In this document: in pieces, positions 1 to 61,914 of the stretch
Numbering within the stretch: position 1 is the first letter of the stretch
Layout: each line of letters begins with the position of its first letter
DNA from: an uncultured Erysipelotrichaceae bacterium
Lineage (GTDB): Bacteria; Bacillota_I; Bacilli_A; RF39; UBA660
Direction of reading: 5' to 3'
Assembly: GCA_902788975.1 (NCBI GenBank)
Contig: CADAMI010000001.1
Location: 1-61,914 of the forward strand
Length of the DNA stretch: 61,914 nucleotides
Program-made: the position numbers and the translations under genes
The notes under the pieces: model-generated
What the model saw: the letters and a program-made list of their open reading frames with translations, nothing else
Told to the model about the DNA's origin: nothing
Database searches by the model: none

Positions 1-70
1 TGATTCTGTGGTTTCTATCCATCTGTTCACATTTTCAATACTCTTCAGACCATCCCTTGTCGCAATAGCA
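1..70. repeat. Terminal direct repeat, copy 1 (identical to 61845-61914)
   Basis: 70/70 nt identity read directly. Implies a circular or terminally redundant unit of 61,844 bp. Confidence 0.97.
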
Positions 71-141
71 TATCCTATTATGATTCCTAAAAACAATAGT
101 AAACCTATTGAAAGCACCACCATTACAATTTCACTCATCAT
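1..141 (-). CDS. 5' part (47 codons) of a junction-spanning gene: 86-aa protein with N-terminal TM helix and coiled coil
   Basis: ATGATG at 141-136 behind AGGTGA. Reads MMSEIVMVVLSIGLLLFLGIIIGYAIATRDGLKSIENVNRWIETTES to nt 1, then continues in frame at 61844. Confidence 0.6.
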   Translation of the reverse strand, partial: MMSEIVMVVLSIGLLLFLGIIIGYAIATRDGLKSIENVNRWIETTES

Positions 142-239
142 CAATCACCTTATCAACTTCTCTAAAAGTTTTTATCAACTCAAAATGTGAATAAATCAAC
201 AAACCAAAAGACATCACAATCAGAATAATCAACAATAAT

Positions 240-599
240 TCAGTTATCATTTTTCATCAACCCTTCTTTCTTTAATCTGCAATTGTACAAGTCATCACCA
301 ATTTCCTTGTTGATTCCCCTTAACTGCTCATTCTCTTCCTTTAAAGCAGAAATGATGGCTTGTTGCTCACCAATCTGCTTACGAAGTTTCACATTCTCTT
401 TCTCAAAGATATTTGCATAATCTTCTGCAATTGCTTTATCACTTTTCAAGGATTGTATGGTGGCTTGTTGCTCATTAAGTTTATCAAACAATCTGCAAAA
501 ATCTTCTTCATCACCAAAACCATACATTTCATCAGATTTAGTATCAAGTCCAAGTCCAGTATCTGTTATATAAAATTGTTTCTCACTCATCAATATCAC
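240..599 (-). CDS. Hypothetical coiled-coil protein (small-ORF block between the polB halves)
   Basis: 119-aa ORF on the coding strand, overlapping the neighbouring ORF end. Heptad-like LNEQQATIQSLK...ENEQLR. Confidence 0.6.
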   Translation of the reverse strand: MILMSEKQFYITDTGLGLDTKSDEMYGFGDEEDFCRLFDKLNEQQATIQSLKSDKAIAEDYANIFEKENVKLRKQIGEQQAIISALKEENEQLRGINKEIGDDLYNCRLKKEGLMKNDN

Positions 600-951
600 C
601 TTTGGAATATAATATAACAGTTCCTTTTTGCATATCTTGAAACATTACTGGTTTAAAATTATACAATTCTTTTCGCATCTGTTCATTCTCTTGCTCTAAT
701 GTAGTGATTTTTGACTCCAAAAAAGCATTGTAATTGCTTGTTGCATTTGAAGTTGTTTCCGAAGATTTCACTTGTTTTCGCAAATTTTCATTTTCTAATT
801 CCAATCTTTGTATCATAGTTTCTTTCTCATTCAATACTTCACACATATAATCAGATTGAGAACGATAATTCAATTCCTGCACTTCCCTATCCGAATAAGT
901 GTCCCATATCTTATATCCTTTCCTTACATACCTTTCATTACCCATCATCAA
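583..951 (-). CDS. Hypothetical coiled-coil protein (small-ORF block)
   Basis: 122-aa ORF. GGTGAT precedes TTG/ATG ATG starts at 951-943. N-terminus NERYVRKGYKIWDTYSDRE resembles that of the 46-aa ORF upstream. Confidence 0.6.
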   Translation of the reverse strand: MMMGNERYVRKGYKIWDTYSDREVQELNYRSQSDYMCEVLNEKETMIQRLELENENLRKQVKSSETTSNATSNYNAFLESKITTLEQENEQMRKELYNFKPVMFQDMQKGTVILYSKGDIDE

Positions 952-1088
952 TCACCAACCAACCTAACCAAACCATTCATTACATTTACTATTTCTTCTG
1001 CTTCAACTTTATTAACTAACCATTTCCTACCATCGTGATAGGTATCGTTAATATAATAACCATTCGTAGTAAATCGTTTTTCATTCAT
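948..1088 (-). CDS. 46-aa small ORF below the ORF-track cutoff
   Basis: ATG 1088-1086 overlaps the polB-exo stop; TGA 950-948 overlaps the next start. MNEKRFTTNGYYINDTYHDGRKWLVNKVEAEEIVNVMNGLVRLVGD. Confidence 0.4.
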   Translation of the reverse strand: MNEKRFTTNGYYINDTYHDGRKWLVNKVEAEEIVNVMNGLVRLVGD

Positions 1089-2079
1089 CTTTGAAATAAT
1101 TAAAACCACCACCAAATTTACCTTTATACTCTAAATCAACCTTGCTAACTAAAACACTATCTTCCCACATTCTTTTATTAAAATAACAATCATTAAGAAC
1201 ACTATTAGCATTAAGGTGTCTAAAATCACACCAACTTATATTCCATAATGCTTCACAAAATGATAAAATATTTAATTTTTCAGATATAGCTTTAGTTACT
1301 TCTACATCACGAATATTATATTCAATTAATGTATCAAAATCACCATCATAGAATAATTTAATAGGATTATCTTCTAATTCAATTTTTTCGATAACACCTA
1401 ATTGTTTAGCCATACTAGCTAAAGACCCAGTAACAAATAATTTATTAGCCATATTCATAATATCAATATTACAATTCATAATAGGTTCATATTTTATTTG
1501 ATTTGTTCTCATTCTATAACTTAAATACTCATCATCAAATTTTTTACTATTAAATCCAATTAAAGATAAAACTTTATTCTTTTTTAAAAACTTAGCAATA
1601 GATTTTAACATTTCCCTTTCATCACCATTATCATTTAAAAAAGTTTTAACATTATTATCTTTATCAATAAAGACTACACTAGTAACAATACCTTCACTAG
1701 GGTCTAAACTAGTAGTTTCTATATCATAATACATATATTTAGGAAAAGTTATTCCTTCATATTTAATAACTTTATCAAAATATAATAATTTAGAAGCCAA
1801 TCTCCAATCATAATAATAAAATCCTTTTTTATTTTTATGAATCTTAAAAGGTATAGTTAAATCTGGAGTAGTATAATCATATGGATAAGTTTTAATATAA
1901 TAATTGTTTTTTGTATAAGCATCTTTAAAAACTCTACAAATCTCTTTATCTGGTTTTCTTTTTAATGGTATAATCATTTGTTTAGGATATAATTTTCTTT
2001 CAATATTACCAAATTTATTATACCATTCAAATTTTATCAAATCTTCATTAAAACTACTTACATTAATCATTTTATACAC
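1081..2079 (-). CDS. polB: Family B DNA polymerase, 3'-5' exonuclease half (split gene)
   Basis: ExoI YYDIETTSL, ExoII LIGFNSKKFDDEYL, ExoIII YNIRDVEV. Ends ...KFGGGFNYFKDE, just where motif A should follow. Confidence 0.85.
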   Translation of the reverse strand: MYKMINVSSFNEDLIKFEWYNKFGNIERKLYPKQMIIPLKRKPDKEICRVFKDAYTKNNYYIKTYPYDYTTPDLTIPFKIHKNKKGFYYYDWRLASKLLYFDKVIKYEGITFPKYMYYDIETTSLDPSEGIVTSVVFIDKDNNVKTFLNDNGDEREMLKSIAKFLKKNKVLSLIGFNSKKFDDEYLSYRMRTNQIKYEPIMNCNIDIMNMANKLFVTGSLASMAKQLGVIEKIELEDNPIKLFYDGDFDTLIEYNIRDVEVTKAISEKLNILSFCEALWNISWCDFRHLNANSVLNDCYFNKRMWEDSVLVSKVDLEYKGKFGGGFNYFKDE

Positions 2080-2950
2080 CTATATTAAAATGTTTTTTAA
2101 TATCTTCAAAATCTATTCTACCACAAACTTCGCAAATAGCAATTTTTTCATAAACGTGTAAACTTGCGTGTTTATCATCGTGAAACGGACATACACACCA
2201 TTTACTTCTGCCACCATCAAAACTTTTACCATCAAAATATTGTCTCAAATCAACAGCAGCTTTACCAAAATTTGAATATTTACTTCTACTTTTTATAATA
2301 TTATTTATTTTTTCCATATTACTTAAATAAGATAAACTATTTATAAAAGAATTATAAAAATGTTCATTTTTATCTATATAATAATTAGGATTGATTTTTA
2401 AAGTATTTTCATCTAAAAATGGAGCAAAAGCATATTCAATACGTAAAACTTCCCCAGTTTTTGGGTGAACACTACCAACTAAACGTATATTAGAATATAA
2501 ACCATAATTTACTTTATCTAATGATTTATAATCTCCAATTAAATTAATAATAAATTTAATAAATACTTCATTATTCATAGATTTATTAAGAGTCAATAAT
2601 AAATTTAAAGGTTTAGGTAAAATTATATATAAATGATACCCTTTATTAGTACTATTTACTACTAAATTCATTATATCATAATCTTGTAATAATTTTGATG
2701 CTTTATATACATCTTGATAAGCATTATCACCATCAAAATCTAAAATAATTGTACGTATTCTTGTTAAATCGTGATATTTTTCAACATAAACATTATATTT
2801 ATTAAAACTATTTATTTTTTCTAACCCACAACATAAATCATATTCTAAATTATTTTTAAAAACTTCACCAGTTTTACTATTAATAATCCTTCTAGTAGTG
2901 GGTATTTGATATAATAATCTATGAATTTGTCTTAATTTATCAATATCCAA
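2072..2950 (-). CDS. Archaeo-eukaryotic primase (prim-pol) fused to a DnaG-type CHC2 zinc finger
   Basis: AEP motifs IILDFDGD, NKGYHLYII, IRLVGSVHPKTG. C-terminal CVCPFHDDKHASLHVYEKIAICEVCG. TTG start behind AGGTGAT. Confidence 0.8.
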   Translation of the reverse strand: MDIDKLRQIHRLLYQIPTTRRIINSKTGEVFKNNLEYDLCCGLEKINSFNKYNVYVEKYHDLTRIRTIILDFDGDNAYQDVYKASKLLQDYDIMNLVVNSTNKGYHLYIILPKPLNLLLTLNKSMNNEVFIKFIINLIGDYKSLDKVNYGLYSNIRLVGSVHPKTGEVLRIEYAFAPFLDENTLKINPNYYIDKNEHFYNSFINSLSYLSNMEKINNIIKSRSKYSNFGKAAVDLRQYFDGKSFDGGRSKWCVCPFHDDKHASLHVYEKIAICEVCGRIDFEDIKKHFNIGV

Positions 2951-3010
2951 ATAATCACCTTACTTTTTTATTTTAAGATATATAAAAAAATAAAAAGAAT
3001 CTTTTCATAT

Positions 3011-3037
3011 ACCCATTAAACCCATTAAACCCACTAA
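3011..3037. repeat. 3 x 9-bp tandem ACCCAYTAA upstream of the primase promoter
   Basis: acccattaa acccattaa acccactaa read directly. The same ACCCAWT core at 9-bp spacing recurs at 20701-20736. Confidence 0.9.
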
Positions 3038-3056
3038 AACAAATAAAGATAAATAA

Positions 3057-4910
3057 TTATATATATTTATCTAAATTTATTTTTTCTAATTCCATATATT
3101 CTGGATTATTAATAATAGGACAATTAAAGATACTTTTATCATTAATATCTTCAATACAACCTACTAATCTATTACTTCTTTTTTTAAAAGCTTTGCAATG
3201 TTTTTTCATATCATTAATTATATATCTAATATCATTTTCACCATAATATCTATATATAATATCAAAAGTACTACTTTTAATAAAATATTCAACTTTTTTA
3301 TTAGTTACATTACTATTTTTTATATAATATAAAGTAGGTTTTACTCCATTATATTTCCAATTCTCATCTGGAATATATAATTCACCAATAAAATTTTCAA
3401 GTCTTTTTAAAGTAGACCTAATTTTATTTCTTTGATTTTTACCATTTTCAATATTACCAATTATATTATGAACACTACGAACATTACTCATATTATTAAT
3501 TACTTCATTAACAGTAAAAAATAAATCATTATGTTGAAAATGTTCATCATAAAAATCTGAATGGTTTTCATCTAATAATTCAGTAAATTTATTATAAATA
3601 TCTTCTTCATCAATACTATCATATCTTAATTTTAAACTATGATAAAGATTAATATCAGACTCTTTAACTTTAAATTCCTTTAAAGCCATCAAACTTTTAT
3701 AAAAAAGTTTATAATACATTTCAAAATCTTGATTAGTAACATAAATTCTATTACCATCAATAATTTCTTTATTAGGTAAATTAATTAAAGCTAACATTTT
3801 AAGAATATTATCTTGTTTATTTAATAATCTACGATAAGCTTCATTACCTTTAAAAAGCCAATCTAAAGCATCTTTATAAGGATTAATTATTTCAATATCT
3901 AAAGTAACTAACCAATCTAAATAATTTCTAATATTAGAAAATAATTTATCTTCATACTCAAAATCTTCATTAGTTTTAAAATCAAGCCATCTATAAAAAT
4001 CTTTAAATTCATTATCATTATCAAGACTAGGAGTCCATAAAATACCCCTACTAACATCTTGACTATCTAAAGATAATTCATTTTCAACTTTACTAAAACA
4101 CATAGCACATTTACCAATTAATTCAATATCAATAATATCATTTTGACTTATCATTTTACTACTATGATAATATCCTTCAGAATTTAAAATTTTAATAATA
4201 CTATTAACTTCAAACATTACTTCTTCAGCAATAGCAGAACCCCTATCACCAAATCTAACTATTTTATTTTTAAAAAGATATGGATTATCAATACAAGCAT
4301 TTTTAAATGATGCTGGAGTACTATAATTCATAATTACATAATTATGTTCGTGTACCATATCAAAAGCCACATTTTCAATAATAGATTTCCCACTACCAGC
4401 AGAAGCAACACTTATAATATTAACTGGTTCTCCACGCATAGTAGATAAAATAGCTAAAATTATTCTTAAAATATTAATTTCTTCAGAAGCCACTTTCCAT
4501 CTACTTGCTTTCATAATATAATTACTAGGTAAAATATTATTATCTATACAGTAATGATAAAAATCTTTACCTTGTTTTAAAATTTCTATTTGTGCTTTTT
4601 CATACGCTTCAGTAATTTGATGTTGTTGTTTTTCTTTAATAAGCTCTAATTCTTCTTCTAAACTTTGAATAATAGATAAAATATATTCTGTATCAAAACC
4701 TTTCATACCTTTAAATAAATTACTATTAATACCAGTAGGTAATTTATCAATATCTTTTTTTCTAAAAATATGCTGATTTTGGATTTCATCACCTATACAA
4801 ACTGATGCTTTAAATTCTTTTCCTAAATCTTCTAAACTTATATTACAATCAACTTGTATTTCTCCAATACTAGTTTTCATACTTACTGGAACAATTTTAT
4901 CTACTTTCAT
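3057..4910 (-). CDS. P-loop NTPase, putative replicative helicase
   Basis: 617 aa, immediately upstream of the primase in the same operon. Walker A ASAGSGKS. Helicase superfamily not assignable by eye. Confidence 0.55.
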   Translation of the reverse strand: MKVDKIVPVSMKTSIGEIQVDCNISLEDLGKEFKASVCIGDEIQNQHIFRKKDIDKLPTGINSNLFKGMKGFDTEYILSIIQSLEEELELIKEKQQHQITEAYEKAQIEILKQGKDFYHYCIDNNILPSNYIMKASRWKVASEEINILRIILAILSTMRGEPVNIISVASAGSGKSIIENVAFDMVHEHNYVIMNYSTPASFKNACIDNPYLFKNKIVRFGDRGSAIAEEVMFEVNSIIKILNSEGYYHSSKMISQNDIIDIELIGKCAMCFSKVENELSLDSQDVSRGILWTPSLDNDNEFKDFYRWLDFKTNEDFEYEDKLFSNIRNYLDWLVTLDIEIINPYKDALDWLFKGNEAYRRLLNKQDNILKMLALINLPNKEIIDGNRIYVTNQDFEMYYKLFYKSLMALKEFKVKESDINLYHSLKLRYDSIDEEDIYNKFTELLDENHSDFYDEHFQHNDLFFTVNEVINNMSNVRSVHNIIGNIENGKNQRNKIRSTLKRLENFIGELYIPDENWKYNGVKPTLYYIKNSNVTNKKVEYFIKSSTFDIIYRYYGENDIRYIINDMKKHCKAFKKRSNRLVGCIEDINDKSIFNCPIINNPEYMELEKINLDKYI

Positions 4911-4935
4911 TTATACACCTTAAAATAATTATAAT

Positions 4936-4951
4936 AGGGTAAATTTACCCT
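4936..4951. repeat. Perfect 16-bp palindrome AGGGTAAATTTACCCT over the stop of the upstream gene
   Basis: Read directly. Lies between ORF 4945-5436 and the helicase start. Confidence 0.85.
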
Positions 4952-5436
4952 TTAAAATTTAATTCAACAACAGTAAAGCCCCAAGTTTGGTAACCATTTC
5001 TTTCTTTAATTACTCTAGGTACAATCTTAACTGATTCAATTTCATCAATTAATTCTTGTAACTCTTTATAATCAACATCAAAAGTGTTGTTTACATTATC
5101 TTCAGCGATAAATTTAATTAAAGAACTTAATGGATTATCAGCTTTAATTCTAGCTACACCCATTTTTACTGGATTCCAAAATGTGATAGGGAAACTAACT
5201 TTAATTTCTTCTTCATCATCAAAAAAGGATAATCTAGCAAATCTGCTAATATAAGGTTCACCTTTTTTAGATACCTTTTCTGATTCAAAAATATCAGTTA
5301 ATTCAACACCTTGTGCAATAAAACCATCATCTTCGTAATATTCTGGATTTTCTTCAATGTAATCCATTCTTGCGATGTCTAATGCACTATATTCTTTACT
5401 AACACTTGCTTTTTTAATAAAATTTTTACTTAACAT
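4945..5436 (-). CDS. Hypothetical protein (replication module)
   Basis: 163-aa ORF on the coding strand with a GGAG-type RBS. No motif recognised. Confidence 0.7.
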   Translation of the reverse strand: MLSKNFIKKASVSKEYSALDIARMDYIEENPEYYEDDGFIAQGVELTDIFESEKVSKKGEPYISRFARLSFFDDEEEIKVSFPITFWNPVKMGVARIKADNPLSSLIKFIAEDNVNNTFDVDYKELQELIDEIESVKIVPRVIKERNGYQTWGFTVVELNFKG

Positions 5437-5495
5437 TTTATCTTTTCTCCTAAATATTTTTTATTTATAATTTAAATTGTGCCATTTTCTGGCAA

Positions 5496-5542
5496 TATCC
5501 TTATTTGGGAATCGAACCCAAATTAAAGCACCAGCAAGGATA
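5496..5542 (-). ncRNA. tRNA-like minihelix (acceptor-like stem plus T-arm), not a full tRNA
   Basis: Minus strand TATCCTT-GCTGGTGCTTTAA-TTTGGG-TTCGATT-CCCAAA-T-AAGGATA. It has a canonical GGTTCGATTCC T-loop but no D or anticodon arms. A hairpin TGCCAGAAAATGGCA follows. Confidence 0.35.
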
Positions 5543-5544
5543 AC

Positions 5545-5561
5545 ATAACAAACGGAGGAAC
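5545..5561 (-). promoter_or_regulatory. 17-nt segment whose minus-strand transcript is antisense to the leader/SD of amidoligase gene 1
   Basis: Plus-strand ATAACAAACGGAGGAAC here equals the minus-strand mRNA leader at 17249-17265. Its 11-nt core AACGGAGGAAC also matches the leaders of 17778 and 18883. Confidence 0.3.
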
Positions 5562-5569
5562 ATAACCAC

Positions 5570-5797
5570 TTATTCTAAACTTTCATATAATTTAATAAAT
5601 TCTTGTTGCTTATCACTATCAGAAATAATACTTATAATAAAAGTAAATAAATTATTAGCAATATAATTTCTAATTAACAAATCATTAGAATTATTATAAG
5701 TATTTAAAATAATACTTAAAGCCATATCAATATCATATTTTATTTCTTTATCTAATCCCTTATAAAGATTAGTAGGAGTAATGAAATCGTTATTCAT
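5570..5797 (-). CDS. Hypothetical protein
   Basis: 75-aa ORF with AGGTGAT RBS. Confidence 0.6.
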   Translation of the reverse strand: MNNDFITPTNLYKGLDKEIKYDIDMALSIILNTYNNSNDLLIRNYIANNLFTFIISIISDSDKQQEFIKLYESLE

Positions 5798-5805
5798 ATA
5801 ATCAC

Positions 5806-5904
5806 CTAATTATCATTAGCCATTTGTAAAATACAAAAAATACTATATAACATAAATGGTATTAAAAAAATAAATAACCATATAATAGTATAAATTGTAA
5901 TCAT
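5806..5904 (-). CDS. 32-aa hydrophobic peptide (below the ORF-track cutoff)
   Basis: ATG 5904 lies 1 nt after the upstream stop. MITIYTIIWLFIFLIPFMLYSIFCILQMANDN. Its 3' end carries the next gene's RBS. Confidence 0.4.
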   Translation of the reverse strand: MITIYTIIWLFIFLIPFMLYSIFCILQMANDN

Positions 5905-5905
5905 C

Positions 5906-6325
5906 TTAGCCATCACCATAAACAAATTCGATACCAGATAAATCACCAAACGCTATTAATTCTAATATAGCTCTTATTTCAGCTCTAGTAGAACTAGTAG
6001 AAATAGCATTATGTACTGCTGAAAATTCTCTTCTATCAGCACCAGCAAAACCTAATGCTTCTTCACCATCTGGAGATGTTGCTTTATATACGTGATAACA
6101 AAAGTCGAACCTACCTTTTTCATCAGTATATACTTTATATTCTAACATCTCAGTTTTTACACCATATAAAGCTTTAAGGTGATATACACCCTTTTTATTG
6201 ATAACCACTTTTTTTGTACCTTTGAAATTAAGCTCATAATAACTTCCTTTAGGTATAACTTTTTTAGCTTCTTCTAAATATTTAACTTTTTTTAAATATT
6301 TGTCTATATTATTCACAATCATCAT
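5906..6325 (-). CDS. Hypothetical protein
   Basis: ORF-track 5906-6361. Start moved to ATGATG at 6325 behind AGGTGG (MMIVNNIDKY...). Confidence 0.65.
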   Translation of the reverse strand: MMIVNNIDKYLKKVKYLEEAKKVIPKGSYYELNFKGTKKVVINKKGVYHLKALYGVKTEMLEYKVYTDEKGRFDFCYHVYKATSPDGEEALGFAGADRREFSAVHNAISTSSTRAEIRAILELIAFGDLSGIEFVYGDG

Positions 6326-6737
6326 TCCACCTAAAATATTTATTATATATAACATCATCATTACATATTTTTAAAATATGTCTAACAACATCATTCATAT
6401 CTAAATATCTTTTTAAATAATTCATATCTAAAATTCTATCTTTTATAGCTTTATTTTCTAGTAATCCATTTAAAACATCATTATAAGATAATGATGTCGC
6501 TAAAATACTATATCCATTTCTACAAATGAAATTATTTGCCTTTTTATCGTGCAACATCATAGCTATAAATTTTTTAGTGGTTTTGTCTCTAATACCACTA
6601 TCTATAATATCTAATATAGTTATATCTGTACCATAAGAATTAATTTTTTTATCCCAATTATATTTTTTTGAATTTAATATCTTATGTAAGACTATTTTTT
6701 CCATAATATCATCATTCAAATTATCATCTCCATTCAT
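6309..6737 (-). CDS. Hypothetical protein
   Basis: 142-aa ORF with an ATGA overlap to the upstream small ORF. Confidence 0.65.
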   Translation of the reverse strand: MNGDDNLNDDIMEKIVLHKILNSKKYNWDKKINSYGTDITILDIIDSGIRDKTTKKFIAMMLHDKKANNFICRNGYSILATSLSYNDVLNGLLENKAIKDRILDMNYLKRYLDMNDVVRHILKICNDDVIYNKYFRWNDDCE

Positions 6738-6865
6738 TTATAAAATACAAATTTAAATTTATCACATTCTGTTTTTTTAGGTTGTTGTTTTTTATAACAA
6801 CAATCTACTTTATATTTCCTTTTATATTCATAATATACACAAAAAGGACATAAATATATACTCAT
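6734..6865 (-). CDS. 43-aa Cys-rich (CPFC...CC...C) small protein directly after nrdD
   Basis: ATG 6865 abuts the nrdD stop. MSIYLCPFCVYYEYKRKYKVDCCYKKQQPKKTECDKFKFVFYK. Confidence 0.45.
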   Translation of the reverse strand: MSIYLCPFCVYYEYKRKYKVDCCYKKQQPKKTECDKFKFVFYK

Positions 6866-8881
6866 TTAATCAAACTCCTTATGTCTATATCTATCTTTAA
6901 ATTCTTGTAATTTTCCATCATTAAACGTATCTACACCTAAATAATATCCAGTTATTCTGTCATAAAACCTTAAATTAGTACTATTACATATAGGGCAAAC
7001 AGTTAATTTATCATTAATTGTAAAATTACAATCTTTGCAATATGTAAAAACTTTTGAATATGCGAAAAATATAGGATTAGCATATGCTAAAATTTTTTTA
7101 TTTAAATTCCATATCGCTTCTGGGTCTGACCATACTTCACCACTCCAAATATGTAATATATCACCACCAAGACTCAAATGAGCAAATTTACCAGCATTAC
7201 GAATATGTGAAATCCATTTACCATCATAACTAACTGGTATATGATGACTATTAGTTAAATAAGGTTTATCTTTAGTACCTTGAACTTTACAATTAGGATA
7301 TTTTCTTTTATTAATTTTAGCAAATCTAAATGCTGTAGATTCAGCTGGACTTGCTATTACAGACCATCTTAATCCATCTCTTTTATTAAATTCTTCTTTC
7401 TTCTTATTAATAAATTCTATTATTTCCACACCAAGTTCTTCAGTATCTTCATAAGTAATATTTAAACCTATTAACGCTTCTAAAGCTTCATTTAAACCAC
7501 AATAACCCAAAGTAATTGTAGTTCTATCAATATCCCATAATGGTTCACCAGTATCTTTATCGGTCTGTAAAAGGAAATCTGACATATGTTTATTATAAAC
7601 AACATCTATAACAACATCTCTACGATGTATTAAACTTTTATAACAAATTTCACATATTTCATCTAATTTTTTAAAAAATTCACCTACATCACCTTTACTA
7701 TCTAATGCTATTAATGGTAAATTAATAGTATTATACATAAAATTACCAGTATTGCAGCAATCTTTAAAATAATCAAAAGCATAATTCATAGGTAAACTAC
7801 TTCTACACCCCATAGTAGAACGTTCCATATCTATACAATTATTATAATAAATTGTAGGATTATTAGCACCTAATTCGTGAAGCATTTTACAAGTGCCATC
7901 ATATTCTTCTATATCACCTTTACGAATATTGAACAAAATATTCGGAAAACGATGATAAGCACCTTCACCATCTTTTTCATTACTTATTTCACATACAGCT
8001 CTAAAAATAAGGTCTGCTTCATCTTGATAATCTTTATAAGTACCAATAGGTATTCCACCAAAACTAATTGCTGGTTCATCTGCTAAAACATCTGGGCAAC
8101 TTAAATCTAAAGCAATACTACTAAATAATACTTGACCACCCCTACAAATTAAACTCATATTACAATTAAATATAAAACCTTGAATTGCTTGTTTAATCTC
8201 CTTATAAGTTCTACCTTTACAAAATGGACTTAAAAGTGTATTAAAGTTCACATAACCTTGCCCACCAGAAAATACGGTAGCTCCTGCCATCCAAGCTTGT
8301 AACATATGATTTAAAAGGACTTCAAGTGATTTGGCTGGTTTTGCGACAGAACCCATATCACCTTTACCATCAATTTTTAAACCATTACGAGCGAAAAATC
8401 TCAAATCGTAATTCATACAATTAGGTCTAGTCATATAATATTCTAAATCGTGAATATGAATATAACCTTCTTTATGAGCTGTAGCACATTCTTTAGGCAT
8501 TACCATCAAAGCATATTCTTTTGCTATTGAATCATAAGCATATTTTGCAATCATTTCTGGAGAATAACCAATATTAGCATTATCTTTACAACCATTTTGA
8601 AGTAATTCTTCAAAATCGGATTTAGATAAACCTAATTTTCTACTATCTTCTTCAGCAGCTAATAATCCACGTTTAATCATCTGACTATTAATTAATGCTC
8701 TAATTGTAGCTGTAGAAATTTCATTCTCTTCTCCAGTAAATTGCCTTTTTATACCCCTACAAACTGAATCAGTAATCAATTGTGCTTCATTTTCATCTAA
8801 TCCAGTTTCTCTCATAATTTTATTTTTAATACGTAAAGGTTTAAAGGGTTCGATTTCACCATTAATATTTACTACATTCAT
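6866..8881 (-). CDS. nrdD: Anaerobic (class III) ribonucleoside-triphosphate reductase
   Basis: TMGCRSSLP. C-terminal CKDC...CPIC zinc site and glycyl-radical motif DRITGYY. Start moved to ATG 8881 behind AGGTGG. Confidence 0.9.
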   Translation of the reverse strand: MNVVNINGEIEPFKPLRIKNKIMRETGLDENEAQLITDSVCRGIKRQFTGEENEISTATIRALINSQMIKRGLLAAEEDSRKLGLSKSDFEELLQNGCKDNANIGYSPEMIAKYAYDSIAKEYALMVMPKECATAHKEGYIHIHDLEYYMTRPNCMNYDLRFFARNGLKIDGKGDMGSVAKPAKSLEVLLNHMLQAWMAGATVFSGGQGYVNFNTLLSPFCKGRTYKEIKQAIQGFIFNCNMSLICRGGQVLFSSIALDLSCPDVLADEPAISFGGIPIGTYKDYQDEADLIFRAVCEISNEKDGEGAYHRFPNILFNIRKGDIEEYDGTCKMLHELGANNPTIYYNNCIDMERSTMGCRSSLPMNYAFDYFKDCCNTGNFMYNTINLPLIALDSKGDVGEFFKKLDEICEICYKSLIHRRDVVIDVVYNKHMSDFLLQTDKDTGEPLWDIDRTTITLGYCGLNEALEALIGLNITYEDTEELGVEIIEFINKKKEEFNKRDGLRWSVIASPAESTAFRFAKINKRKYPNCKVQGTKDKPYLTNSHHIPVSYDGKWISHIRNAGKFAHLSLGGDILHIWSGEVWSDPEAIWNLNKKILAYANPIFFAYSKVFTYCKDCNFTINDKLTVCPICNSTNLRFYDRITGYYLGVDTFNDGKLQEFKDRYRHKEFD

Positions 8882-9069
8882 TTTTTCCACCTACCTTTTT
8901 TATATCTTCTTCTTGCTCTTTTAAGGGTGTCTAATTCAATTTTTTCAGCAAATGTTAATATACCTTGTTTTTTCTTTTCTTCTAATCTATTAATATTTAA
9001 ATTTCTATAAAACTTATCATTATCCATTTGCCAACGTTTTCGCCTTTTGTAATACCTTTTTTTACTCAT
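8878..9069 (-). CDS. Small, very basic protein (K/R-rich)
   Basis: MSKKRYYKRRKRW...RRRYKKGRWKK. ATGA-coupled to nrdD. Confidence 0.6.
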   Translation of the reverse strand: MSKKRYYKRRKRWQMDNDKFYRNLNINRLEEKKKQGILTFAEKIELDTLKRARRRYKKGRWKK

Positions 9070-9070
9070 T

Positions 9071-9304
9071 TTAATCAACTAACCAAATAATATACATACC
9101 TTCTCTTAAACAATAAAGCATTAATATTTCGTGTTCTTTAATATTTTCTTTAGCTTCAATAATATGTCTATTTTCTTTAATAATATCATTACTAATAGCT
9201 GTAATTAATCTATCATTATCGTGTTCACCTAACTTAGAAGCATTATCGAAAAGAATATCGTAATCATCAATACTTAAGATTAAAATATTATTAGTCTTTT
9301 TCAT
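9071..9304 (-). CDS. Hypothetical protein
   Basis: ORF-track 9071-9376 has a hydrophobic out-of-context extension. ATG 9304 (MKKTNNIL...) overlaps the end of the dcd-like gene. Confidence 0.55.
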   Translation of the reverse strand: MKKTNNILILSIDDYDILFDNASKLGEHDNDRLITAISNDIIKENRHIIEAKENIKEHEILMLYCLREGMYIIWLVD

Positions 9305-9800
9305 TATAATCACCATCATATAATGTACCATTTTTAACTTCAAAACTAACACAAGTAGCAATCCTTTCATTAGCACTAATAAAAAATGGATTTAAACTAT
9401 TATTAGTTATTAAAAATTGTAAATGTCCTATAAAACCACTATCACCTAATGCAGTATCTAATGAAACACCACATCGTAATAAAGTGCTTCTAGGTAAATA
9501 AAATTGTGCGATATTTTTAGGTATTTCCATTTTACCATCTTCTTTATTACCTTTAACAAAAGCAATATAAGAAGTTTTAGGTTGTAAAACATAACCACTT
9601 CTACCATACAATTCTTCCATTTTAATTTCTTTAGGTTTAGGTATTAATTTAGTTGAACCAAAAATACCAACAAAACCTTCATCTAAAGCTAATGGTATTT
9701 CACAAATCTTATCTAATCTTAAATCTAAACTATTAGGTTGATAATCATCTCTATCAAGATTAGGATAGAGAAATTTAATATCTTTAAATCCCATAATCAT
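9291..9800 (-). CDS. dcd: dCTP deaminase/dUTPase-family protein
   Basis: PRSTLLRCGVSLDTALGDSGFIGHLQFLITN matches the dCTP deaminase/dUTPase signature region. Confidence 0.75.
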   Translation of the reverse strand: MIMGFKDIKFLYPNLDRDDYQPNSLDLRLDKICEIPLALDEGFVGIFGSTKLIPKPKEIKMEELYGRSGYVLQPKTSYIAFVKGNKEDGKMEIPKNIAQFYLPRSTLLRCGVSLDTALGDSGFIGHLQFLITNNSLNPFFISANERIATCVSFEVKNGTLYDGDYNEKD

Positions 9801-9811
9801 ACTATCACCAT

Positions 9812-10237
9812 CTATTCATCTTTATTAAAAACTTTAACAAAATTACCATTAAGTTCTCTTTCTAATTCATATTCTTCTAAATTAAGTAATCTAGAATAAA
9901 TTTTATTATACATTTTTAATTGTCTTTCATCTACACCATAGCGATGTCTATATTCTGATAAATCAATTTCCAAATCTCTTTTTTGTAGATATAATTCTCT
10001 ATAATCTGGAATACTCATAATATACATTTCTCTTTCTTCTTTATTGTTACAACCTACAGCTTTAAAATCAGTATTTAATCTAATTTCTATTTCAGCTAAT
10101 TGTAACTGTTCTTGAGTTTTCATAATTTCAGTACCAGTTTTAGTAATTAAATCGCTAGTAATTTCCATACTTTTTAATGTTTCTTCAATCTTTTTTTCTA
10201 ATTCGTTTATTTCTTCTCTTAAATTTTCATTCAACAT
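9812..10237 (-). CDS. Hypothetical coiled-coil protein
   Basis: 141-aa ORF, heptad-rich. Confidence 0.65.
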   Translation of the reverse strand: MLNENLREEINELEKKIEETLKSMEITSDLITKTGTEIMKTQEQLQLAEIEIRLNTDFKAVGCNNKEEREMYIMSIPDYRELYLQKRDLEIDLSEYRHRYGVDERQLKMYNKIYSRLLNLEEYELERELNGNFVKVFNKDE

Positions 10238-10248
10238 TTTATCACTCC

Positions 10249-11388
10249 TTAATTTAAATAATCTCTAATCCCATCGATTAAATCAGAGAAATTATCTACT
10301 AATCCATCGATGGGTGCATTAATATTATTTAAATAATCTTTTTTATCAGATTCTTCATAAATAGTAATGCTTTTAGTATCTTCTTTAGGTGGAAATAAAT
10401 CAGCTAAAGAAGTCAAATTTTCATAATCCAATAATTCTAAATCGGATTCTTCTTCATATAATGAACCTAATGTTCCATTATAATCTTCTAATAATTCTTC
10501 AACATCATAATGTTTATAGAATACATCATCATCGCAATATGTGTATTCATCATATTTTGTTTCAGAATTACGTTCTACTATATCATTATCTAAGATATAG
10601 TTTAATGCCACGTTTAAAGCTTCATTTGGGGTAAGTTTATCATACCATAAGCAGTCATAATAAACTTCTACAGTATCATAACCGTACTCTTTTTCGAGCC
10701 AGTCAGCATACCATTCTTCGTTTTCCCAACCAGCTTTATCATCATCGCATTTATCATAAAGGTCATCAAAGCCATAATAATCATAATAATCATAATCTTT
10801 GGTGCTAGATGCAGTCCAGTAATTACTATACCATCTGTGATATAAATTACTATAAAAGACTCCATTATCTTCTTCAAATTCTCCAACTAATGAAACTCCA
10901 GTAGTTTCTACTATAGCCCATTTAGCACCAGTAAGTCTGTCAATCATTTTTAAATCTTGACTGTTATCAAAATTAATGCTAGAGCCATATAAATCTTCAA
11001 TAATGTATGAAGCAGTATCATTTAATCCAGATATTAATTTTTGATTAGAAATAGTACCATTCATAAATAAAACTGGTGTATCTCCTTGATAATCTAATAA
11101 TTCCATATCATCTTTTCTATTAGATAATAAAAATGGGTGGCATTGAGCAGAAGATGTTTTTCCCCTACTAGTTATACGGAAATGTATAACTCTTTCTATA
11201 TTGGAATCATCTATAATATCTAAATTTTCTTTATAGAAATTTTTAAAAGTTTTATATCCTTTAGAATAATTAACTTTTTCATCTTTAATCCAAGCTATTC
11301 CAGCTCCATCATCATTATAATCAAAAGCATCTCTTAATTCTTCTTCTTGTATTTTTGTACCAATAGGTAAATAAATTATTACGCACAT
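10249..11388 (-). CDS. Ntn-hydrolase / class-II glutamine-amidotransferase-like protein with an acidic-aromatic C-terminal half
   Basis: Starts MC (Cys2 nucleophile). HFRITSRGKTSSAQCHPF resembles the GATase-II/YafJ motif. The last ~200 aa are extremely D/E/Y/W-rich. Confidence 0.6.
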   Translation of the reverse strand: MCVIIYLPIGTKIQEEELRDAFDYNDDGAGIAWIKDEKVNYSKGYKTFKNFYKENLDIIDDSNIERVIHFRITSRGKTSSAQCHPFLLSNRKDDMELLDYQGDTPVLFMNGTISNQKLISGLNDTASYIIEDLYGSSINFDNSQDLKMIDRLTGAKWAIVETTGVSLVGEFEEDNGVFYSNLYHRWYSNYWTASSTKDYDYYDYYGFDDLYDKCDDDKAGWENEEWYADWLEKEYGYDTVEVYYDCLWYDKLTPNEALNVALNYILDNDIVERNSETKYDEYTYCDDDVFYKHYDVEELLEDYNGTLGSLYEEESDLELLDYENLTSLADLFPPKEDTKSITIYEESDKKDYLNNINAPIDGLVDNFSDLIDGIRDYLN

Positions 11389-11419
11389 CGTATCACTTCC
11401 TTTTCATTTTTTTTCACGT

Positions 11420-11490
11420 GTACTCCACTAACTTTGAGTACTATATTAATAATTAATACCCCCAAGTAATATAAGGCATTATTGCCTTAT
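11420..11490 (-). promoter_or_regulatory. Structured ~120-nt leader of the amidotransferase-like gene (two hairpins)
   Basis: GTACTC-N10-GAGTAC at 11420-11441. Perfect ATAAGGCA-TTAT-TGCCTTAT at 11471-11490. Both lie between promoter copy P1 and ATG 11388. Confidence 0.4.
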
Positions 11491-11508
11491 ATCTAAATAT
11501 TAACTTCT

Positions 11509-11553
11509 TTCTATATATTATATATGTTTTTCATAGTATATAAAGGTTTCGGT
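11509..11553 (-). promoter_or_regulatory. Repeated BRE/TATA promoter cassette, copy P1
   Basis: Minus strand ACCGAAACCTTTATATACTATGAAAAACATATATAATATATAGAA. TTTATATA box at 11537-11544. Confidence 0.6.
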
Positions 11554-11554
11554 T

Positions 11555-11899
11555 TCAAACCCTTATTAATTTATATTTTTTATGTGTTTTATAACTTCCG
11601 TGTTTATCGTGTCCACAAACAGCACAATAATCTGCTCCACATTTTCTACAAGTAAATTCTTTTTCTGGAACACCTTTAGGATTTTCCCGTAAAGTATTAT
11701 ACTTTTTACAATGTGGGCAATAATCATAAAACTTAACGTTAAACCATTTATATTTAACTTTATTTATGTAACAAGTTCTACAACTAGGTTTCGCTTTCAT
11801 CTTAATAGTAGGTTTCTTTATTTTAGCAGCATCTACATCAGATGTTGCCGTTACAAAAGATATACCTATTATTAAGAATACTATAAATATTAAATACAT
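11555..11899 (-). CDS. Secreted or membrane-anchored Cys-rich protein (four CxxC pairs)
   Basis: N-terminal hydrophobic segment MYLIFIVFLIIGISFVTA, then CRTC, CPHC, CRKC, CAVC. Has its own promoter copy P2 and a GGAGAG RBS. Confidence 0.65.
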   Translation of the reverse strand: MYLIFIVFLIIGISFVTATSDVDAAKIKKPTIKMKAKPSCRTCYINKVKYKWFNVKFYDYCPHCKKYNTLRENPKGVPEKEFTCRKCGADYCAVCGHDKHGSYKTHKKYKLIRV

Positions 11900-11921
11900 A
11901 TATTTCTTAATAATAACACTC

Positions 11922-11966
11922 TCCTATATATTATATATGTTCTTCATAGTATATAAAGGTTTCGGT
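11922..11966 (-). promoter_or_regulatory. Promoter cassette, copy P2
   Basis: Near-identical 45-mer (one substitution). TATA at 11950-11957, about 50 nt upstream of ATG 11899. Confidence 0.6.
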
Positions 11967-11988
11967 CATATGACCTACTATGAAGAAA

Positions 11989-12237
11989 TTAAACACTAAA
12001 TATGTTTAATAATGATACTATAATGTTACCTATTTTTAAAGTTAATTCTCTACTAACACCCAAATGGATTAACTTAGTATCACTAGTTGTACTTGTATTT
12101 TTATAATACAATACACCATAATGAGTATCAATAGGTCTATCTTTTAAACAATAAGTCTCATCATAATACTCAGCTTTTATAATAAAAGCATCAATTTTTT
12201 TATTTTCTTCTAACCAAAATCTACTATAATTATTCAC
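11989..12237 (-). CDS. Hypothetical protein
   Basis: 82-aa ORF downstream of 12257-12814 in the same transcription unit. Confidence 0.55.
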   Translation of the reverse strand: MNNYSRFWLEENKKIDAFIIKAEYYDETYCLKDRPIDTHYGVLYYKNTSTTSDTKLIHLGVSRELTLKIGNIIVSLLNIFSV

Positions 12238-12256
12238 ATTTTCACCTTAAAAGAAT

Positions 12257-12814
12257 TTAATTAGAAAATCCTAAGATTTTCTGTTTTAATTCTTCATATT
12301 CATCATCAAATCTACTAACTCCAAATCTACTTTCTGTAATTTCAGATAAATAGTAATCTTCATCGATTATATCTTTATGAATAAATACTTTCAAATAATC
12401 GCTATAAATAAAATCTTTAGGATTATATGATTCTATTCCTATATATAAAGTTCCACCACCTATAATAAGAAATTTAGAATCATTAAAATCTGTGTCATCT
12501 TCCCATTTTATCCAAAGATGTTGATTTTTTTCTCCAAAGAAATTAATGTTAATAAATTCAATAATTTCTTTCTTATTTTTTAAAGCATTAGTTAAAGTAC
12601 TAATATCTTTATCTTCTAAAAATATTGCAAGATTTTTAACTAATGAATGTCTTATTGTACCATCGTGTTCTACAAATCCTATTTCATAAAGAATAGTCAT
12701 TGCTAAATAATGGTATATATTAAAAATATGGTCTTTATTATTTAAGTCTTGACCCAATCCTATTAATCTTTCTTTTTCTTCTTTATTTAAAGTTAAATTA
12801 TTTTTTAATTTCAT
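12257..12814 (-). CDS. Hypothetical protein
   Basis: 185-aa ORF behind promoter copy P3 and a GGAGAT RBS. Confidence 0.7.
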   Translation of the reverse strand: MKLKNNLTLNKEEKERLIGLGQDLNNKDHIFNIYHYLAMTILYEIGFVEHDGTIRHSLVKNLAIFLEDKDISTLTNALKNKKEIIEFININFFGEKNQHLWIKWEDDTDFNDSKFLIIGGGTLYIGIESYNPKDFIYSDYLKVFIHKDIIDEDYYLSEITESRFGVSRFDDEYEELKQKILGFSN

Positions 12815-12840
12815 TTTATCATCTCCATTATGTTATGTAT

Positions 12841-12884
12841 TTCTATATATATATATGTTTTTCATAGTATATAAAGGTTTCAGT
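12841..12884 (-). promoter_or_regulatory. Promoter cassette, copy P3
   Basis: ttctatatatatatatgtttttcatagtatataaaggtttcagt; minor variants of the consensus. Confidence 0.55.
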
Positions 12885-12890
12885 TTTAAC

Positions 12891-12980
12891 CCCCTACTTT
12901 ATATACTATACCCCCCCCCCAACCTAATATCCAACTAATGGTACTACTACTGTAGTACAAGGTTAGTTACCCTTTTACAC
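12891..12980 (-). ncRNA. Candidate small non-coding transcript downstream of orphan promoter copy P4
   Basis: No ORF between P4 and P3. Contains a nested hairpin (AACTAA..GTACTAC-TACT-GTAGTAC..TTAGTT, 12933-12968) and a C10 run (12911-12920). A plus-strand TTTATATACTAT at 12897-12908 leaves orientation open. Confidence 0.3.
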
Positions 12981-13018
12981 TATTATATATGTTTTTCATA
13001 GTATATAAAGGTTTCGGT
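12981..13018 (-). promoter_or_regulatory. Promoter cassette, copy P4 (distal end truncated, no gene behind it)
   Basis: tattatatatgtttttcatagtatataaaggtttcggt read directly. Confidence 0.5.
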
Positions 13019-13028
13019 AGTTTACTTA

Positions 13029-13418
13029 CTATGAAACTAATATTTTAAAAGAATAAGTATCTCTAATTTTTAAAAACATTTTAATAATGCTATTAATATT
13101 AGTAGGATTACTCTTAATCATAATAAACATATGATAATGGTCATCTATTTTTTCATTATTAATTATTTTCATTTCACTAAATCTTTGCTGCATATTAATA
13201 AGGTCTTGACCAGCATAACTACCAACTTCATATTCTACAATAATATAAATAATAGCATTATTAGATAATAAAAAATCATATTTATCAATAAAATAATTAA
13301 TCATATATCTCATCATTTCAGACCTACTACGAAAACCTAAAGACTCAGCAACACTATCATATTTATTTATAGTTTTTTTATCTAAAGCGTGTAATTGCAT
13401 ACTCATAGTATTACTCAT
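13029..13418 (-). CDS. Ribbon-helix-helix (CopG/Arc-like) DNA-binding protein with an extra C-terminal domain
   Basis: N-terminal ...YDSVAESLGFRSRSEMMRYMINYFI resembles the RHH pattern. Behind promoter copy P5. Confidence 0.55.
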   Translation of the reverse strand: MSNTMSMQLHALDKKTINKYDSVAESLGFRSRSEMMRYMINYFIDKYDFLLSNNAIIYIIVEYEVGSYAGQDLINMQQRFSEMKIINNEKIDDHYHMFIMIKSNPTNINSIIKMFLKIRDTYSFKILVS

Positions 13419-13430
13419 ATAATCACCTAC

Positions 13431-13475
13431 TTCTATATATTATATATGTTTTTCATAGTATATAAAGGTTTCGGT
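13431..13475 (-). promoter_or_regulatory. Promoter cassette, copy P5
   Basis: Exact consensus 45-mer. Confidence 0.6.
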
Positions 13476-13594
13476 TTTATGACCTTTTATTTTTTAAAAA
13501 TTTATGAATAAACGCTTTAGCATTAGGGTTAAGATAATGCTTTTTATGCTTTCTTAAAGATTCTAAAATCATACTTTCTTCAAAAAAACATAAA

Positions 13595-13750
13595 TCATCT
13601 TTGTTTATCTTTCTCAATAAAACCACCACATTCACAAATATTTCTACCAAAACCATCTACCTTAACTATAGGTAATAACATAACGTTACAAAAACCATCT
13701 GGATTATCGTTTTCACATACATCACATAAACAACTAAGTATATAATTCAT
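13595..13750 (-). CDS. 51-aa Cys-rich small protein (below the ORF-track cutoff)
   Basis: ATG 13750 behind AGGTG. MNYILSCLCDVCENDNPDGFCNVMLLPIVKVDGFGRNICECGGFIEKDKQR. Confidence 0.4.
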   Translation of the reverse strand: MNYILSCLCDVCENDNPDGFCNVMLLPIVKVDGFGRNICECGGFIEKDKQR

Positions 13751-13761
13751 AATATCAACAC

Positions 13762-14328
13762 CTAACATTTAAATGGTTCTGAAAAATCTCCATTTTCCAA
13801 ATATTTTTCAAAAGCTATAAGTATAGTTAAATATTCTCTAGCTTTATACAAATCTTCAATCTTATTTTTATCTTGATACCTTATTAAATATTTAATAACG
13901 TTACCTTTTAAAAAACCTAAAGTTTCAGTACTACTCATCAACCCATTAGTAAAAGCGTCTATTGGAGTCATACCATTTTTACTATAATGCTTAGGTCTAT
14001 GAATATTATTAATTCTACCTTCAGCATCTAATTTAGGTTTTTTTAAAGTTACACCAGTACAAATTTTTCCAGTCATACTTGAAACTTTTTTATATATTTC
14101 ATATTTATTATCAGATAATGCTAACCAAGCTAAGATTTTTGCATTTAAGTTATAATAAAAACCTTTCTTATCTTTAGCATATTCTTTTTCTAATTTTTCA
14201 TTTATGCTATCATAAGTTTCAGTAATTACAATTTTAGTACCATTATTATTAAATTCATAATTAACAATAATATCATCATTGACACAATCAACATTTTTAA
14301 CAACAATATTTAAATTCAGTTTTACCAT
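13762..14328 (-). CDS. DUF3310-family phage protein
   Basis: GNVIKYLIRYQDKNKIEDLYKAREYL matches the conserved core of the DUF3310 family as I remember it. Confidence 0.55.
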   Translation of the reverse strand: MVKLNLNIVVKNVDCVNDDIIVNYEFNNNGTKIVITETYDSINEKLEKEYAKDKKGFYYNLNAKILAWLALSDNKYEIYKKVSSMTGKICTGVTLKKPKLDAEGRINNIHRPKHYSKNGMTPIDAFTNGLMSSTETLGFLKGNVIKYLIRYQDKNKIEDLYKAREYLTILIAFEKYLENGDFSEPFKC

Positions 14329-14341
14329 CTCCTTTATGTAT

Positions 14342-14386
14342 TTCTATATATTATATATGTTTTTCATAGTATATAAAGGTTTCGGT
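14342..14386 (-). promoter_or_regulatory. Promoter cassette, copy P6
   Basis: Exact consensus 45-mer. Confidence 0.6.
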
Positions 14387-14564
14387 TTCAACTATCAAGA
14401 TTAATCAATTTAAAACCATCATTACCTTTAATAAAACAATAACCTTTATCTGGAGATAAAGATTTAATATTTTTAATTATTTTTTCAGTTACATATTCTT
14501 GTAATTCAATACAAGATTTTTCATCATCTATAATTTCAATCTCAATTTCAATTATATCACCTAC

Positions 14565-14609
14565 TTCTATATATTATATATGTTTTTCATAGTATATAAA
14601 GGTTTCGGT
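14565..14609 (-). promoter_or_regulatory. Promoter cassette, copy P7
   Basis: Exact consensus 45-mer. Confidence 0.6.
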
Positions 14610-14612
14610 AGT

Positions 14613-15413
14613 TTATAATACATCAAACAAAGTATTAATAACAAAAGGAGATAAAGAATTATTTACTTTAAAAATAAAATCATTAACATCATACCCACTT
14701 AAATCATAATTATCACTATACCCATTAATCCTAGCTATTTCACGAATAGTACAAGTAGTACGTTTAGGATTAAAATGGTAATAATGCTTCCCAGTATCAT
14801 TATTAATTGGGAATAACATAGAAATCCTATCAGCATTATCTATTTCATCTCTAAGTTTTTTACTATTAGAAGGTTTTTTATTACTACCATCAGCAAATTT
14901 CTTTTTATCTATATTATTCTTAATACCTAATTTTTTAAACACATCATCTTTTACACCTAATTCTGAAAAGATTTTATATTTTTCAAAATTAGCAGCAGCA
15001 TTATTATTAGGGATATTTAAAGTATCAGCTATTTTATAATATTCCTTTTCTAGTTTATCGATTTTTTTACCATACAATAATGCTATAGGAGCTATATGAT
15101 TATGTGGAATAGCTATTAAATCAATATCATCACTAAAAGAAAAGTATATTTTTTCTTTGCTGCAAATTATTAATAATCGCATAATATTATTAGGTAAACC
15201 AAAAAATGTATTAGATGCAATACCTTTAAATAATATATGGAAACCTTTTGATTGTAATTTGGTTGTCAGTTTTTTATACAAAATATCATCATTAATTAAT
15301 TTAGAAGGTAAATCTAAAATAAGTTTATCATTATAAAAAAAGTCAAAATCTAAATTAATTAAATCTCTTATACCTTTTTTAGAATTCAAATTTACATAAT
15401 TATCATTAAACAT
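14613..15413 (-). CDS. DNA (cytosine-5)-methyltransferase-like protein lacking the N-terminal catalytic motifs (truncated or degenerate)
   Basis: GFHILFKGIASNTFFGLPNNIMRLLII (motif VIII-like), TIREIARINGYSDNYDLSG (motif IX), VNNSLSP (motif X-like). No FxGxG or PCQ motif. Start moved to ATG 15413 behind GGAG. Confidence 0.45.
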   Translation of the reverse strand: MFNDNYVNLNSKKGIRDLINLDFDFFYNDKLILDLPSKLINDDILYKKLTTKLQSKGFHILFKGIASNTFFGLPNNIMRLLIICSKEKIYFSFSDDIDLIAIPHNHIAPIALLYGKKIDKLEKEYYKIADTLNIPNNNAAANFEKYKIFSELGVKDDVFKKLGIKNNIDKKKFADGSNKKPSNSKKLRDEIDNADRISMLFPINNDTGKHYYHFNPKRTTCTIREIARINGYSDNYDLSGYDVNDFIFKVNNSLSPFVINTLFDVL

Positions 15414-15437
15414 TTTAACATTCTCCAAAAAATTAAA

Positions 15438-15520
15438 GGTTGGTAAAAATAGTTCGTATACTAGCGAAATTGAGTCCTCAAATTTCGTTCGTATACTTGC
15501 GAACAGTTCGCATACCAACC
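15438..15520. repeat. Nested repeat complex (operator or recombination-site candidate)
   Basis: An 8-bp IR GGTTGGTA/TACCAACC brackets two 17-bp direct repeats GTTCGTATACT(A/T)GCGAA (15452-68, 15487-503). These flank the palindrome CGAAATTGAG-TC-CTCAAATTTCG. Confidence 0.85.
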
Positions 15521-15574
15521 AATTGTTATAAAAATGTTGAATAAAAATAGTATTCGGCAATCATTGTATTATCA

Positions 15575-15690
15575 TAAGGTTGAATTTTTATTTTTGTTGA
15601 TATGAAAAAACATTTGGTTGGTCTTGTTTTGGTTGAACGAAACAAATTGTGCATTATTTTTTGGTTGAAAAATCATTTGGTTGAAAAAAT
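15575..15690. repeat. Dispersed TTTGGTTGA(A) motif, five or six copies
   Basis: GGTTGA at 15578, 15631, 15663 and 15679, with variants at 15595 and 15615. Non-coding. Confidence 0.7.
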
Positions 15691-15706
15691 TTTAAAATGT
15701 GAAAAA
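15691..15706. repeat. 16-nt direct repeat TTTAAAATGTGAAAAA, left copy (partner at 20510-20525)
   Basis: Read directly. The two copies bracket the amidoligase island plus the iteron array. Confidence 0.8.
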
Positions 15707-16121
15707 TCATAATATTGACTTGGGTGCAAACAAACGACGTAGCTGCCGTATTGGGATTTTTCGGTGGTGGTATGCCCGTTTTTGACCTTATAAACCATAG
15801 ATTTTTGGTTATAGCTTCAAAGGGTCATTTTTATGAAAAAAAGTTGATTTTAGTTTGATTAAGTTGTGTAATATTGATTAAAGCCTAATCCAGTTACTCT
15901 TAGCTATTTTTATATTATTTTTTCAAAAAAGCTGTTTCAAGTTTCTTAAGATTTGTTAAAGTTTTGAAGTTTTTCTTCGATGTTTATTATTACTTTTATA
16001 GTATCGAAGTATTACATAAAAAACACTAAGAATTTGAAGTAATATAATAGAATCATACAAGTATCTATATGATTAAAATGAGTTTTATAGAATTTGTTTT
16101 ATATATTACAAACTAATTTAG

Positions 16122-16163
16122 CTGCCGAAAAAAATAAAATAGAGAACTTAGTGTTCTCTATAT
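16122..16163 (-). terminator. Stem-loop plus T-run terminator after the island operon
   Basis: Minus strand ATAGAGAAC-ACTAA-GTTCTCTAT followed by TTTATTTTTTT, starting 1 nt after stop 16164-16166. Confidence 0.7.
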
Positions 16164-17243
16164 CTATTCTAGGTCGTTTTCTGCTTCTTCAGCCAATCTA
16201 GCTTCTCTCTCGTAATATCTTTTATTACGTCTCGCTACAAACTGTAAAAGCTGTATTGAGTGTCCAGTTGTCTCAGAAAGGAATTCTATGAACCTATCAG
16301 CTGTTAAGGCTCTTTCTAAGTCCTCTTCGTTATAAATAACTGTCTCTGCGTATATCAATAGATGGTCGCATATCTCTACGGAGCAATAGATGCTTTCTAG
16401 GTCTAAAGAACCTCTGAAGAATCGGAATTCTATTGTTTCGCGAGTGAAGTTCACCGCTAGGTATCTACTGAAACTAATGAGCCTATCTAGGTCATAGTCT
16501 TCAATATTAGGGATACGGCAGTATCCCATTCCGTTTCTGCCGCTTATAGCTTTTATAAAGGTTGGATTAGCTATTATAAATTTAATTAGGAATTGAATAG
16601 CTTCTTTAGACCATTCGTCTTTGCTGAAATGTACGTGCAATCCACAGTTGCCTCCGTTCCAGCTGCGAATCCTATAGGTTTCTCTTAGGTCTGTAAGGAG
16701 ATTGCAGATGTCTTTGTAGCCTACTTCTCTCCAGTACTCTCTAGTCATTGGGTCAGTTATGATTTCGACCCCATCAGTTAATGAGCCATCTCTTTCGAAG
16801 TAAAAGCTGTCTGTATATCCACTAAGGATATCACAGAACCCTTCGTCTATCCCATCGTGAATAGATTCTATTTCGAGCTCAAAGCCTCTGTAAGCTACTT
16901 TGAAGGATTCTCCGTTGTCTCTAGGTGCAAAACAGCCCTTATGCGCGTGATAGTCTTGAATGGGGCTCATAGATTCTTCAGATCCTGTTACGCAACACCC
17001 ACAGTAGGTTAAGCCATCATAGCCCTCGTGAGTATGCTCAAGGCTCAATAATCTTCCACAGCCTTCGCAGATGCAAGTATTGTCGTAAAGCTGCTGTGTA
17101 GCTTCTTCGATTTGCTCAATCAATGCTCTAGTGTCGCAGCACATTGAGTAATTGTTATCGATTATCTCAGTTGCGTTAAGAATTACTTCGCAAATGTCGC
17201 TAAAGTTAAGTCCATTTAAGATTGTTTCGTTTCTGTTAGTCAT
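16164..17243 (-). CDS. Zinc-ribbon + glutamine-synthetase-like carboxylate-amine ligase (Amidoligase_2-type), paralogue 1
   Basis: CEGCGR...HTHEGYDGLTYCGCCV; RGFELEIES; ERDGSLTDGVEIITDPM; GGNCGLHVHFS; ETIEFRFFRG. Confidence 0.7.
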   Translation of the reverse strand: MTNRNETILNGLNFSDICEVILNATEIIDNNYSMCCDTRALIEQIEEATQQLYDNTCICEGCGRLLSLEHTHEGYDGLTYCGCCVTGSEESMSPIQDYHAHKGCFAPRDNGESFKVAYRGFELEIESIHDGIDEGFCDILSGYTDSFYFERDGSLTDGVEIITDPMTREYWREVGYKDICNLLTDLRETYRIRSWNGGNCGLHVHFSKDEWSKEAIQFLIKFIIANPTFIKAISGRNGMGYCRIPNIEDYDLDRLISFSRYLAVNFTRETIEFRFFRGSLDLESIYCSVEICDHLLIYAETVIYNEEDLERALTADRFIEFLSETTGHSIQLLQFVARRNKRYYEREARLAEEAENDLE

Positions 17244-17280
17244 ATTTAGTTCCTCCGTTTGTTATATAAGTTGTTTAGAT

Positions 17281-17778
17281 TTATTGTAGTTCTTCTAGCT
17301 GTATTCTAGATTGTTGTTCTAATTTTTTTCTAAAGGTTTCTAAAAGTTCTTCGTATGTTTCAGATTGCTCTATAGTTGTTTTAGCCCCATTGAGCCACCC
17401 CCAGATGACTCTATAGTGTCTAATCTTATCGTAGCAACCTTCGATTGTATTTAAGTGTCTTTTGGTCGCAGGAATGTATTCTAGCCTTCCGATTATCCAA
17501 AGGGATATAGGATAATCGTCTTCGACTAATTCGGTTATTATTAGGTCGTCATAATAATTAAGGCATTTCCATAAGGCTTTTAGCTTCAATTCGACTTCTT
17601 CTAGGTCTTTATTTAAGCAGTCAACCACGTAGCTGGTTGAAAAGCATTCTAGTTCCCATAGATAATGTTTAATTAATTCATAGGGATTGGAGTATAATCC
17701 GTGCTTTTCAGCAAATGTTTTAGAATGTGCGAATTTAAATTCTTCAATTGTAGGTGCTTCGTTGTTTCTTATAGTCAT
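17281..17778 (-). CDS. Hypothetical acidic protein (island)
   Basis: 165-aa ORF behind TTAACGGAGGAACTAAAATG. No motif recognised. Confidence 0.7.
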   Translation of the reverse strand: MTIRNNEAPTIEEFKFAHSKTFAEKHGLYSNPYELIKHYLWELECFSTSYVVDCLNKDLEEVELKLKALWKCLNYYDDLIITELVEDDYPISLWIIGRLEYIPATKRHLNTIEGCYDKIRHYRVIWGWLNGAKTTIEQSETYEELLETFRKKLEQQSRIQLEELQ

Positions 17779-17854
17779 TTTAGTTCCTCCGTTAATAATT
17801 TAAGTTATTTAAGTTCATATTTTTAAAAAGGGGTAATTTAGTACCCCTTCGTGC

Positions 17855-18883
17855 TTAATAGCCTCTTTGAGCTATGCGTTTTTGTTTTAAGTTCCATATA
17901 CGATGTCTTCGTGCTATGAAGCCTAATAAGATGTCTGCATTTGAAGTAGTTGCTCTTAGCCATTCTTCGAATCCTCTAGGGCTCAAGGTATAATCGCAGA
18001 TGTCTCCGTTCTCGCTTATATGCTCGCAGTATCTTAATAGGTAATCGCATAATTCGATACTGCACCAGATGCTCGGAGTATCCAAAGTACCCCTAAAGAA
18101 TCTGAATTCAGCGGTTTCACGAGTGAAGTTCACCGCTAGGTATCTCTCAGAGTTATAAAGGCTTTCTAAGTCGTAGTCATTGAAATTAGGGATACGGCAA
18201 TATCCGAAATCGTCTCTACCGCTCAAAGCTTTGAAATAGGTCGGATTCGCAATTATTAGTTTAATTAATGTTCTGAAGGTCTCGCTAGACCATTCGTCTC
18301 TACTGAAGTGGACGTGGAGACCGCAATTTCCTCCGTCCCAACTGTAGACTCCTCCGACCCCCTTAAGGTCTGTGATTAGGTCTCTTAGGACATCAAAGCC
18401 CACGTTCCTCCAGTATTCGAATGACATCGGATTTGAGATGACTTCGAATCCGTTATTTAGGCTTCCGTCCTCTTCAAAGGCAAATTCAGAATCATAGTTC
18501 TCTAAGATTTCGAATAGCTCTAAATTTAGCCCGTTTGTTTCAATTTCGAGCTCAAAGCCTCTAAATTTTTGAGGTAGAACCTCTCCGTTGTCTTTAAATT
18601 CATAAGTGCCTTTATGGTAATGGTAAGACCTAATAGGACTGTAAGCTCTGTTCGCATCTTCTACGCAACACCCACAGTAGGTATTTCCGTCGTAGCCTTC
18701 GTGAGTGTGTCCGTAGGAGATTATTCTACCGCAGTTTTCACAGACATTCATTTCGTCTGCGAAGGTACTTGCGTAGCTTATAAGTTCATCAAGATATCCT
18801 TGTAGTTCGCAACAAACCCCTTCGTTGTCTAAGTTTTGTGCAGCGTCTAAGATTCTTTCGATTTGTTGTTGTGCGTAAGTCAT
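17855..18883 (-). CDS. Zinc-ribbon + Amidoligase_2-type ligase, paralogue 2
   Basis: CENCGR...HTHEGYDGNTYCGCCV; RGFELEIET; EEDGSLNNGFEVISNPM; GGNCGLHVHFS; ETAEFRFFRG. Roughly half the residues are identical to paralogue 1 by eye. Confidence 0.7.
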   Translation of the reverse strand: MTYAQQQIERILDAAQNLDNEGVCCELQGYLDELISYASTFADEMNVCENCGRIISYGHTHEGYDGNTYCGCCVEDANRAYSPIRSYHYHKGTYEFKDNGEVLPQKFRGFELEIETNGLNLELFEILENYDSEFAFEEDGSLNNGFEVISNPMSFEYWRNVGFDVLRDLITDLKGVGGVYSWDGGNCGLHVHFSRDEWSSETFRTLIKLIIANPTYFKALSGRDDFGYCRIPNFNDYDLESLYNSERYLAVNFTRETAEFRFFRGTLDTPSIWCSIELCDYLLRYCEHISENGDICDYTLSPRGFEEWLRATTSNADILLGFIARRHRIWNLKQKRIAQRGY

Positions 18884-18907
18884 TTTAGTTCCTCCGTTTC
18901 ATCTAAG

Positions 18908-19093
18908 TTATAAGTAGTTGCCGTTTAACTGTGCGATTATATTTTTAGTGTCTAAGATTCTCATAAAAAGGTCTTTAGGAATCCAGTTACCTTTGTAGGC
19001 AGCACGTTCCAATTCAAGTTCTTTTAAAGTTTCAAGTTCTGTTTCTAGGTATTGTAACCAGTCAAAAGTTTCTTCGTTTTCGTAATAGTTCAT
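18908..19093 (-). CDS. Hypothetical small acidic protein (61 aa, island)
   Basis: ORF-track 18908-19132. Start moved to ATG 19093 behind TAGGAGGAACTAAAATG (MNYYENEETFDW...). Confidence 0.6.
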   Translation of the reverse strand: MNYYENEETFDWLQYLETELETLKELELERAAYKGNWIPKDLFMRILDTKNIIAQLNGNYL

Positions 19094-19124
19094 TTTAGTT
19101 CCTCCTAGTAAGATTAGCTGGAAT

Positions 19125-19454
19125 TTAGTCATTCCAGCTTAATATTTGGTCTAAGACCTCTAAAGCTTCTTCGTATGCATCAGTAGTTATTTGAGCTTTT
19201 AAAAGCTCTAAATCGTTCTCTCTAGCACTTTCGTACCAACCTCGTAAGTAATAAGCGTCTGACACACCGTGAGATTCTAATTCGTTAATTCGTTCCCATG
19301 CGTATCCCATTCGCTCATCGTAGAACTGTTCGTTATCTTTAGATATACAGATTGCTTCTTCTACGAGATTAGCCACGTAGTCTACTTCACAGGTGCTTAG
19401 GAGGTCATAGACCTCTTTAAGCACAGTTTTTCTAATATCAATTGGTTCGCACAT
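19125..19454 (-). CDS. Hypothetical acidic protein (109 aa, island)
   Basis: Behind AACGGAGGAATCTAAATG. Abuts the next gene. Confidence 0.65.
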   Translation of the reverse strand: MCEPIDIRKTVLKEVYDLLSTCEVDYVANLVEEAICISKDNEQFYDERMGYAWERINELESHGVSDAYYLRGWYESARENDLELLKAQITTDAYEEALEVLDQILSWND

Positions 19455-19742
19455 TTAGATTCCTCCGTTTCTAATAGAATGACCGTAGCCTTCAAAGTTA
19501 CCATAAGTACCATCTCTAGTCAATTCGAATTCTATAGCTTCTTCAAAGGTATATAAAAGCTCAAGATATTTCTTCTCAGAACATTTAAGGTTCTCACGGT
19601 TCTCGAAATCCTTCAAGACCATTTCGATTTCTCCACCAACGTCATCAAGCAACATACGTTGTTTGTATGGGCTCAAAGTACTTACGATGCTTCTTGCGAA
19701 ACATTCGGACAATTTTGCGTATTCAGATTTTTCAAAAGTCAT
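19455..19742 (-). CDS. Hypothetical protein (95 aa, first gene of the island operon; ends ...RNGGI)
   Basis: Behind AACGGAGGAATTTCTTATG. Confidence 0.65.
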   Translation of the reverse strand: MTFEKSEYAKLSECFARSIVSTLSPYKQRMLLDDVGGEIEMVLKDFENRENLKCSEKKYLELLYTFEEAIEFELTRDGTYGNFEGYGHSIRNGGI

Positions 19743-20040
19743 AAGAAATTCCTCCGTTCTATTGGAGCTTTACTCTCCAACAGTTGCTTTCTTCTACCTA
19801 TTGGGCAACGCTCCTACACTCGCAAAAACGACATTAACCATTGCAAAAATCACTTAGATTCGAAGAAAAGCTTATAGCTTTTTTAGATACTTTATGTAAT
19901 TAAAACGCCGTTTTTTCTTACTTAAAGTTACTTTAACGCCGAAAACGATTCTGTATTCTTTATTAGTATAGTACCGTTTTATGAATCGAGTAAAACGGAT
20001 TTAGGGGAATCTAATAGCTCAATTCGGATCCAAGAATCAC

Positions 20041-20334
20041 TATAGTTTTATAAAATACTAACAGTTTCAAAGTACATAAACAGTTTCATCTACGTAAAAC
20101 AGTTTCAAAGTATACAAACAGTTTAATAGTACATAAACAGTTTCAAAGTACATAAACAGTTTCATCTACGTAAAACAGTTTTATAAAATACTAACAGTTT
20201 CAAAGTATATAAACAGTTTAACAGTACACGAACAGTTTCAAAGTACATAAACAGTTTAATAGTACATAAACAGTTTCAAAGTACATAAACAGTTTTTAAA
20301 AATACGAACAGTTTCATTGACGTAAAACAATCGT
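20041..20334. repeat. Iteron array: 16 contiguous 19-bp units with invariant AACAGTTT core
   Basis: Core starts at 20060, 20079 ... 20307, exactly every 19 nt, with degenerate end units at 20041 and 20326. There are four unit subtypes, with a partial 133-bp higher-order repeat. Confidence 0.95.
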
Positions 20335-20357
20335 GGCGTGGCGTGGGCGTGGCGGTG
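20332..20357. repeat. CGTGG pentamer tract (cgtgg cgtgg cgtggg cgtgg cggtg)
   Basis: Read directly. Bracketed by the inverted 8-mers AATCGTGG (20329-36) and CCACGATT (20423-30). Confidence 0.9.
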
Positions 20358-20440
20358 TCCACAAATTTGAAAACGCACCTAAATTTTTTCTGCTCCTTTT
20401 AATGGACTTTGTGTAGCACTCCCCACGATTTTTTATTTTT

Positions 20441-20510
20441 TTATTTATCAATATTTATCAATATTTATCAATATTAATCAATATTTGATTTTTATCAAAT
20501 TTAAAATGTG
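20441..20510. repeat. About 4.5 copies of the 11-bp unit TTTATCAATAT, ending in a near-palindrome
   Basis: ttatttatcaatatttatcaatatttatcaatattaatcaatatttgatttttatcaaat. Confidence 0.85.
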
Positions 20511-20525
20511 AAAAAAATTTTTTTA
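20510..20525. repeat. 16-nt direct repeat TTTAAAATGTGAAAAA, right copy
   Basis: Identical to 15691-15706. Confidence 0.8.
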
Positions 20526-20535
20526 TAAAAAATAC

Positions 20536-20575
20536 ATTATATATAACAAATACTTAGTATATAAAGTGGGGGTGG
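20536..20575 (-). promoter_or_regulatory. Diverged eighth copy of the promoter cassette, reading into the iterons and island
   Basis: Shares attatatat-N10-tagtatataaag with the consensus (N8 there). A G-rich GGGGGTGG replaces the GAAACC upstream element. Confidence 0.35.
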
Positions 20576-20700
20576 CGTGTATATAAAAATTTTTTATTTA
20601 CTTTTTAAATAATATAAAAATAGAATAGTATTACGTACACGGGGTGGGTATTATTATATAAAAAATATATATAAAAAAATAAATTCTTTTTTTTTCATTT

Positions 20701-20736
20701 AACCCATTGTACCCAATAAACCCATTGTACCCAATA
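20701..20736. repeat. 2 x 18-bp exact tandem AACCCATTGTACCCAATA (four ACCCAWT cores at 9-bp spacing)
   Basis: Read directly. Confidence 0.9.
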
Positions 20737-20737
20737 A

Positions 20738-20940
20738 ATTTATATAAATATAAATATAAATATATAAAAAATAATATATATTATATTTAATAATATATTA
20801 TTTTAAATAATATTTAATTATTTAATTATATAATATTATATATTATTATTTATAATAAAAATATAAATTTTATTAATAAATAATTATAAATAATATATTA
20901 ATAATTTATATAATTACTTTTACAATCATTCAATATATTG
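20738..20940. other. ~200 bp of almost pure A/T: candidate DNA-unwinding element
   Basis: Only a handful of G/C in 20738-20940. Adjacent to the iterons and other repeats. Confidence 0.5.
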
Positions 20941-20945
20941 AATGA

Positions 20946-21263
20946 CTATTTTTTCTTATACAAATACATTTTTTCATATGGAACATACAAACCACAATCA
21001 ATACAAACATATTGATTTAAACTTCTTCTTCCAAACCTTTTAAATGAACCACCACATTCACAAACATACAATGACAAATCTAAATATAAAATATCATTAT
21101 CATTATTGATTTTTAAATTAACAATATCATCATTTTTATCATCATCTTTTAAATCATTATTTGTATTATTTGTTTTATTCTTTCTAAATTTATTAAAATT
21201 AGGATTACTTTTACTTTTGCATTTTTTAACAATTATATTATTAATGTCTTTAACCAAAAACAA
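20946..21263 (-). CDS. Small zinc-ribbon protein with N/K/D-rich N-terminus
   Basis: CECGG...CIDCG; 105 aa. Confidence 0.55.
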   Translation of the reverse strand: MFLVKDINNIIVKKCKSKSNPNFNKFRKNKTNNTNNDLKDDDKNDDIVNLKINNDNDILYLDLSLYVCECGGSFKRFGRRSLNQYVCIDCGLYVPYEKMYLYKKK

Positions 21264-21315
21264 TCATCTCCCAAATATACACCATAACACCATAAAAAAT
21301 AAAAAAATAAGCTAA

Positions 21316-21530
21316 AAGGGTGGTGGGTGGTACTACCCCCTTGTATTTTTGAATTAAATATATCCCTTATATTTTCTTTATGGGTGGTGGTAGTATTTTA
21401 CTATAAATAGGTGGTGGTATTTCCAATATACCCCTAATTAATTAAAAACGTTTTATTTTATCAAATAATAACTAATAGGGGGTGGTTTAAACTATCAAAA
21501 AAGTACCATTTGATATACATCAAACCACCA
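21316..21530. repeat. Dispersed GGTGGT(G/A/T) G-rich motifs in an AT-rich spacer
   Basis: gggtggtgggtggta (21318), tgggtggtggtagta (21381), aggtggtggtat (21409), gggggtggttt (21477). Inverted copy aaaccacc at 21523. Confidence 0.7.
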
Positions 21531-21552
21531 ATTTATACCATTTTAATTCAAT

Positions 21553-22236
21553 TTATAAAGGTATTACAACATAGTAATTTTGTCTGTAGCCCTTATTAGC
21601 ATTATCTAAACACTTAAATTTATACTTTCTACTAACACCTTTAGCTGGGTCAGCAACAATATAATGTGTAAGGTCAGTTTTCCAAATAAGACCATAATGT
21701 CCAAACTTTGAAACATAATCACCTTTACATTTCCTTGTTTGGTCTACTTGCCAATGACAAATAATTGGGAAACCTTTCTTTAAATATTTCTTAACTTCAC
21801 TACTTTTTCTAGCAATAGGTAAAATTTTAAAACCTAATTTAGGAGCATACTTAATAAGGTTAGCTGGAGAAGTACCCCCATTTTTACTGGTCTGTAAAAT
21901 CTTAGCACATTGTTGCTCTGAGTGGTAGTTATATAACAATTGGCTAGCCATTGATAAACTAGTCGGACAACAAGTATAATTAGTACTTTGTGGGTCAAAC
22001 ACTAAAGGATTATCAGCATTACTAGTTAAAGTAACATAATTAGGATACCTACCATTTTTCAATATAAACATATTCATACTTTCATATAATCCAGCATATT
22101 GTTTTGGTGTTAATTTATATTCTTTTTTGGTATCCATATCTACCATTTTCAACCAATTAGGTAATCCTTCACCTTTTTTCAACCACTTATTTATTCTTTT
22201 AGCTCCATCTTGAAGCATATTTTTACTAAATCTCAT
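21553..22236 (-). CDS. Pseudomurein endoisopeptidase-like lysin (PMBR repeats + Cys-His-Asp peptidase; PeiW/PeiP-type)
   Basis: PMBR-like ...KKGEGLPNWLKM and LTPKQYAGLYESMNMFILKNGRYPNYVTL. Peptidase NYTCCPTSLSMA, FGHYGLIW, VADPAKG. Confidence 0.75.
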   Translation of the reverse strand: MRFSKNMLQDGAKRINKWLKKGEGLPNWLKMVDMDTKKEYKLTPKQYAGLYESMNMFILKNGRYPNYVTLTSNADNPLVFDPQSTNYTCCPTSLSMASQLLYNYHSEQQCAKILQTSKNGGTSPANLIKYAPKLGFKILPIARKSSEVKKYLKKGFPIICHWQVDQTRKCKGDYVSKFGHYGLIWKTDLTHYIVADPAKGVSRKYKFKCLDNANKGYRQNYYVVIPL

Positions 22237-22240
22237 TATA

Positions 22241-22312
22241 TCACCTTTGTATTAAATATAATATTAACAATAACATCATTCCAAAAAATATTAAAAATAA
22301 ATAATTATTCAT
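22241..22312 (-). CDS. 23-aa single-TM peptide immediately upstream of the lysin
   Basis: AGGGGAT RBS, ATG 22312, MNNYLFLIFFGMMLLLILYLIQR. Its last codons form the lysin RBS. Confidence 0.4.
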   Translation of the reverse strand: MNNYLFLIFFGMMLLLILYLIQR

Positions 22313-22323
22313 AAAATAATCCC

Positions 22324-23211
22324 CTATATTGTGTATATTCGATAATTTTTAAATTTTATACTACAAGTCTTATATAACTGAAATCCCATATAATAATTTG
22401 TTCTATTTGATATTGTTGTAGTTCTTATTAATGTATCATTAACATATTGTTTTATTGATGTTCCAGTTTTTTCCATTTTCAGATGATATGGTGCAGTATA
22501 ACTGGCTAAATTAAAGTTTATTCCAAGTCCTTGTAATAAAAATGCAATTTGACTCCCACTTCCAAAAGTGGTGCTTACTACATCACATTCTATTATAAAA
22601 TCTTCTATGGTAACTGGTGGGGTTTCACTTGTTACATTTTGTGGGTTTGCAAAATAGTATCTTGATGTTGTTGTACTTGTATTTGATAAGTTTGTTCCAT
22701 CTTTTCCAACTGTTACTGTTAATCCAGATGTGTCTGCACTTCTTACGAACCAATGTGTATCTTTGTTGTTTGTTACTGCATAATCTATCATTACATCGAT
22801 TACTTGTATTGTTTTACTTGCAGTTTCTGTGCCATAGGTTACTGTGTATGTGGTAGTGGTGGTTATGGTTTGGTTGAATAAGGTGTAGATTCCATCACTA
22901 TCAGTTGTTCCATTGTAACTGTTTGTTCCATCACTAATTGTTATAATCTTGTTAGATAATGGGTTGCCAACACCATCCAGTAATCTAACAGTTATATCAA
23001 TTGTTTCTCCACTTGTTACATATGGTCTGTTCGGTATTATTTGAATGTTAGTATCACCAATTCCCATAAGATTTTGTTCATTAACTAATTTTACCATATC
23101 ATAGATTGTTTGTTCACCAGTACCAATACCAAAAGTACAGTTTATACCACGATTATTAAGGTTATTTTCTAATGTATTGCCAATATTCTGTATATTATCA
23201 CAAATACTCAT
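22324..23211 (-). CDS. Receptor-binding/tail-fibre protein, short paralogue (one lectin-like C-terminal domain)
   Basis: The N-terminal ~130 aa align with 23224-24567 (MSICDNIQNIGNTLENNLNNRGINCTFG...). The C-terminus ends ...SIKFKNYRIYTI, as in concanavalin-like/DUF1080-type domains. Confidence 0.6.
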   Translation of the reverse strand: MSICDNIQNIGNTLENNLNNRGINCTFGIGTGEQTIYDMVKLVNEQNLMGIGDTNIQIIPNRPYVTSGETIDITVRLLDGVGNPLSNKIITISDGTNSYNGTTDSDGIYTLFNQTITTTTTYTVTYGTETASKTIQVIDVMIDYAVTNNKDTHWFVRSADTSGLTVTVGKDGTNLSNTSTTTSRYYFANPQNVTSETPPVTIEDFIIECDVVSTTFGSGSQIAFLLQGLGINFNLASYTAPYHLKMEKTGTSIKQYVNDTLIRTTTISNRTNYYMGFQLYKTCSIKFKNYRIYTI

Positions 23212-23223
23212 AAAAAATCACTC

Positions 23224-24567
23224 CTATAATGGTCTAATAGATAAATTCGCAAATTTTAATGATGGAGCAGTAGGAAAATTACTTAAAGGAGTATAATAAC
23301 CTATTTCAATACCATAAGTTGATGGTTGAGTATAAGTCTTTGTTGATACAAGAGTTCCATCTATATATATTTTAGTGCTTGTTGTTCCAATCTCAATCCT
23401 TGCCCTACTGCCTATATGATTCAATTCTTTATTAAAATTTGTTCTATTCCCCAAGTCAGATTTTATCCAAATACTGCCACTATCAGTCCAATGGAGTATA
23501 TCAAATTCTACAATGATAGGATAACTGAAAGGGCTTCTGCTTGTTGTTGAAGATGGGCAGTATCCACAAGTCCAATGTGTTCCATTTGGGTGGGGAACAG
23601 AAGTGAATGTTGTTCCACTATCATCTACTGTTATGATTCCACCAGTATTGTTAAACCAAGTGTTGTTTTTGTTATTGGTTACTGCATAGTCTACGAAATC
23701 GCAGTATTCTACAAGGCAAGTTGCAGTTTCTGTTCCATAACTTGCAGTAAAAGTGGTGTCATCAGTAACACTTATATTATACAATGCAAACTCACCTTTC
23801 TCATCAGTAACACCATTGATAATTTCATAAACCTTAAAGTTTTTGTATATCAAGTATTTACTATTTCTTACACGAAGAGTTATTCTCGCATTTGGCAATG
23901 AAAGATTTGTTGTCTTGATGAGTGTATCATTTAACCATATCTTCTGCTCATCTGATGTTACTTTAATCTTATAATGTCCAGTAGTTACTGCTTGTGCAAA
24001 GTTGTCTGTTGTTTGGTCTGAATATATTTGCACTTGTGCATCACTATTTGAAGTACCATTTGTTTCTACAATATCAAACTCAACAATGTATGGAGGATTA
24101 TAGGAGTAAGCATTTGCATCTGATATAGTCTTGTTTGATGGTATGATACTTCGCATTACGAAATTTGCAGGTTCCCTTGTGTTCAGTAACTTTGTACCAT
24201 CACTTTGAACAGTAGCAGTACCATAACTGTTAATATACCAATGGTCATTATGACTTGCAGTTGTTCCATCATCTCTAAAAATAGATTGTTCAATGGTTAC
24301 ATTCTTATTCGCTAATGGTTCACCTAATCCATCTTCCAGTTTTACTATCACATCAGTAGTTTCATTCTCTAAAAGGTATGGTCTGTTAGCACCAATCTTC
24401 AAGTTCACATCACTTGAACCCTTAAAATTCGTATCATTAATAAAATTCACCATATCATAAATAGTAGATTCACCACTTTTTTTACCAAATGTACATTGAA
24501 TACCACGTTCATTTAAATTTTCTTCTAAACTATTACCTATAGTTTGTATTTTATCGCATATTGTCAT
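23224..24567 (-). CDS. Receptor-binding/tail-fibre protein, long paralogue (two lectin-like domains)
   Basis: MTICDKIQTIGNSLEENLNERGIQCTFG... Two modules, each with ...HW(Y/F)...DG(T/S)... and ending FKNFKVYEI / LKFANLSIRPL. Confidence 0.6.
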   Translation of the reverse strand: MTICDKIQTIGNSLEENLNERGIQCTFGKKSGESTIYDMVNFINDTNFKGSSDVNLKIGANRPYLLENETTDVIVKLEDGLGEPLANKNVTIEQSIFRDDGTTASHNDHWYINSYGTATVQSDGTKLLNTREPANFVMRSIIPSNKTISDANAYSYNPPYIVEFDIVETNGTSNSDAQVQIYSDQTTDNFAQAVTTGHYKIKVTSDEQKIWLNDTLIKTTNLSLPNARITLRVRNSKYLIYKNFKVYEIINGVTDEKGEFALYNISVTDDTTFTASYGTETATCLVEYCDFVDYAVTNNKNNTWFNNTGGIITVDDSGTTFTSVPHPNGTHWTCGYCPSSTTSRSPFSYPIIVEFDILHWTDSGSIWIKSDLGNRTNFNKELNHIGSRARIEIGTTSTKIYIDGTLVSTKTYTQPSTYGIEIGYYTPLSNFPTAPSLKFANLSIRPL

Positions 24568-24571
24568 AAAA

Positions 24572-25573
24572 TCACCTTATTCTTTTCCACATATAAACAC
24601 TTAAATACGGTGGCATATTATTATGTGCTTCAGTAGCATTACTTGCAGAATTATTATCAGTAGTGGATTTACTTGAAGCAGTATTATCATATGTAGTATA
24701 TTTTGTACTTGTTTTTCTATTAGCAGTTGTAATATATGCACTTACTGTTCCATCACTATCATCTGAAAAGTTTCTATTTAAACTATGTCTATGGTAATGT
24801 GTATGTGCCATTCCGTGTCCGTGAGCTTTTAATCCACTTTGATTAGCAGTTAAAGTTACAGTAGCTTCACCACCTTCACTACCAGCGTCATAAATATCAC
24901 CAGCAGCCAATAAAAAAGTATCTTTTAAACGTTCCCATTCACCACCAAAAAGAACACTAGGAGAAACATCATTAACACTCATATATATATAACCAACTGG
25001 ATAAACTAAATCAATAATCCTATTAAATACACTATCTTTTTCATTTTGTAATTTTTCAATAAATTCAAATACAATTTTCACATTCATAATACTTAATATT
25101 GAATTAGATTTATTACCATTTAATAAAAACTCTATATCAAAAGTTTTACCATTAACAATAAAATCTAAATCATCATAATCAAAAACACCACAATCAAGAA
25201 CCATATGTCTATTATTCATAAATACATAAAAATCTTTTTTCTTAATAATATCATCGTGAATAAGATTAACACCATTAAAAATAAAATTATTATTTCCAGT
25301 ATCAATATCAAATACAATTTTAATATTAGTAATATATTTTTCTTTTAATTCATTAACTTTATCAATATGAAAAATCAATTTATCATTTTCAACAAGATTA
25401 TATTTAATAATTTTATTATCAGATTTAATCCAATTATACCCATCAACCATATAATCATATAAATCTAAACTAAAAGGTGAAGATAAAGTATTATATTCAT
25501 CAATAGTTAAAGAAACCTTATCATATTGAATATCATCAATATCTCTTCTTTGTGTTTGGTCAATATCCATCAT
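24572..25573 (-). CDS. Tail-collar-domain fibre/baseplate protein
   Basis: VGYIYMS...VLFGGEWERL...GGEATVTLTANQ...HNNMPPYLSVYMWKRI is typical of phage tail collar/MdpB-like C-termini. Confidence 0.65.
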   Translation of the reverse strand: MMDIDQTQRRDIDDIQYDKVSLTIDEYNTLSSPFSLDLYDYMVDGYNWIKSDNKIIKYNLVENDKLIFHIDKVNELKEKYITNIKIVFDIDTGNNNFIFNGVNLIHDDIIKKKDFYVFMNNRHMVLDCGVFDYDDLDFIVNGKTFDIEFLLNGNKSNSILSIMNVKIVFEFIEKLQNEKDSVFNRIIDLVYPVGYIYMSVNDVSPSVLFGGEWERLKDTFLLAAGDIYDAGSEGGEATVTLTANQSGLKAHGHGMAHTHYHRHSLNRNFSDDSDGTVSAYITTANRKTSTKYTTYDNTASSKSTTDNNSASNATEAHNNMPPYLSVYMWKRIR

Positions 25574-25579
25574 AAAATA

Positions 25580-27277
25580 TCACACCCATACTTCATCAAA
25601 CATATTATCCGTTGTAGTATCTTTATAAGTAACTGGAGTATTAATATCTAATTTAGTTTTAATTAATTGTCTTCTTTGATTAGCCAAATTATTTTTAACC
25701 TTTAATTTATAATCAATATCACCAAGACCATAACTAGTTTGTATCATAGGTCTATCATCAACATCAATTTTAATTTCTCTAGAAGCAACAACATATTCAT
25801 TAGTTAATAAAGGATTAACAGTTTTAGTAGCAACATAATCATTAACATTAACTGGTGGCAATCCAGCAACACTAACAGTAAAAGTAATATCTGGTTTAAA
25901 ATATTGTATAAGATTATCATAACTACGCTGACTAGCATCAATAAAACCAGTACTTTCAGATAAATTTTCAATATAAGTCTGTTCACCATATCTTAATAAT
26001 TCATTAAGATGACTTTTTCTAGTATAACTATAAGTAGGAGTATTATCACCATCACCACTATAAATCTTATAAATAGTAATAGCATTATTGATTAAATCAG
26101 CAGTAGGAGAATATTTAATATTACTAATACCTATAATATCACCATCATAACCTTCATTAAAAGTATAAACAATATCAGTAGTATCAACATATTGTTTAAA
26201 ATTTATTTTATCATCATTTCTACGTTTACCATATTTAATATTATAAGTATATTTAGTAACATCAAGTATACTCTTTATACCATCTAATAATGTTTTACCA
26301 CTAACACCAAGATTAACTGGATTAATTAATTCACCACTAAATAATCCTATATTATAAAGATTAATTTTATAACTACTATCATTTTTATCATCATATAATA
26401 ATCTTTCGTCAGTATCAGTTTTAGGGTCATCTTTTTTATCTTCAAAATCATATAATAATTCTATAGTTTTTAAATAATATTTATTATTTTTAACATTATT
26501 CATATCTTCAACACTTTTAATTTTATTAAGAATATCTATTTCGTGGATATGATTTTCATTATTATTAAATATGAGTTTGTTAGGATTATTAAATTTATAT
26601 TTTAAAGTATCTGGAGCTTCACCACTCCAATCAACATAAATATATTTAATAGTACCATTCTTATTATTAACTGTATATCCAATTTTAAAATAGCCCCTAA
26701 AATAATCATTTTTGTTAAATCCTCTAGTAATAGTATAAGTAGTGGTTTTAGTAGTAGATGAAGATTTATTAGAACCATCAAGATTTAAACCAGCACCTTC
26801 AAATTTTTTATTACGTATTTTATTAATAATTTCATTATCGGTTCTACCTTGAATCCAAGTTATACCGTGTTTTTTAAGAAAATTTGCTGGATTACTCATA
26901 GAACTAGCTATATTACCTTTACCATCGTGAGCTTTAGAAACCTTTTTAGTATTAGCTACATCGATACAAGCTTTTCCCCAATAAATATACATAATATGAG
27001 CATTTTTAATCCTATCTTTGAACCAATAGTTTTGTTTCCAACCAGTATGGTCAGAAACCACTTCAAGGTCAAACCCACTAAAGATACAAACAAAAACATC
27101 ATTTTTTCCTTTACACGCTTTAGGTGGATTAGAATGAGCATTAGGACTTCTAGCACCAATTACAGTTTTATGCCCTAATGCACTAAATGCTGAAGCTATT
27201 TTATTCATACGTGCTTTATCTTTACTTGCTGTATCATTTTTATCTGAACATATATAAAAAGTATAAACCATAAACAA
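25580..27277 (-). CDS. Baseplate/tail-tip structural protein (unassigned)
   Basis: 565-aa ORF within the tail module. No motif recognised. Confidence 0.45.
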   Translation of the reverse strand: MFMVYTFYICSDKNDTASKDKARMNKIASAFSALGHKTVIGARSPNAHSNPPKACKGKNDVFVCIFSGFDLEVVSDHTGWKQNYWFKDRIKNAHIMYIYWGKACIDVANTKKVSKAHDGKGNIASSMSNPANFLKKHGITWIQGRTDNEIINKIRNKKFEGAGLNLDGSNKSSSTTKTTTYTITRGFNKNDYFRGYFKIGYTVNNKNGTIKYIYVDWSGEAPDTLKYKFNNPNKLIFNNNENHIHEIDILNKIKSVEDMNNVKNNKYYLKTIELLYDFEDKKDDPKTDTDERLLYDDKNDSSYKINLYNIGLFSGELINPVNLGVSGKTLLDGIKSILDVTKYTYNIKYGKRRNDDKINFKQYVDTTDIVYTFNEGYDGDIIGISNIKYSPTADLINNAITIYKIYSGDGDNTPTYSYTRKSHLNELLRYGEQTYIENLSESTGFIDASQRSYDNLIQYFKPDITFTVSVAGLPPVNVNDYVATKTVNPLLTNEYVVASREIKIDVDDRPMIQTSYGLGDIDYKLKVKNNLANQRRQLIKTKLDINTPVTYKDTTTDNMFDEVWV

Positions 27278-27283
27278 TCACCT

Positions 27284-29017
27284 TTACAATTTAGGTTTAG
27301 TAGGATAATTTGTAATTGTAGCATTTTTAATACAACCATAATAACAATTAGATTGTCCTTTATAATTACCCCAACCACTTTTAATAGATGGGTCTACAAT
27401 AACACCATTAATTTTAGCAAAAACGTGTCCACGTTTTTTACTTTTATTTTGTACATATACATATTTCAAATCATTTACACCTTTATAGTTACACATATCA
27501 AGTAATAATTCAGTTTTACAACAATCATTACCTTTACCATCACTTTTAACTTTCTCTGAAGATTTATTAAAACCTTTAGTAGTAGTTGTTTTAATATTAG
27601 TACTTACTTCAGTAAATAACGCTTTAATAGCACTATTACCTTTAGATTTTGTTATTTTATCAGCATAATTTTTTACAGATTTACTAATACCTTTATTAAC
27701 TACAACATTTTCTTTAATAGTTTCTTGATATTCTTCTTTACCCATACCATAATTTATATAAAAATTAGGATAATCATTTAATGATAAAGGATTTTTACCA
27801 GAATCATAAATAGTAACACTTTGTGATTTGTTTCTGTTATTACCATTACGTATAGTAACATATTTATTTTGTATATTAGTAGTCATATTTTTAGGTGTAA
27901 ATTTAGTGAAACCTTTTTTACCATAACTTGCTAGTTTAATTTTATTTCTTCTAATTACACCTTCACCTATTTTAATATTATTATTAAAAGGTACTTCACA
28001 ATTTAATAATAAAAAATTAATAGCATCACTATAATAATCATATTTTTTAAGATAATCTAAACCATAATTATAATCTAATTTATTATCATCAGTATACCCT
28101 TTAAGATAAATTTCTGATAAACAATACCTTCTATCTAAATCAATCATTCTATCAGCACATTCCAAACTTAATACAGTTAAATCATCATTAACAGTACAAG
28201 TAGAAATATACCCACCAAATACACGTTCTTCAATGTTTTTAGTATTATAAACATATAAATTAATTTCATCACGATAATCAAACACAAAACCACTACGATT
28301 AGCATTAGGATTAGTAGGTTCAAGTTTTTCATCTAAACCGTGATAATACATAAAATCACATTTCATAGTATTAATACCAAAATTATTAGTATGGGAAACA
28401 CTAGCACTAATAAGGTTCAATTTATCATTACTAATATTTTGATTTTTAACTCTACTAGCAGTCCAAATATCATATTTTTTAATAGCTAAAGCAAAAAATA
28501 CCATATTAGGAGAAAAAGTATAAGTTATAATATTTTTACCTTTATGTAAACTAGTATAAATATAATGTCTACTATAATTAACATCATTACTAATCCATAC
28601 ACTTTTATTAGAAGTTATTTCTTTATCATTAACTGTTACAGTAACAACACTATTATTTTTCTTATCTTTTTTATTGTTATTATCTAAAGTAGTACCTTTA
28701 TAATAAGTATTAGAATATAAACATTCTAATCTAAAATTATCTGAAGCTTCATCAGCTTCATAATTAAATGTTAAAACCATATTTTTATTTTTATCTTTAG
28801 ATTTATAACAATTCATACCATCAAACCAAGCAGTAACAGTATTAGAAGATTTAGTTATAGAATTGTTATTTAAAGTATATAAGATTTCTTTAGTCTTATC
28901 ATATTTAAAAATTTCAATTCTAAACTTATCATCATCATACCTTATACGATTAGTATGATTAGCATTAAAATCTCTAGTTATATGTTTATTTAATGTCATA
29001 TTAATTCTCCCAATCAA
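27284..29017 (-). CDS. Tail-tip protein with C-terminal transglutaminase-like Cys peptidase domain
   Basis: GKGNDCCKTELLLDMC...RGHVFAKINGVIVDPS gives a Cys/His/Asp arrangement at about 27337-27535. Confidence 0.5.
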   Translation of the reverse strand: MIGRINMTLNKHITRDFNANHTNRIRYDDDKFRIEIFKYDKTKEILYTLNNNSITKSSNTVTAWFDGMNCYKSKDKNKNMVLTFNYEADEASDNFRLECLYSNTYYKGTTLDNNNKKDKKNNSVVTVTVNDKEITSNKSVWISNDVNYSRHYIYTSLHKGKNIITYTFSPNMVFFALAIKKYDIWTASRVKNQNISNDKLNLISASVSHTNNFGINTMKCDFMYYHGLDEKLEPTNPNANRSGFVFDYRDEINLYVYNTKNIEERVFGGYISTCTVNDDLTVLSLECADRMIDLDRRYCLSEIYLKGYTDDNKLDYNYGLDYLKKYDYYSDAINFLLLNCEVPFNNNIKIGEGVIRRNKIKLASYGKKGFTKFTPKNMTTNIQNKYVTIRNGNNRNKSQSVTIYDSGKNPLSLNDYPNFYINYGMGKEEYQETIKENVVVNKGISKSVKNYADKITKSKGNSAIKALFTEVSTNIKTTTTKGFNKSSEKVKSDGKGNDCCKTELLLDMCNYKGVNDLKYVYVQNKSKKRGHVFAKINGVIVDPSIKSGWGNYKGQSNCYYGCIKNATITNYPTKPKL

Positions 29018-32000
29018 TATTTATAATTTGTTCGTTAGTATTAAAATATTCAATAAACACATTTTCTGGTTTATCCCATTCGCTACACTTTTTCATATAA
29101 GGTATTAATACAGTTTCCTTAGCTTTACTTAGATTACGTAAAGTAAAACTTTCTTTATAAGGTCTTACTATACATAAACCACAAGGTGCGTCATCATCAT
29201 ACAAGTTAGCATAATAGGTTTCATTAAATTTAACTTCTATTTTACTAGCATTAGCTTTGGAATTATCTTCTCTATATGATATGGTATTATCTACATCACC
29301 TTCATATAACATAATGTTTTTAACTATTATATTATCAGTATAATTAGGAAATATTATAAGGAAATCAATATATTTGACTTCATCTGGACAATCAGTAAAT
29401 ATAACTCTTATTTCATCAGAATATTCTTCAGTTTTAGAACCATCTTTCATTAAATAATCTTCACAAGTACTAGAATCATCATTAGATAAACTACCATTTA
29501 AAACACCTAAACAACTTTCAATATTAACTGTTTTAGATTGTTCCCAAATACCATAATCTATATTATCAACAGAATGTATACAACCCTTTTCATCAAAACC
29601 CCTACATTTTACTATAACTGTATCTATATTATATGTTTTTAAATCATTTAATAATAATGTAAAGGTACTATTTGGTTTTTTAACATAAGTAGGACTTGCT
29701 GGGAAATTAAGAGCCATAGGTGCTGTAGTTGATTTATTAATTTTAATAGCTTTAACACTATTATCATCAATTAATTCCATATTATCTAAAGTATCATTAA
29801 CATAATAATAATCACCAGATTTAGTTAAACTAAATGTTTTAAAATTATCTAATCTAATATTTTGACCAATATTCCATTCTTCTTTAAATAATTGTATACT
29901 AGTTTTAGGATTAAATGTAGACATATAAGTATTATGCTCTTCAACAAAACCCATATCATTTTCATTCTCTATAGTTTCACAATATACTCTATCAACAAGA
30001 TTAAGTATACGGAAATCATCATTAGAATGTTTAACTTGAATGAATGGTCTACCACGCCACATTTTCCATATAGTTTCACCAAAATGTATTTCACACATAT
30101 CATCAGTATATTTATATAACTTAAGTTGTGGATTATCAGCTAATTTAAGTGTATTACATTTATACCATATATCACTAACATCATCATATCTATATAATAC
30201 AATATAACCACTTCTACGATGGAATTCACATTTTACTAAACCATTATCTAAAGTTACTGGACTAAAACCATTATCTAAATTAAATAAACTAATACCATTA
30301 ACTGAATTAAGTTCAGTTCCACCTTTATATTGTATATAAGGATTACATAAATATGTAGGTCTAACTTTTTTATTATCTACTAATGGTGTTTCAACAAAAT
30401 ACATAGTACCTTCATCAGTATGTCTAGTAAAACGTGTAATACTATTATTAACTGGTGTAGGACTACATAAAATATTACTATATTTTAAGTTGTTAGATAA
30501 GCTTACATCTTCATAACTACGGAATTTTAAATATCCATTTAAATCATACAATCTTTGGAATGATTTATTATCATATTTAATTTCAATTTCTAATTCATAA
30601 TCTGTATCTAACAAATTAATATCATTAAGTATTATTTTACCAGTACCATTATCACCTTCTGGTAACATACCATAATCAACAAAATTCATTTTGTTATTTT
30701 TCATTTCAAAGTATACATCACTACCAAAAGTTTTACCTTCATATTCATCTACATTTTCTGTAAAAGAATTAATTATTTTATTATATTCTGATAATTTAAT
30801 TTCTGATATATAACAATCGTTAGCAAAACATATATTATTATATGATATTTCACAATCTGAAAATGCTAATTCATCATTAATATAAACATCACATAAATTG
30901 TTATGTATTTTAAATTCAACATAAAAATTATTTACATTACCAATTCTATAACTTTTTAACATTTGACCATTTTTACGATATAATAACATTCTACCAATTG
31001 ATTGATTAGTCCAAACCGTAGTTATACCATTTTCTACAGTAGTACCACTTATTACATTACTAACACCATCATAATCAAACACAAAATTACCTAAATTAGA
31101 TGAATCTTCAAATTTAAATTTTAATGAATAATCATAATCTGGTAATATATTATTATTAATATATGCTTGAGTATTGTTAGGAACATTAACACTTTTATTA
31201 GTTGTATCAATATTTATACTATCACCTATATTAATAGTATAATTATATTCATTAAAGAATAAATCATTATCTACTTCAATAGTATTATGTATACCATCAA
31301 TTATACTAGGTTCTTCTGGGTCGCTTTCAACATTAATAGTAACATTATTAAGCATATAATAATCACCATTATAAGTATCATTACCACTACCCATTAATGT
31401 TAAATCCCAATTATCCATACTAAGTACAAATTTAATATTTTGACTAGTAACTATATCATCAAGATAAGAATAGAAAAACAATTCTTCATATGTATGATTA
31501 TTAAATAATTTCATAATATAATAATCATTAGTGTTTTTTGTTAAATCTGTAGTTTCATTACTACTACTAGTTACATATATATTTTGTCTAGTTTCATTAT
31601 GTAAACCGAATCCTTCTTGTTCAATAACACTATTTTTTGTTTTAGTAGTATCATTAATATGTAAATCATCAACATCATATAAATGTTGACCATAACCATA
31701 ATGATGTAAATTTTCTGGACAATATAAGAAAAATTTAGCATCACTACTAGTAATACTTGAATCATTTGGTATAACACCAGTAAATTCTATATACTCAACA
31801 TATTCATCATTATCAATATATTTAATAGGTTTACTTTTAAGTACATAAATACTATTATTTGTTAATTCTTCTAAATTTGTATTACCGTGTAAATCACAAC
31901 CAACACCTAAATATATTGGAGTATAACCGTGAGTAAAATTACAATTAAATCTAAATTTAAACATTTCACCTTTAGTAGTACTACCTTCAGAAACTAAATC

Positions 32001-35000
32001 CCATTTAGCAGTATCGACATCTTGTTGCATAAGCCACCAATTAAAAGTAGCTTTTCCAACACCACCAGTAGGAGTATAAGTTAAAGTTTTACATTTAGCA
32101 TAATAAGTATTAGTACCCCTATGTAAAATTGTAACATAATAAGTATGATTAGGTTCGCAAGAAGCAGCAAAGAAAATACCTTCATTAGATAAACGATTAT
32201 TATTTTCATCAGTAACTATAACATCAAATTCACCTTCAGTAACACCCCGTACAAGGTCATTAGTAACACCATTTTGAATTACATTAATATTACTACTAGT
32301 AGCAACAAAATCAGTATCATATTTATTAGGAATGTTTTCAAAATTAACAACATCACTATTAAATCCAATATCATATTTATTACTACCTTCATAATATGAT
32401 TCAATAATTACATTTTCATTATGTGTTATATAAGGAAATACTATAGTACCAAAATTATTAGTATACATTATAGTATCAACATATTTATTACTTTTACTAC
32501 TATCCCATACTTTAATGTTTACTGGTTCATTAATAATATAATTATCTTCTTCATCAGTTAATGTTATTTCATAAAAATCTTGTTCATCATTAATTAATTT
32601 ATTTTCATTTAATAATAAATTTTTACTAGTAATATTAACATCGTGTTTAACAAAATTTTCTATAATAATATTTTTAGTAACAATATTAGGTTTATAAATA
32701 CTATCCCCTTTAAAATGTATATCCACAAACCAATTACCTACACCTAAATATATAGGTATATTTGCTACACCAAAATTATTAGTAGTAATATTAAACACAT
32801 AGTTTTCTTTATCATTATAAAATGCTATAGTAACATCTTTATTTATTAAAACATTATTATTTGAATCTTTTAATATAATATTATATATCTTATTATTATC
32901 ACCGTGAGTTAATTTAACATCATCAGCTTCAATAATTGTATCTTCCCCTTCAATATTAATATTTATTAAATCTTCAAAATAACAAGAAGGATAAACAACA
33001 CCATTATCAATAAAACCTTTAAATGAAACCTTTAAATATTTACTACCATTTGTAAAATTAATAGGTATATTAGCTTCACCCCTACTATTAGTCAAAGTTT
33101 TACCTTCATATGAATAATTAGTATCATCTAATCCTTTAAAACTATAATATATTATAACACCATTAACAGCATTATCATTACTATCTAATAATTTTATTGG
33201 ATAATTAATATTTTTTGTATTTACTATAAAATCATTACTAGGATATTCAAAATGGTATTCTTCTGTTTCATAATTAATTAATATACTTACAGTATATTCG
33301 CAACCTTTATATGTTTCATTTTCATTAAATACAAATTTAATATTATATCTACCATTATTTAAATTTAAAGGGAATTCTACTTTACCATTAATATCTGATA
33401 ATATTCTAAAATCATCATAATATCCTTCATTATTAGTTAATATAACTTTAACATCACCATTAATTATAGGATTATCATCTTTATCATATAAAAATGTTTC
33501 AACAATATTATTTTCAACATCATAAGTATCTCTTTCTATTTTATTAAAATAACAACCCTTCTTATTTAATTCAGTTAAAGAAGCTAAACCACCATAAGTT
33601 AAACTTAATTTATCATAATTTATTATTTCATAATTATCTCCATTAAGAACTCTACTTGTAACATCACATTCATTTAAAACAATACCATTATTAAAATCGT
33701 AATGTTTAAAATTATCATATAAATGTTCAAATAATGGTTTTTTATCTAATTTATTTAATATTCTTATAGCCATACTCCAATTACCATCATAATCTTCACT
33801 CATTAATGCTGGTAATATATTACGGAATTTTAAATCATAATTGCCACGATTACTTAACTTATTTAAGCTATTGAATTTTAAATTAGTATCAGATTCAATA
33901 TTATATTCACCAATATAATCACCATTTTCATCTTCAACATTATTAAAGAATTGATTATAACTAACATTAAAGAAATCTTTTATATTATCTCCGAAATCGT
34001 GAGTTAAACCTAAAAAGTATTCAATAGAATTACTTGCTATTTTAGCACCTTCATCAATACCAAATCTAGTAACTAAATCGTGAGTTAAATAAGTAACTTC
34101 TGGCTTACATTCATAAAGAAATGAATTAATTTTTTTAATACCACTAACACCGTGTAATTCAGCCCAACCCCTATGATTAAGTGGGTCGCCATCTGGAATA
34201 TGTGGAACAGTATCAATAGGAATAGGTTTATCTAATTCACATAAACCTTCTAAAGTAGCAACATCAGATGGGTGCAATCTTAAAGTCATACCAATATCTT
34301 CGCTAAAATCACCTTTTTTACCATAATAAGCCCTATTATTATGCCTATTTTCAATTAAAGTATTCTTTACACTAGCTTCATCACCAACTTGATGTCCTCT
34401 AGTTAAAGGAATACAACCAATATAAGCATTAAATTTTTCAATATTAATAGCCAATAATTCTTTTTTAATATCAAAGAAATTTCTTTTACTAGATTTTGCT
34501 CTAATAGTCCACATACCAGCACTACCAATATTAACACTATTTTGAACATATTTTTTATCCCTACTAATAGTAGGAACAAAATCAAAAATACTTTTTTTAA
34601 CTGGATTAATAAATAAAGTATCTTCATATTTATTATTAATTTTAATTAAAGCATCATCATCATTAGTACAATAAATAGGAAACCTTAAATTAACAACAAA
34701 ATCTTCATCATCATTATCAAGATTAAGACAAACAGTATCATCATCAACTTGAACACTTATTCCGTGTTTTTCAAAACTTTCATCTCTAATTATAGAATCA
34801 ATATTAATATTTTCATCTAACAATTCAGTAGACAATCTAATAGGTTCATCTAATACAACATTATTAGGAACTTGTAAAGTGAAACAAGCTAAACCATAAG
34901 GGTGATTTTCTTTAAAACCTTGAATATTTACATCAAAATATGAAGGTTCTTTAGCAAAACTTGTATAAAAATTATAAGTTATAATATCGTCTCTTTGTTT

Positions 35001-35900
35001 AGGAGTATCATCAATAACGATTTCTGGAACTATTTGTCTTTTTACTACACTAACTTGTTGAATAGTATTTAAATTAGATACATATAAACCATTATTCTCA
35101 GTTTTAATATATTGCATACCAACATTACTAAATTTTAATTTAAAAGTATGAGTAATGCTTTTACCTTTATCTAAAGTATAAGATAAAGTTTTATTACTAT
35201 TATTCCAAGTACCACCACCAGTATGTGAAACTATACTACAACCTTTAGGGAATTTAATTGTAGTAGACCCAGTACCTTTATATTGTGAGTTTTTAGTTGT
35301 AAGTTTATAAGTTAATATTTCATCATTATAAAGATAATTTTTATCAATACTATCATAAGTACTAAATTTAGGTGTTTTTAAATCATAATTAATAACTAAT
35401 CTAGCTCTATTTACACTAATAGTAGAAGAACTATTAATTTTTGTTTTATTCCAATCTACTTCAATAATAATATCTTCTAAATCATTAACACTAATACCAG
35501 TTAAATCATATTCTAAAGTATGACTATCAAAACTAAAATAATTATTTAATTGTTTATATGATTTAATTATTTTAATAGGTGATTTTTTATAAGGTGCATT
35601 ATTATCTCCACTAAAGATTTTTACTGTAGGTAAATCATTACTTTTAGTGTTAAATTTACCAATTACTAATACAAATTTAACACTATTAAGTTTATATTTA
35701 TTCCCATCAATTTTTTTCTGATAATGATAAAATAAACTTTTAGGTCTATAAGCATTACTACTTTTTTTACCTTGTGGATAAACATAACTAGCGTGGTCAT
35801 CACCAGTATTACCCCAAGCAAGATTTTGCCATTTAGCACCTACATAATCTTGCCAAAGCCATTGAGCTTTTTTCAATGTAATTTGTGTCATATATATCAC
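29001..35900 (-). CDS. Giant (2299 aa) adhesin-like tail fibre/baseplate protein with Ig-like repeats and a lectin-like domain
   Basis: At least 4 repeats of ~95 aa (…NGKVEFPLNLNNGRYNIKFVF; RGEANIPINFTNGSKYLKVSFKG; FGVANIPIYLGVGNWFVDIHFKG; FGTIVFPYITHNENVIIESYYEG), about 32380-33520. Confidence 0.6.
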   Translation of the reverse strand: MIYMTQITLKKAQWLWQDYVGAKWQNLAWGNTGDDHASYVYPQGKKSSNAYRPKSLFYHYQKKIDGNKYKLNSVKFVLVIGKFNTKSNDLPTVKIFSGDNNAPYKKSPIKIIKSYKQLNNYFSFDSHTLEYDLTGISVNDLEDIIIEVDWNKTKINSSSTISVNRARLVINYDLKTPKFSTYDSIDKNYLYNDEILTYKLTTKNSQYKGTGSTTIKFPKGCSIVSHTGGGTWNNSNKTLSYTLDKGKSITHTFKLKFSNVGMQYIKTENNGLYVSNLNTIQQVSVVKRQIVPEIVIDDTPKQRDDIITYNFYTSFAKEPSYFDVNIQGFKENHPYGLACFTLQVPNNVVLDEPIRLSTELLDENINIDSIIRDESFEKHGISVQVDDDTVCLNLDNDDEDFVVNLRFPIYCTNDDDALIKINNKYEDTLFINPVKKSIFDFVPTISRDKKYVQNSVNIGSAGMWTIRAKSSKRNFFDIKKELLAINIEKFNAYIGCIPLTRGHQVGDEASVKNTLIENRHNNRAYYGKKGDFSEDIGMTLRLHPSDVATLEGLCELDKPIPIDTVPHIPDGDPLNHRGWAELHGVSGIKKINSFLYECKPEVTYLTHDLVTRFGIDEGAKIASNSIEYFLGLTHDFGDNIKDFFNVSYNQFFNNVEDENGDYIGEYNIESDTNLKFNSLNKLSNRGNYDLKFRNILPALMSEDYDGNWSMAIRILNKLDKKPLFEHLYDNFKHYDFNNGIVLNECDVTSRVLNGDNYEIINYDKLSLTYGGLASLTELNKKGCYFNKIERDTYDVENNIVETFLYDKDDNPIINGDVKVILTNNEGYYDDFRILSDINGKVEFPLNLNNGRYNIKFVFNENETYKGCEYTVSILINYETEEYHFEYPSNDFIVNTKNINYPIKLLDSNDNAVNGVIIYYSFKGLDDTNYSYEGKTLTNSRGEANIPINFTNGSKYLKVSFKGFIDNGVVYPSCYFEDLININIEGEDTIIEADDVKLTHGDNNKIYNIILKDSNNNVLINKDVTIAFYNDKENYVFNITTNNFGVANIPIYLGVGNWFVDIHFKGDSIYKPNIVTKNIIIENFVKHDVNITSKNLLLNENKLINDEQDFYEITLTDEEDNYIINEPVNIKVWDSSKSNKYVDTIMYTNNFGTIVFPYITHNENVIIESYYEGSNKYDIGFNSDVVNFENIPNKYDTDFVATSSNINVIQNGVTNDLVRGVTEGEFDVIVTDENNNRLSNEGIFFAASCEPNHTYYVTILHRGTNTYYAKCKTLTYTPTGGVGKATFNWWLMQQDVDTAKWDLVSEGSTTKGEMFKFRFNCNFTHGYTPIYLGVGCDLHGNTNLEELTNNSIYVLKSKPIKYIDNDEYVEYIEFTGVIPNDSSITSSDAKFFLYCPENLHHYGYGQHLYDVDDLHINDTTKTKNSVIEQEGFGLHNETRQNIYVTSSSNETTDLTKNTNDYYIMKLFNNHTYEELFFYSYLDDIVTSQNIKFVLSMDNWDLTLMGSGNDTYNGDYYMLNNVTINVESDPEEPSIIDGIHNTIEVDNDLFFNEYNYTINIGDSINIDTTNKSVNVPNNTQAYINNNILPDYDYSLKFKFEDSSNLGNFVFDYDGVSNVISGTTVENGITTVWTNQSIGRMLLYRKNGQMLKSYRIGNVNNFYVEFKIHNNLCDVYINDELAFSDCEISYNNICFANDCYISEIKLSEYNKIINSFTENVDEYEGKTFGSDVYFEMKNNKMNFVDYGMLPEGDNGTGKIILNDINLLDTDYELEIEIKYDNKSFQRLYDLNGYLKFRSYEDVSLSNNLKYSNILCSPTPVNNSITRFTRHTDEGTMYFVETPLVDNKKVRPTYLCNPYIQYKGGTELNSVNGISLFNLDNGFSPVTLDNGLVKCEFHRRSGYIVLYRYDDVSDIWYKCNTLKLADNPQLKLYKYTDDMCEIHFGETIWKMWRGRPFIQVKHSNDDFRILNLVDRVYCETIENENDMGFVEEHNTYMSTFNPKTSIQLFKEEWNIGQNIRLDNFKTFSLTKSGDYYYVNDTLDNMELIDDNSVKAIKINKSTTAPMALNFPASPTYVKKPNSTFTLLLNDLKTYNIDTVIVKCRGFDEKGCIHSVDNIDYGIWEQSKTVNIESCLGVLNGSLSNDDSSTCEDYLMKDGSKTEEYSDEIRVIFTDCPDEVKYIDFLIIFPNYTDNIIVKNIMLYEGDVDNTISYREDNSKANASKIEVKFNETYYANLYDDDAPCGLCIVRPYKESFTLRNLSKAKETVLIPYMKKCSEWDKPENVFIEYFNTNEQIINIDWEN

Positions 35901-35906
35901 CTATAA

Positions 35907-36449
35907 TTATTTAATACTACAATAACCTACACCAGCTAATAAACCATCAAAAGGAACATTAATAAAATTTCTAATGTTTATAGGTTCACTAATAGTAGCA
36001 TAAGCCATAACAAAATTTTCATTACCTTCTTTAGTTTCTCTTTTAACTAAAAACATACCTTGTAAAAAAATATCTTGAGCATCACCAATTTGTATTTGTA
36101 TAGAAGTACTACCACTATCAAGAGTAAGAGTAAAACCACCATTACCTTCATCAATAAAATCACTACGTAATTTAAAATAAGGCATTTCTACACCATCTAA
36201 ATTAGAATAAACATCTTGAAGGTCTAATAAAACTAGACCATCAGCATCTTCATCTAAACAACCAGTATTTTCATCAATACAATCATATATATCATTAGGA
36301 ACTTGCTCAGCTAATAATATAGTATAATCACCTTCATTAGCACGTTCTAAAAAAATATCATTAATATTACTCAAATCAAATGCTTTATTAAGGAATTTCC
36401 AAAAATATTTAGTATTTTTAAAAACAAATGTAGCTTCATTATCAGCCAT
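35907..36449 (-). CDS. Post-tape-measure protein, paralogue B (distal-tail candidate)
   Basis: EATFVFKNTKYFWKFLNKA aligns with ETTFVFSRTKYFWTMLNRQ of the neighbouring gene. Confidence 0.45.
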   Translation of the reverse strand: MADNEATFVFKNTKYFWKFLNKAFDLSNINDIFLERANEGDYTILLAEQVPNDIYDCIDENTGCLDEDADGLVLLDLQDVYSNLDGVEMPYFKLRSDFIDEGNGGFTLTLDSGSTSIQIQIGDAQDIFLQGMFLVKRETKEGNENFVMAYATISEPINIRNFINVPFDGLLAGVGYCSIK

Positions 36450-36452
36450 AAA

Positions 36453-36962
36453 TTACACCTCATTACAAACTTCGTGTCCTACAAATTCAGAACCATCAGC
36501 AATAGTTATACTTTCTTTACACATAGCTGGAGTATTTAATCTACAAAAAGCCACTACATAATCACCACTAGTTTCAGCTCCAGTAGTAACTAAAGCAACA
36601 CCTTTAGCATAAAAACCATCATCAGTATTTATACCAATTTCAATATCTTCCCCATCATTATCTAAAAATAATATAAAACCATTAGAACCATCACCAATAG
36701 GTTTAACATCTAATTCAAATGTTACACTTTCATATAATGATTGACTAATTTTAGTCATACCAGTAGCACTACCTTTTAAATTACCTTTATCATTAACGCA
36801 AGTATTAAAATCATCTGGTAATGCACTAAATAATATAAGTTTAAATCCACCAGTACCATTTAAAGATTCTTTATCTTCTATAATCATTTGTCTATTAAGC
36901 ATAGTCCAAAAATATTTAGTACGGCTAAATACAAATGTAGTTTCATAATCATATTCGCTCAT
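36453..36962 (-). CDS. Post-tape-measure protein, paralogue A (distal-tail candidate)
   Basis: Start moved to ATG 36962 behind AGGAGTGAT (MSEYDYETTFVF...). Confidence 0.45.
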   Translation of the reverse strand: MSEYDYETTFVFSRTKYFWTMLNRQMIIEDKESLNGTGGFKLILFSALPDDFNTCVNDKGNLKGSATGMTKISQSLYESVTFELDVKPIGDGSNGFILFLDNDGEDIEIGINTDDGFYAKGVALVTTGAETSGDYVVAFCRLNTPAMCKESITIADGSEFVGHEVCNEV

Positions 36963-36978
36963 ATAAATCACTCCTAAA

Positions 36979-39900
36979 TTAATAACCAACAGCACTATCT
37001 AAACTGTTCATTTCATAAAATACTTCTTCAGCAGCATTTTTTGAAATTTGTTTAATTTTATTTTTATAATCGTTTTCACTAATAAATGTATTACCAGTTA
37101 CGGTAATGTTAATTGAACGTTTATTATTAGTAGTGTTATTACCAGTACCATAAGATTTTCTAACACTACCCCATCTAATAGGTTTACCTTTATTTGGCTT
37201 ACCAGCACCTAATAAAGCTGGATTACCATTATAAGAACCACCCCAACTAACACTAGGGTGTCCTCTAAAAATACCCCTATGTTGGAATTGAGTCATATCA
37301 TAAACTTTACCACCAACTTTAGCACCAACGTGTCCTAAAGCACCCCAATGTCCGTGAATAGTAGTAGCATTATTCAATCCCATATCTTTAGCGATTTCAA
37401 CAATAAGTTCAGCACCATCACAACAATTACAACTAACACTATCCCATACTTGTTGATTACTTTTCATACTATTCCAATAGAAATCATAAGAACTAGGATT
37501 TCTAAAACCACGTGCAGTTAAAAGCATAGTAAGATAATGCTCAAAATTACTATAAGTAAATGGTGAAGTTTTACCATCTCTAAAATCACCAACAGTCATA
37601 TCATTCATACCAAGACTAATACCATACATACTAGGACTTTTCATTCTCCAATCATAAGCATAACCTAATTGTTTATTAACGTGAGCATTAGTATCAATAC
37701 CACCAAAATAATATCCATCACGATTAAAGTAATCTTTTTTATATAAAGCTTCAATATCACTACGTTTAGCTCTACCATTTAAAACATTTTTCATAATTTT
37801 TAAATAATCTTCATCATCAGCTAAACTAGCAGTACCAAACCTTTTCATATTACTACTAAATCCTTTAAAACCACTACCACCATTAGAAGTAATAGGAGTA
37901 TGTCTAACACTTCTATTGCTACTTATAGGAGAACCAGCAGCTAAAGACCCAAAACTAAAACTAGCATTTTGGATTTGTCTATAAAATGATGATATACTTT
38001 TATGTAAACTATTAAATTTACTATATGATTCATTTCTAATATCACTAGCACTTTTAACAATACTATTTTTCATACTACCCCACGCTCTAGTCATACTATT
38101 AGTAGCAACTAAAGTAGTGTTTTGCATACCTTTTAATTTAGTATTCATAGTAGTATGTGCATTATTCATACCAGTATTAGTATCATTTTTAATTTTAGCC
38201 ATTTGAACATTATTCATTTGAGCTATACTTAATAAACTAGTTTTAGCAGTATTAGACATATCAGTAAATGAACTATCTACAGTTTGTTGGATTTGACCAT
38301 ATTCATTTTTAGTATTAGAACCCATTTGAGAATTACTACTCATAATAGCATTATTGTTAGTGGTAACTTGAGATTTAAGTGTTTCGGTAGCAAATTGTGT
38401 ATCAGCAATATATTTAGCTTGTTCTAATAATGCAGACATATCCATATTAGTGTTTAAACTACTTACATCACTCATTCCAGTAACAATTGATTGACCTATA
38501 CTTCTAGCTGATTCTTCAATAATAGGTTTTTGTTCTTCCATAAAGGCAGCTGTGTACTCCATTTCCCTTAAAACGACTTTAGAAGCGTCACCAGGTGAAT
38601 GCTGGTTCAATCCACTCTTTATACCACTAATAATAGCACTAGCTACTCCAGAAGCAGTTTTAAAGAATGAACCACCTATACCACCATAACCATTCATAAT
38701 ACTATTAATATAATCCATTTCATCTCTTACTGGACTACTAGCACCTCTAGACCCAGTTTTAATACCAGATTTAACATTACCACCAGCAGTATTAGCTTTA
38801 GAACCAAAAATACCACCAAATTTACTAATAATACCAGATATAGGGTCTAAATTATTAGAAACAGCAGCAGAAGAACCATTAGAACCTTGTTTAAGACCAG
38901 ATTTTAATTCACCACCAGCTTCACTACCACCAATATGTAAATCAATACCTAATAAAGCCAATTTACTATCTAAAGGGTCAGCAACAGTAGTATTCCACCA
39001 ATTATTAATAGCATTACCACCTTCAATAACCCAATTAGCTGGATTTAACCAATATGTAATAGTATCTACAAGACTTTTAACTTCTTCTTCAATAGCACTA
39101 ACAGTTTCATCATCTAAACCAATAGCTTTAGCGATAACACCTACCTTATCTCCAGCAATAGTACCCCAATTAGCTGGGTCTAAATGCCACATAATTGAAC
39201 TTATAAGCCAATCCATAAAACCATTTACAGATTCGGTAACATAATCTTTAGCACTATTTAAACCATTTTCTATATATCCACCAATACAACTTGCAATATA
39301 ATTAGTCAATTCTCCTTGAATGGTTGCCATATATAAAAACAATTCAACGAAAAATTTTAATGAATTATAAGCCATATTAGCAATAGCTTCTCTATTATTT
39401 ATTAAATATTCTATACCATTTTGAATAGTTTTACCAAGACCATCACCTATACTCTTAGAAGCAGTACCATCATCATTAGCCATAGCTTCTTCTAACCATT
39501 TAGACATACCACCAAAGAGATTATTCCAACCAGAAATAAACCAATCAGCCATACCAGCCCAATCAATTCTACTAAACCAACCACCAATAATATTAGGTAA
39601 ATCATTAAACCAAGAACCAATATCAGCCCAAGCTTCAATCCAACCCATTTTCATTCTAGCCCAAAAGTTATCCCAATAACCACCAATTCTAGTCATAAAG
39701 TCATCAGATTTCATTTTTTCTAAAGACTCTACAACATCAATCTGAGCAGAACGATAATCTTCCATAAATCTAGTTTGCTCTTCGGCATCTTTACCAGAAT
39801 TTTGCATTGATTTACGTAAAGCTTCATCTCTCTTTACAGTATTCATAGCAAAATCAGTTTCAACTTTATTTAATTTTTCAATCTCATTTCTTGCTATGGC

Positions 39901-42900
39901 TATTTGACTATAATCATAATTAGCACCATTAACAGATTTAATTTTATTTAAAGTTTTATCAGCATAAGTATCAATATAACTTAAACTAGTATCGTGAGCA
40001 TAATTAGATTCTTTATTGATTTCTTGAGTTTCTTTATATTTTTTATTTAATTTATCAATTCTATCAGTTAAAGCAGAAACATCTTTACCTTCAGCTTGAA
40101 GGTCAGCTTTTTCTTTTTCTAACCTTTCTATTTCTTCTTTACCTTCAGTTAAAATTTTATTATATTCACCTAAAGCACTATTTAATTGTAATTGATGGTC
40201 TACTAAATCTTTTAAAGCAGCAGTAACAGCTACAACAGCAATAACAATAGCACCAGTTAATAAAGGGTGAGCAGCAGCAAAATTAGCAATTTCAGCAGCA
40301 GTATTTGCTATAAATGCTTTAGTGTTTTGTATAAGTGCTTTAGTACTTTGTTTTACTCTACCAAAGAAACCTTTTCTACTTAAATTATTTATTTCTTGAG
40401 ACCTAGTATTACTATCAACAGCAACTTTTTCGGCTTTATCTAATAAAATATTTTCTTCTAATTCAGCATTTTCTGCAACAATTGTAGTAGCTAAAGCATC
40501 TCTAGCTAAAGTTTCAGCTTTTTTACCTTTAGCTATACCTTGAGTTTCTAATTTATTAGCTAAAGTTTTAACAGTATTTTCATCTAATTTAGTATTTTCT
40601 AATTCTTCTACTGTACATAAACCTAATATAGCCCTACTAACATCTTCATTACTTTTTCTTCTTAACTTATTTAAAGTTAAAGTTTTATTAGTTTTAATAT
40701 TACTATTAGCAGTTTTAATAGTGTTTTTATCTATTTTACCAGATAAAAGGTCATAAGATTCACCATTACTTTTAAGAATATTATTTAAATTAATCCTACC
40801 ATCAGCATCTCTAACTAAAAGGTCAGTATTTAAAGCTAAATATCTCATTTCTTCATCAGTAGCACCTATTAATTGTTGAAGATTTTTTATTCTATACTTA
40901 TCAGTAACATTTAAATCCTTCATTTTCATATCATAATTAACAGCATTATTTAATGCTACTTGTTCAGCTCTAATACGTTCTTTTAAAATTTCTTTTTGTT
41001 TTATTTGGTTTTCAGCAAATATTCTATCCGAACCACTTAAATTATCTAATGCTTCTCTTTCAGCTTCAATTTCATTTGCTAAATTACTTATTTCATTACC
41101 CATTTCAACAGTACCACGTGTAAACCCATAAGTTTGGTAATGGTAATTAGCTAAAGCAGTACTGGCTTCTTCAATATTAATAGTACCTTCTTTTAATGCT
41201 ACTTTTACTCCACCAACACTTTTAGTAATGTTAATCATATCATCATCAAGACCAGTTAATCTAGCCATAAATTCAGAACCTACAATTCTAGCTTTTAACA
41301 TTTCTATTTTCATTTTAGCAAAAGCAGCACCAAGTACACCTATTCCAGCTACTGGTATTTGTAATACTGTAGGTAAATTAGTAATAGTGGTCATTAAACT
41401 AGCAAAAGTTTGAATAACTTGAACAATATAAGGTGTTAATGTAGTAAATGCTGGAGTTAAAACGTCATCTATTGTATTACCTAAAACAGCATAAGCATCA
41501 TCTAGAGTGGTAATATCAGCAGTTAAATCGTGCCAACCTTTAGTTTCACTAATCTTTTGTAAAGCGTTAAGTAATGAATTAACATCGCCTTCTTTATAAC
41601 CTAATTCTTCTAATTGGTCTTTACCCCTAACACCAATTTCTTGCAATCTTCTAAATTGACCATCAAGAGCGTCATTTACAGCTAAAATAGCATCTTCTTG
41701 AGACCTACCATTAATAACCATCATATTAGTCATATCAGCAATAACTGGTATAGCTTTAGTGGCTTGTGCTTCGGTAAGATTATTTAATTTTGCTACTTGT
41801 GCTACAGTATATTTTAAACCAGCAGTATTAAGTTTACGATTTTTAGCAGTATAATCACTAACAGCTTTATCTAATCTTTTAATTTCTACAGTAGTTAATT
41901 TGGTAGTTTTAAGCATTTGTTGAGCTTGTTGTTCAAATTTAATAGATTCCATACGAGCATTAGCAAAACCGAATAATAATTGTTGTGCCATTACTCCACC
42001 TAAAAAACCAACAGCAGTACTAAGAGCATTATATCTCATAGCAGAAACTTGCATAGCATAATTTTGCATACGTTGAGAACGTGTAATTTGAGTTAAAACT
42101 TTATTAAAATTACCACTACGATTCATTAAATTATTTAAGTTACCACCAGTACTTATTAAAGCTCTATTCCAACCGTCCATAGCTTTAATAAAACTATTAG
42201 CTTCAGCAGTTCCTATTTTATTGTTATTAGCTAAATCTCTTACAGCTTTTTTTAATTGTGGATATGTATTACTATTACCAGTAACTGATGATTTAGTTTC
42301 TTTAAGTATTTTATTCCATTGTGTTTCACCAAAAATAGCTTTACCTAATTCTTGTCTATAATTATATAAATTAGTTTGCATAGCTTTAGTGAAATTACCA
42401 CCAGTACTCATAACATCTTTAGTTTGATTTAATGCTTTAGTATAATCTCTTAATGCTTTAGTAGTATTTTTATATGATGAACTTGTTTTATCTATTTTTT
42501 CACCAAATTCATATACCCCATCTCCAGCATAACGAACTTTTACACCAAATTCATTTTGTATAGAATTAGCTAAAGTTCTAACACTTTTATCAAAACCAGT
42601 AGTATCAGTTACACCTTTTCTTAAAGAAGTTTGTAACTCATCAAATTTAGTCTTAAATTTAGCTTGAGCATTAGTAACATTAGAAGTAGTATTACCTAAT
42701 GTTTTCATTTCTAAATCCATATCTCTTATAGAACCTACTAACCTACCATTTCTAAATGCTAAACCATTTTCATCAGCAAATCTTTTCCATACTTTATTAG
42801 CTTTATCTACAGTAGCATTACTATCAAGCAAACTTTTATGGGTTTCTTTAATACCTTTCATTAATTTATCATTTGCTTTATGGTTTTCATTTAAATTAGA

Positions 42901-43092
42901 AGTTAATTTTTCTATATTAGGATTTAAATCTTTATATGATTCACTAAAATCTTTATTATATTTAGAACCATTACTAGTAGATGATTTTACTTTACCTTCT
43001 AATTCATTTATTTTTTTAATAGCAGCATTTAAAGCTTCATCAGCTTTATCTATATTTAATACTAACTGTGCTGTAATTTCATAATCATACAT
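36979..43092 (-). CDS. Tail tape measure protein (2037 aa) with C-terminal transglutaminase-like Cys peptidase domain
   Basis: Long helical protein with TM segments and G-rich KSG(I/L)K.GS.G repeats. C-terminal SCNCCDGAELIV...GHVGAKVGGKVYDMT (about 37185-37460). Confidence 0.8.
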   Translation of the reverse strand: MYDYEITAQLVLNIDKADEALNAAIKKINELEGKVKSSTSNGSKYNKDFSESYKDLNPNIEKLTSNLNENHKANDKLMKGIKETHKSLLDSNATVDKANKVWKRFADENGLAFRNGRLVGSIRDMDLEMKTLGNTTSNVTNAQAKFKTKFDELQTSLRKGVTDTTGFDKSVRTLANSIQNEFGVKVRYAGDGVYEFGEKIDKTSSSYKNTTKALRDYTKALNQTKDVMSTGGNFTKAMQTNLYNYRQELGKAIFGETQWNKILKETKSSVTGNSNTYPQLKKAVRDLANNNKIGTAEANSFIKAMDGWNRALISTGGNLNNLMNRSGNFNKVLTQITRSQRMQNYAMQVSAMRYNALSTAVGFLGGVMAQQLLFGFANARMESIKFEQQAQQMLKTTKLTTVEIKRLDKAVSDYTAKNRKLNTAGLKYTVAQVAKLNNLTEAQATKAIPVIADMTNMMVINGRSQEDAILAVNDALDGQFRRLQEIGVRGKDQLEELGYKEGDVNSLLNALQKISETKGWHDLTADITTLDDAYAVLGNTIDDVLTPAFTTLTPYIVQVIQTFASLMTTITNLPTVLQIPVAGIGVLGAAFAKMKIEMLKARIVGSEFMARLTGLDDDMINITKSVGGVKVALKEGTINIEEASTALANYHYQTYGFTRGTVEMGNEISNLANEIEAEREALDNLSGSDRIFAENQIKQKEILKERIRAEQVALNNAVNYDMKMKDLNVTDKYRIKNLQQLIGATDEEMRYLALNTDLLVRDADGRINLNNILKSNGESYDLLSGKIDKNTIKTANSNIKTNKTLTLNKLRRKSNEDVSRAILGLCTVEELENTKLDENTVKTLANKLETQGIAKGKKAETLARDALATTIVAENAELEENILLDKAEKVAVDSNTRSQEINNLSRKGFFGRVKQSTKALIQNTKAFIANTAAEIANFAAAHPLLTGAIVIAVVAVTAALKDLVDHQLQLNSALGEYNKILTEGKEEIERLEKEKADLQAEGKDVSALTDRIDKLNKKYKETQEINKESNYAHDTSLSYIDTYADKTLNKIKSVNGANYDYSQIAIARNEIEKLNKVETDFAMNTVKRDEALRKSMQNSGKDAEEQTRFMEDYRSAQIDVVESLEKMKSDDFMTRIGGYWDNFWARMKMGWIEAWADIGSWFNDLPNIIGGWFSRIDWAGMADWFISGWNNLFGGMSKWLEEAMANDDGTASKSIGDGLGKTIQNGIEYLINNREAIANMAYNSLKFFVELFLYMATIQGELTNYIASCIGGYIENGLNSAKDYVTESVNGFMDWLISSIMWHLDPANWGTIAGDKVGVIAKAIGLDDETVSAIEEEVKSLVDTITYWLNPANWVIEGGNAINNWWNTTVADPLDSKLALLGIDLHIGGSEAGGELKSGLKQGSNGSSAAVSNNLDPISGIISKFGGIFGSKANTAGGNVKSGIKTGSRGASSPVRDEMDYINSIMNGYGGIGGSFFKTASGVASAIISGIKSGLNQHSPGDASKVVLREMEYTAAFMEEQKPIIEESARSIGQSIVTGMSDVSSLNTNMDMSALLEQAKYIADTQFATETLKSQVTTNNNAIMSSNSQMGSNTKNEYGQIQQTVDSSFTDMSNTAKTSLLSIAQMNNVQMAKIKNDTNTGMNNAHTTMNTKLKGMQNTTLVATNSMTRAWGSMKNSIVKSASDIRNESYSKFNSLHKSISSFYRQIQNASFSFGSLAAGSPISSNRSVRHTPITSNGGSGFKGFSSNMKRFGTASLADDEDYLKIMKNVLNGRAKRSDIEALYKKDYFNRDGYYFGGIDTNAHVNKQLGYAYDWRMKSPSMYGISLGMNDMTVGDFRDGKTSPFTYSNFEHYLTMLLTARGFRNPSSYDFYWNSMKSNQQVWDSVSCNCCDGAELIVEIAKDMGLNNATTIHGHWGALGHVGAKVGGKVYDMTQFQHRGIFRGHPSVSWGGSYNGNPALLGAGKPNKGKPIRWGSVRKSYGTGNNTTNNKRSINITVTGNTFISENDYKNKIKQISKNAAEEVFYEMNSLDSAVGY

Positions 43093-43108
43093 TTTTAATC
43101 ACCTACCA

Positions 43109-43528
43109 TTAATAATATGAATATTTATTTAATAAACTACCATAAGATACTTTTGACATAGTTAAAAATTCACTTTTTGCTTCACTAAAAATAGTACTAA
43201 AATAATGATATTCTCTTTCTTTTTTCCACGCATAATTTGCTGGGTCTGTATGTTTACTAGGGTCATCACCACCCCTAGCACCAAAATCCATAGCTATAAA
43301 ATCTCCACCTCTTCCAAATATACTAGGACTATCGGTAATACTATTATGTAAATCCCAAGTCCATTTAGGTGTTTTTCTTTCAGATGTATCTATAATAGCT
43401 TTTTTACTATAAGTAAAAACAGAAAGAGCAAATTTATCAGAGTCCAAATTAATTTTAATTTTATTTAATGCTGGACTCAAATCATCTTTAATAATTTTAA
43501 AATAAATAAATACCACCCCATTAATCAT
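43109..43528 (-). CDS. Hypothetical tail-module protein
   Basis: 139-aa ORF between the chaperone pair and the tape measure. Confidence 0.55.
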   Translation of the reverse strand: MINGVVFIYFKIIKDDLSPALNKIKINLDSDKFALSVFTYSKKAIIDTSERKTPKWTWDLHNSITDSPSIFGRGGDFIAMDFGARGGDDPSKHTDPANYAWKKEREYHYFSTIFSEAKSEFLTMSKVSYGSLLNKYSYY

Positions 43529-43727
43529 TATAACCAGTTAAAGACTCAAAAAACTCAACAGCATCTTCATCTTCTTCACCTACAAAATCAGAATCTTTAT
43601 CGTTATCATCACTAAATTCTTTGAGTTCTCTATCATTTTTCTCCTTTGATAATAGGTAGTATGCAAAAAAAGTATCTTCTGGCATATGATATAAATCATT
43701 ATAGGACAACGCTGGAGTTATTTGCAT
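43521..43727 (-). CDS. Acidic ORF, probable T-part of a G/GT-type tail assembly chaperone
   Basis: No RBS before ATG 43727. The frame stays open upstream to 43808, overlapping the end of 43783-44151. Confidence 0.5.
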   Translation of the reverse strand: MQITPALSYNDLYHMPEDTFFAYYLLSKEKNDRELKEFSDDNDKDSDFVGEEDEDAVEFFESLTGYND

Positions 43728-43782
43728 AATAAAAAATGATAAACTATCCCATAAATTTATATCTAAAGGATAACCATAATCT

Positions 43783-44151
43783 TCATTGTAACCGAAACAA
43801 TTCTTCGTTTATAGCACCTTCAATAATTTCATTTTTAGCTTTTTTAATTTCTTTAGATGTTTTACCCATTTTATACATATTTTTTAAAGTGTTTAAACCC
43901 CTTACTAAATAAACATCTAAATCATCAGCTTCTAAAAATTCTTGTGGGTCAAAATTTTCAAATATAGTAGCTACATATTCACCCATAATCATATAAATAT
44001 CTTCAATTGTAGCGTCTGGGTCTCTTGTTTTTTCTTGTAACTTATCAGTCATTTCTTCAAGATTTTTATTATTTACATAAGCAGAATTATTAGTAAAAAT
44101 TCTTTCTTTTCCTATATATTCCATTTTAATTTTTTTAGTCATTTTAATCAC
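43783..44151 (-). CDS. Tail assembly chaperone candidate (G-like)
   Basis: 122-aa ORF just upstream of the tape measure region, with an overlapping downstream frame. Confidence 0.5.
   Translation of the reverse strand: MIKMTKKIKMEYIGKERIFTNNSAYVNNKNLEEMTDKLQEKTRDPDATIEDIYMIMGEYVATIFENFDPQEFLEADDLDVYLVRGLNTLKNMYKMGKTSKEIKKAKNEIIEGAINEELFRLQ
43792..43797 (-). promoter_or_regulatory. Candidate +1 frameshift site TTT CGG
   Basis: Phe codon followed by CGG, which appears rare in this genome. A +1 slip gives TTC GGT TAC AAT..., the open frame of 43521-43808. Confidence 0.3.
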
Positions 44152-44192
44152 TTTATAATATAATTATAAATAAGGATAGTAATAAAACAATA

Positions 44193-44525
44193 CTATCCAA
44201 ATAAAGCCGCAATAACATCAATACACGCTATAATTCCTGGAATTACCAAAATACCGATTATACGGTTTCTTTCATTAATTTTAGCTTCTAACGCTTCTAA
44301 TTTCTTATCCACTTCTTCACATTTTTTATTCATATCTTCAATCATTCTAATACGTTGGTCAGTTCTTTCGTGATAAGAAATAACAATAGTTCTTAGTTCA
44401 TTTATAGCTTCACTAATACTAGCAATATTGGTATCGTGTTCGTGTATTTCATTTTTTTTATAATCTAATCTAGTCTTGATATTTTCAACATCAAGTTCTA
44501 ATTTATTGATTCTTTCTTCAACCAT
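44193..44525 (-). CDS. Coiled-coil protein with C-terminal TM anchor (XhlA-like architecture)
   Basis: MVEERINKLELDVENIK...; C-terminal IIGILVIPGIIACIDVIAALFG. Confidence 0.5.
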   Translation of the reverse strand: MVEERINKLELDVENIKTRLDYKKNEIHEHDTNIASISEAINELRTIVISYHERTDQRIRMIEDMNKKCEEVDKKLEALEAKINERNRIIGILVIPGIIACIDVIAALFG

Positions 44526-44703
44526 CAATATCATCATCTATTTCCATTTTTTCTGATATTTCAGTTTCTGAAATTTGTCTACTTAAATAACCAGCAATAG
44601 CACCTAAAGCTACAGAAGCTAATTCAATTTGATTCATAAAAATAGATATGATACCAATTGTGATTATACCAATAACGATTATATTAATTGTTGATATATC
44701 CAT
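44518..44703 (-). CDS. 61-aa two-TM membrane protein (holin-like)
   Basis: Start moved to ATG 44703 behind AGGTGAT. MDISTINIIVIGIITIGIISIFMNQIELASVALGAIAGYLSRQ... Confidence 0.5.
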   Translation of the reverse strand: MDISTINIIVIGIITIGIISIFMNQIELASVALGAIAGYLSRQISETEISEKMEIDDDIDG

Positions 44704-44721
44704 ATTATCACCTATATAATT

Positions 44722-44746
44722 AATGCTGGATTTAATTTCCAGCATT
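44722..44746 (-). promoter_or_regulatory. 8-bp-stem hairpin spanning the stop codon of the major tail gene
   Basis: AATGCTGG-N9-CCAGCATT read directly. Confidence 0.5.
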
Positions 44747-45847
44747 AGTACATACGTGTGCAGTAACATTGTCGCCAGTTTTAAATTGCATAGCAGACTG
44801 GGTAGTAATTTTAATAATATCAGCAACGTTAGCTAAATCTTCACTACTGTTAAATTCAATACTAATAGTTTTAGTATCATCTCCAGATTCAGATGATTCA
44901 GCATTGGTAATAGTAGCATTAGGTATATCAATTTGGAATAATAATGGAATAACCTTTCCAGCATTTGCTGGGTCAGCATATTGTGCTACATATTTCCATC
45001 TTAAAGCCCCTTGTAATGAATCTTCAGATACTTTTACTCCATCGTATTCATTAGTAGCAAATAACCTTTCAATATCTTTTCCAGCATATCTTAAAGTCAT
45101 ACTACCACTAACTTCTAAGTTTTTAATATCTTTGTTAGACTCACCAAATTCTACACCAGCACAAATACTAGCTTCGGTGTTGTTATTAATAGTTACTTCA
45201 GAATCTGTTAAACAATCAATTCTATCATTAGCTTCATCAATCACATTTGATTTCGGTGCAAAAAATACACTTAAACTACCACTTTTTAATGCTTTAGGCA
45301 AATAAGCACCAAAAGTAGGACTAATTACACTACTATCATCACCAAATTCTGGATAATCAGTAATGTATGACGCTTTTAAAGTAGGAGCATCTTCACTATT
45401 CATAGTGAAACTTAATTCACTAGAAATACCATTTTTGTATATTCTACAACCTTGAGTATCATCATTAAATCCGTGTAAAATGTGAACTTCTGGTAAATTT
45501 GAAGCAATATTAGGTGTAATTTCTTGTTTAAATGAAGCACTATTACTTCCAGAAGCAGCCACACTAGTTTCAGACATAGCACCTAAAGCGTGATAACAGA
45601 AATCTTCTAATCCTTGATTTAATCTAAATCTATCACTTATCTCTGGACTTGCTGATGCTTTACTACGTGCTTCTCCTAAGTTTAATGTCCTTCTACCAGT
45701 ATGTCCTTCGTCTACTTCGCTCTCAATCTCTTTATTGCCGCTAAATTCGGTAAATTTAACGAATACGCCTGGATATGTGTAATCTGGGTGTTCTGTGTCC
45801 TTTAAACCGATTCCAGCGAAGTGTAAAGCGTTACTTTTACTTACCAT
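44732..45847 (-). CDS. Major tail (tube) protein candidate
   Basis: 371 aa, between the connector genes and the chaperones. Relatively GC-rich like the capsid gene. Start ATG 45847 behind AGGGGTG. Confidence 0.5.
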   Translation of the reverse strand: MVSKSNALHFAGIGLKDTEHPDYTYPGVFVKFTEFSGNKEIESEVDEGHTGRRTLNLGEARSKASASPEISDRFRLNQGLEDFCYHALGAMSETSVAASGSNSASFKQEITPNIASNLPEVHILHGFNDDTQGCRIYKNGISSELSFTMNSEDAPTLKASYITDYPEFGDDSSVISPTFGAYLPKALKSGSLSVFFAPKSNVIDEANDRIDCLTDSEVTINNNTEASICAGVEFGESNKDIKNLEVSGSMTLRYAGKDIERLFATNEYDGVKVSEDSLQGALRWKYVAQYADPANAGKVIPLLFQIDIPNATITNAESSESGDDTKTISIEFNSSEDLANVADIIKITTQSAMQFKTGDNVTAHVCTNAGN

Positions 45848-45859
45848 AGTATACACCCC

Positions 45860-46078
45860 TTATTCATCTTTTTTCTTTTTATCTTTTTTCTTTTTTTCTT
45901 CTTTAACTAGTTCATAATTAGGGTTTGTTTTCATTATTTTAATACATTTTTCATCAGTAGTGGTAATTATATCTCCATAATGCACAATATCATTTATCTC
46001 AATATCTGAACCAGTTCTTTTTTCTAATAATAAACCTATATCATAAATAGGTTCACCAACATATCTAAATTTAACCAT
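45860..46078 (-). CDS. Small head-tail joining candidate
   Basis: 72-aa ORF (MVKFRYVGEP...) with a Lys-rich tail. Confidence 0.45.
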   Translation of the reverse strand: MVKFRYVGEPIYDIGLLLEKRTGSDIEINDIVHYGDIITTTDEKCIKIMKTNPNYELVKEEKKKKDKKKKDE

Positions 46079-46604
46079 CATAATCACCATTTAAATCTAT
46101 ACTATAATCTACAGAAAATGTCATTCTAACCATATTAGCATAATTATAATTAGTACCATTAGTCATAATAGTAGTAACTGTACTACTTTTAAATTTTATA
46201 TCTTCAATATCAATATTTTCATTTAAAAATGGATAATCTATGTGATTAGGAAAATCTTGATTATTAAATAATTTACTAGTTTTTAAAATAAGACCTTCTT
46301 CAAAATGATACAAAATATTATTATAATATTGTATTGATGTAGGTTTATTTAAATAACAAACTACAAAATCAAAAGTCTTTTTTTCTTTACCTACACATAA
46401 ATCTTTACCTTCATATGGAGCTATACGATTTCTATAAAAACCTATACAAGGTAATGGTGTTCTATCATCAATTAATAATGTACTCTCATATATTTGGTCA
46501 TCTTTAAAATCTGGCATTGTTTTTATAATCTTAGTAAACCAATCTATAATGACTTGAGTAACAGTATCTATTTGTTCATCATATTCACTAAGCATTATAA
46601 ACAC
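46071..46604 (-). CDS. Head-tail connector candidate
   Basis: 177-aa ORF in the expected position. No motif recognised. Confidence 0.45.
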   Translation of the reverse strand: MFIMLSEYDEQIDTVTQVIIDWFTKIIKTMPDFKDDQIYESTLLIDDRTPLPCIGFYRNRIAPYEGKDLCVGKEKKTFDFVVCYLNKPTSIQYYNNILYHFEEGLILKTSKLFNNQDFPNHIDYPFLNENIDIEDIKFKSSTVTTIMTNGTNYNYANMVRMTFSVDYSIDLNGDYDG

Positions 46605-47459
46605 CTACCTATAATAACCATAAATAATATTTATTAATTCTTTATGATTATCATATAATTCATCTAAGGTACTAATAGTATTATTTTGATTTCTATGTCT
46701 ACCTTTATTTGTATAAGGTATTAAATGTGGGTGAACCCCACGTGTTAAATAATATTTAATAATATTATCGGTTTCTTTTTTAAGATAATCTAAACCTTTT
46801 TTTGTGTTACGTGGTGTTGCTGAAAATTTTTCCCAAATAGTATAAGCACTATATTTATAAATAGCTTCAAATAGATTTTCATCTATTGGTAATTTATTCA
46901 TATTTAATTGATTTAATATATATCTGTTACTTGCTTTTATGATTTGTATTAAATCATCATAAGTAAAAATATATTCATCATTAACCCCTTCTATAGAACA
47001 GATATTTAAATCATTATTAGGAACAGTTAATCTTAAACTACGAATATTACTAAAATGACGTAAACGTGTATTATTAATATTGCCTAAATTGAAAACAAGT
47101 GTCATTAAATTACCACTTGTTATACTATTTGTGTTTTTAAAAGAACCTCTAATGGCATTTCCATTAACACCACTACACAAATCCAAAATAATAGTCTCTT
47201 CATCTATATCAGATGATGAAAATACATCAATTTCAATAGATTTTCTATCACTAAGATTAACAACACTATCTAAATTATAAATAATAGGTTCATCAATATT
47301 ATCAATTTTAAAAGAAAAACGATTAGTACTAACTATATCATCAATAATAGGTGTATAATTTACAAAATTAAATATACTTTCATTATCAAAATTATCTAAT
47401 TTAATATTATTAATACTATAATTTTCAAGATATTTGAAAACGTTTCTTATTAATTGCAA
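46605..47459 (-). CDS. Head-tail connector/adaptor candidate
   Basis: 284-aa ORF with a TTG start after GGGGGTG. Confidence 0.45.
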   Translation of the reverse strand: MQLIRNVFKYLENYSINNIKLDNFDNESIFNFVNYTPIIDDIVSTNRFSFKIDNIDEPIIYNLDSVVNLSDRKSIEIDVFSSSDIDEETIILDLCSGVNGNAIRGSFKNTNSITSGNLMTLVFNLGNINNTRLRHFSNIRSLRLTVPNNDLNICSIEGVNDEYIFTYDDLIQIIKASNRYILNQLNMNKLPIDENLFEAIYKYSAYTIWEKFSATPRNTKKGLDYLKKETDNIIKYYLTRGVHPHLIPYTNKGRHRNQNNTISTLDELYDNHKELINIIYGYYR

Positions 47460-47481
47460 AAATACACCCCCTATAAATTAT

Positions 47482-48462
47482 CTATGATAAAGTACCAACA
47501 TTATCATCGTATAACAATGCTTTTGGATTATCAATAGATACTCCAACATTTGCTTTCATACGAATAGTCCATACATCTTTCATTTCTTTTCTATTAGGTT
47601 CTTCTAAAGTTACATTAATAAATGGAGCATAAGCACTAGCACCTTCACCAATACTAATATTAGGTTTAAATGCACCTTCTTCAGTCATATAGAAAATGTT
47701 ACCTAATTTAGCATTAGCACCAACACCGAAAATTTCAGTATTTTGCATACATTTAGAACCAATATTAAAGTTTACTCCAGCATAATTGTATGAAGTTTCT
47801 GGAGTCCAGCCGTGAATTTTACTGTAATCATTATTTACTACAATTTCATTACTGTTTAATTTTTTACGAATGTCAGCTAAAACTGGTTTTCTAGCAATAA
47901 TGTATTGTAATTCTTGGTCTGCAATATCATCTAAATCAAATGCTAATCCATAATCGATAATTGCGTCAGTAACACCTTTTTGGTCTACACCAGTACCTAC
48001 TAAATCCCCAATACCAGCAAGTGCATCTCCTTTAATGCCAGCACCTTCTTTCATAGCATCATAACAAGAAGTTTCTAAACCTAAAGCCATAAGGTAAGCT
48101 AATTTAGATATTCTATTTAAAGTGGTGTATACTTGAGTAGGGTCTCTCTTCATTAATTTTTCGTTTACTTGAATACCATAACCGATTGAACGGATATATC
48201 CGATTTCAGTTTCATAGAATTCATCTGCTATCATTTCAATGTCTGCATTTTTGACCATTGGTCTAGGTTTGTGCATACGTCCAGATTCGATAGCTTCATC
48301 AATAGTCATTTCATCTTTAATTTTTGTAAAAGTATCAGCGTCAGTTTGTTGTGGGGTGAAAAACTTAGCTAATTTAAATCCTTTTGATACATAATCGTTT
48401 ACATATCCTTGAAGGAAATCTCTTTGGAATAAATAATCGTTTAAATTTCCGTGTTCACTCAT
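47482..48462 (-). CDS. Major capsid protein candidate
   Basis: 326 aa, downstream of portal, scaffold and a small protein. Among the most GC-rich genes. ATG 48462 behind AAGGAG. Confidence 0.6.
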   Translation of the reverse strand: MSEHGNLNDYLFQRDFLQGYVNDYVSKGFKLAKFFTPQQTDADTFTKIKDEMTIDEAIESGRMHKPRPMVKNADIEMIADEFYETEIGYIRSIGYGIQVNEKLMKRDPTQVYTTLNRISKLAYLMALGLETSCYDAMKEGAGIKGDALAGIGDLVGTGVDQKGVTDAIIDYGLAFDLDDIADQELQYIIARKPVLADIRKKLNSNEIVVNNDYSKIHGWTPETSYNYAGVNFNIGSKCMQNTEIFGVGANAKLGNIFYMTEEGAFKPNISIGEGASAYAPFINVTLEEPNRKEMKDVWTIRMKANVGVSIDNPKALLYDDNVGTLS

Positions 48463-48489
48463 AAACATCATCTCCTTAAATTATTTTAG

Positions 48490-49035
48490 TTATCCACCAG
48501 CTCCAGCATCAGTTTCAGTAGATGCTGGTAAAATCATACTACAATAAGCGTCAATATATTTTCCAGAATTTGCTGTAGCTGCTTCTTTAGCAATTAAAAC
48601 TACACCTTCTGCATCATCTAATTTATCCCATTTAGTACCAGTCCAACCTACATAATCACCAGCAACAATAGCTGCATTATCATCTGCTAATGGAATGTGG
48701 TAATCTAAAGATGGGGTAATAAATTGTAATAACGCTTCTCTAAGTTCATCAGTTTCAGTTACTGGTACGTGTCCAGTAGGGTCTGCTCTAATAACTGCAA
48801 TAAAACAATTATCTTCAGCTTTCGCATAAGTTCTATCTTTTCCAGCTACTTGTACAACTGGAGTACCTACTACCAATGCTTCACTACCAGTATCTGGTTC
48901 ATAATTAACTACACCAGTACCATAGTCAGTAATTGTAGTAGATTTAACAAACAATCCTTCATCTAAAAAACCTTGTAACTCCATACATTTGTCTGGGAGA
49001 GTACAAAACATTTCAGCTCTTTGTCCTTTAACCAT
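48490..49035 (-). CDS. Head decoration/auxiliary capsid protein candidate
   Basis: 181 aa between the scaffold and capsid genes. Confidence 0.35.
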   Translation of the reverse strand: MVKGQRAEMFCTLPDKCMELQGFLDEGLFVKSTTITDYGTGVVNYEPDTGSEALVVGTPVVQVAGKDRTYAKAEDNCFIAVIRADPTGHVPVTETDELREALLQFITPSLDYHIPLADDNAAIVAGDYVGWTGTKWDKLDDAEGVVLIAKEAATANSGKYIDAYCSMILPASTETDAGAGG

Positions 49036-49056
49036 ACAAATCACATCTCCTTTGTT

Positions 49057-49956
49057 TTATAAGTTAAAAGCATCTTTAATTTCAAGATAACTTTCGGATT
49101 CATTCTCTGAACCTTGTTCTTCATTAAAATCACTAACACCATTCCCACTAGCTCCCTTTGGTGGAGTAGAAGGTTTATTAGCTTTTTCATCATTAATTAA
49201 TGATTCTAATTCTTCATTAGTAAGTTTATTAAACATATTAAGTTTAAACTCATCTCGTTCTCCTTTTTCGTTTTCTGGAACAAGTTTATTAATCAGTTCT
49301 TTCTTTTTATTAGCTTTTTCTTCTTTATATTTATTAGCAATTTCTAATACCTTTTCGTATTCTGCTTTACCTTTATTATATAAAGATTCACCTTCAACAT
49401 ATTTATCTTTTAATTCATTAAATTTGTTTTCAGTTTTAGCTAATTTATTTCTGATTTTTTTATTCTCATCGGATAATTTTTCGTGTTCATCTTTTAAAGT
49501 TTCATATTTTTGTTGTAATTTACCATACATTTTATTTAAATCATCGGACATAGTATCACTTTCAATATTTAATAATCTACTAATAGTATTCTTATCGTTA
49601 GGTTGAAAAGTATTACTTAAATCATTCAAAAAAACAATATTTTGAAGTACCCCATCATTTAAATCAAAATAACCATCATTTGATGTATATGAATTAGGAA
49701 TTATATCAGTACTCCAACCAATTTCAGCACCATCAACAATATATTCATTAGGAATATCAACAGTAGCATATAATTTACCATCATCATATCTTAACTTTTC
49801 CACCTTACTAATAATTTTACCATTATGTTGATTTAATTCAACATTAACATCGCTTTTTTGGTTAGCAATATTTTTAAGAAAAGATTCGGTATAATTAACT
49901 ATACCTACATCATTCTCTAATTTCCCCTTTGTCAAAATCACTTTTTCCATCTTCAT
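49057..49956 (-). CDS. Scaffolding protein candidate
   Basis: 299 aa with a K/E-rich coiled-coil centre, directly after the portal gene. Confidence 0.5.
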   Translation of the reverse strand: MKMEKVILTKGKLENDVGIVNYTESFLKNIANQKSDVNVELNQHNGKIISKVEKLRYDDGKLYATVDIPNEYIVDGAEIGWSTDIIPNSYTSNDGYFDLNDGVLQNIVFLNDLSNTFQPNDKNTISRLLNIESDTMSDDLNKMYGKLQQKYETLKDEHEKLSDENKKIRNKLAKTENKFNELKDKYVEGESLYNKGKAEYEKVLEIANKYKEEKANKKKELINKLVPENEKGERDEFKLNMFNKLTNEELESLINDEKANKPSTPPKGASGNGVSDFNEEQGSENESESYLEIKDAFNL

Positions 49957-51421
49957 TTATATCACCCTTATTTTTGGCTTGTTGTTTAAGAGCATCAGCT
50001 TTAGCTTTTTGACTTCTATTATAAGCATTTTGACCTAAAATAGCAGCTGGGTCAATTTCAGTATTATTACCATCTTGAGTAACTAATTTACCTAAATCTT
50101 TATCAATTTTATTAATCCAATCTTTACCATAAGTTTCTTTATACTTTTCTATACGTTTCCAAACTCTATTAAAATAAGTAGATAAAATTAATTCAGTAGG
50201 CAAATCTGGATAATTAGCAACAACTACAGATGCAATTTCAGATAATTCTCTTTCATTATCTATATCATTAACATATTTAAATTTAATATGACCTATAGCT
50301 TCTGGATATTTTAATTCTAACTCTTTATTAATCATTTCTTCATTAACATAAGGAGTAACAAACATTTGAATAAATCTAATAAATGCTATATAACCAGTAC
50401 TAGTATTTAATTGTTCATACGCTGTATTTCTATTACTACTAGTAGAAGAAAATTTACTATCTGGTGTTAATAAATTATTTCTAATTTTAGATTGAATTAA
50501 TAAAATGTAATCTTTATAATTAGGTAAATTACTTTTACCTATATCCATAGGTGTAATACCATAAGGATACCCTACAACAGTACTATCATTTTCATCTAAT
50601 TCAAATGCTTTAGTAACAGCTTTAATTTCTTCAACATCTAATCCACCAGCATCAATATCACTATTTCCAAATTCTATACCTAAAAAACCACCAGCAGTCC
50701 TAGCAGAATTCAATATATATTTTATTAACTTATTTTCAATATATGCTAATTCTAAAACTGCTTCAATTGCAGAAACACCTTCTCCATCTTCTTCCATATA
50801 AGGAATATAAATAATTTCTTCTGGAGTAAAATTGTATTCTTCATCAACATAATCTACAGCTTTAAGTGTATCATATTTTAATGCTTTCCAATTACCTTCA
50901 ATTTTTTTAACTTTAGCTTTTTGTTTAAAACCTATAATTTCATCAGTATTAGGGTCTCTTATAATTAACCATTTAAATCTTTTACCATCATTACCTAAAA
51001 TGCGTAATTTAATACTACCTTCATCAATATAACGATTTATAAACATAGAACCATCTACCATAGGATACTTAATCATATTATCTAAAAGTTTCTCAAGTTT
51101 CCATTCTTCAGTTTTTTTAATTATATGGTTAAACGCTTCTTTATATTTTTTCTTATCATCTACATCTATAATCCATTCATTATTGCAAATAATAACTAAA
51201 TTATCTATTGTAGTATTAATAGTATCATTATTTTTATAAGCATAACGATAATTAGGTATATTTTTAGTAATTTTAAAAGGTACAACATCTTTTAAATTTT
51301 TACTTTCTTTATTTTTATCTTCATTAAAACTTCTTCTTATACGTACTTCTTCTCTAGACGCTTTAGTAATTTCATCACCAGAAGTATTTCTAAGATGAAT
51401 TAATCTATCATACCAACTCAT
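49910..51421 (-). CDS. Portal protein
   Basis: ~500 aa immediately downstream of TerL. Start ATG 51421 behind AGGTGAT (MSWYDRL...). Confidence 0.65.
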   Translation of the reverse strand: MSWYDRLIHLRNTSGDEITKASREEVRIRRSFNEDKNKESKNLKDVVPFKITKNIPNYRYAYKNNDTINTTIDNLVIICNNEWIIDVDDKKKYKEAFNHIIKKTEEWKLEKLLDNMIKYPMVDGSMFINRYIDEGSIKLRILGNDGKRFKWLIIRDPNTDEIIGFKQKAKVKKIEGNWKALKYDTLKAVDYVDEEYNFTPEEIIYIPYMEEDGEGVSAIEAVLELAYIENKLIKYILNSARTAGGFLGIEFGNSDIDAGGLDVEEIKAVTKAFELDENDSTVVGYPYGITPMDIGKSNLPNYKDYILLIQSKIRNNLLTPDSKFSSTSSNRNTAYEQLNTSTGYIAFIRFIQMFVTPYVNEEMINKELELKYPEAIGHIKFKYVNDIDNERELSEIASVVVANYPDLPTELILSTYFNRVWKRIEKYKETYGKDWINKIDKDLGKLVTQDGNNTEIDPAAILGQNAYNRSQKAKADALKQQAKNKGDINEDGKSDFDKGEIRE

Positions 51422-51425
51422 ATAA

Positions 51426-52808
51426 TCACCTACCAAATAAATTAAATAACCCATCATTAACTTTTTTGAATTTATCTATACTTAAAGTTTGTCTACTTCT
51501 ATTTAAATAATTAAATCCTAAACTTGTAGCATCTACAATATCATCAAAAAAATCATCAATAGGATTAAATAATCCCATTTCTTTAATAAATTCTTTATTC
51601 CAAGCAGCTTTACGCATCATAAAATTATCAGTTTCTATAGCATTAGCTAATGGTAAAGCTCTACTTTCTTTATTTTGATTACTATAAACCCAAGTAACTG
51701 GATATTTTCTAAAAATCTGATTCCAATGCTGTTTTAAAGCGATTCCAGCCATTCCTGGCTGTTGTTCAATCACTTGCACAACGTCTGGGTCATCATTTCC
51801 CATAACATCAGTTATTTTTCGTTCTACTTCACCAACAGTACCCCTAAATCTAACAAGATTATCAATACATATTTTATTATTAGATAAAAGATACATTAAA
51901 GCACCAACAGTATAATTAGACCTTTTTTCATCTAAAGTATCATAAGTGGCAATATCCCAAGCACGACATTTTCTAACAATACGAATATCTAATTTTTTAT
52001 ATTCTTCTATCATATCTGGTCTAAAGAATGAACCACCTTCTGGAACTGGAGCGTTCATATATAAAGCGTTCCACCAATAATCAGATAATGATTTTTTAAT
52101 TTTAAGATATTGTTCTGTAGTAAATCTTTGTGGGAAAAATGATTCACCTTTTTCATTTAAAGCTGGATAATTTAATACAGTCCATTCATCACCTTCATTT
52201 TCTAATAAATGACCAGTTAAATCATTAATAGACCAACGTGTTTGAACTAAAACTACAGCACCATTAGGTTCTAATCTAGTCAAAGCAGTAGATTCATACC
52301 AATCTATAATTTTATTTCTAATAGTAGAAGATTTAGATTCTTCAGCATTTTTAATAGGGTCATCAATAATAAGTACATCACAACCCCTACCAGTAATAGA
52401 AGAACCTACACCAGAAGCTTTATATCCACCTAAATGATTATCAATTTCAAATTCAGTAGCGTGATGCATTGCTGGGTCTATTTTTACTTCAAATTCTGGG
52501 TGTTCTACAATATTTTCTTTCACTCTTTTACCAAAAGATGCAGCAAATCCACTAGAATAAGTAGCAAATATAATACGATTATCTGGATAATTTGTAAGAT
52601 ACCAAGAAGGAAAAAATGTAGATATAGTTAAAGATTTTCCAGCTCTAGGTGGCATATTTACAATTAATCTATCAATTTCACCTTTAGAAATTTTATTAAG
52701 AGCTTCCATAATTTCAATCAAATGATTAGCATAAATATATTTAGGATAACAATATTTCATATAAGTGGGTAAATGTTTTTTTGCTAACAAAATATTTTTA
52801 TCTATCAT
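51426..52808 (-). CDS. terL: Terminase large subunit
   Basis: MPPRAGKSLT Walker A, VLIIDDP Walker B, VQTRWSINDLTGHL. Confidence 0.9.
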   Translation of the reverse strand: MIDKNILLAKKHLPTYMKYCYPKYIYANHLIEIMEALNKISKGEIDRLIVNMPPRAGKSLTISTFFPSWYLTNYPDNRIIFATYSSGFAASFGKRVKENIVEHPEFEVKIDPAMHHATEFEIDNHLGGYKASGVGSSITGRGCDVLIIDDPIKNAEESKSSTIRNKIIDWYESTALTRLEPNGAVVLVQTRWSINDLTGHLLENEGDEWTVLNYPALNEKGESFFPQRFTTEQYLKIKKSLSDYWWNALYMNAPVPEGGSFFRPDMIEEYKKLDIRIVRKCRAWDIATYDTLDEKRSNYTVGALMYLLSNNKICIDNLVRFRGTVGEVERKITDVMGNDDPDVVQVIEQQPGMAGIALKQHWNQIFRKYPVTWVYSNQNKESRALPLANAIETDNFMMRKAAWNKEFIKEMGLFNPIDDFFDDIVDATSLGFNYLNRSRQTLSIDKFKKVNDGLFNLFGR

Positions 52809-53320
52809 TATTTTTCACCCATTTCTTTATTTTGTTGCTCTATCAACTTTTCAGTTAAAGCTGACCATACATCACCATCAGCATTAATCATTTGAATAAC
52901 TTTAGCTTCTTCTTCAGATAATTCTTTTTCACTATTTTCATACCTTTCATCATTTCTATCAACATTTTCTAAAGTCATATCCAATTGCATCATATTACGA
53001 ACATCAGCTAAATCACGTAAATCCATTCTTAATCTACCTTCTTGTAAAGGTTTAAGAAATTGGTCAGATAACACTTTACGAATTGCTTGTTGATAAACAG
53101 TTCTCATTTTTTCAGATTCTTCAAGTCTTTGCCTTCTCATTAAAGCAAGATTTTGTCTATCTCTTTCTGCTATACGATTTTGCCAATTAAATTCGTGAGA
53201 CCACTTAGCTACAGTTTGTGGAGAATAATCTAAAGTATCAGCTAAACGTGTAAGACTTCTATTTTTACCCATATCATAATAAATTTCAAATGCTTGAGAT
53301 TGATGTGGTTTCTCTTCCAT
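52808..53320 (-). CDS. terS: Terminase small subunit candidate
   Basis: 170 aa. HTH-like LADTLDYSPQTVAKWSHEFNWQNRI. TAATG-coupled to terL. Confidence 0.6.
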   Translation of the reverse strand: MEEKPHQSQAFEIYYDMGKNRSLTRLADTLDYSPQTVAKWSHEFNWQNRIAERDRQNLALMRRQRLEESEKMRTVYQQAIRKVLSDQFLKPLQEGRLRMDLRDLADVRNMMQLDMTLENVDRNDERYENSEKELSEEEAKVIQMINADGDVWSALTEKLIEQQNKEMGEK

Positions 53321-53981
53321 TTAAATCACCCCTTTTATTATGAACAGATTTAAAATCTAAATTCAAAATTCTATCCATTCTTAAACATATTCTCCAATTA
53401 TCATAATTTAATATTTTTTCAAGATATGGATTAAAATCCAATTCATCAAATTCTAAAAACAACCATAAATCATAATCTGAAAAATTATCAACCAAATAAT
53501 CAATATCTTTCATATTTTTAATAGTACACGTAAAAATACATTTATCAAATTTAGATTTATACCAATCCATATCATCTCTTTTAGTATAAGGTGTACCAGC
53601 ACTAAAAGTTTTAATGTTAAAAATTATAGTATCACATAATTCTAAATCTTTAGAATATTTTTTACCATTGGTTTCAATAATAACATTATAATTAGCATTA
53701 TTTAATATATTTATTAACTCTGAAAAATCTTGAATTGTTGGTTCTCCACTACCACCAATAATTATATTTTTATAATTAAATTCAGATATAATAAATAATA
53801 ATTCATTAATACCATATGTTATATACCTAGTACTATCATAAATATCATTCTTATGAAAATAATTTTGTATACAATAATTACATTTACGATTACAACCATA
53901 AACATCTAAATATAATGCTGGTTTACCTATTTTATTACCACAATAACATAAACCTATATATATACCTTTTAATTTATACAT
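53286..53981 (-). CDS. Radical SAM enzyme of the NrdG/QueE type (likely NrdD activase)
   Basis: GCNRKCNYC (CxxxCxxC), IIIGGSGEPT, IIETNG. Start ATG 53981 behind GGTG. Confidence 0.6.
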   Translation of the reverse strand: MYKLKGIYIGLCYCGNKIGKPALYLDVYGCNRKCNYCIQNYFHKNDIYDSTRYITYGINELLFIISEFNYKNIIIGGSGEPTIQDFSELINILNNANYNVIIETNGKKYSKDLELCDTIIFNIKTFSAGTPYTKRDDMDWYKSKFDKCIFTCTIKNMKDIDYLVDNFSDYDLWLFLEFDELDFNPYLEKILNYDNWRICLRMDRILNLDFKSVHNKRGDLNGRETTSISSI

Positions 53982-53992
53982 TATTAACACCG

Positions 53993-54859
53993 TTATTTTT
54001 TCCACCTACCATCAATAATCTTAGGAATCATATATTTATAGATAAACATTTGATTAATTTTACCATTTTTAGTAAATATTTTATATGATGATGGGTCACC
54101 CATAAGATTATATAAATAATATATTAATATATCTGTAAAATAATTGATATTAATTTCATCATTTCCAGAACCATCTAATTCTTTATCTTTTTTATCATAA
54201 TACCATTTATGTACATTTTTTATATAATTTAATGTGTATGTAATATTACCTTGTCTATAATTATTCATAAAAGTTATTGTATCATTACATATAGTACCTT
54301 TAAAATTTATATATTTATTTACATCACATAACCAACCATTATAATTTAAATAATTGAAAAATTTATTAGAAAAAAAATCAGTATTACCTATAGTAGTATT
54401 TTGTACAGATGTAAAACTTAAACAATTAATTTTATCATTACAATTCATAAAATCAATTGACATTTCAAAAATATCATCTATATTTTTTAAAGGTTTAAAT
54501 AATACTTTATTTTTTATTCTTTTTTTATAATAATAACCTTCAAAATCATCTTCAGCTATATAAAAATATTTATATCCTAACTTTTTAGCAAAATAAAAAA
54601 CAACAGATAAACTATTTAAATTAGTATTTAATATGTGAAAATTATCACAACTATCATAATATTTACTTTGTTCTTTTTTATTATATAATAGTAATTTTTC
54701 TTTAGGTATTTTTTTCTTATATTCTTCTAATTCTGGGTCATTATCTTCCACTATAACATACCAATCACCAGTATACCCAGCATTTAATAGACTAGTAATA
54801 GTTATTATATTATTTGACTTTTTATATGATGTTATAAATACTGCGAAATCATCTCTCAT
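53993..54859 (-). CDS. GT-A-like glycosyltransferase paralogue 1 (tentative)
   Basis: MRDDFAVFITSYKK...GDWYVIVEDNDPELEEYKKKIPKEKLLLYNKKE...IAEDDF; ends IIDGRWKK. Confidence 0.4.
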   Translation of the reverse strand: MRDDFAVFITSYKKSNNIITITSLLNAGYTGDWYVIVEDNDPELEEYKKKIPKEKLLLYNKKEQSKYYDSCDNFHILNTNLNSLSVVFYFAKKLGYKYFYIAEDDFEGYYYKKRIKNKVLFKPLKNIDDIFEMSIDFMNCNDKINCLSFTSVQNTTIGNTDFFSNKFFNYLNYNGWLCDVNKYINFKGTICNDTITFMNNYRQGNITYTLNYIKNVHKWYYDKKDKELDGSGNDEININYFTDILIYYLYNLMGDPSSYKIFTKNGKINQMFIYKYMIPKIIDGRWKK

Positions 54860-55740
54860 TTTTTCCACCTACCATCAATAATTTTAGGATAAATATTTTC
54901 ATAATCTTTATTATAATGAAAACCATAAGTATTTTTGTTATTATAAATTATTTTAATAATACTATTAGGTCTACACATTAATAATGTCATTAATTCTAAA
55001 AATTTAGTATTAGTAAAAGTATTATATAATTCACTATTACCACCATCATTTCTATTTTTACTAAGTACAAATTTTTTACCTTTATAAAATAAAAAAGGTA
55101 AACTAATAACATATTTACCATATAAACCATTTAAATATTCAGTATTTACTTCTTCTTCAAATATACTATAGAATGGATAAGGTTTATCAACTTTCATTAA
55201 ATAAATAGATAACATTTTATTTACATACCCATCAATAAATATATTATCTGTAACACCACCAAATAAACCCATTTCATTACAAAAACTAACATTTGAATAA
55301 TGTGTATCATTTAAAAAATCTAAATGATATTCTAAACCATCATTAAATTGTATATCATTTATTTTTTTAGCCAATAATTTATTTTTATATGGTAATCTAA
55401 TAATAAAATTACTTATATCATCATCTATTATACAATAAAAATTTAAATTTAATTCATAAACTAATTCATTTTGTATATAATCTAATGCATATAATTTACA
55501 ATTAAAATCTTTTTTATTATAAAAAGTATCATATCCATTATAATGTTCTTTTTTATTAAATATAAATAAATGTTCTTTAGGTATACCATTTTTATATTCT
55601 TCTAATTGTGGGTCATTATCATCAACAACAACATACCATTTACCATCATAATTATATTTTTCTAACATATTTAAAGTATATTTTTTTAATACATCAAATC
55701 TATTATATGAAGGTATAATTATAGCAAAATCATCTCTCAT
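54856..55740 (-). CDS. GT-A-like glycosyltransferase paralogue 2 (tentative)
   Basis: FAIIIPSYNRFDVL...GKWYVVVDDNDPQLEEYKNGIPKEHLFIFNKKE...IIDDDISN; ends IIDGRWKK. Confidence 0.45.
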   Translation of the reverse strand: MRDDFAIIIPSYNRFDVLKKYTLNMLEKYNYDGKWYVVVDDNDPQLEEYKNGIPKEHLFIFNKKEHYNGYDTFYNKKDFNCKLYALDYIQNELVYELNLNFYCIIDDDISNFIIRLPYKNKLLAKKINDIQFNDGLEYHLDFLNDTHYSNVSFCNEMGLFGGVTDNIFIDGYVNKMLSIYLMKVDKPYPFYSIFEEEVNTEYLNGLYGKYVISLPFLFYKGKKFVLSKNRNDGGNSELYNTFTNTKFLELMTLLMCRPNSIIKIIYNNKNTYGFHYNKDYENIYPKIIDGRWKK

Positions 55741-56660
55741 TTTTTCCACCTCTCATCAATAATCATAGGAACACAATTATTCCATTTTACATTATGATGT
55801 ATTCTTAAATGATTTTGACCCATAGGTACAATATCAATACAAGATGGCATTATCATTTTTGAATAAAATGATTTTAAATATGTACCATTATTTATATAAA
55901 TTTCACTCATACCACCTTTGTTTAATTGAGTTTGCTCTTGTCTAAAAAATAATCTACCATATGTTAAAAAAACTTTACCTAGACTACCATAATATATATA
56001 AGTATTTACATCTTCATTAATATGTCCGATAAAATCTAAATTAGTTTCTTTTTTAGCAAAAAAACTGTTCATACATTTTCTTGAATATCCTTTTATTATC
56101 ATATTTGAATTCATTCCACCAATATAATCACCAGCTTGAGCTAAACAAACAGTATGAATATTACTATTTTCTAAAAATTCAATCATATATTCAATAATTT
56201 TATCTATTTTTTTGGGTGCTGGTTTTTCTCTTAAAATTTCATAATCATCTTTTTTATATGCTAAAGCTATATAATCATCATCTAAAACTAAATAATAATC
56301 ATAATCCATAGTTTTAACTATTTGATTAATAAAATTTCTAGGATACGCTACCACATGTTGAATACCAAAATTATCCATATTGTCAAAAGTAGAACCTATT
56401 TCTTTTTTATTGTATATTAATAATTTATTTTCTGGTATTCTTTTTTTATATTTGTCTAATTGTGGGTCATTATCATCAACAACAACATACCAATCTCCAG
56501 TATATTCATATTTTTTTAATAATTTTAAAGTTTTATTAAATAAAAAATCACATCTATTATAAGACATAATAAAAATAGTAAATTTATATTTACTATTTTC
56601 TTTATTATTCTGGATTTTCATTGTCATCAATCTCTTCACTATAAAAATCTTCTGGTTCAT
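55737..56660 (-). CDS. GT-A-like glycosyltransferase paralogue 3 (tentative)
   Basis: FTIFIMSYNRCDFL...GDWYVVVDDNDPQLDKYKKRIPENKLLIYNKKE...LVLDDDYIAL; ends IIDERWKK. Alternative starts at 56627 and 56621. Confidence 0.45.
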   Translation of the reverse strand: MNQKIFIVKRLMTMKIQNNKENSKYKFTIFIMSYNRCDFLFNKTLKLLKKYEYTGDWYVVVDDNDPQLDKYKKRIPENKLLIYNKKEIGSTFDNMDNFGIQHVVAYPRNFINQIVKTMDYDYYLVLDDDYIALAYKKDDYEILREKPAPKKIDKIIEYMIEFLENSNIHTVCLAQAGDYIGGMNSNMIIKGYSRKCMNSFFAKKETNLDFIGHINEDVNTYIYYGSLGKVFLTYGRLFFRQEQTQLNKGGMSEIYINNGTYLKSFYSKMIMPSCIDIVPMGQNHLRIHHNVKWNNCVPMIIDERWKK

Positions 56661-57480
56661 CTAAACCTAATAAACTACTCATTTTTTCAGATAAAGTAAT
56701 AAATCCATTTTTGATAGCACTATTAACATCTAAAATAATTAACGCAGATTGCTCCATTAATTCTTGCATATCTTTTTCTTGATGTGCATAGTATTCAGCT
56801 ATATTAGCATAATTAAATACTAAATGTCTTTGAGCTGCACGAATTAAAAAATCTTTTTGTTCTTTAGTTATTAATTTTTTATCAAAAGCTACATTTATAT
56901 TACTAATGAGTTCATCAGTTTTATTATGATTACATAATTCATTTATACTAGGTTCTTTACCAGTTATTTCATAAATAGGTGTTTTAATTTCTTTTACGTA
57001 TGTTTCATCATCGTCTATAAATCCATCTTTATCTAAAAAATCAACTTCTTCAACCCCAAACATTGAATCTATTTCAAATTCAGATAAACCAGTAAAATCA
57101 ATTAATGATGGGTCATCAGTCATCAAATCATTAACAACTTCTTCTAATTTATCAATATCCCAATAACCACTAATACGATTTAAAGCAATATTTAAACGTT
57201 TTTCATCATTTTCATCAACGTCTACATAGACTACATCGACTTCTTTAATACCTTTTTTCTTTAAAGCTCTTAATCTATGATGACCACCTACTATAACATT
57301 ATTTCTTTTATTTACTATAATAGGTTCAATATAACCATATCTCTCAATAGAATTTTCAAGATTTTTAAAATCTCTTTCTTCCATAACATTAGGATTATAA
57401 TCTGCATCTATTAAATCTTCTACTTTTACAGTATATAATTTCATTTTACCAGCATTTACATCTTTAATTTTTTTACTCAT
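56605..57480 (-). CDS. ParB/Srx-domain nuclease-like protein
   Basis: IIVNKRNNVIVGGHHRLRALKKKG. Acidic C-terminus. Confidence 0.65.
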   Translation of the reverse strand: MSKKIKDVNAGKMKLYTVKVEDLIDADYNPNVMEERDFKNLENSIERYGYIEPIIVNKRNNVIVGGHHRLRALKKKGIKEVDVVYVDVDENDEKRLNIALNRISGYWDIDKLEEVVNDLMTDDPSLIDFTGLSEFEIDSMFGVEEVDFLDKDGFIDDDETYVKEIKTPIYEITGKEPSINELCNHNKTDELISNINVAFDKKLITKEQKDFLIRAAQRHLVFNYANIAEYYAHQEKDMQELMEQSALIILDVNSAIKNGFITLSEKMSSLLGLDEPEDFYSEEIDDNENPE

Positions 57481-57485
57481 TTTAA

Positions 57486-57677
57486 TCAACCTTTATACCA
57501 TTTATGTTTATTCTTTTCATATCTTAAAAAATATTTAATTTTTTTCAAAATATGTATTTTTTCTTTTATTAATTTTTCATCATTAGGATTCTTTTTCAAT
57601 TCTAAAAGAATATTATGATATTCTTTATATAATTTATTTAAAGGTTTATACCTTTTTACATAATATTCTTTAGACAT
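57486..57677 (-). CDS. Small basic protein
   Basis: 63 aa, K-rich. Confidence 0.5.
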   Translation of the reverse strand: MSKEYYVKRYKPLNKLYKEYHNILLELKKNPNDEKLIKEKIHILKKIKYFLRYEKNKHKWYKG

Positions 57678-58425
57678 TTGAATCTTTAATAATTAATTCA
57701 TCTTCATTAAATATATTAACATTAGTATTTGCATTACACCCTATATTAATTACAGAATAACAACAAGGGTTAGCTTTTAAACCTTGCAATTCAGCATAAC
57801 TACCATCATATTTAAGAAAATGACCAGTCAAAACTAAATTTTTTCTAGTATATCCATTTAAAGTAATATTAGGTAAAGACATAGATTCAGCATAATGACA
57901 ATGACCATATAATACTAAATCAGCGTCAATATGCTGAGTGGCTCTCATAACTTGCCCTAACATTAAATGTAATTGATTACTAGTTTTAGTTCCGTGTTGA
58001 GAATGTATTTTATATTCAATACCATTAATCATAATTTTATGATATAATGTAGGAGAATACTCACATTCTAATTCACTTGCAATTAATTTACTTACATCTA
58101 AATCAAACTCTTTACGTGTCCTTAATTCGTGATTTCCAGGCACAGAACCCTTTATATAGCGTTTTAAAGGTTTTAAATACCCTAAAACCATATCTATCTG
58201 GTCATCAACGCTCATTTTTTGTTCATAAGCACTATTGCCCAGTCTTTTAGTAGCTAAATCTATCAAATCCCCTTGAAGATAAATAATTTTTTCACTTTTA
58301 CTACCTTTAAAACTTCTTAACCAATATTCTAAAAAATCTTCATTAAAAAAAGGACTACCTATATGTATATCCCCTAAAGGATATATCTGTAATTTCTTTC
58401 TAGTCGATAATTTATAATTTAACAT
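57670..58425 (-). CDS. Calcineurin-like metallophosphoesterase
   Basis: PLGDIHIG, LQGDLIDL, PGNHE, HSQHG, LYGHCH. Confidence 0.75.
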   Translation of the reverse strand: MLNYKLSTRKKLQIYPLGDIHIGSPFFNEDFLEYWLRSFKGSKSEKIIYLQGDLIDLATKRLGNSAYEQKMSVDDQIDMVLGYLKPLKRYIKGSVPGNHELRTRKEFDLDVSKLIASELECEYSPTLYHKIMINGIEYKIHSQHGTKTSNQLHLMLGQVMRATQHIDADLVLYGHCHYAESMSLPNITLNGYTRKNLVLTGHFLKYDGSYAELQGLKANPCCYSVINIGCNANTNVNIFNEDELIIKDSNV

Positions 58426-58459
58426 AATAATCACTAGTATAGCTTATTAAAACGTTGAA

Positions 58460-58915
58460 TTATTCATAACATAACCCACAATCTAAACATACAATATTAC
58501 CATCAATAATTTTAAAATTTGTTCCACCACAACTTTCACATACAGCATTTTCCATTTTTCTATTTAAAAAATTAATAGCATCTTTATATGCTATTGTTGG
58601 GTGATTTCTATCTAAATACGGGTTCTTATATATACCCATTCGTTTATAATATCTTCGCATATTTCTAGCAGAACTTTCTTGCCTTTGATATTTAAAACAA
58701 CTTCTAGAACAATATTGATGATTAGGTTTTTTAGGTATAAACACTTTTTTACAATATCTACACTTTTTAGGTAATTTCCAAAATACAATATTATTTCTTT
58801 TTAAATATTTACTTATTGTACTTTTTTTAACCCCATAATGCTTTGCAATATCTTCTAAAGTCATACCCTTTAATCTCATACCTTTTATATGACCAATATT
58901 ATATTTTTGTCTCAT
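58460..58915 (-). CDS. HTH + multi-zinc-ribbon regulator (C-terminal TFIIB-like ribbon)
   Basis: MTLEDIAKHYGVKKSTISKYLKRN; CRYC...CSRSC; CESCGGTNFKIIDGNIVCLDCG. Confidence 0.55.
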   Translation of the reverse strand: MRQKYNIGHIKGMRLKGMTLEDIAKHYGVKKSTISKYLKRNNIVFWKLPKKCRYCKKVFIPKKPNHQYCSRSCFKYQRQESSARNMRRYYKRMGIYKNPYLDRNHPTIAYKDAINFLNRKMENAVCESCGGTNFKIIDGNIVCLDCGLCYE

Positions 58916-59105
58916 TATAATCACTCCGTTTATATATAATTTTAGCCGTATATTGAATACCTTTAGTTAAATCATAAGCAGTTAAAGGTTCTTTTTCTTT
59001 TATATCAATACTAAATATATTTTCTTTATCATTATTAATTAATGTCAATATTTCATCTAATGAACCTATACAAATTAACTCTTTTTTAAAACTAATTGTT
59101 CTCAT
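58899..59105 (-). CDS. Hypothetical protein
   Basis: 68-aa ORF overlapping its neighbours. Confidence 0.5.
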   Translation of the reverse strand: MRTISFKKELICIGSLDEILTLINNDKENIFSIDIKEKEPLTAYDLTKGIQYTAKIIYKRSDYNETKI

Positions 59106-59313
59106 ATTCTATCTCCTTAATTATTTTTTTATATTTAATAGTTTTACTATCATAAAAAGAATTAAATAATAAATTTTTATTATATAATTCCCATATACTA
59201 ATACCTTTAGAGCTAATACAAATTATTTTATTGTCTTTTTTTATAATATCTTTTATACCATAAAAAATTTTTTCTAAAAATAATCTATAACTAAGCTTTT
59301 CAGTAGGATTCAT
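59092..59313 (-). CDS. Hypothetical protein
   Basis: 73-aa ORF overlapping its neighbours. Confidence 0.5.
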   Translation of the reverse strand: MNPTEKLSYRLFLEKIFYGIKDIIKKDNKIICISSKGISIWELYNKNLLFNSFYDSKTIKYKKIIKEIEYENN

Positions 59314-59831
59314 AATTTTATAACCGTCCTTCTACTTATTTTCATTTGAGTTTTTTGGAGTCTTTCAACTTCATACATAGCTTCTTTAGGACTTTTACAT
59401 TGTTTAGTATAATAAGTTTTACCATTAACGGTAACGTGTCCTACATATCTACCATTAGCACGTTTTACCACATTATGATATTCAGTACCTTTATTCATTT
59501 GATTCATTAAAGGTAATACTAATCTTAAATTACATAATCTATTATCTCTACTGTTTCTATTAATATGGTCTACTTCTAAACCTTCTTCAGCAAACATTCC
59601 GTGTAATTTATCAGTACCTTCAACCTTTGTACTATATTTACTAGTTAAACGTATATAAGTATTTTTACCTTTAACGTGTGGTCTCCAATCATATTTTTCA
59701 ACTAAATCTTTATTACCATTACAATACCAAAAACTAAAATCTTTTTTATTATAAGTTCCTTTGTATTTATAATGCTTACATTCATCACATTTTTTACATA
59801 AATATTTCATTTTTACTGTAGTATCACTCAT
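59310..59831 (-). CDS. HNH endonuclease with AP2-like DNA-binding domain (homing-endonuclease type)
   Basis: LEVDHINRNSRDNRLCNLRLV; RANGRYVGHVTVNGKTYYTKQCKSPKEA. N-terminal CKKCDEC. Confidence 0.75.
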   Translation of the reverse strand: MSDTTVKMKYLCKKCDECKHYKYKGTYNKKDFSFWYCNGNKDLVEKYDWRPHVKGKNTYIRLTSKYSTKVEGTDKLHGMFAEEGLEVDHINRNSRDNRLCNLRLVLPLMNQMNKGTEYHNVVKRANGRYVGHVTVNGKTYYTKQCKSPKEAMYEVERLQKTQMKISRRTVIKL

Positions 59832-59868
59832 TTTTACACCTTTTTTACATAATTTATTATATACATCA

Positions 59869-60171
59869 TTATTTTAATAATCTATTATCCCATATTTTTT
59901 TATTTAAATTTCTTTCTTTATTATCAGTATGGTCTGCTACATTTCTAAAAGTAGAAATATAACAAGTAGTTTTATGACATATAGGACAACTGTAATAAGA
60001 TTTATTTCTAATTAAATGTTTAATTATTAAATAAAAATATGGTTTATACATTTCATTACCACAATAAGGACAACGTAATTTATACCATCTTATTATTTTT
60101 CCTTTTTTAATATTCATATTATTTATCAATATATCACCACCATTTTTCTTCAAAATCTTTACAATAAGCAT
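59869..60171 (-). CDS. Small zinc-ribbon protein
   Basis: CPYCG...CPICH. The true start is probably internal (MNIKKGK...). Confidence 0.5.
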   Translation of the reverse strand: MLIVKILKKNGGDILINNMNIKKGKIIRWYKLRCPYCGNEMYKPYFYLIIKHLIRNKSYYSCPICHKTTCYISTFRNVADHTDNKERNLNKKIWDNRLLK

Positions 60172-60279
60172 TAATATTAGTTAAATCAATACGTCTTAAA
60201 ATACAAAATTTTAAATATTCATTTGGCGTATTTCCCATATATTTACATTTTTACAACATTTTTCATTCCACATATCTTA

Positions 60280-61407
60280 TCACCTAAAAAATTTTGTTAA
60301 ACTGGTTTGTAATTCTCTATCTCTAAGATTTAATTTATTAACAACCTTATCTACAGTAAATTGCACCCAATTCCTATTAATAGTATATTTAGATTCTGGT
60401 TCATAATCTAAAGGAAAAACTAACACTCCAGTAGGATTATTTATTCCATTAGCCACAACAGCATTATGATAAAAACCCCATTGAATATCAATATCGTGTT
60501 CTCTCATATATTGACAATTATCCCATTTATTAACAGCTAATTGTCTAGGTTTATGCTTAATAGCGAAATAACTTAATGGTTCACTTAATTTAGATTCCAT
60601 ATATTTATTAGCTAATAATTGTACATCTCTTTTATAAAATATTGTTCCATCTAATAAATTATCTAAAATATGATTCATTAAATCTACTTCAAATTGGCTA
60701 GATTTACTATTATAAAAAGATGCACCTTTCATTTTTCTACTATTATCTTTATGGAGTTTAACATAATTATTTTTATTAACTACTAAAAATTTAGTTAAAA
60801 ATTCTTCATAATCAAATATAATAAATCTATTTTCAAATCCAGTTAATTTTTTAACTATTTGGTCTACTAAATGTTGAGCTGTATGTAAAACTTCATAACC
60901 AGAATTTTCCCTATCTTTTAAATCTATTACAAATATTGAATCAGTTTTACCATAAACTACTTCCATATCATATTTAGGTAATTCTTTTACCAAAGTTTGC
61001 AATATAGTTCTACCAGCCCAAGTTACTGTAGCTGCAATATTAGTACCACCTAATAAAAATTTAGCTGTTTTTTGACTTAATAATCCATAAACACTATTAG
61101 CAATAATTTTTACAGCTAACTGTTCGGATTCCATACCTTTTTGTCTATATTCTCTTCTTAAATCAAGCAATTCAGTTATATATGAATCCAATAATCCATT
61201 TTCTTCATTAAATTCTTTTTTATCTATAACCAAATTCATATTAGTATCTTGATTAAAATTTACACTATATTCATTTTCTGGAGATAATCTCATTTGTCTT
61301 ATAAGATTAGGATATAACGAACTAAAATCTAAAACGTGTACATTTTCATAAATCATCATAATATCATTTTCCATTAATATAAATTTGTATATAATATAAT
61401 AATACAA
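60280..61407 (-). CDS. polB: Family B DNA polymerase, polymerase (palm/fingers/thumb) half (split gene)
   Basis: Motif A VLDFSSLYPNLI, motif B KIIANSVYGLL, motif C VVYGKTDSIFV. The ORF-track start is TTG; ATG at 61359 or 61374 is likelier. Confidence 0.85.
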   Translation of the reverse strand: MYYYIIYKFILMENDIMMIYENVHVLDFSSLYPNLIRQMRLSPENEYSVNFNQDTNMNLVIDKKEFNEENGLLDSYITELLDLRREYRQKGMESEQLAVKIIANSVYGLLSQKTAKFLLGGTNIAATVTWAGRTILQTLVKELPKYDMEVVYGKTDSIFVIDLKDRENSGYEVLHTAQHLVDQIVKKLTGFENRFIIFDYEEFLTKFLVVNKNNYVKLHKDNSRKMKGASFYNSKSSQFEVDLMNHILDNLLDGTIFYKRDVQLLANKYMESKLSEPLSYFAIKHKPRQLAVNKWDNCQYMREHDIDIQWGFYHNAVVANGINNPTGVLVFPLDYEPESKYTINRNWVQFTVDKVVNKLNLRDRELQTSLTKFFR

Positions 61408-61464
61408 TCATTAATAATCCACAAAATATTAATCCTAAAATATCATAAATCATATTATCCACTA

Positions 61465-61728
61465 TTATTTTTTCTCTTTTTCTTGTAATTTTGCTATTTT
61501 TTCCCATAATTCTACATTACGTTTTGACATATTAGCCATATCAGAAACCAAAATATTAAAATTACTACATAAACAATTATTTTTTTCGTTTAATTCATTC
61601 AATTTTTTAGTTACTTCCAAAGCAGTCATTCTCTCATCCTTTTCATTATCCCACACAAAAAAGGTATGCTCATCAAACATAAGAGTATACCTACCATCAC
61701 TCCACTTATGAATATCTTCACTCATCAT
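61465..61728 (-). CDS. Hypothetical coiled-coil protein (small-ORF block)
   Basis: 87 aa; ATGA-type overlap with the junction-spanning gene. Confidence 0.6.
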   Translation of the reverse strand: MMSEDIHKWSDGRYTLMFDEHTFFVWDNEKDERMTALEVTKKLNELNEKNNCLCSNFNILVSDMANMSKRNVELWEKIAKLQEKEKK

Positions 61729-61844
61729 CTACCCTCCCAGTCATTTAATGCTTGGATAGTGCCTTTATACTGCTCATATTCCTTGATAAGTTCTTCGTAT
61801 TTGGTTTCTAAATCCTTGTATAATTCAATCTGAACCCAATGGTT
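61725..61844 (-). CDS. 3' part (39 codons + stop) of the junction-spanning gene
   Basis: NHWVQIELYKDLETKYEELIKEYEQYKGTIQALNDWEGR*, in frame with 141-1 across the circular junction. Confidence 0.6.
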   Translation of the reverse strand, partial: NHWVQIELYKDLETKYEELIKEYEQYKGTIQALNDWEGR

Positions 61845-61914
61845 TGATTCTGTGGTTTCTATCCATCTGTTCACATTTTCAATACTCTTCAGACCATCCC
61901 TTGTCGCAATAGCA
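61845..61914. repeat. Terminal direct repeat, copy 2
   Basis: Identical to 1-70. Confidence 0.97.

Follow-up and report, generated by a model that had tools for sequence, protein, structure and literature searches.

Whether a family B DNA polymerase (PolB) carried in two separate genes still makes one enzyme, and how it came to be divided, is the question raised by this locus. The window analyzed here is the whole stretch of 61,914 nt. A comparison of its ends shows that positions 1-70 are identical to 61845-61914, and the genome is therefore a circle of 61,844 bp. An ORF of 86-87 aa is open straight through the circular junction, which, together with the 70-bp end repeat, bears out the sequence-only reading in placing that junction between the two polymerase pieces. 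The window is the circular genome of a tailed virus, a rumen archaeal virus, and the clade with the split PolB consists of methanogen viruses whose host genus is probably Methanobrevibacter. These viruses carry glycosyltransferase, amidoligase and radical-SAM genes and appear to make heavily modified DNA. A tRNA scan of the window found none. The INPHARED phage GenBank collection held no close relative, the best matches being halovirus PolBs at ~25-27% identity; no relative was found in the GTDB species genomes scanned, and the sole relative in the IMG/VR scans was L001/L002.

The two polymerase genes lie in the same direction, with tightly packed small ORFs between them:

1081..2079, minus strand: gene for the PolB N-terminal/3'-5' exonuclease subunit (ORF from GTG 2079; likely start ATG 2070, MINVSS..., 329 aa)
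60280..61374, minus strand: gene for the PolB polymerase subunit, palm-fingers-thumb (likely start ATG 61359, MMIYENV..., 359 aa; alternative ATG 61374)

The sequence-only reading had described a PolB cut cleanly into an exonuclease and a polymerase gene, and both the motifs and the Pfam matches agree with it. When the ORFs are read again, the exonuclease ORF (2079..1081, minus strand) contains Exo I (DIET), Exo II (FNSKKFD, given earlier as NSKKFD) and Exo III (YNIRD), while motif A (LDFSSLYPNLI), motif B (KIIANSVYG) and motif C (YGKTDS) are again found in the polymerase ORF (61407..60280, minus strand). The former matches RNase_H_2 at 4.9e-14, with weak matches to DNA_pol_B_exo1/2, and the latter matches DNA_pol_B at 6.5e-26; the presence of Exo I-III and of motifs A and B identifies the pair as a family B DNA polymerase. 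We take ATG 2070 and ATG 61359 as the likely starts because relatives begin there, which gives a gap of 1565 bp; the 1517 bp reported earlier is exact for the ORF limits used in that reading.

Comparison with an uninterrupted homologue shows that the halves are collinear with it and that nothing is lost at the junction (junction table). The earlier reading had asked for an unsplit gene among relatives, and such proteins, 656-682 aa long, are P0038 and P0187-P0193. P0038 is encoded by a Methanobacterium provirus on a 1.85-Mb contig, in a MAG labelled Methanobacterium paludis by NCBI, and the window halves (329 + 359 aa, against 671-682 aa when unsplit) align with it end to end. The exonuclease ORF ends in ...YKGKFGGGFNYFKDE and a stop codon, that is, in the first palm strand GGGFNYF followed by KDE, and the corresponding segment of P0038 reads ...GGGYNFNNVG up to the point of the break and VYENIFVYDFSSLYPN after it. 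The break thus falls a few residues before motif A, as had been proposed. In an AlphaFold model of P0038 (mean pLDDT 94.6), it maps to the turn at residues 310-311, between a strand at 307-309 and the motif A strand at 312-322. This model, which is of the unsplit protein rather than of the window halves, contains the full PolB fold (N-terminal, exonuclease, palm, fingers and thumb domains) and matches the Tgo, KOD and Pfu PolBs in Foldseek at E ~1e-32 and TM ~0.72. In a profile alignment to KOD polymerase, the break separates G395 from L396, with D404 lying 8 residues further on.

The same division recurs in other metagenomes, where stand-alone halves of both kinds occur, 35 of the polymerase (337-363 aa, 45-95% identity) and 29 of the exonuclease (262-360 aa, 40-95% identity). 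In all of them the break is at the same position, the beta-hairpin turn that directly precedes motif A: the exonuclease halves all stop 2-12 residues past GGGxNY, and the full-length polymerase halves all begin 1-5 residues ahead of (I/V)(Y/F)xxV..DFxSLYP. All 35 polymerase halves have motifs B and C, and motif A is missing only from one that is truncated at its N-terminus (34/35). The 29 exonuclease halves all keep Exo I and Exo II, and 28 have Exo III by pattern, the 29th retaining YNLQD on reading; the first palm strand is conserved in 27. Both halves are under purifying selection, with dN/dS values of 0.06 (exonuclease half) and 0.23 (polymerase half) measured against L006, the closest relative with genomic context. 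Values against L001 and L011 are uninterpretable, and dN/dS at larger distances is generally unreliable, because synonymous sites are saturated or compositionally biased at 26% G+C.

Motif C is the one catalytic motif that departs from expectation. The first Asp of this motif is present in nearly all PolBs, and the window lacks a YGDTDS with both Asp residues: Lys replaces the first, while the Asp of TD(S) is kept. The substitution noted in the earlier reading is genuine, yet it characterises this polymerase family as a whole, as (G/A)KTDS is found in all 47 members, split and unsplit, and also in the outgroups P0041, P0042 and P0044, with DTDS appearing in more distant PolBs. The lysine has no connection to the split, and from its conservation we assume that the enzyme would be fully competent in catalysis. 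The missing Asp might otherwise suggest a polymerase gene inactivated by insertion and now decaying, or an assembly artefact. We regard either as highly improbable, given that the lysine is shared with all unsplit relatives, that both halves retain intact catalytic motifs under purifying selection, as opposed to the decay of one half that had been named as a possible refutation, and that the same split occurs in dozens of independent assemblies from different studies, which likewise fits the earlier judgment that a sequencing error joining the ORFs is unlikely. No second, intact polymerase gene was found among the ORFs scanned in these genomes.

Between the halves, the sequence-only reading had listed five translationally coupled small proteins. 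The coupling holds, neighbouring ORFs either overlapping at stop and start or lying no more than 13 nt apart, whereas the number rises to seven plausible ORFs with the addition of two membrane peptides of 39 aa and ~29 aa:

948..1088, minus strand: gap ORF 1, 46 aa, without a family match; its ATG overlaps the exonuclease stop (ATGAATGA)
583..951, minus strand: gap ORF 2, 120-122 aa, coiled-coil-like, with only weak leucine-zipper-type Pfam noise
240..599, minus strand: gap ORF 3, 116-119 aa, coiled-coil-like
131..250, minus strand: gap ORF 4, 39 aa, single-pass membrane peptide, absent from the first list
1..144, minus strand: gap ORF 5, 5' part (86-87 aa in all; membrane helix and coiled coil), running over the circular junction into 61844..61725
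61725..61914, minus strand: gap ORF 5, 3' part; 61845-61914 is the assembly overlap that repeats window 1-70
61465..61728, minus strand: gap ORF 6, 87 aa, coiled-coil-like; its ATG overlaps the ORF 5 stop (ATGA)
61364..61453, minus strand: gap ORF 7, membrane peptide of ~29 aa, with its stop 4 nt before the polymerase ATG

An alternative start for gap ORF 7, ATG 61507, gives an open reading of 47 aa. Gap ORFs 1, 2, 3 and 6 align with a common N-terminal GY.I.DT..D pattern that is suggestive of paralogy; a profile built from these four found no further copy in the genome, and we claim no paralogy. None of the seven gap ORFs matches a nuclease family. The HNH gene nearest to the window gap is at 59310-59831, 450 bp downstream of the polymerase half.

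The contents of the gap vary greatly among relatives. In L011 the halves are 14 nt apart, separated by TAA, the ribosome-binding site AAGAGGT and ATG with no gap gene, while the gap measures 0.3 kb in L001 and L015, 0.5 kb in L003 and L007, 1.5-1.7 kb in the window, L016 and L006, 4.2 kb in L013, and at least 10 kb in the lineage of L017 and L019 (P0016, on a 90-kb contig; a lower bound). Wherever both flanks are readable, a single gene string contains the two halves in the same orientation. With gap lengths anywhere between 14 nt and at least 10 kb, the small ORFs are best seen as interchangeable cargo, neither the cause of the split nor a needed partner. The split is shared with relatives down to ~45-50% identity in which the gap holds entirely different genes or nothing, and it is much older than the 1.5-kb block of the window. 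The idea implied in the earlier reading, that the block of coiled-coil ORFs divided the gene, is accordingly not supported: the split predates it, the gaps of relatives differ, and only the HNH genes of L007 and L016 have an obvious gene-splitting mechanism.

That the coiled-coil and membrane peptides act as functional partners, bridging or regulating the halves, is also very unlikely in our view. Their tight translational coupling to both halves would be consistent with such a role, as would the recurrence of some of them elsewhere: the first 94 residues of gap ORF 2 are 84% identical to an L006 gap ORF, residues 1-58 of gap ORF 6 are 81% identical to part of a 188-aa L006 gap ORF, and gap ORF 4 shares 90% identity with an L013 gap ORF although the L013 polymerase half is only 53% identical. 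There is also a precedent in phage Aeh1, where sequences derived from a mobile element reportedly aid assembly of the split NrdA (PMC3045599). The gap proteins match no informative family, however, an all-against-all BLASTP (E <= 1e-3) finds nothing similar to them in the gaps of L001, L003, L015, L007 and L016, and L011 manages with no gap gene at all.

Another reading is that translational bypassing, a split intein or a group I intron rejoins the halves as one polypeptide or mRNA. PolB catalytic motifs are frequent sites of inteins and introns, and the stop codon of L011 follows a GAA, with a second GAA 12 nt later in frame with the downstream ATG. We nonetheless give this almost no weight, as the summed length of the halves approximates that of the unsplit proteins and leaves no room for intein blocks, every polymerase half begins with a start codon of its own, with a ribosome-binding site where one can be seen, and an Rfam scan of the window at gathering thresholds found no family. 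A group I intron was rejected on this last result together with the fully coding window gap and the 14-nt gap of L011. A split-intein, trans-splicing PolB of the Nanoarchaeum equitans type was likewise rejected, the ends abutting the extein directly with only 3-12 extra residues.

The origin of the break is suggested by relatives that differ at the site itself. When the unsplit L018 is compared to L007, 7 nt are replaced by 505 nt containing a 155-aa HNH gene (HNH_3 at 28 bits, cut-off 24.8; phrog_99 at 2.5e-15), with flanks that are 73-75% identical. The gap of L016, an early-branching split lineage (P0029), contains two HNH genes (HNH_3 at 60 and 25 bits; NUMOD3). Thus, a homing-endonuclease gene between the pieces is absent from the window and present in L007 and L016, and this combination of an empty site, a filled site and two HNH genes in L016 makes a homing endonuclease the likely origin of the split in the clade. 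It could also be that the HNH genes of L007 and L016 are invaders of an already split site, as has been argued for phage 25 (PMC2988022). In the polymerase-domain tree, the split P0035 (L007) is nested among unsplit proteins, and the split state requires at least two changes; an AU test leaves the other 36 split rows compatible with monophyly (p = 0.35). A quick tree places the unsplit group as sister to the split clade, whereas a careful tree nests it inside the split clade with negligible support (17-56% bootstrap). Because the trees disagree on this relation, the unsplit group may have arisen by re-fusion of a split gene.

The end of the exonuclease gene is also a boundary in genome comparisons. 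The window and L006 are 97.6% identical over 4271 bp, including the exonuclease half (which is 65% identical to that of L001), up to a point 13 nt past the exonuclease stop (window 1068); beyond it, only patches match, and the polymerase half is 90.9% identical in this comparison. In other rumen samples, contigs break or join at this same position, 1068. These unequal identities, 97.6% against 88-91%, indicate that the two halves have been exchanged independently, which could mean that they form no stable enzyme: the polymerase half would act alone without an exonuclease, and the exonuclease half would be a trans-acting proofreader or an unrelated RNase H-like nuclease. The large separation in the L017/L019 lineage points the same way, as does Rhodothermus phage RM378 (NC_004735; PMC3061061), in which the genes for Rm378p024 (exonuclease-type, 313 aa) and Rm378p092 (polymerase part, 522 aa) are far apart and their products are assumed to work separately. 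We consider this unlikely, since the break sits in a hairpin turn, the halves are co-oriented in one gene string wherever this can be read, and the exonuclease half, unlike that of RM378, keeps the first palm strand, which has no role outside the palm sheet.

The explanation that we find probable is instead a two-gene replicative PolB with reassembling subunits, whose break is ancestral, was most likely made by an HNH endonuclease, and now serves as a cargo site. The exonuclease subunit would run from the N-terminal domain through the 3'-5' exonuclease to GGGFNYF, the first short palm strand, and the polymerase subunit would carry the motif A strand, the fingers, the rest of the palm and the thumb. 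Translated separately from one operon, the two would most likely reassemble as a heterodimer, with the C-terminal strand of the exonuclease subunit pairing with the N-terminal motif A strand of the polymerase subunit to restore the beta-hairpin that is continuous in unsplit relatives. Purifying selection, conserved motifs and the hairpin site lend indirect support to the prediction that the subunits assemble physically and are active. Split gp43A/43B of phage 25 co-purify and polymerise (PMC2988022), and an artificially split Pfu polymerase is fully active (PMC3061061). In the proposed history, the break would go back to the ancestor of a large clade of viruses, probably infecting Methanobrevibacter, and most likely arose when the gene of a free-standing HNH homing endonuclease entered at the codons just upstream of motif A, supplying a stop codon and a new start. 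The endonuclease would afterwards have been lost or replaced, and the intercistronic site would have become a recombination boundary that collects unrelated small genes, the seven small ORFs being its present cargo.

Split PolBs and endonuclease-fractured genes are already well documented, and this is not a new kind of biology. The T4-like gp43A/gp43B of Aeromonas phages 44RR, 25, 31 and 65 and Acinetobacter phage 133 likewise form a viral PolB in two co-directional cistrons, 2 bp to 3 kb apart, sometimes with a free-standing homing-endonuclease gene in the gap; whether the endonuclease is the cause or a later invader is debated (Petrov et al. 2006, 2010, as summarised in PMC2988022 and PMC3061061). 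The split site of 44RR, as derived from its GenBank record, is in the fingertip: gp43A (498 aa) holds motif A (SFDLTSLYPS), and gp43B begins just before motif B. Because the window break precedes motif A, all polymerase motifs instead lie in the second subunit. The endonucleases also differ, being of the GIY-YIG (seg-type) family in T4-like phages and HNH in this clade, as do the hosts, which here are archaeal. RM378 follows the same domain logic, with an exonuclease part and a whole polymerase part as separate proteins, but its polymerase part keeps the first palm strand (MNINKYRYRGAYIELTNPDIYFNVFDLDFTSLYPS; RGAYIEL...) that in the window stays with the exonuclease subunit, which puts its break ~15-20 residues upstream of the one in the window. 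The RM378 genes are separated by 57 kb on the record, the case is one phage rather than a demonstrated clade with empty and filled sites, and beyond this shared domain boundary and general PolB similarity, no sequence relationship to the window is seen.

Among archaea and their viruses, PolB is likewise divided into two genes in group B magroviruses (Philosof et al. 2017, PMC5434244) and in Methanothermobacter thermautotrophicus (Mth; Kelman et al. 1999), with breaks inside the catalytic (palm) domain, as opposed to before motif A; the Mth break is ~83 residues C-terminal to Pfu residue 467/468 (PMC3061061), and its genes are 85 kb apart. The site had been called unusual relative to the Methanobacteriales and T4-like splits, and it does differ from both the 44RR record and the Methanobacteriales site (PMC3061061). 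The L007 and L016 arrangement is matched by nrdA-a/mobE/nrdA-b of Aeromonas phage Aeh1, where a homing-endonuclease gene of HNH type reportedly lies in a conserved region of an essential gene related to replication and the two resulting polypeptides reassemble (Friedrich et al. 2007; PMC3045599). That enzyme is a ribonucleotide reductase, and in the window the endonuclease is absent and other small genes now occupy the site. A literature search found no description of this split in methanogen viruses, though a methanogen-virus catalogue (Nat Microbiol 2023), known through papers citing it, may mention one.

With this locus, the archaeal viruses that carry their replicative polymerase in two genes gain a second, independent group, whose break, in a hairpin turn 8 residues ahead of the motif A aspartate, has no earlier description that we found. 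From the unsplit gene through a fresh HNH insert at the same codons and a bare stop and start to a multi-kilobase cargo region, the steps of its evolution are unusually well represented, and the series therefore offers a favourable natural system in which to ask how a selfish nuclease can fracture an essential gene without killing it and how the fractured site is later recycled. For enzymologists, it provides a naturally validated position at which PolB divides into separable proofreading and polymerising subunits.

More tentatively, and with rather little confidence, the break may be read as a fixed module boundary and a landing pad for genes, with detachable proofreading possibly of use in tuning editing on modified DNA. 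We speculate that a detachable proofreading subunit might relax or tune editing on heavily modified viral DNA; artificially split Pfu polymerase reportedly gained tolerance for modified nucleotides. Two parts of this reading are seen directly: viruses have exchanged the two subunits through recombination located exactly where the first cistron ends, and the site gathers up to 10 kb or more of accessory genes.

A family B DNA polymerase (PolB) is encoded in the window by two separate genes, as the sequence-only reading had observed, with the exonuclease motifs in one ORF and the DNA_pol_B domain (Pfam, 6.5e-26) in the other. The exonuclease half matches Pfam RNase_H_2 (4.9e-14). Because the two halves begin in relatives at MINV... 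and MMIYENV..., respectively, the predicted products are most likely a 329-aa exonuclease subunit from ATG 2070 and a 359-aa polymerase subunit from ATG 61359.

The two PolB halves in the window
2079..1081, minus strand: exonuclease half, with Exo I DIET, Exo II FNSKKFD and Exo III YNIRD; C-terminal end ...YKGKFGGGFNYFKDE, then the stop codon
61407..60280, minus strand: polymerase half, with motif A LDFSSLYPNLI, motif B KIIANSVYG and motif C YGKTDS

This two-gene arrangement is conserved across a clade of viruses. A search for the polymerase half among 5.8 billion proteins yielded 35 relatives (337-363 aa, 45-95% identity), and the exonuclease half found 29 stand-alone relatives (262-360 aa, 40-95% identity). 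All exonuclease halves stop 2-12 residues past the GGGxNY strand, all full-length polymerase halves start 1-5 residues ahead of (I/V)(Y/F)xxV..DFxSLYP, and the catalytic motifs are retained throughout the split relatives. Measured against L006, the closest relative with genomic context, the exonuclease half has a dN/dS of 0.06 and the polymerase half one of 0.23. The conserved break, the retained motifs and these low ratios exclude a decaying pseudogene, and the occurrence of the same break in many relatives excludes an assembly error.

Alignment to PolB structures places the break before motif A, where the earlier reading had also put it. By profile alignment, it corresponds to G395/L396 of KOD polymerase (1wns), 8 residues ahead of D404. 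The AlphaFold2 model of P0038, an unsplit relative (84-row alignment, mean pLDDT of 94.6), matches Thermococcus and Pyrococcus PolB structures with a TM of ~0.72. In this model, DSSP assigns a strand at 307-309 (NFN), a turn at 310-311, in which the break falls, and a strand at 312-322 that carries the motif A Asp321. Because the break lies in a hairpin turn, the exonuclease subunit ends with a strand partnered solely by the first strand of the polymerase subunit. The model thus suggests that the halves may reassemble by strand pairing, which would add to the contacts that the exonuclease part normally makes with the palm and thumb.

The search for an unsplit gene among relatives, proposed together with the original observation, yielded P0038 (675 aa), whose residues 313-674 align to the polymerase half in an exhaustive phmmer search and whose sequence over the break site is ...GGGYNFNNVG-VYENIFVYDFSSLYPN, and seven further unsplit proteins (656-682 aa). 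In polymerase-domain trees, the unsplit proteins cluster together with 98-100% support, and the split P0035 of locus L007 falls within this cluster, beside P0187. On the tree, the split/unsplit trait requires at least two changes, and the AU test does not reject a monophyletic grouping of the remaining 36 split rows (p = 0.35); the unsplit group may be either a sister of the split clade or a branch within it.

L007 is syntenic with the unsplit locus L018, and between flanks that are 73-75% identical, 7 nt of L018 are replaced by 505 nt in L007. This insert consists, in order, of a short tail, TAG, a 9-nt spacer and a 155-aa HNH ORF, whose TGA is followed directly by ATG. The ORF exceeds the HNH_3 cut-off of Pfam and also hits HNH families in PHROG (2.5e-15). 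In the trees, P0029 from locus L016 belongs to a lineage that diverges early within the split group, and one of the two HNH genes in the L016 gap, the interval between the halves, lies directly upstream of the polymerase half. The filled and empty sites of L007 and L018, together with the HNH genes of L016, are what would be expected had a free-standing homing endonuclease, targeting the conserved motif A coding region, fractured the PolB gene. We liken this proposed fracture to that of nrdA by mobE in phage Aeh1 (PMC3045599). For the large clade, it is possible instead that the split came first and the endonucleases invaded afterwards, as has been argued for phage 25 (PMC2988022).

The gap itself is variable cargo, ranging from 14 nt to many genes.

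Gap contents in relatives
L011: 14 nt only (TAA, AAGAGGT, ATG)
L001: a single 98-aa ORF
L015: ORFs of 40 and 54 aa
L003 and L004: ORFs of 77 and 54 aa
L007 and L008: a single 155-aa HNH gene
L016: 3676-6001, an HNH gene, a 137-aa ORF (phrog_7971) and a second, different HNH gene
L006: 1.7 kb, five ORFs
L013 and L014: 4.2 kb, 14 ORFs
L017: polymerase half, with no exonuclease half in the 10 kb upstream
L019: exonuclease half, then 10 kb or more that contain two methylase genes and a DUF2828 gene

The DUF2828 gene of L019 is the gene immediately before the polymerase half in L017. At L011 (4975-5003), GAA is the last sense codon before TAA, and a second GAA follows 12 nt later in the reading frame of the polymerase ATG. 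Formally, the two resemble take-off and landing codons, but next to a normal ribosome-binding site (AAGAGGT), the repeat is most likely a coincidence.

In the window, small coupled ORFs do span the gap across the circular junction, yet they number seven rather than the five first reported, the additional two being short membrane peptides. They encode 46, ~120, ~116, 39, ~86, 87 and ~29 aa, and neighbouring ORFs either overlap (ATGA type) or lie a few nucleotides apart. In an all-against-all comparison, gap ORFs are shared only patchily among loci, the second, third and sixth ORFs of the window being partly homologous to ORFs of L006. The 39-aa membrane peptide (window 131-250) is 90% identical to one at L013 1620-1742, both within the gap, whereas the polymerase halves share just 53% identity, and cassettes therefore move between distant viruses. 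As the L011 gap contains no gene at all, the small gap proteins cannot be required polymerase partners, and the interpretation of a coiled-coil block as the splitting insert does not hold. Downstream of the polymerase half, at a distance of 450 bp, is a free-standing HNH endonuclease gene (59310-59831; 173 aa; phrog_99, 6.5e-19), and a similar gene occupies the same relative position in L006.

The break site doubles as a recombination boundary. The window and L006 align without gaps at 97.6% identity over 4271 bp, up to window 1068, 13 nt past the exonuclease stop codon. Past this point, they align in only two patches; identity is 90.9% in the polymerase half and 82% in the region downstream. 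In other rumen samples, contigs likewise end or join at 1068, and a contig from X1, probably the source sample, connects 151 directly to 1068 and so bypasses 916 bp of the gap. The sharp loss of identity and the contigs that break or join there indicate that the two subunits are exchanged independently.

In this virus polymerase family, motif C reads (G/A)KTDS in all 47 members, unsplit ones included, and it does so in the nearest outgroups (P0041 and others) as well, whereas more distant PolBs keep DTDS. The Lys in place of the first motif C Asp is a lineage-wide trait, independent of the split, and it merits biochemical study.

Among known split PolBs, the 44RR record has motif A in gp43A (498 aa), while gp43B (391 aa) starts ahead of motif B; the T4-like split is therefore a fingertip split, a site that agrees with PMC3061061. 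In M. thermautotrophicus, the palm is split ~83 residues past Pfu 467/468, and the genes lie 85 kb apart (PMC3061061). Group B magroviruses have a split inside the catalytic domain, which in 2017 was considered unique for viruses of archaea (PMC5434244). Nearest in logic is RM378, split between the N-terminal part and the palm (PMC3061061), although its polymerase part keeps the first palm strand and its genes are 57 kb apart. Intein fragments, an intron or a bypass signal are not needed to explain the split in the window. The kind is already known, a two-subunit viral PolB, probably endonuclease-fractured; what is new is the break site, the host group and an unusually complete evolutionary series.

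Since window 1-70 recurs at 61845-61914, the sequence is a circular genome of 61,844 bp. It has a G+C content of ~26%, carries every long ORF on the minus strand, and belongs to a tailed virus, encoding large and small terminases, a tail tube and a baseplate Gp10-like protein. NrdD is also encoded, as are DNA-modification genes: a TAGT glycosyltransferase-type protein (one paralogue scanned in the window, at 53993-54868; three in L006), two amidoligases, a radical-SAM protein and a C5 methylase. The ORF at 21553-22236 (227 aa) combines a C39-type cysteine peptidase domain (1e-9) with a weak PMBR pseudomurein-binding repeat (E = 4e-4), making its product a candidate pseudomurein lysin and a putative marker of a Methanobacteriales host. 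The closest unsplit polymerase is encoded on a 1.85-Mb contig from a MAG labelled Methanobacterium paludis at NCBI, and bovine gut metagenomes contain DNA near-identical to the window. Together, these three observations point to a rumen Methanobacteriales virus, with Methanobrevibacter the probable host genus, and the circular archaeal-virus contig was probably binned with an unrelated bacterial genome. At 20002-20336, in a stretch without an ORF of at least 100 aa, a run of 14 or more direct repeats (19-bp period, core AAACAGTTTCA) resembles an iteron array, possibly a replication origin. Finally, a conserved element of ~45 nt, CTATATATTATATATGTTTTTCATAGTATATAAAGGTTTCGG, occurs in seven copies in successive intergenic spaces at 11497-14640 and is probably a repeated promoter or leader.

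Follow-up and report, generated by a model that had tools for sequence, protein, structure and literature searches.

Viral amidoligases and the present locus

Pairs of an Amidoligase_2 protein and a class-II glutamine amidotransferase (GATase) are encoded by phiEco32, mycobacteriophage Marvin, the LUZ24-like phages, the OM43 phages MEP401 and MEP402 and the Poseidoniales virus Vyasavirus, and the function of the pair is unknown in all of these examples (PMC10580990, PMC11706807). Cell-wall and metabolite roles have been proposed for the phage pair (PMC10580990). In addition, the thymidine-hypermodification clusters of viral metagenomes show co-associated Pfam matches to amidoligases and GATases (PMC8989533), and GATases are associated with ParB-dependent T-dioxygenases (PMC13229309).

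The window (the whole 61,914-nucleotide stretch of DNA analyzed here) harbors two members of this family, ligases A and B. They group with the phage proteins by Pfam, PHROG and fold, carry the zinc-ribbon or LIM-like N-terminus common in the family, and occur in a virus that likewise encodes a homologous GATase-like Ntn protein. Unlike the phage pairs, however, the window ligases are tandem-duplicated, form a divergent clade, are uncoupled from the GATase, which belongs to the viral backbone, and are located in a recombining cassette of foreign composition that includes a repeat array, in a virus of a methanogen. The preliminary description held that no such system had been described in an archaeal virus. 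This was too strong, as amidoligase and GATase genes have been reported in Poseidoniales viruses (PMC11706807); for methanogen viruses, our literature search found no amidoligase report. Annotations of the family already exist for phages and one archaeal virus group, and the cassette is a real and tidy example of a very large, biochemically uncharacterised phage family, which alone reveals no new kind of system. Taken together, we read the locus, with a probability of roughly 0.55, as an exchanged twin-ligase cassette for ATP-dependent amide formation, perhaps on a non-protein substrate.

Source virus and organization of the cassette

The window is a complete, circular assembly (~61.8 kb) of a tailed Methanobrevibacter virus, as an exact 70-nt terminal overlap closes it on itself. 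A PeiR-type lysin and a Methanobacteriales portal identify the host and substantiate the earlier assignment to an archaeal virus. The virus also encodes ParB (ParB_N), three TET-associated glycosyltransferase (TAGT) paralogues, a QueE-like radical-SAM protein, a dCD-like protein and NrdD. The cassette is placed where the lysis gene meets the nucleotide-metabolism genes. The PeiR lysin gene lies ~1.8 kb upstream of it, and an MTase-like gene adjoins it. The features of the cassette and the GATase-like gene are as follows (L001 is a sister virus).

20060 to 20330, minus strand: repeat array in which a 19-nt unit (coding-strand consensus GAAACTGTTTATGTACTTT) occurs 14 times head to tail (TRF, repeat search)
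19743 to 20059, minus strand: non-coding leader, GC 0.33, separating the array from the first gene
19455 to 19742, minus strand: 95-aa acidic ORFan, pI 4.8, first gene after the leader
19125 to 19454, minus strand: very acidic ORFan of 109 aa (pI 4.1, net charge -17), absent from L001
18908 to 19093, minus strand: acidic ORFan of 61 aa that directly precedes ligase B, with an RBS-preceded ATG at 19093
17855 to 18883, minus strand: ligase B, 342 aa, with an N-terminal helical hairpin, a zinc ribbon and a predicted glutamine synthetase (GS)-like carboxylate-amine ligase core
17281 to 17778, minus strand: 165-aa all-helical ORFan between ligases B and A
16164 to 17243, minus strand: ligase A, 359 aa, paralogue of B that shares its zinc ribbon and retains every invariant residue of the catalytic motifs
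16129 to 16161, minus strand: operon terminator, hairpin ATAGAGAAC-ACTAA-GTTCTCTAT followed by TTTATTTTTT, 2 nt past the ligase A stop
15700 to 16128, no strand assigned: non-coding DNA on the downstream side of the divergent block; a GC-rich patch lies at ~15721-15790
10249 to 11388, minus strand: class-II (Ntn, Cys1) GATase-like protein, a backbone gene, with a 190-aa acidic Tyr/Asp-rich tail

The cassette, array included, extends over ~15700-20330 on the minus strand. Its six genes (16164-19742) are co-directional and tightly packed, as first described, with intergenic gaps of 0, 31, 24, 76 and 37 nt in gene order from 19742 downwards. The GC content of the coding block is 0.389 versus 0.259 in the backbone, and GC3 is 0.32-0.43 versus 0.13-0.20. 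Five of the six genes are preceded by the ribosome-binding site (RBS) ACGGAGGAA and the 61-aa gene by CTAGGAGGAA, so that all six are of the GGAGG type; outside the block, GGAGG occurs at only one other gene in the genome, most others being of the (A)GGTGAT type. The near-identical initiation cassettes that were said to set the block apart from the rest of the genome are thus confirmed, as are its own terminator (a 9-bp hairpin at 16161-16139, then TTTATTTTTT), its large non-coding flanks (1203 nt and 603 nt) and the GC-rich flank (31/60 G+C at 15721-15780).

Exchange of the cassette among related viruses

Comparison with L001 revealed that synonymous divergence (dS) is 0.30-0.52 in the cassette versus 0.08-0.11 in the flanking genes (4-5x). 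At the upstream edge (~20330), identity to L001 falls from 96-99% to 74-80%; it is 81-86% at 15700-16128 and 98-99% below 15700. L005 has another version of the cassette next to the same flank, which is 97% identical. L005 rejoins the window at 15593 and L014/L016 rejoin it at 15622, and the downstream limit of the divergent block is ~15700-15620. The site is empty in the relative L012. Composition, RBS type and synonymous divergence therefore bear out the proposal that the block is foreign to the backbone: it is a 'moron'-type insertion, an accessory cassette complete in itself and exchanged horizontally. Like the morons described for bacteriophages, it has deviant GC/GC3 and RBS, its own terminator, presence/absence polymorphism and a site by the lysis gene; it differs in belonging to an archaeal virus and in its upstream tandem array of units resembling a BRE/TATA core. 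The survey of related viruses that had been suggested showed that presence of the cassette varies and that the small genes are not co-conserved with the ligases.

The possibility that the block is an assembly chimera, or an integrated independent replicon (a plasmid or satellite with an iteron origin), was also considered. The foreign composition and the iteron-like array, which adjoins an extremely AT-rich palindromic region, would fit such an origin. However, L001 (ENA) and L002 (Logan, another run) are independent assemblies from other samples and both span the block junctions, the contig circularises through its terminal overlap, no Rep, integrase or partition gene was found in the cassette, and no direct repeats were found to flank it. 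A chimera is therefore not supported, and we regard this explanation as largely refuted and highly improbable.

Ligases A and B

The motifs noted in both proteins (CxxC...HTHEGYDGxTYCGCC, RGFELEIE, DGSL..G.E, GGNCGLHVHFS and ET.EFRFFRG) are present, with zinc-ribbon residues C48, C51, C70 and C72/73 in ligase B, and their paralogy holds. Pfam Amidoligase_2 (PF12224) matches ligase B at 2.4e-9 and ligase A at 9e-7, the bit scores of the two (29.4 and 37.9) both exceeding the gathering cut-off of 22 bits. Near full-length PHROG matches were obtained with phrog_16683 (B, 4e-19; A, 3e-21), and ligase B also matches phrog_2443, 'amidoligase enzyme'. The AF2 model of ligase B (pLDDT 89.6) matches dozens of phage amidoligases in Foldseek at 1e-18, and its best PDB matches are YbdK (1r8g, 1e-5), many GS entries and Dop, with modest TM scores of 0.35-0.44 and 10-15% sequence identity to the solved GS-like enzymes; a sequence-level search against these structures gave no match. 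Thirteen catalytic-motif residues common to A and B are invariant in 32 homologues (G109, E111, E113, D139, S141, G145, E147, G188, H190, R223, N252, E259 and R261 in B numbering), and the motif order by alignment is ExE / D.S..G.E / H.H / R / E.R. These profile, model and residue data agree with the GS-like identity first proposed, and we assign both proteins as predicted GS-like carboxylate-amine ligases of the Amidoligase_2 family. YbdK/GCS2 and GS share the metal/ATP motif order ExE ... HxH ... ExR with ligases A and B, and this fold and motif order imply ATP-dependent acyl-phosphate chemistry; unlike these enzymes, the window ligases carry an extra zinc ribbon.

The family comprises >31,000 clusters, within which the window ligases form a divergent clade (<=35% identity to anything outside four contigs) with no members found in IMG/VR, GTDB genomes or JGI metagenomes. 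Ligases A and B are 49% identical, with dS of about 2, which is saturated. The A-like orthologue in L003 is closer to A (53%) than to B (47%), indicating that the duplication predates the L003 split. In L003, the B-like and then the A-like ligase follow the array, and small genes are found neither ahead of the two nor in between. Thus, by gene order, the conserved core of the cassette is an anciently duplicated tandem ligase pair, B followed by A.

The small acidic proteins

The four small proteins are very acidic, as noted earlier (pI 4.1-5.1), but the ligases (4.6-4.7) and the GATase-like protein (4.1) are equally so. The C-terminal RNGGI of the 95-aa protein, previously singled out as a feature, is the RBS of the next gene read in frame (aga aac gga gga atc taa ATG). 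No significant Pfam, PHROG, NCBIfam or PADLOC match was found for the 95-aa and 109-aa proteins, and none of the small proteins matched known defence or anti-defence families. In comparison with L001, dN/dS is 0.20-0.32 for the five block genes with an orthologue (95-aa, 0.32; 61-aa, 0.26; 165-aa, 0.29), indicating real genes under purifying selection. This selection and the RBS shared with the rest of the cassette suggest that the small genes do something, possibly with the ligases.

Their distribution is nevertheless variable. The counterpart of window positions 19141-19504 is missing in L001, in which the orthologue of the 95-aa gene is fused and lacks its final ~15 codons; the 109-aa gene is thus dispensable, being absent from this sister virus. 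The 61-aa protein is 80% identical in L001, and L005 has at this position a 62-aa protein that, like its 130-aa protein, is not homologous to any small protein of the window (E 3.0 and 1.6). Among 5.8 billion clusters, the 165-aa protein, whose AF2 model is unusable (pLDDT 43), has two homologues, both of the same virus lineage; its gene is absent from L003, where the two ligase genes are 77 nt apart. The four acidic ORFans are therefore best described, from these comparisons, as lineage-restricted, real genes but variable passengers.

The GATase-like protein

The preliminary description pointed to an amidotransferase-like partner at 10249-11388. The homology stands: the protein contains the motifs MCVIIY..., HFRITSRG..QCHPF and FMNGTISN, and BLASTP matched it at 1e-18 and 7e-11 to GATase_4 proteins adjoining distant phage ligases. 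The gene, however, is a backbone gene outside the cassette, lying 5 kb away with backbone composition, and its product is 99% identical in L001, with dS at the backbone level (0.09). It is kept in the empty-site relative L012, and is present throughout L011-L022, in which no ligase was found within the up to 10 kb of flanking DNA covered. Distant ligase homologues are directly followed by GATase_4 genes in L006 (twice), L009, phage MEP402 and, weakly, L008. The protein is thus a candidate ligase partner and not part of the cassette; its distance, backbone composition and divergence, and retention without a ligase indicate that it may have an independent role.

Possible activity and targets

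By their fold family, each ligase would activate a substrate carboxylate with ATP as an acyl-phosphate, which would then be condensed with an amine or ammonia. The two paralogues may form distinct amide bonds, probably one after the other and possibly within a hetero-oligomer, and by analogy with the phage amidoligase-GATase pairs the GATase-like protein would most likely deliver ammonia from glutamine or remove a gamma-glutamyl group. The target is speculative; a non-protein substrate is preferred to tagging of the small proteins encoded in the cassette itself, and the leading candidates are a nucleotide or DNA-base modification intermediate, given the viral ParB and three TAGT proteins, and a pseudomurein or envelope precursor, which would serve superinfection exclusion. 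In the former case, the ligases would act on a modified pyrimidine, in the nucleotide pool or in the polymer, by amidating or extending a carboxylate or amine that it carries, which would add to ParB/TAGT glycosylation, and the zinc ribbon would contact nucleic acid. The QueE-like, dCD-like and NrdD genes, the adjacent MTase-like gene, the location of the GATase in a nucleotide-metabolism module in all relatives and the published co-associations (PMC8989533, PMC13229309) are consistent with this. However, no 5-methylpyrimidine dioxygenase, hydroxymethylase, 5-HMUDK-type DNA kinase or amino-acid:DNA transferase (AADT) was detected in the window and the TAGT/ParB genes lie >20 kb from the cassette, so that the link to DNA modification is circumstantial; many phages with an amidoligase and a GATase are not known for hypermodified DNA, and L012 keeps the TAGT-type backbone context without the cassette. 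As a specific reading, DNA or nucleotide hypermodification is tentative and rather doubtful. Amidation of free carboxylates (e.g., Glu) in pseudomurein precursors with GATase-derived ammonia, for superinfection exclusion or lysis control, would follow the logic of MurT/GatD, in which a ligase and a glutamine amidotransferase amidate a carboxylate. A role of this kind was proposed for phiEco32 in 2009, as summarised in PMC10580990, and the cassette lies close to the lysin gene. The zinc ribbon weakly matches the MurT Cys4 ribbon (E 0.004), but this similarity is confined to ~45 residues, is not robust (E 0.3 with a broader profile), and MurT has a Mur-ligase fold, found in neither ligase, while GatD is a class-I GATase. 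No envelope-related genes occur in the cassette, and we consider this explanation unlikely.

In the tagging reading, one or more of the small acidic proteins would be a Pup-like tag or dedicated substrate joined by A and B to lysines of viral or host proteins, with the Ntn protein deconjugating or processing it. PafA and Dop use the GS-like fold, Dop is among the best PDB matches, the small acidic genes share the operon, RBS style and purifying selection, and a small gene lies directly upstream of a ligase in the window, L001 and L005. In contrast to the PafA/Dop-Pup system, however, the ligases have no match to Pfam Pup_ligase, the small proteins have no conserved Gly-Gly-Glu/Gln-type C-terminus, and they are not conserved with the ligases in L001, L003 and L005. 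The proposal that the six genes form one system, with the small proteins as ligase partners or tags, is thus not supported, given the loss of the 109-aa gene in L001, the unrelated proteins of L005 and the L003 arrangement, and a dedicated tagging system is distinctly unlikely. It is possible, if somewhat doubtful, that the moron genes of the cassette are an unrelated collection: the ligases would make a small metabolite, and the small acidic proteins would act independently against host defence or in host takeover (e.g., as DNA mimics), hitch-hiking in a recombination hot spot. Gene content differs among cassette versions, and the charge of the 109-aa protein is DNA-mimic-like. In addition, the 21-nt RBS-plus-start cassette AACGGAGGAACTAAAATGACT is present twice in identical form and the 85- and 168-aa proteins of L001 both begin with MTFEKNKYEE, suggesting shuffling at gene boundaries; against this reading, no known defence or anti-defence family was matched. 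This explanation is compatible with the twin-ligase reading and does not exclude it.

Non-coding elements of the cassette

The array forms the upstream edge of the divergent cassette, and 9 of the 10 genome occurrences of GAAACTGTT lie within it (expected 0.87). Its units resemble the BRE/TATA promoter core of the backbone; the cassette promoter was not located, and TATA-like TTTTATAAAA boxes occur in array units at ~20190 and 20055. Among the relatives, L003 and L004 have a homologous array immediately before the ligase, L001 carries a variant of it, and the array of L005 is unrelated. No Rfam family matched in the leader, of which a stretch at ~19850-19791 (TGCAATGGTTAAT...CGTTGCCCAATAGGTAGAAG) is recognisable upstream of the L003 ligase too. 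The GC-rich patch downstream has no significant structure (z = -1.3); L005 conserves part of it, and L014 and the empty-site L012 contain GC-rich sequences resembling it.

Organization of the ligase operon

The centre of the cassette is a run of six genes which, like every other gene in the window, are encoded on the minus strand:

19742-16164, minus strand: six ORFs of 95, 109, 61, 342, 165 and 359 aa, in that order, with gaps of 0-76 nt
18883-17855, minus strand: ligase B (342 aa)
17243-16164, minus strand: ligase A (359 aa)

The positions and tight, co-directional packing of the preliminary description were confirmed, and its near-identical initiation cassette, distinct from the rest of the genome, was found in five of the six genes. 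Their ribosome-binding sites read ACGGAGGAA(y)TAAA(t)ATG and that of the 61-aa gene CTAGGAGGAACTAAAATG, whereas GGAGG occurs in 1 of about 65 genes outside the cassette, most of which have (A)GGTGAT-type sites. In the 95-aa protein, the C-terminal 'RNGGI' is the initiation cassette read in frame. On the 3' side of ligase A, a 9-bp hairpin followed by a T-run forms the block's own terminator, again as described. Directly 3' of ligase B there is a second hairpin (AGGGGTA-CTAAAT-TACCCCT) with TTTTT after it (17820-17852, minus strand), which may be an internal attenuator between ligase B and the 165-aa and ligase A genes.

Both ligases belong to Amidoligase_2 (PF12224), with Pfam scores of 29.4 and 37.9 bits (gathering cut-off, 22 bits). 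In PHROGs, they match phrog_16683 almost end to end, and phrog_2443 ('amidoligase enzyme') was matched at 1e-12. They are 49% identical to each other, and the alignment verified that the CxxC...HTHEGYDGxTYCGCC zinc ribbon and the core motifs are common to both. The AlphaFold (AF2) model of ligase B, computed from 32 homologues, has a mean pLDDT of 89.6, and Foldseek placed it closest, among solved structures, to YbdK (1r8g), many glutamine synthetases (GS) and the depupylase Dop (probability 1.0, E 1e-5 to 1e-3, TM 0.35-0.44). In a library of viral models, dozens of 'amidoligase enzyme' entries matched, with E down to 1e-18, including fusions with a 'LIM domain' or a 'glutamine amidotransferase domain'. 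Profile and structure searches thus agree with the GS-like fold first recognized by eye; PDB sequence-profile searches yielded only zinc-finger/LIM and MurT-ribbon matches and did not reach the catalytic core.

Thirteen residues are invariant in all 32 aligned sequences (G109, E111, E113, D139, S141, G145, E147, G188, H190, R223, N252, E259 and R261; H192 is listed in brackets beside H190). Their order is that of the GS metal/ATP motifs (ExE, D/E...E, HxH, R, ExR), and all are kept in A and B, so that both ligases are probably active. Judging from fold and motifs, they would activate a carboxylate with ATP and then form an amide, and the conservation of two paralogues may reflect two different steps or a hetero-oligomer.

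The four small acidic genes are not conserved with the ligases; nevertheless, they are real genes, since those with an orthologue in the sister virus L001 show dN/dS values of 0.26-0.32. L003, a relative with another cassette version, has a small gene neither before nor between its two ligases. In L001, a 364-nt deletion removed the 109-aa gene, to whose last codons the 95-aa gene is fused. The 165-aa protein (AF2 pLDDT 43) has only two homologues, both of the same lineage, in a homology search, and the small proteins of the relative L005 (130 and 62 aa) are unrelated to those of the window. None of the four small proteins had a significant profile match in Pfam, PHROGs, NCBIfam or PADLOC; the best matches, phrog_1928 (E 0.007) and RT_UG19 (E 0.003), were treated as noise. 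In addition, 21-nt cassettes spanning the ribosome-binding site and start are identical between genes, and two L001 proteins share the start MTFEKNKYEE, which suggests shuffling at gene boundaries.

The cassette as a recombining unit

The G + C content of the coding block is 0.389, compared with 0.259 in the backbone (GC3, 0.32-0.43 versus 0.13-0.20). The GC-rich flank and large non-coding stretches noticed earlier are both present: 31 of 60 nt are G or C at 15721-15780, and the flanks of the gene block measure 1203 and 603 nt. The possibility that the block is an assembly chimera, which the preliminary description had raised against itself, was ruled out, because the block occupies the same position in L001, a 55-kb contig from another sample, and the downstream junction is spanned by L002, a contig from a third data set.

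The window and L001 are 96-99% identical on both sides of the block and 75-93% identical between about 20330 and 15700. Likewise, dS is 0.30-0.52 in the five shared cassette genes, compared with 0.08-0.11 in the lysin, a 105-aa gene, a methyltransferase (MTase)-like gene (14613-15560) and a gene for a class-II glutamine amidotransferase (GATase)-like protein. The higher dS and lower identity within the block indicate that the cassette has a history separate from that of the backbone. A comparison of related viruses revealed, besides the block in L001, a different cassette in L005 (130 aa, 62 aa and one ligase 45-47% identical), joined to a flank 97% identical to the window, and an empty site in L012, where the MTase-like gene follows 1.3 kb of AT-rich, non-coding sequence that lacks a ligase. 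Deviant composition, a terminator of its own and presence or absence between related genomes mark the block as a moron-type cassette; a repeat search found no flanking direct repeats or att-like sites around it.

Other mosaic segments between the window and L001 were observed at 13400-14100 (81-89% identity, around a DUF3310 gene) and 22300-23000 (about 50% identity, in the gene that lies upstream of that for the lysin); the cassette is therefore not the sole exchanged module.

The GC-rich patch itself (15721-15790, ACCACCACCGAAAAATCCCAA...) was dropped as a part of the ligase module, as similar sequence occupies the same position in two ligase-free relatives (L014/L016) and in the empty-site relative. 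The diverged copies, just upstream of the MTase-like gene, were formally aligned for L005 and compared by eye for L014/L016 and L012. The patch may represent an RNA, a site bound by protein or a small gene. Its fold has z = -1.3, and a sub-threshold SNORA16 match on it (E 0.13) was rejected; tRNA and Rfam scans were otherwise negative. A plus-strand ORF over it (15715-15858) would encode a 47-aa hydrophobic peptide (..AAVLGFFGGGMPVF..) and is open in L001 too.

A virus of Methanobrevibacter

An exact 70-nt terminal overlap (1-70 and 61845-61914) indicates that the window is a complete circular assembly, with genes for TerL, TerS, portal, tail tube, a split PolB, NrdD and a dCD-like protein. 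The lysin aligns along its whole length with endolysin PeiR of the Methanobrevibacter gottschalkii virus vir075 (47% identity), and the portal matches only a Methanobacteriales virus. Together with the BRE/TATA elements of the backbone, these matches support the earlier assumption of an archaeal virus. A 4.4-kb fragment of the same lineage (JAEEJT010000141.1, lysin 96% identical) lies in a rumen 'Bacilli bacterium' MAG; given the PeiR and Methanobacteriales portal matches, we regard it as most probably viral and wrongly binned rather than genuine 'Bacilli' DNA, the error probably being driven by low GC.

The family-B DNA polymerase consists of separate exonuclease and polymerase genes (the two regions being 1081-2079 and 60280-61407), which are adjacent in the related contig L011; in the window, extra small genes totalling about 1.6 kb lie between them, across the contig ends. 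In the MTase-like gene, the 'C5 DNA methylase' match is confined to the C-terminal half of the model in Pfam, and in relatives the gene (266 aa) begins at an internal Met. Inspection by eye showed no motif IV of the PCQ type, which would hold the catalytic Cys; thus its product may not be an active methyltransferase.

An uncoupled GATase

As stated in the preliminary description, Amidoligase_2 genes adjoin amidotransferase-like genes elsewhere, namely in the distant ligase contigs L006 and L009 and in phage MEP402. The window's own candidate partner, also proposed there, is

10249-11388, minus strand: class-II (Ntn, N-terminal Cys) GATase-like protein

It has an MC start and class-II motifs, and although its Pfam GATase match reaches only E 0.11, BLASTP relates it to the GATase_4 protein directly downstream of the L006 ligase (30% identity, E 1e-18) and to the GATase_4 partner in L009 (E 7e-11). 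No class-II GATase gene is adjacent or fused to the window ligases; this one is separated from them by 4.8 kb and five backbone genes. Its GC3 (0.15) is that of the backbone, it is 99% identical in L001, and it recurs beside dCD and NrdD in at least 12 related contigs showing no ligase. The GATase may assist the ligases, but its presence does not hinge on theirs. Its C-terminal half (10249-10818) is a 190-residue tail after the Ntn domain, extremely rich in Asp, Glu, Tyr and Trp (DYDYYDYYGFDDLYDK...); homologues among relatives range from 211 to 391 aa, with an N-terminal domain 50-69% identical in the closer ones.

The repeat array

The divergent block includes an array of fourteen 19-nt units (20060-20330), which holds nine of the ten genome occurrences of the core GAAACTGTT (0.87 expected); two units carry TTTTATAAAA. 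In L003/L004, a homologous array precedes the ligase by 114 nt; the array is rearranged in L001 and unrelated in L005. Arrays and ligases co-vary in type: the ligases of the window, L001 and L003 are accompanied by AAACTGTT arrays, and the L005 ligase comes with a different array (TTCGGG/TCGTGAGATATAACTGG).

The array unit (GAAAC-TG-TTTATGTACT-TTG) is similar to the core of the backbone promoter (GAAAC-C-TTTATATACT-ATG), and no canonical backbone-type BRE/TATA was found upstream of the first cassette gene. In the backbone, a 45-nt element with the BRE/TATA core CGAAACC-TTTATATA is present in seven intergenic copies; this element (ACCGAAACCTTTATATACTATGAAAAACATATATAATATATAGAA), near-identical before seven early genes (11509-14611, minus strand), has the appearance of a strong BRE+TATA promoter of the archaeal type, in which the downstream part is conserved as well.

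Upstream of the array, the non-coding backbone region 20331-20945 contains CGTGG x4 (20332-20354), TATTTATCAA x4.5 (20442-20486), AACCCATTGTACCCAATA x2 (20701-20738) and about 150 nt of 0-14% GC with nested palindromes (20740-20930), and looks like a replication origin.

Candidate substrates

The preliminary description named peptide tagging among the possible functions; on this reading, the small proteins would be Pup-like tags or substrates of PafA/Dop-like ligases. Dop is among the structures closest to ligase B, but Pfam reported Amidoligase_2 alone at E<=1 and no Pup_ligase match. Moreover, the small proteins vary or are missing among cassette versions and are not co-conserved with the ligase, and their C-termini (NGNYL, SWND, RNGGI and EELQ) differ, with no conserved Glu or Gln. 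We therefore rank tagging below the non-protein substrates, a nucleotide or DNA base and a pseudomurein precursor, which are preferred on account of the fold chemistry, cluster co-association in other viruses and the probable presence of modified DNA here. The last of these concerns the following module:

57670-58434: metallophosphoesterase
57489-53993, minus strand: three tandem TET-associated glycosyltransferase (TAGT, PF20691) paralogues beside a ParB_N protein
53286-54005: QueE-like radical-SAM gene

The ParB_N, TAGT and QueE-like genes make it probable that the virus has modified DNA. Such a ParB/TAGT module, which here belongs to a virus of Methanobrevibacter, is of the DNA base-glycosylation kind for which Lactobacillus phage phi jlb1 is known. 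Amidoligase/GATase genes have also been reported to co-associate with thymidine-hypermodification clusters (PMC8989533, PMC13229309). However, the link to DNA modification is limited by the distance of these genes from the cassette and by the fact that neither a 5-hydroxymethylpyrimidine-generating enzyme (Tet/JBP dioxygenase or hydroxymethylase) nor a DNA kinase or amino-acid:DNA transferase was detected in the window. The co-variation of array and ligase types prompts a bolder and, in our estimation, very improbable proposal, namely that the array is a binding platform for the N-terminal helical/zinc-ribbon module of the ligases and that B/A is a DNA-tethered amide ligase decorating glycosylated or hydroxymethylated bases; if true, Amidoligase_2 enzymes would for the first time be credited with a step in DNA hypermodification, and this in a virus of archaea. 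As the virus is uncultured, the substrate question is little more testable here than in cultivable phages.

Spread of the family and of the window's clade

Amidoligase_2, reportedly first predicted in 2009 by Iyer et al., ranks among the largest enzyme families carried by phages for which no reaction is known: a full-library profile search at E<=1e-3 recovered 31,121 clusters (at 50% identity), and no biochemically characterized member was found in the literature searched. Within this very large family, the window's ligase clade is a rare one: relatives at >=45% identity are present on only four further contigs, and none was found in scans of IMG/VR, GTDB genomes and JGI metagenomes or in a phage DNA search.

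Annotated amidoligase and GATase genes already exist for many phages and for archaeal viruses of the Poseidoniales (PMC11706807). The earlier statement that such a system had not been described in an archaeal virus thus holds for methanogen viruses only, as none was found in the catalogued ones or described for them in the searchable literature. What is new is the organization: a tandem B-to-A pair, a GATase uncoupled from the ligases, and a mobile cassette with co-varying repeat arrays. The locus shows that the ligase is separable from its usual GATase neighbour, and the movement of a cassette with its own array between close methanogen viruses provides natural cassette-plus and cassette-minus genomes for comparison. 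With this locus, the family also reaches viruses that infect Methanobrevibacter, which are the dominant methanogens of gut and rumen, and this virus adds a ParB/TAGT DNA-modification module.

In L003, a B-like ligase (55% identical to B, 42% to A) precedes, with a gap of 77 nt, an A-like one (identity 53% with A and 47% with B). The order B to A is thus conserved, and this pair, together with the saturated dS between ligases A and B, indicates that the duplication is old; the conserved unit in the clade is the ligase pair, not the adjoining small proteins. In the distant phage contig L006 (6735-12207), two successive amidoligase and GATase-like pairs with an HTH gene in between were observed, indicating that duplication of the module arises independently elsewhere.

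Follow-up and report, generated by a model that had tools for sequence, protein, structure and literature searches.

A mobile ParB-TAGT cassette upstream of the terminase genes of a Methanobacteriales virus as a candidate system for DNA glycosylation

Results

Within the window, the whole 61,914-nt stretch of DNA analysed here, seven tightly packed genes lie on the minus strand directly upstream of the terminase genes. ORF calls and inspection of the junctions confirmed the gene order and positions given in the original prediction, and all junctions across the locus are overlaps of 1-56 nt or gaps of at most 11 nt. The cluster comprises a metallophosphoesterase gene (MPE; 57670..58434), an ORF encoding a lysine-rich 63-aa protein (57486..57677), a ParB-like gene (56605..57489), three paralogous glycosyltransferase genes, TAGT-1 (55737..56660), TAGT-2 (54856..55749) and TAGT-3 (53993..54868), and a radical-SAM gene (53286..54005) that overlaps the terminase small subunit gene by 35 nt. 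The small subunit, TerS (52808..53320; PF10668 at 24.5 bits against a cut-off of 22; phrog_6299 at 2.1e-22), and the large subunit, TerL (51426..52808; Terminase_6N/6C; phrog_38 at 4.8e-86), are encoded on the same minus strand. A near-identical junction, ...AGGTGGAAAAAATGAGAGATGATTT, is common to TAGT-1/2 and TAGT-2/3, each with a Shine-Dalgarno-like AGGTGG within the RWKK codons and an ATGA stop/start overlap. The true starts of several ORFs are likely to be ATGs a few codons inside: at 56627 or 56621 for TAGT-1 (296 aa), at 55740 for TAGT-2 and 54859 for TAGT-3 (both MRDDF), and at 53981 for the radical-SAM gene (231 aa).

The three paralogues had been read as GT-A-type glycosyltransferases, and profile searches placed all of them in the Pfam TAGT family (PF20691; gathering threshold 27.5 bits), with 83.8 bits for TAGT-1 (E = 2.1e-23), 58.5 for TAGT-2 (1.1e-15) and 50.7 for TAGT-3 (2.8e-13); TAGT-1 also matched phrog_842 at 4.5e-57. 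Alignment recovered the predicted common motifs, namely the N-terminal F-x-I-x-I-x-S-Y segment, (V/I)(D/E)DNDP, DDD/EDD and the IID(G/E)RWKK end, with the acidic motif aligned and invariant (DDD in TAGT-1 and TAGT-2, EDD in TAGT-3). Identity to TAGT-1 is 34% for TAGT-2 and 31% for TAGT-3, and direct repeats of 46-201 nt across the genes (73-87% identity) confirmed their paralogy at the DNA level. Structure prediction, proposed earlier as a check and run on TAGT-1 as the sole paralogue modelled, returned a confident GT-A fold (AF2, pLDDT 87.7); the top PDB matches of the model were all GT-A enzymes, TarP among them (1.8e-6), and TAGT proteins in BFVD aligned to it with TM up to 0.82. TAGT-1 shares 42-47% identity with the TAGTs of Clostridia phages and keeps NEDVNTY, QTQxNxGG and RIHH; it is the orthologue of the ParB-linked TAGT in other phages and presumably the base-directed first glycosyltransferase. 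TAGT-2 has an intact DDD motif, has lost the C-terminal motifs and has a 62% identical orthologue in the related locus L006; TAGT-3 has no orthologue there (best match 32%) and a 53% identical one in L097. Both are lineage-specific paralogues, TAGT-2 with a diverged C-terminal half, and are presumed to transfer the second and the third sugar, respectively.

The ParB-like gene, 3.3 kb upstream of terS and overlapping TAGT-1, encodes a protein of the ParB/Srx N-terminal fold (ParB_N at 35.2 bits against a cut-off of 26.3; phrog_620 at 1.4e-48) with the predicted GGHHRLRA motif; it is the first gene of the cassette and the obligate partner of TAGT-1. Our survey of IMG/VR covered 80 ParB-TAGT loci, in 77 of which ParB abuts TAGT, and the pair was present in all 79 informative loci: 77 abutting, one as an in-frame fusion (L085) and one split by a radical-SAM gene. 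Over its full length the protein is 32-38% identical to the TAGT-adjoining ParB of Clostridia, Lactobacillus, E. coli and Haloarcula phages. Cultured viruses of Lactobacillus, E. coli and Haloarcula also have the pair upstream of their terminase genes: it immediately precedes them in phi jlb1 and E. coli vB_EcoS-666R9 and lies about 3 kb away in HHTV-2. In L007-L009, too, the pair is found upstream of the terminase genes. Existing catalogues already list the TAGT family and its association with ParB.

Comparison with relatives revealed that the locus is composite, with a mobile cassette of ParB and TAGTs inside a backbone of MPE, the 63-aa gene, the radical-SAM gene, TerS and TerL. The original prediction had treated the seven genes as one functional unit; this did not hold, since relatives without ParB or TAGTs retain this backbone, terminase genes included, and MPE homologues lie near NrdD/dUTPase in the replication and nucleotide modules of other viruses (L100, L101, L104, L105). 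The triplet, whose distribution had been proposed for checking, proved to be a variable set and not a fixed one, with no TAGT copies in L004, L095 and L099, three in the window, at least three in L001 and four in L006. Between the window and L006, the TAGTs are 62-65% identical and the flanking genes 81-94%, a difference expected of arms-race genes. MPE (Pfam Metallophos at 24.8 bits against a cut-off of 21.5; phrog_7339, 'DNA repair exonuclease', at 6.6e-30) is 71-94% conserved in relatives whether the cassette is present or absent; it is a backbone gene for an Mre11/SbcD-like or PolD-small-subunit-like nuclease that probably acts in replication or repair and outside glycosylation. The 63-aa gene is 51-86% conserved in L004, L006 and L095 and always lies between MPE and the next gene; its product returned no family match in Pfam and PHROG profile searches.

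The radical-SAM protein carries the predicted N-terminal CxxxCxxC, GGSGEPT and ETNG motifs and matches Radical_SAM at 33 bits (cut-off 29.5), and only about six clusters among 1.84 billion representatives match it at E<1e-10. QueE models match 149 of the 150 sequences nearest to it, and its fold is closest to QueE 5tgs/4njg. QueE identity was rejected: the protein scores 43 bits against NCBIfam equivalog cut-offs of 206-260, the QGEG, FxR and CDT signature positions, 83-99% conserved across 144 QueE-like proteins, are replaced (G13->Y, E14->C, R26->D, D38->I, K151->T, H203->D), and the companion deazaguanine genes were not found among the scanned ORFs. It also misses the NrdG2 cut-off (24.6 bits against 131; E = 1.4e-5). 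By curated cut-offs the protein is thus neither QueE nor NrdG, and it is a QueE-derived orphan. The gene is present without ParB or TAGT in L004, L095 and L099, so it could adjoin the cassette simply because the site upstream of the terminase is a hot spot at which both insert. Two further radical-SAM families abut ParB-TAGT in L030, L035, L039, L048 and L086, which makes three unrelated families with that of the window; L035 has the gene order of the window, and one family is SplB/PA0069-like, a relative of the spore photoproduct lyase, which is directed at thymine. Loci in which a radical-SAM gene adjoins the pair tend to have additional TAGT copies (Fisher p = 0.0012). No radical-SAM gene abuts the pair or lies in the fetched flanks in 74 of the 80 ParB-TAGT loci, and none is annotated in the whole phi jlb1 genome, so a radical-SAM enzyme cannot be the general primer.

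Across about 40 scanned ORFs of the window, all outside the structural module at ~25-50 kb, we found no TET/JBP (PF12851), 2OG oxygenase or thymidylate-synthase homologue (PF00303, ThyA-like), no match to a T4-type glucosyltransferase or dCMP hydroxymethylase, and no FolE, QueD, QueC or DpdA/TGT. The earlier statement that base-hydroxymethylase and deazaguanine genes are absent was therefore borne out among these ORFs. The sole C5-methylase among them is a truncated remnant without motif I. TET/JBP or hydroxymethylase-type genes were likewise absent near related loci, among the top 25 neighbour families listed, and in small phages with complete genomes, phi jlb1 for example, ParB-TAGT is the sole relevant feature. 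That no hydroxyl-bearing base is accounted for, and that phi jlb1 has ParB-TAGT alone, points to an acceptor not yet known or to a target other than DNA.

The source virus is tailed and infects Methanobacteriales of the rumen and gut. A relative encodes a PMBR/Peptidase_C71 lysin, the window itself encodes a C39 peptidase that weakly matches PMBR, and the locus was found in bovine, pig and goat gut metagenomes, an anoxic habitat. Because the host is strictly anaerobic, an O2-dependent 5mYOX (TET/JBP) enzyme cannot work there. Methanogens use methanopterin instead of folate, which is awkward for ThyA-type hydroxymethylases.

Discussion

We consider it moderately probable that the locus holds a mobile ParB-TAGT glycosylation cassette, set in a pre-terminase backbone, for post-replicative, ParB-assisted glycosylation of viral DNA, with TAGT-2 and TAGT-3 extending the product. 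Once the DNA has been replicated, and before it is packaged or while packaging proceeds, the ParB-like protein would make double-stranded viral DNA accessible to TAGT-1, a role modelled on the ParB activators of phage thymine dioxygenases. TAGT-1 would then move a host NDP-sugar onto a base-linked acceptor, and TAGT-2 and TAGT-3, whose acceptor-side halves have diverged, may extend or diversify the glycan in the way that the T2/T6 TAGT adds a second glucose; DNA glycosylated in this manner would be shielded from host nucleases. ParB-like proteins are experimentally required to activate a DNA-modifying enzyme on dsDNA (PMC13229309), and the characterised family member, the T2/T6 TAGT, glucosylates glucosyl-hmC in DNA (PMC13216743, PMC13390438). 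Among the three roles originally proposed, DNA hypermodification is best supported, because this member acts on phage DNA and because the obligate partner is ParB-like and in one locus fused to the TAGT; virion glycosylation and host-surface remodelling now rank as rivals. The QueE-derived radical-SAM enzyme, a core gene of the virus family, is only suggested as the best in-locus candidate for oxygen-independent priming, for which M6 gp53 provides a precedent of a radical-SAM enzyme in DNA hypermodification (PMC8989533).

A more specific version of that suggestion is that the radical-SAM enzyme stands in, independently of O2, for TET/JBP or a ThyA-like hydroxymethylase and makes the pyrimidine acceptor, in DNA or as a free nucleotide, which the TAGTs glycosylate. 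The strictly anaerobic host excludes O2-dependent 5mYOX, the three unrelated families abutting ParB-TAGT include one that is SplB/PA0069-like, their adjacency tracks extra TAGT copies, and the loss of QueE-conserved residues argues for a new substrate; moreover, the presence of the gene without any TAGT in L004 and L095 fits priming, not sugar tailoring. We nevertheless judge this unlikely, given that the QueE scaffold is that of a compact small-molecule enzyme, that L030, L035 and L039 may represent a single evolutionary event, and that we know of no radical-SAM pyrimidine hydroxylase. Were it true, a simple modification would be expected in relatives that have only the radical-SAM gene, and its glycosylated form in those with the cassette. 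The same protein could instead be an NrdG-type activase for the viral NrdD (6866-8890), unrelated to glycosylation, as the window NrdD has no recognisable adjoining activase and the protein is small, with an N-terminal CxxxCxxC and a weak NrdG2 match. This is very improbable: the match falls far below its cut-off, the nearest sequence and fold relatives are all QueE, the gene lies 45 kb from nrdD and overlaps terS, and nine of ten related viral NrdD loci have no activase, while the remaining one has a canonical NrdG directly after nrdD.

The TAGTs might also glycosylate a protein and not DNA, be it a virion protein, the terminase or ParB complex, or a host factor. An acceptor base was not identifiable among the scanned ORFs, the cassette heads the structural operon, relatives by GT-A fold include the protein-directed GalNAc-T2, ColGalT1 and ThuS, and no base-modifying gene neighbours two-thirds of phage glycosyltransferases. 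We regard a protein target as quite unlikely, however, in view of the action of the characterised TAGT member on DNA and the DNA-associated ParB fold of a partner that is obligate and once fused to the TAGT; to our knowledge, the mycobacteriophage enzymes that glycosylate virions come from other families and have no ParB partner. Least credible of all is that the cassette remodels the host surface, acting on pseudomurein or a wall polymer in the manner of lysogenic conversion, or modifies a small molecule such as a nucleotide or signalling molecule. Although the top PDB fold matches are the wall-teichoic-acid GlcNAc transferases TarP and TarS, and TarP is prophage-encoded, this leaves the ParB pairing unexplained, and the hosts in which the pair recurs (E. 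coli, Lactobacillus, Haloarcula and methanogens) differ completely in their envelopes. The virus carries sugar transferases, and neither type of enzyme known to ready DNA bases for sugars was found among its scanned ORFs, which makes the glycosylation target a testable question.

ParB-assisted DNA glycosylation, the reading that we favour, has counterparts in the 5mYOX-ParB-glycosyltransferase hypermodification clusters that adjoin the phage terminase (Burke 2021, PMC8256090; Pyle 2023, bioRxiv 10.1101/2023.12.21.572611; O'Toole 2026, PMC13229309). Like these, the window has a ParB-like protein and GT-A/TAGT enzymes immediately upstream of the terminase, and it would share their post-replicative logic, in which multiple glycosyltransferases yield di- or trisaccharides. 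Unlike these, it has among its scanned ORFs neither a 5mYOX, their defining priming enzyme, nor an intact C5-methylase; it infects a strictly anaerobic archaeon, where a dioxygenase that needs O2 could not act; and the interval between the cassette and terS, a position that often adjoins the dioxygenase in those clusters, is taken up by a QueE-derived radical-SAM gene. Of the features of the ParB-dependent 5mYOX system (O'Toole 2026), the window shows a ParB-like protein with an N-terminal nucleotide-binding domain beside a modifying enzyme near the terminase, and no dioxygenase gene was found in its scanned ORFs. The association with TET/JBP or a pyrimidine hydroxymethylase for which the TAGT (TET-associated glycosyltransferase) family is named was found neither in the ~40 window ORFs nor among the neighbour families listed for related loci.

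The T2/T6 beta-glucosyl-HMC-alpha-glucosyltransferase belongs to the same PF20691 family, with a T-even-type enzyme at TM about 0.6 to the TAGT-1 model, and offers a model of how TAGT-2 and TAGT-3 could add a sugar to one that is already attached. In contrast to the window, T-even phages make hmC before replication by dCMP hydroxymethylase, attach the first sugar with a distinct alpha-glucosyltransferase and have TAGTs unpaired with ParB. M6 gp53, an SPL-like radical-SAM isomerase of thymidine hypermodification, is encoded in a phage hypermodification cluster and acts on DNA (PMC8989533), but it belongs to another radical-SAM family and its substrate is an amino-acid adduct of 5hmU, whereas the window enzyme derives from QueE (7-carboxy-7-deazaguanine synthase), of which it keeps CxxxCxxC, GGEP and ETNG. 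Stand-alone ParB-TAGT pairs, known from annotation alone in Lactobacillus phi jlb1 (gp24/25), E. coli vB_EcoS-666R9 and Haloarcula HHTV-2 (gp21/22), resemble the window in having an orthologous ParB (32-38% identical), an orthologous TAGT-1 (35-47%), overlapping genes and no annotated dioxygenase. These pairs have a single TAGT, whereas the lineage of the window combines three to four TAGTs with an adjoining radical-SAM gene and a methanogen host.

Organization of the locus upstream of the terminase genes

All genes of this region lie on the minus strand and are transcribed in the order HTH/zinc-ribbon protein (58460-58924; HTH_38, 27.9 bits), metallophosphoesterase (MPE, 57670-58434; Metallophos and phrog_7339, 'DNA repair exonuclease'), a 63-aa ORF without a family match (57486-57677), a ParB-like protein (56605-57489; ParB_N, 35.2 bits; phrog_620, 1.4e-48), three members of the Pfam TAGT family, namely TAGT-1 (55737-56660), TAGT-2 (54856-55749) and TAGT-3 (53993-54868), a radical-SAM protein (53286-54005; Radical_SAM, 33 bits), and TerS (52808-53320) and TerL (51426-52808), both recognized by family matches. 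Neighbouring genes within the locus overlap by 1-56 nt or are separated by no more than 11 nt. Near-identical sequence, ...AGGTGGAAAAAATGAGAGATGATTT, was observed at the TAGT-1/2 and TAGT-2/3 junctions; at both, a Shine-Dalgarno-like AGGTGG lies inside the RWKK codons and is followed by an ATGA stop/start overlap, which accounts for the coupling and for part of the conserved C-terminal end. Coordinates, junctions and paralogy substantiate the original prediction of a tightly packed gene run with three paralogues, and an alignment showed that the motifs listed there, from the N-terminal SYNR segment to the C-terminal IID(G/E)RWKK, are common to all three.

TAGT-1 adopts a predicted GT-A fold, and its paralogues diverge in the C-terminal half

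TAGT-1, TAGT-2 and TAGT-3 scored 83.8, 58.5 and 50.7 bits, respectively, against PF20691 (TET-associated glycosyltransferase, TAGT; gathering score 27.5), and all three matched phrog_842, 'beta-glucosyl-HMC-alpha-glucosyltransferase'. TAGT-2 and TAGT-3 are 31-34% identical to TAGT-1, and DNA-level repeats also link the three genes. The top PDB fold matches to an AlphaFold2 model of TAGT-1 (56 sequences; pLDDT 87.7, pTM 0.88) were all GT-A enzymes, comprising TarP, TarS, GalNAc-T2, LARGE1, K4CP and SpsA (probability 1.0, TM 0.4-0.48). The best matches in BFVD were viral TAGT-domain proteins (TM up to 0.82-0.86), and a T-even-type beta-glucosyl-HMC-alpha-glucosyltransferase also matched there (TM ~0.6). 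The modelled GT-A fold agrees with the glycosyltransferase identity that had been proposed from motifs.

In T2/T6, the characterized TAGT member attaches a second glucose to alpha-glucosyl-hmC in DNA (PMC13216743, PMC13390438). TAGT-1 is an orthologue of bacterial-phage TAGTs (42-47% identical) and keeps their C-terminal NEDVNTY, QTQxNxGG and RIHH. In TAGT-2 and TAGT-3, the nucleotide-sugar half is retained together with the DDD/EDD motif, but these three C-terminal motifs have been lost, a pattern that fits another acceptor, such as a sugar already attached. Outside the window, a 461-aa TAGT-1 homologue present on 7 contigs (P0023) carries an N-terminal P-loop domain and a full TAGT domain; the P-loop domain (~180 aa, Walker A GPSCAGKT) is kinase/NTPase-like and reminiscent of DNA kinases from thymidine hypermodification pathways.

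ParB and TAGT genes form a cassette within a conserved backbone

The seven genes from MPE to radical-SAM, originally taken as a single unit, proved to be composite when related viral contigs were compared. Upstream of terS, L006 (TerL 90% identical to that of the window) holds ParB and four TAGTs, and L001 (TerL 89% identical) holds at least three TAGTs. In L004 (TerL 89% identical), the HTH, MPE and 63-aa genes are followed directly by the radical-SAM gene, without ParB or TAGT, and the same layout occurs in L095 and L099 (TerL 68-70% identical). ParB and a variable number of TAGTs form an inserted cassette, with the 63-aa gene on one side and the radical-SAM gene on the other; the MPE, 63-aa and radical-SAM genes constitute the backbone.

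Identity between the window and L006 is only 62-65% for the TAGTs, as against 81-94% for MPE, ParB, the radical-SAM protein and TerL, and a TAGT-3 orthologue is absent from L006. Contigs from one pig-gut run were ~98% identical over TerL, radical-SAM, TAGT-3 and TAGT-2, with nothing substantial across TAGT-1, ParB or MPE; this comparison of metagenome contigs with the locus, made at 80% likeness, is very noisy in AT-rich DNA and speaks to modular variation only. Collectively, the low TAGT identity, the missing TAGT-3 orthologue and the pig-gut pattern point to fast cassette turnover. A DNA-level search against phages returned short ParB and methylase-like matches and nothing else. In other viral contigs, genes for MPE homologues (39-44% identical) are neighbours of NrdD and dUTPase; backbone conservation and this occurrence in replication modules led us to reject MPE as a glycosylation-pathway enzyme, a nuclease of replication or repair being the more plausible identity.

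The ParB-TAGT pair recurs in diverse viruses

Single-sequence scans of IMG/VR with TAGT-1 and the radical-SAM protein gave no matches, whereas alignment-based scanning did, yielding 554 relatives; we examined the best 80 loci among them. In 77 of these 80, TAGT has a ParB gene as its immediate neighbour; in L048 a radical-SAM gene lies between the two, and one locus ends without upstream sequence in which ParB could be sought. In the viral locus L085, ParB (residues 3-240) and TAGT (residues 240-520) are fused in frame. The fusion ORF spans 6269-7837 (522 aa), and ParB runs into the usual TAGT start, MRDDF.

Overlapping ParB-TAGT pairs were also found 5' of the terminase genes in Clostridia/Lachnospiraceae phages (L007-L009), as well as in Lactobacillus phage phi jlb1, E. 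coli vB_EcoS-666R9 and halovirus HHTV-2, the pair being directly 5' of the terminase in most and ~3 kb 5' in HHTV-2. In phi jlb1, 1.4 kb without an annotated CDS (11350-12746) lies directly 5' of the ParB gene; its short ORFs resemble translated tRNA (GIEPRY, GVEPTF), and it is possibly a tRNA cluster. Among 150 representative neighbours from the 80 loci, the commonest were terminase, portal, Mu-F, SSB and sugar epimerases/dehydratases. In several IMG/VR phages (the L080:5649-6728 cluster, 5 loci), ParB-TAGT is followed immediately by genes for NAD-dependent sugar epimerases/dehydratases, which suggests that some modules supply their own modified NDP-sugar.

The association of TET/JBP-type dioxygenases (5mYOX) with ParB, a glycosyltransferase and terminase is already in the literature, and a phage thymine dioxygenase has been shown to need a ParB-like protein as activator when acting on dsDNA (PMC13229309). 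In an earlier idea, as cited in a passage of Burke et al., ParB directs the modification machinery during packaging (PMC8256090). We found no paper on the role of ParB-TAGT without a dioxygenase.

Candidate priming enzymes

About 40 window ORFs, lying beyond the structural module, were covered by family scans, which identified NrdD, a dUTPase/dCTP-deaminase-like protein, a DUF3310 nucleotide-kinase-like protein, two amidoligases, PolB and a C39-type lysin; among these ORFs there was no TET/JBP, 2OG oxygenase, ThyA/ThyX homologue or TGT/DpdA. Likewise, no dioxygenase or ThyA family occurred among the 25 commonest neighbour families of the 80 ParB-TAGT loci, where rare ones are possible, and the complete 38-kb genome of phi jlb1 has no annotated dioxygenase or nucleotide-metabolism gene. 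In other IMG/VR contigs (L100, L101, L104 and L105; NrdD 64-78% identical), MPE homologues and dUTPase-like genes were seen within a few kb of NrdD.

The sole C5-methylase match in the scanned ORFs (14613-15560) begins just 5' of a motif-IV-like VCELFAS, followed by ENV, and is without motif I. The ~600 nt upstream (15560-16164) are non-coding and abut the amidoligase island, which has a GC of 0.37-0.39. Given the missing motif and the non-coding DNA, we rejected this gene as an intact base-modifying enzyme and regard it as a truncated remnant; the GC-rich amidoligase island may have cut it short. A 379-aa ORF in the nucleotide-metabolism module (10249-11388), without a Pfam, PHROG or NCBIfam match, was rejected as a hidden base-modifying enzyme because its distant relatives carry the name 'predicted glutamine amidotransferase' and a link with the amidoligase genes is probable; it could be the GATase that partners the two Amidoligase_2 genes (16164-18883). 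No useful match emerged from PDB sequence searches with TAGT, this ORF or the methylase remnant.

The radical-SAM protein is a probable QueE derivative

The radical-SAM protein is an orphan, with only ~6 matches at E<1e-10 in a set of 1.84 billion representative proteins, and all relatives with examinable context occupy the same position in related viruses. Of its 150 nearest sequences, 149 match QueE models, and its fold model (pLDDT 72) resembles QueE structures most; against QueE models, however, the protein reaches 43 bits, compared with cut-offs >200. It keeps CxxxCxxC, GGEP, ETNG and K124, and G13, E14, R26, D38, K151 and H203, which are 83-99% conserved in QueE-like proteins, are replaced. 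Judged from sequence and fold model, the protein is most probably QueE-derived.

Two further radical-SAM families abut ParB-TAGT elsewhere, making three with the window's own: a MoaA-like protein of ~320 aa in the viral loci L030, L035, L039 and L048, with L035 showing the window's order (ParB-TAGT-TAGT-rSAM-small ORF-TerL-portal), and an SplB/PA0069-like protein in L086. Radical-SAM adjacency was observed in 3/5 multi-copy versus 2/75 single-copy TAGT loci (p = 0.0012, for events that are not phylogenetically independent). A radical-SAM enzyme in a DNA hypermodification pathway has a precedent in M6 gp53 (PMC8989533). In the window's lineage, the gene is retained without any TAGT in relatives (13-17 kb examined), which makes a sugar-tailoring role unlikely, and we rejected it as the leading idea for this lineage. 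Possible roles are base/nucleotide priming or one unrelated to glycosylation.

Virus genome, host and habitat

PolB is split into exonuclease and polymerase genes (1081-2079 and 60280-61407), as it is in L006 (2689-6497) and L095 (3262-5612). The halves lie at opposite ends of the window, yet are contiguous in both relatives; they are separated by five small ORFs in L006 and, across the ends, in the window, and by one 98-aa ORF in L095. The window therefore appears to be a complete, circularly permuted viral genome. A relative carries a lysin with the classical pseudomurein endoisopeptidase architecture, PMBR plus Peptidase_C71 (L005:10090-10812), and the window's lysin candidate (21553-22236) combines Peptidase_C39 with a weak PMBR match, so that the catalytic domain may have been swapped within one virus family. 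Together with a GC content of ~25%, these lysins predict that the host is a pseudomurein-walled methanogen. The locus was detected in bovine, pig and goat gut metagenomes, a habitat in which an O2-dependent dioxygenase could not act. Methanogens use methanopterin, not folate.

Proposed function and alternatives

We lean, by a modest degree, towards the interpretation that the ParB-TAGT cassette acts post-replicatively, glycosylating the viral DNA. ParB would open access to dsDNA for TAGT-1, TAGT-2 and TAGT-3 would extend the glycan with host NDP-sugars, and the glycosylated DNA would be protected against host nucleases. As a refinement, the radical-SAM protein might prime the base; persistence of its gene without TAGT is compatible with such a role, which we nevertheless rate as rather doubtful. 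That the radical-SAM protein is instead NrdG seems very unlikely: it scores 24.6 bits against NrdG2 (curated cut-off 131), its gene lies 45 kb away from nrdD, and only one of 10 related viral NrdD loci (L108) holds an activase, a canonical one directly after nrdD.

Glycosylation of protein by the TAGTs is, in our estimate, improbable, and a surface or small-molecule target more improbable still. Pyle et al. reported that ~65% of phage glycosyltransferase contigs have no 5mYOX or ThyS neighbour, and deemed these less obviously DNA-directed. If DNA glycosylation proves correct, a new DNA modification, and possibly an anaerobic priming chemistry, would have been identified; otherwise, a large 'DNA glycosyltransferase' family would be reassigned to another substrate.

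To our knowledge, all known viral DNA glycosylation begins at a hydroxyl-bearing base, made by an O2-dependent TET/JBP dioxygenase or a folate-dependent ThyA homologue. In this methanogen virus neither primer was found, and it would live without oxygen in a folate-poor host, yet the ParB-TAGT machinery is present with three TAGT copies. It is conceivable, though we would not expect it, that ParB-TAGT, here with a QueE-derived radical-SAM protein, constitutes a route to glycosylated DNA that needs neither oxygen nor folate. Either the radical-SAM protein would use radical chemistry to prime a pyrimidine, serving as a functional analogue of TET/JBP that works anaerobically, or TAGT-1 and ParB would glycosylate a canonical base directly, a chemistry not yet described for DNA. 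Either version, if true, would represent a new DNA modification class, widespread in gut-anaerobe phages and archaeal viruses. The function of the cassette also bears on how methanogen viruses escape the abundant Methanobrevibacter restriction systems. ParB-TAGT without a dioxygenase occurs in hundreds of IMG/VR contigs and in viruses of Lactobacillus, E. coli and Haloarcula that are in culture, so tractable systems for an immediate test are available. Although 5mYOX, the defining feature of the published 5mYOX-ParB-glycosyltransferase clusters, is missing from the window locus, the locus would work in a manner like theirs.
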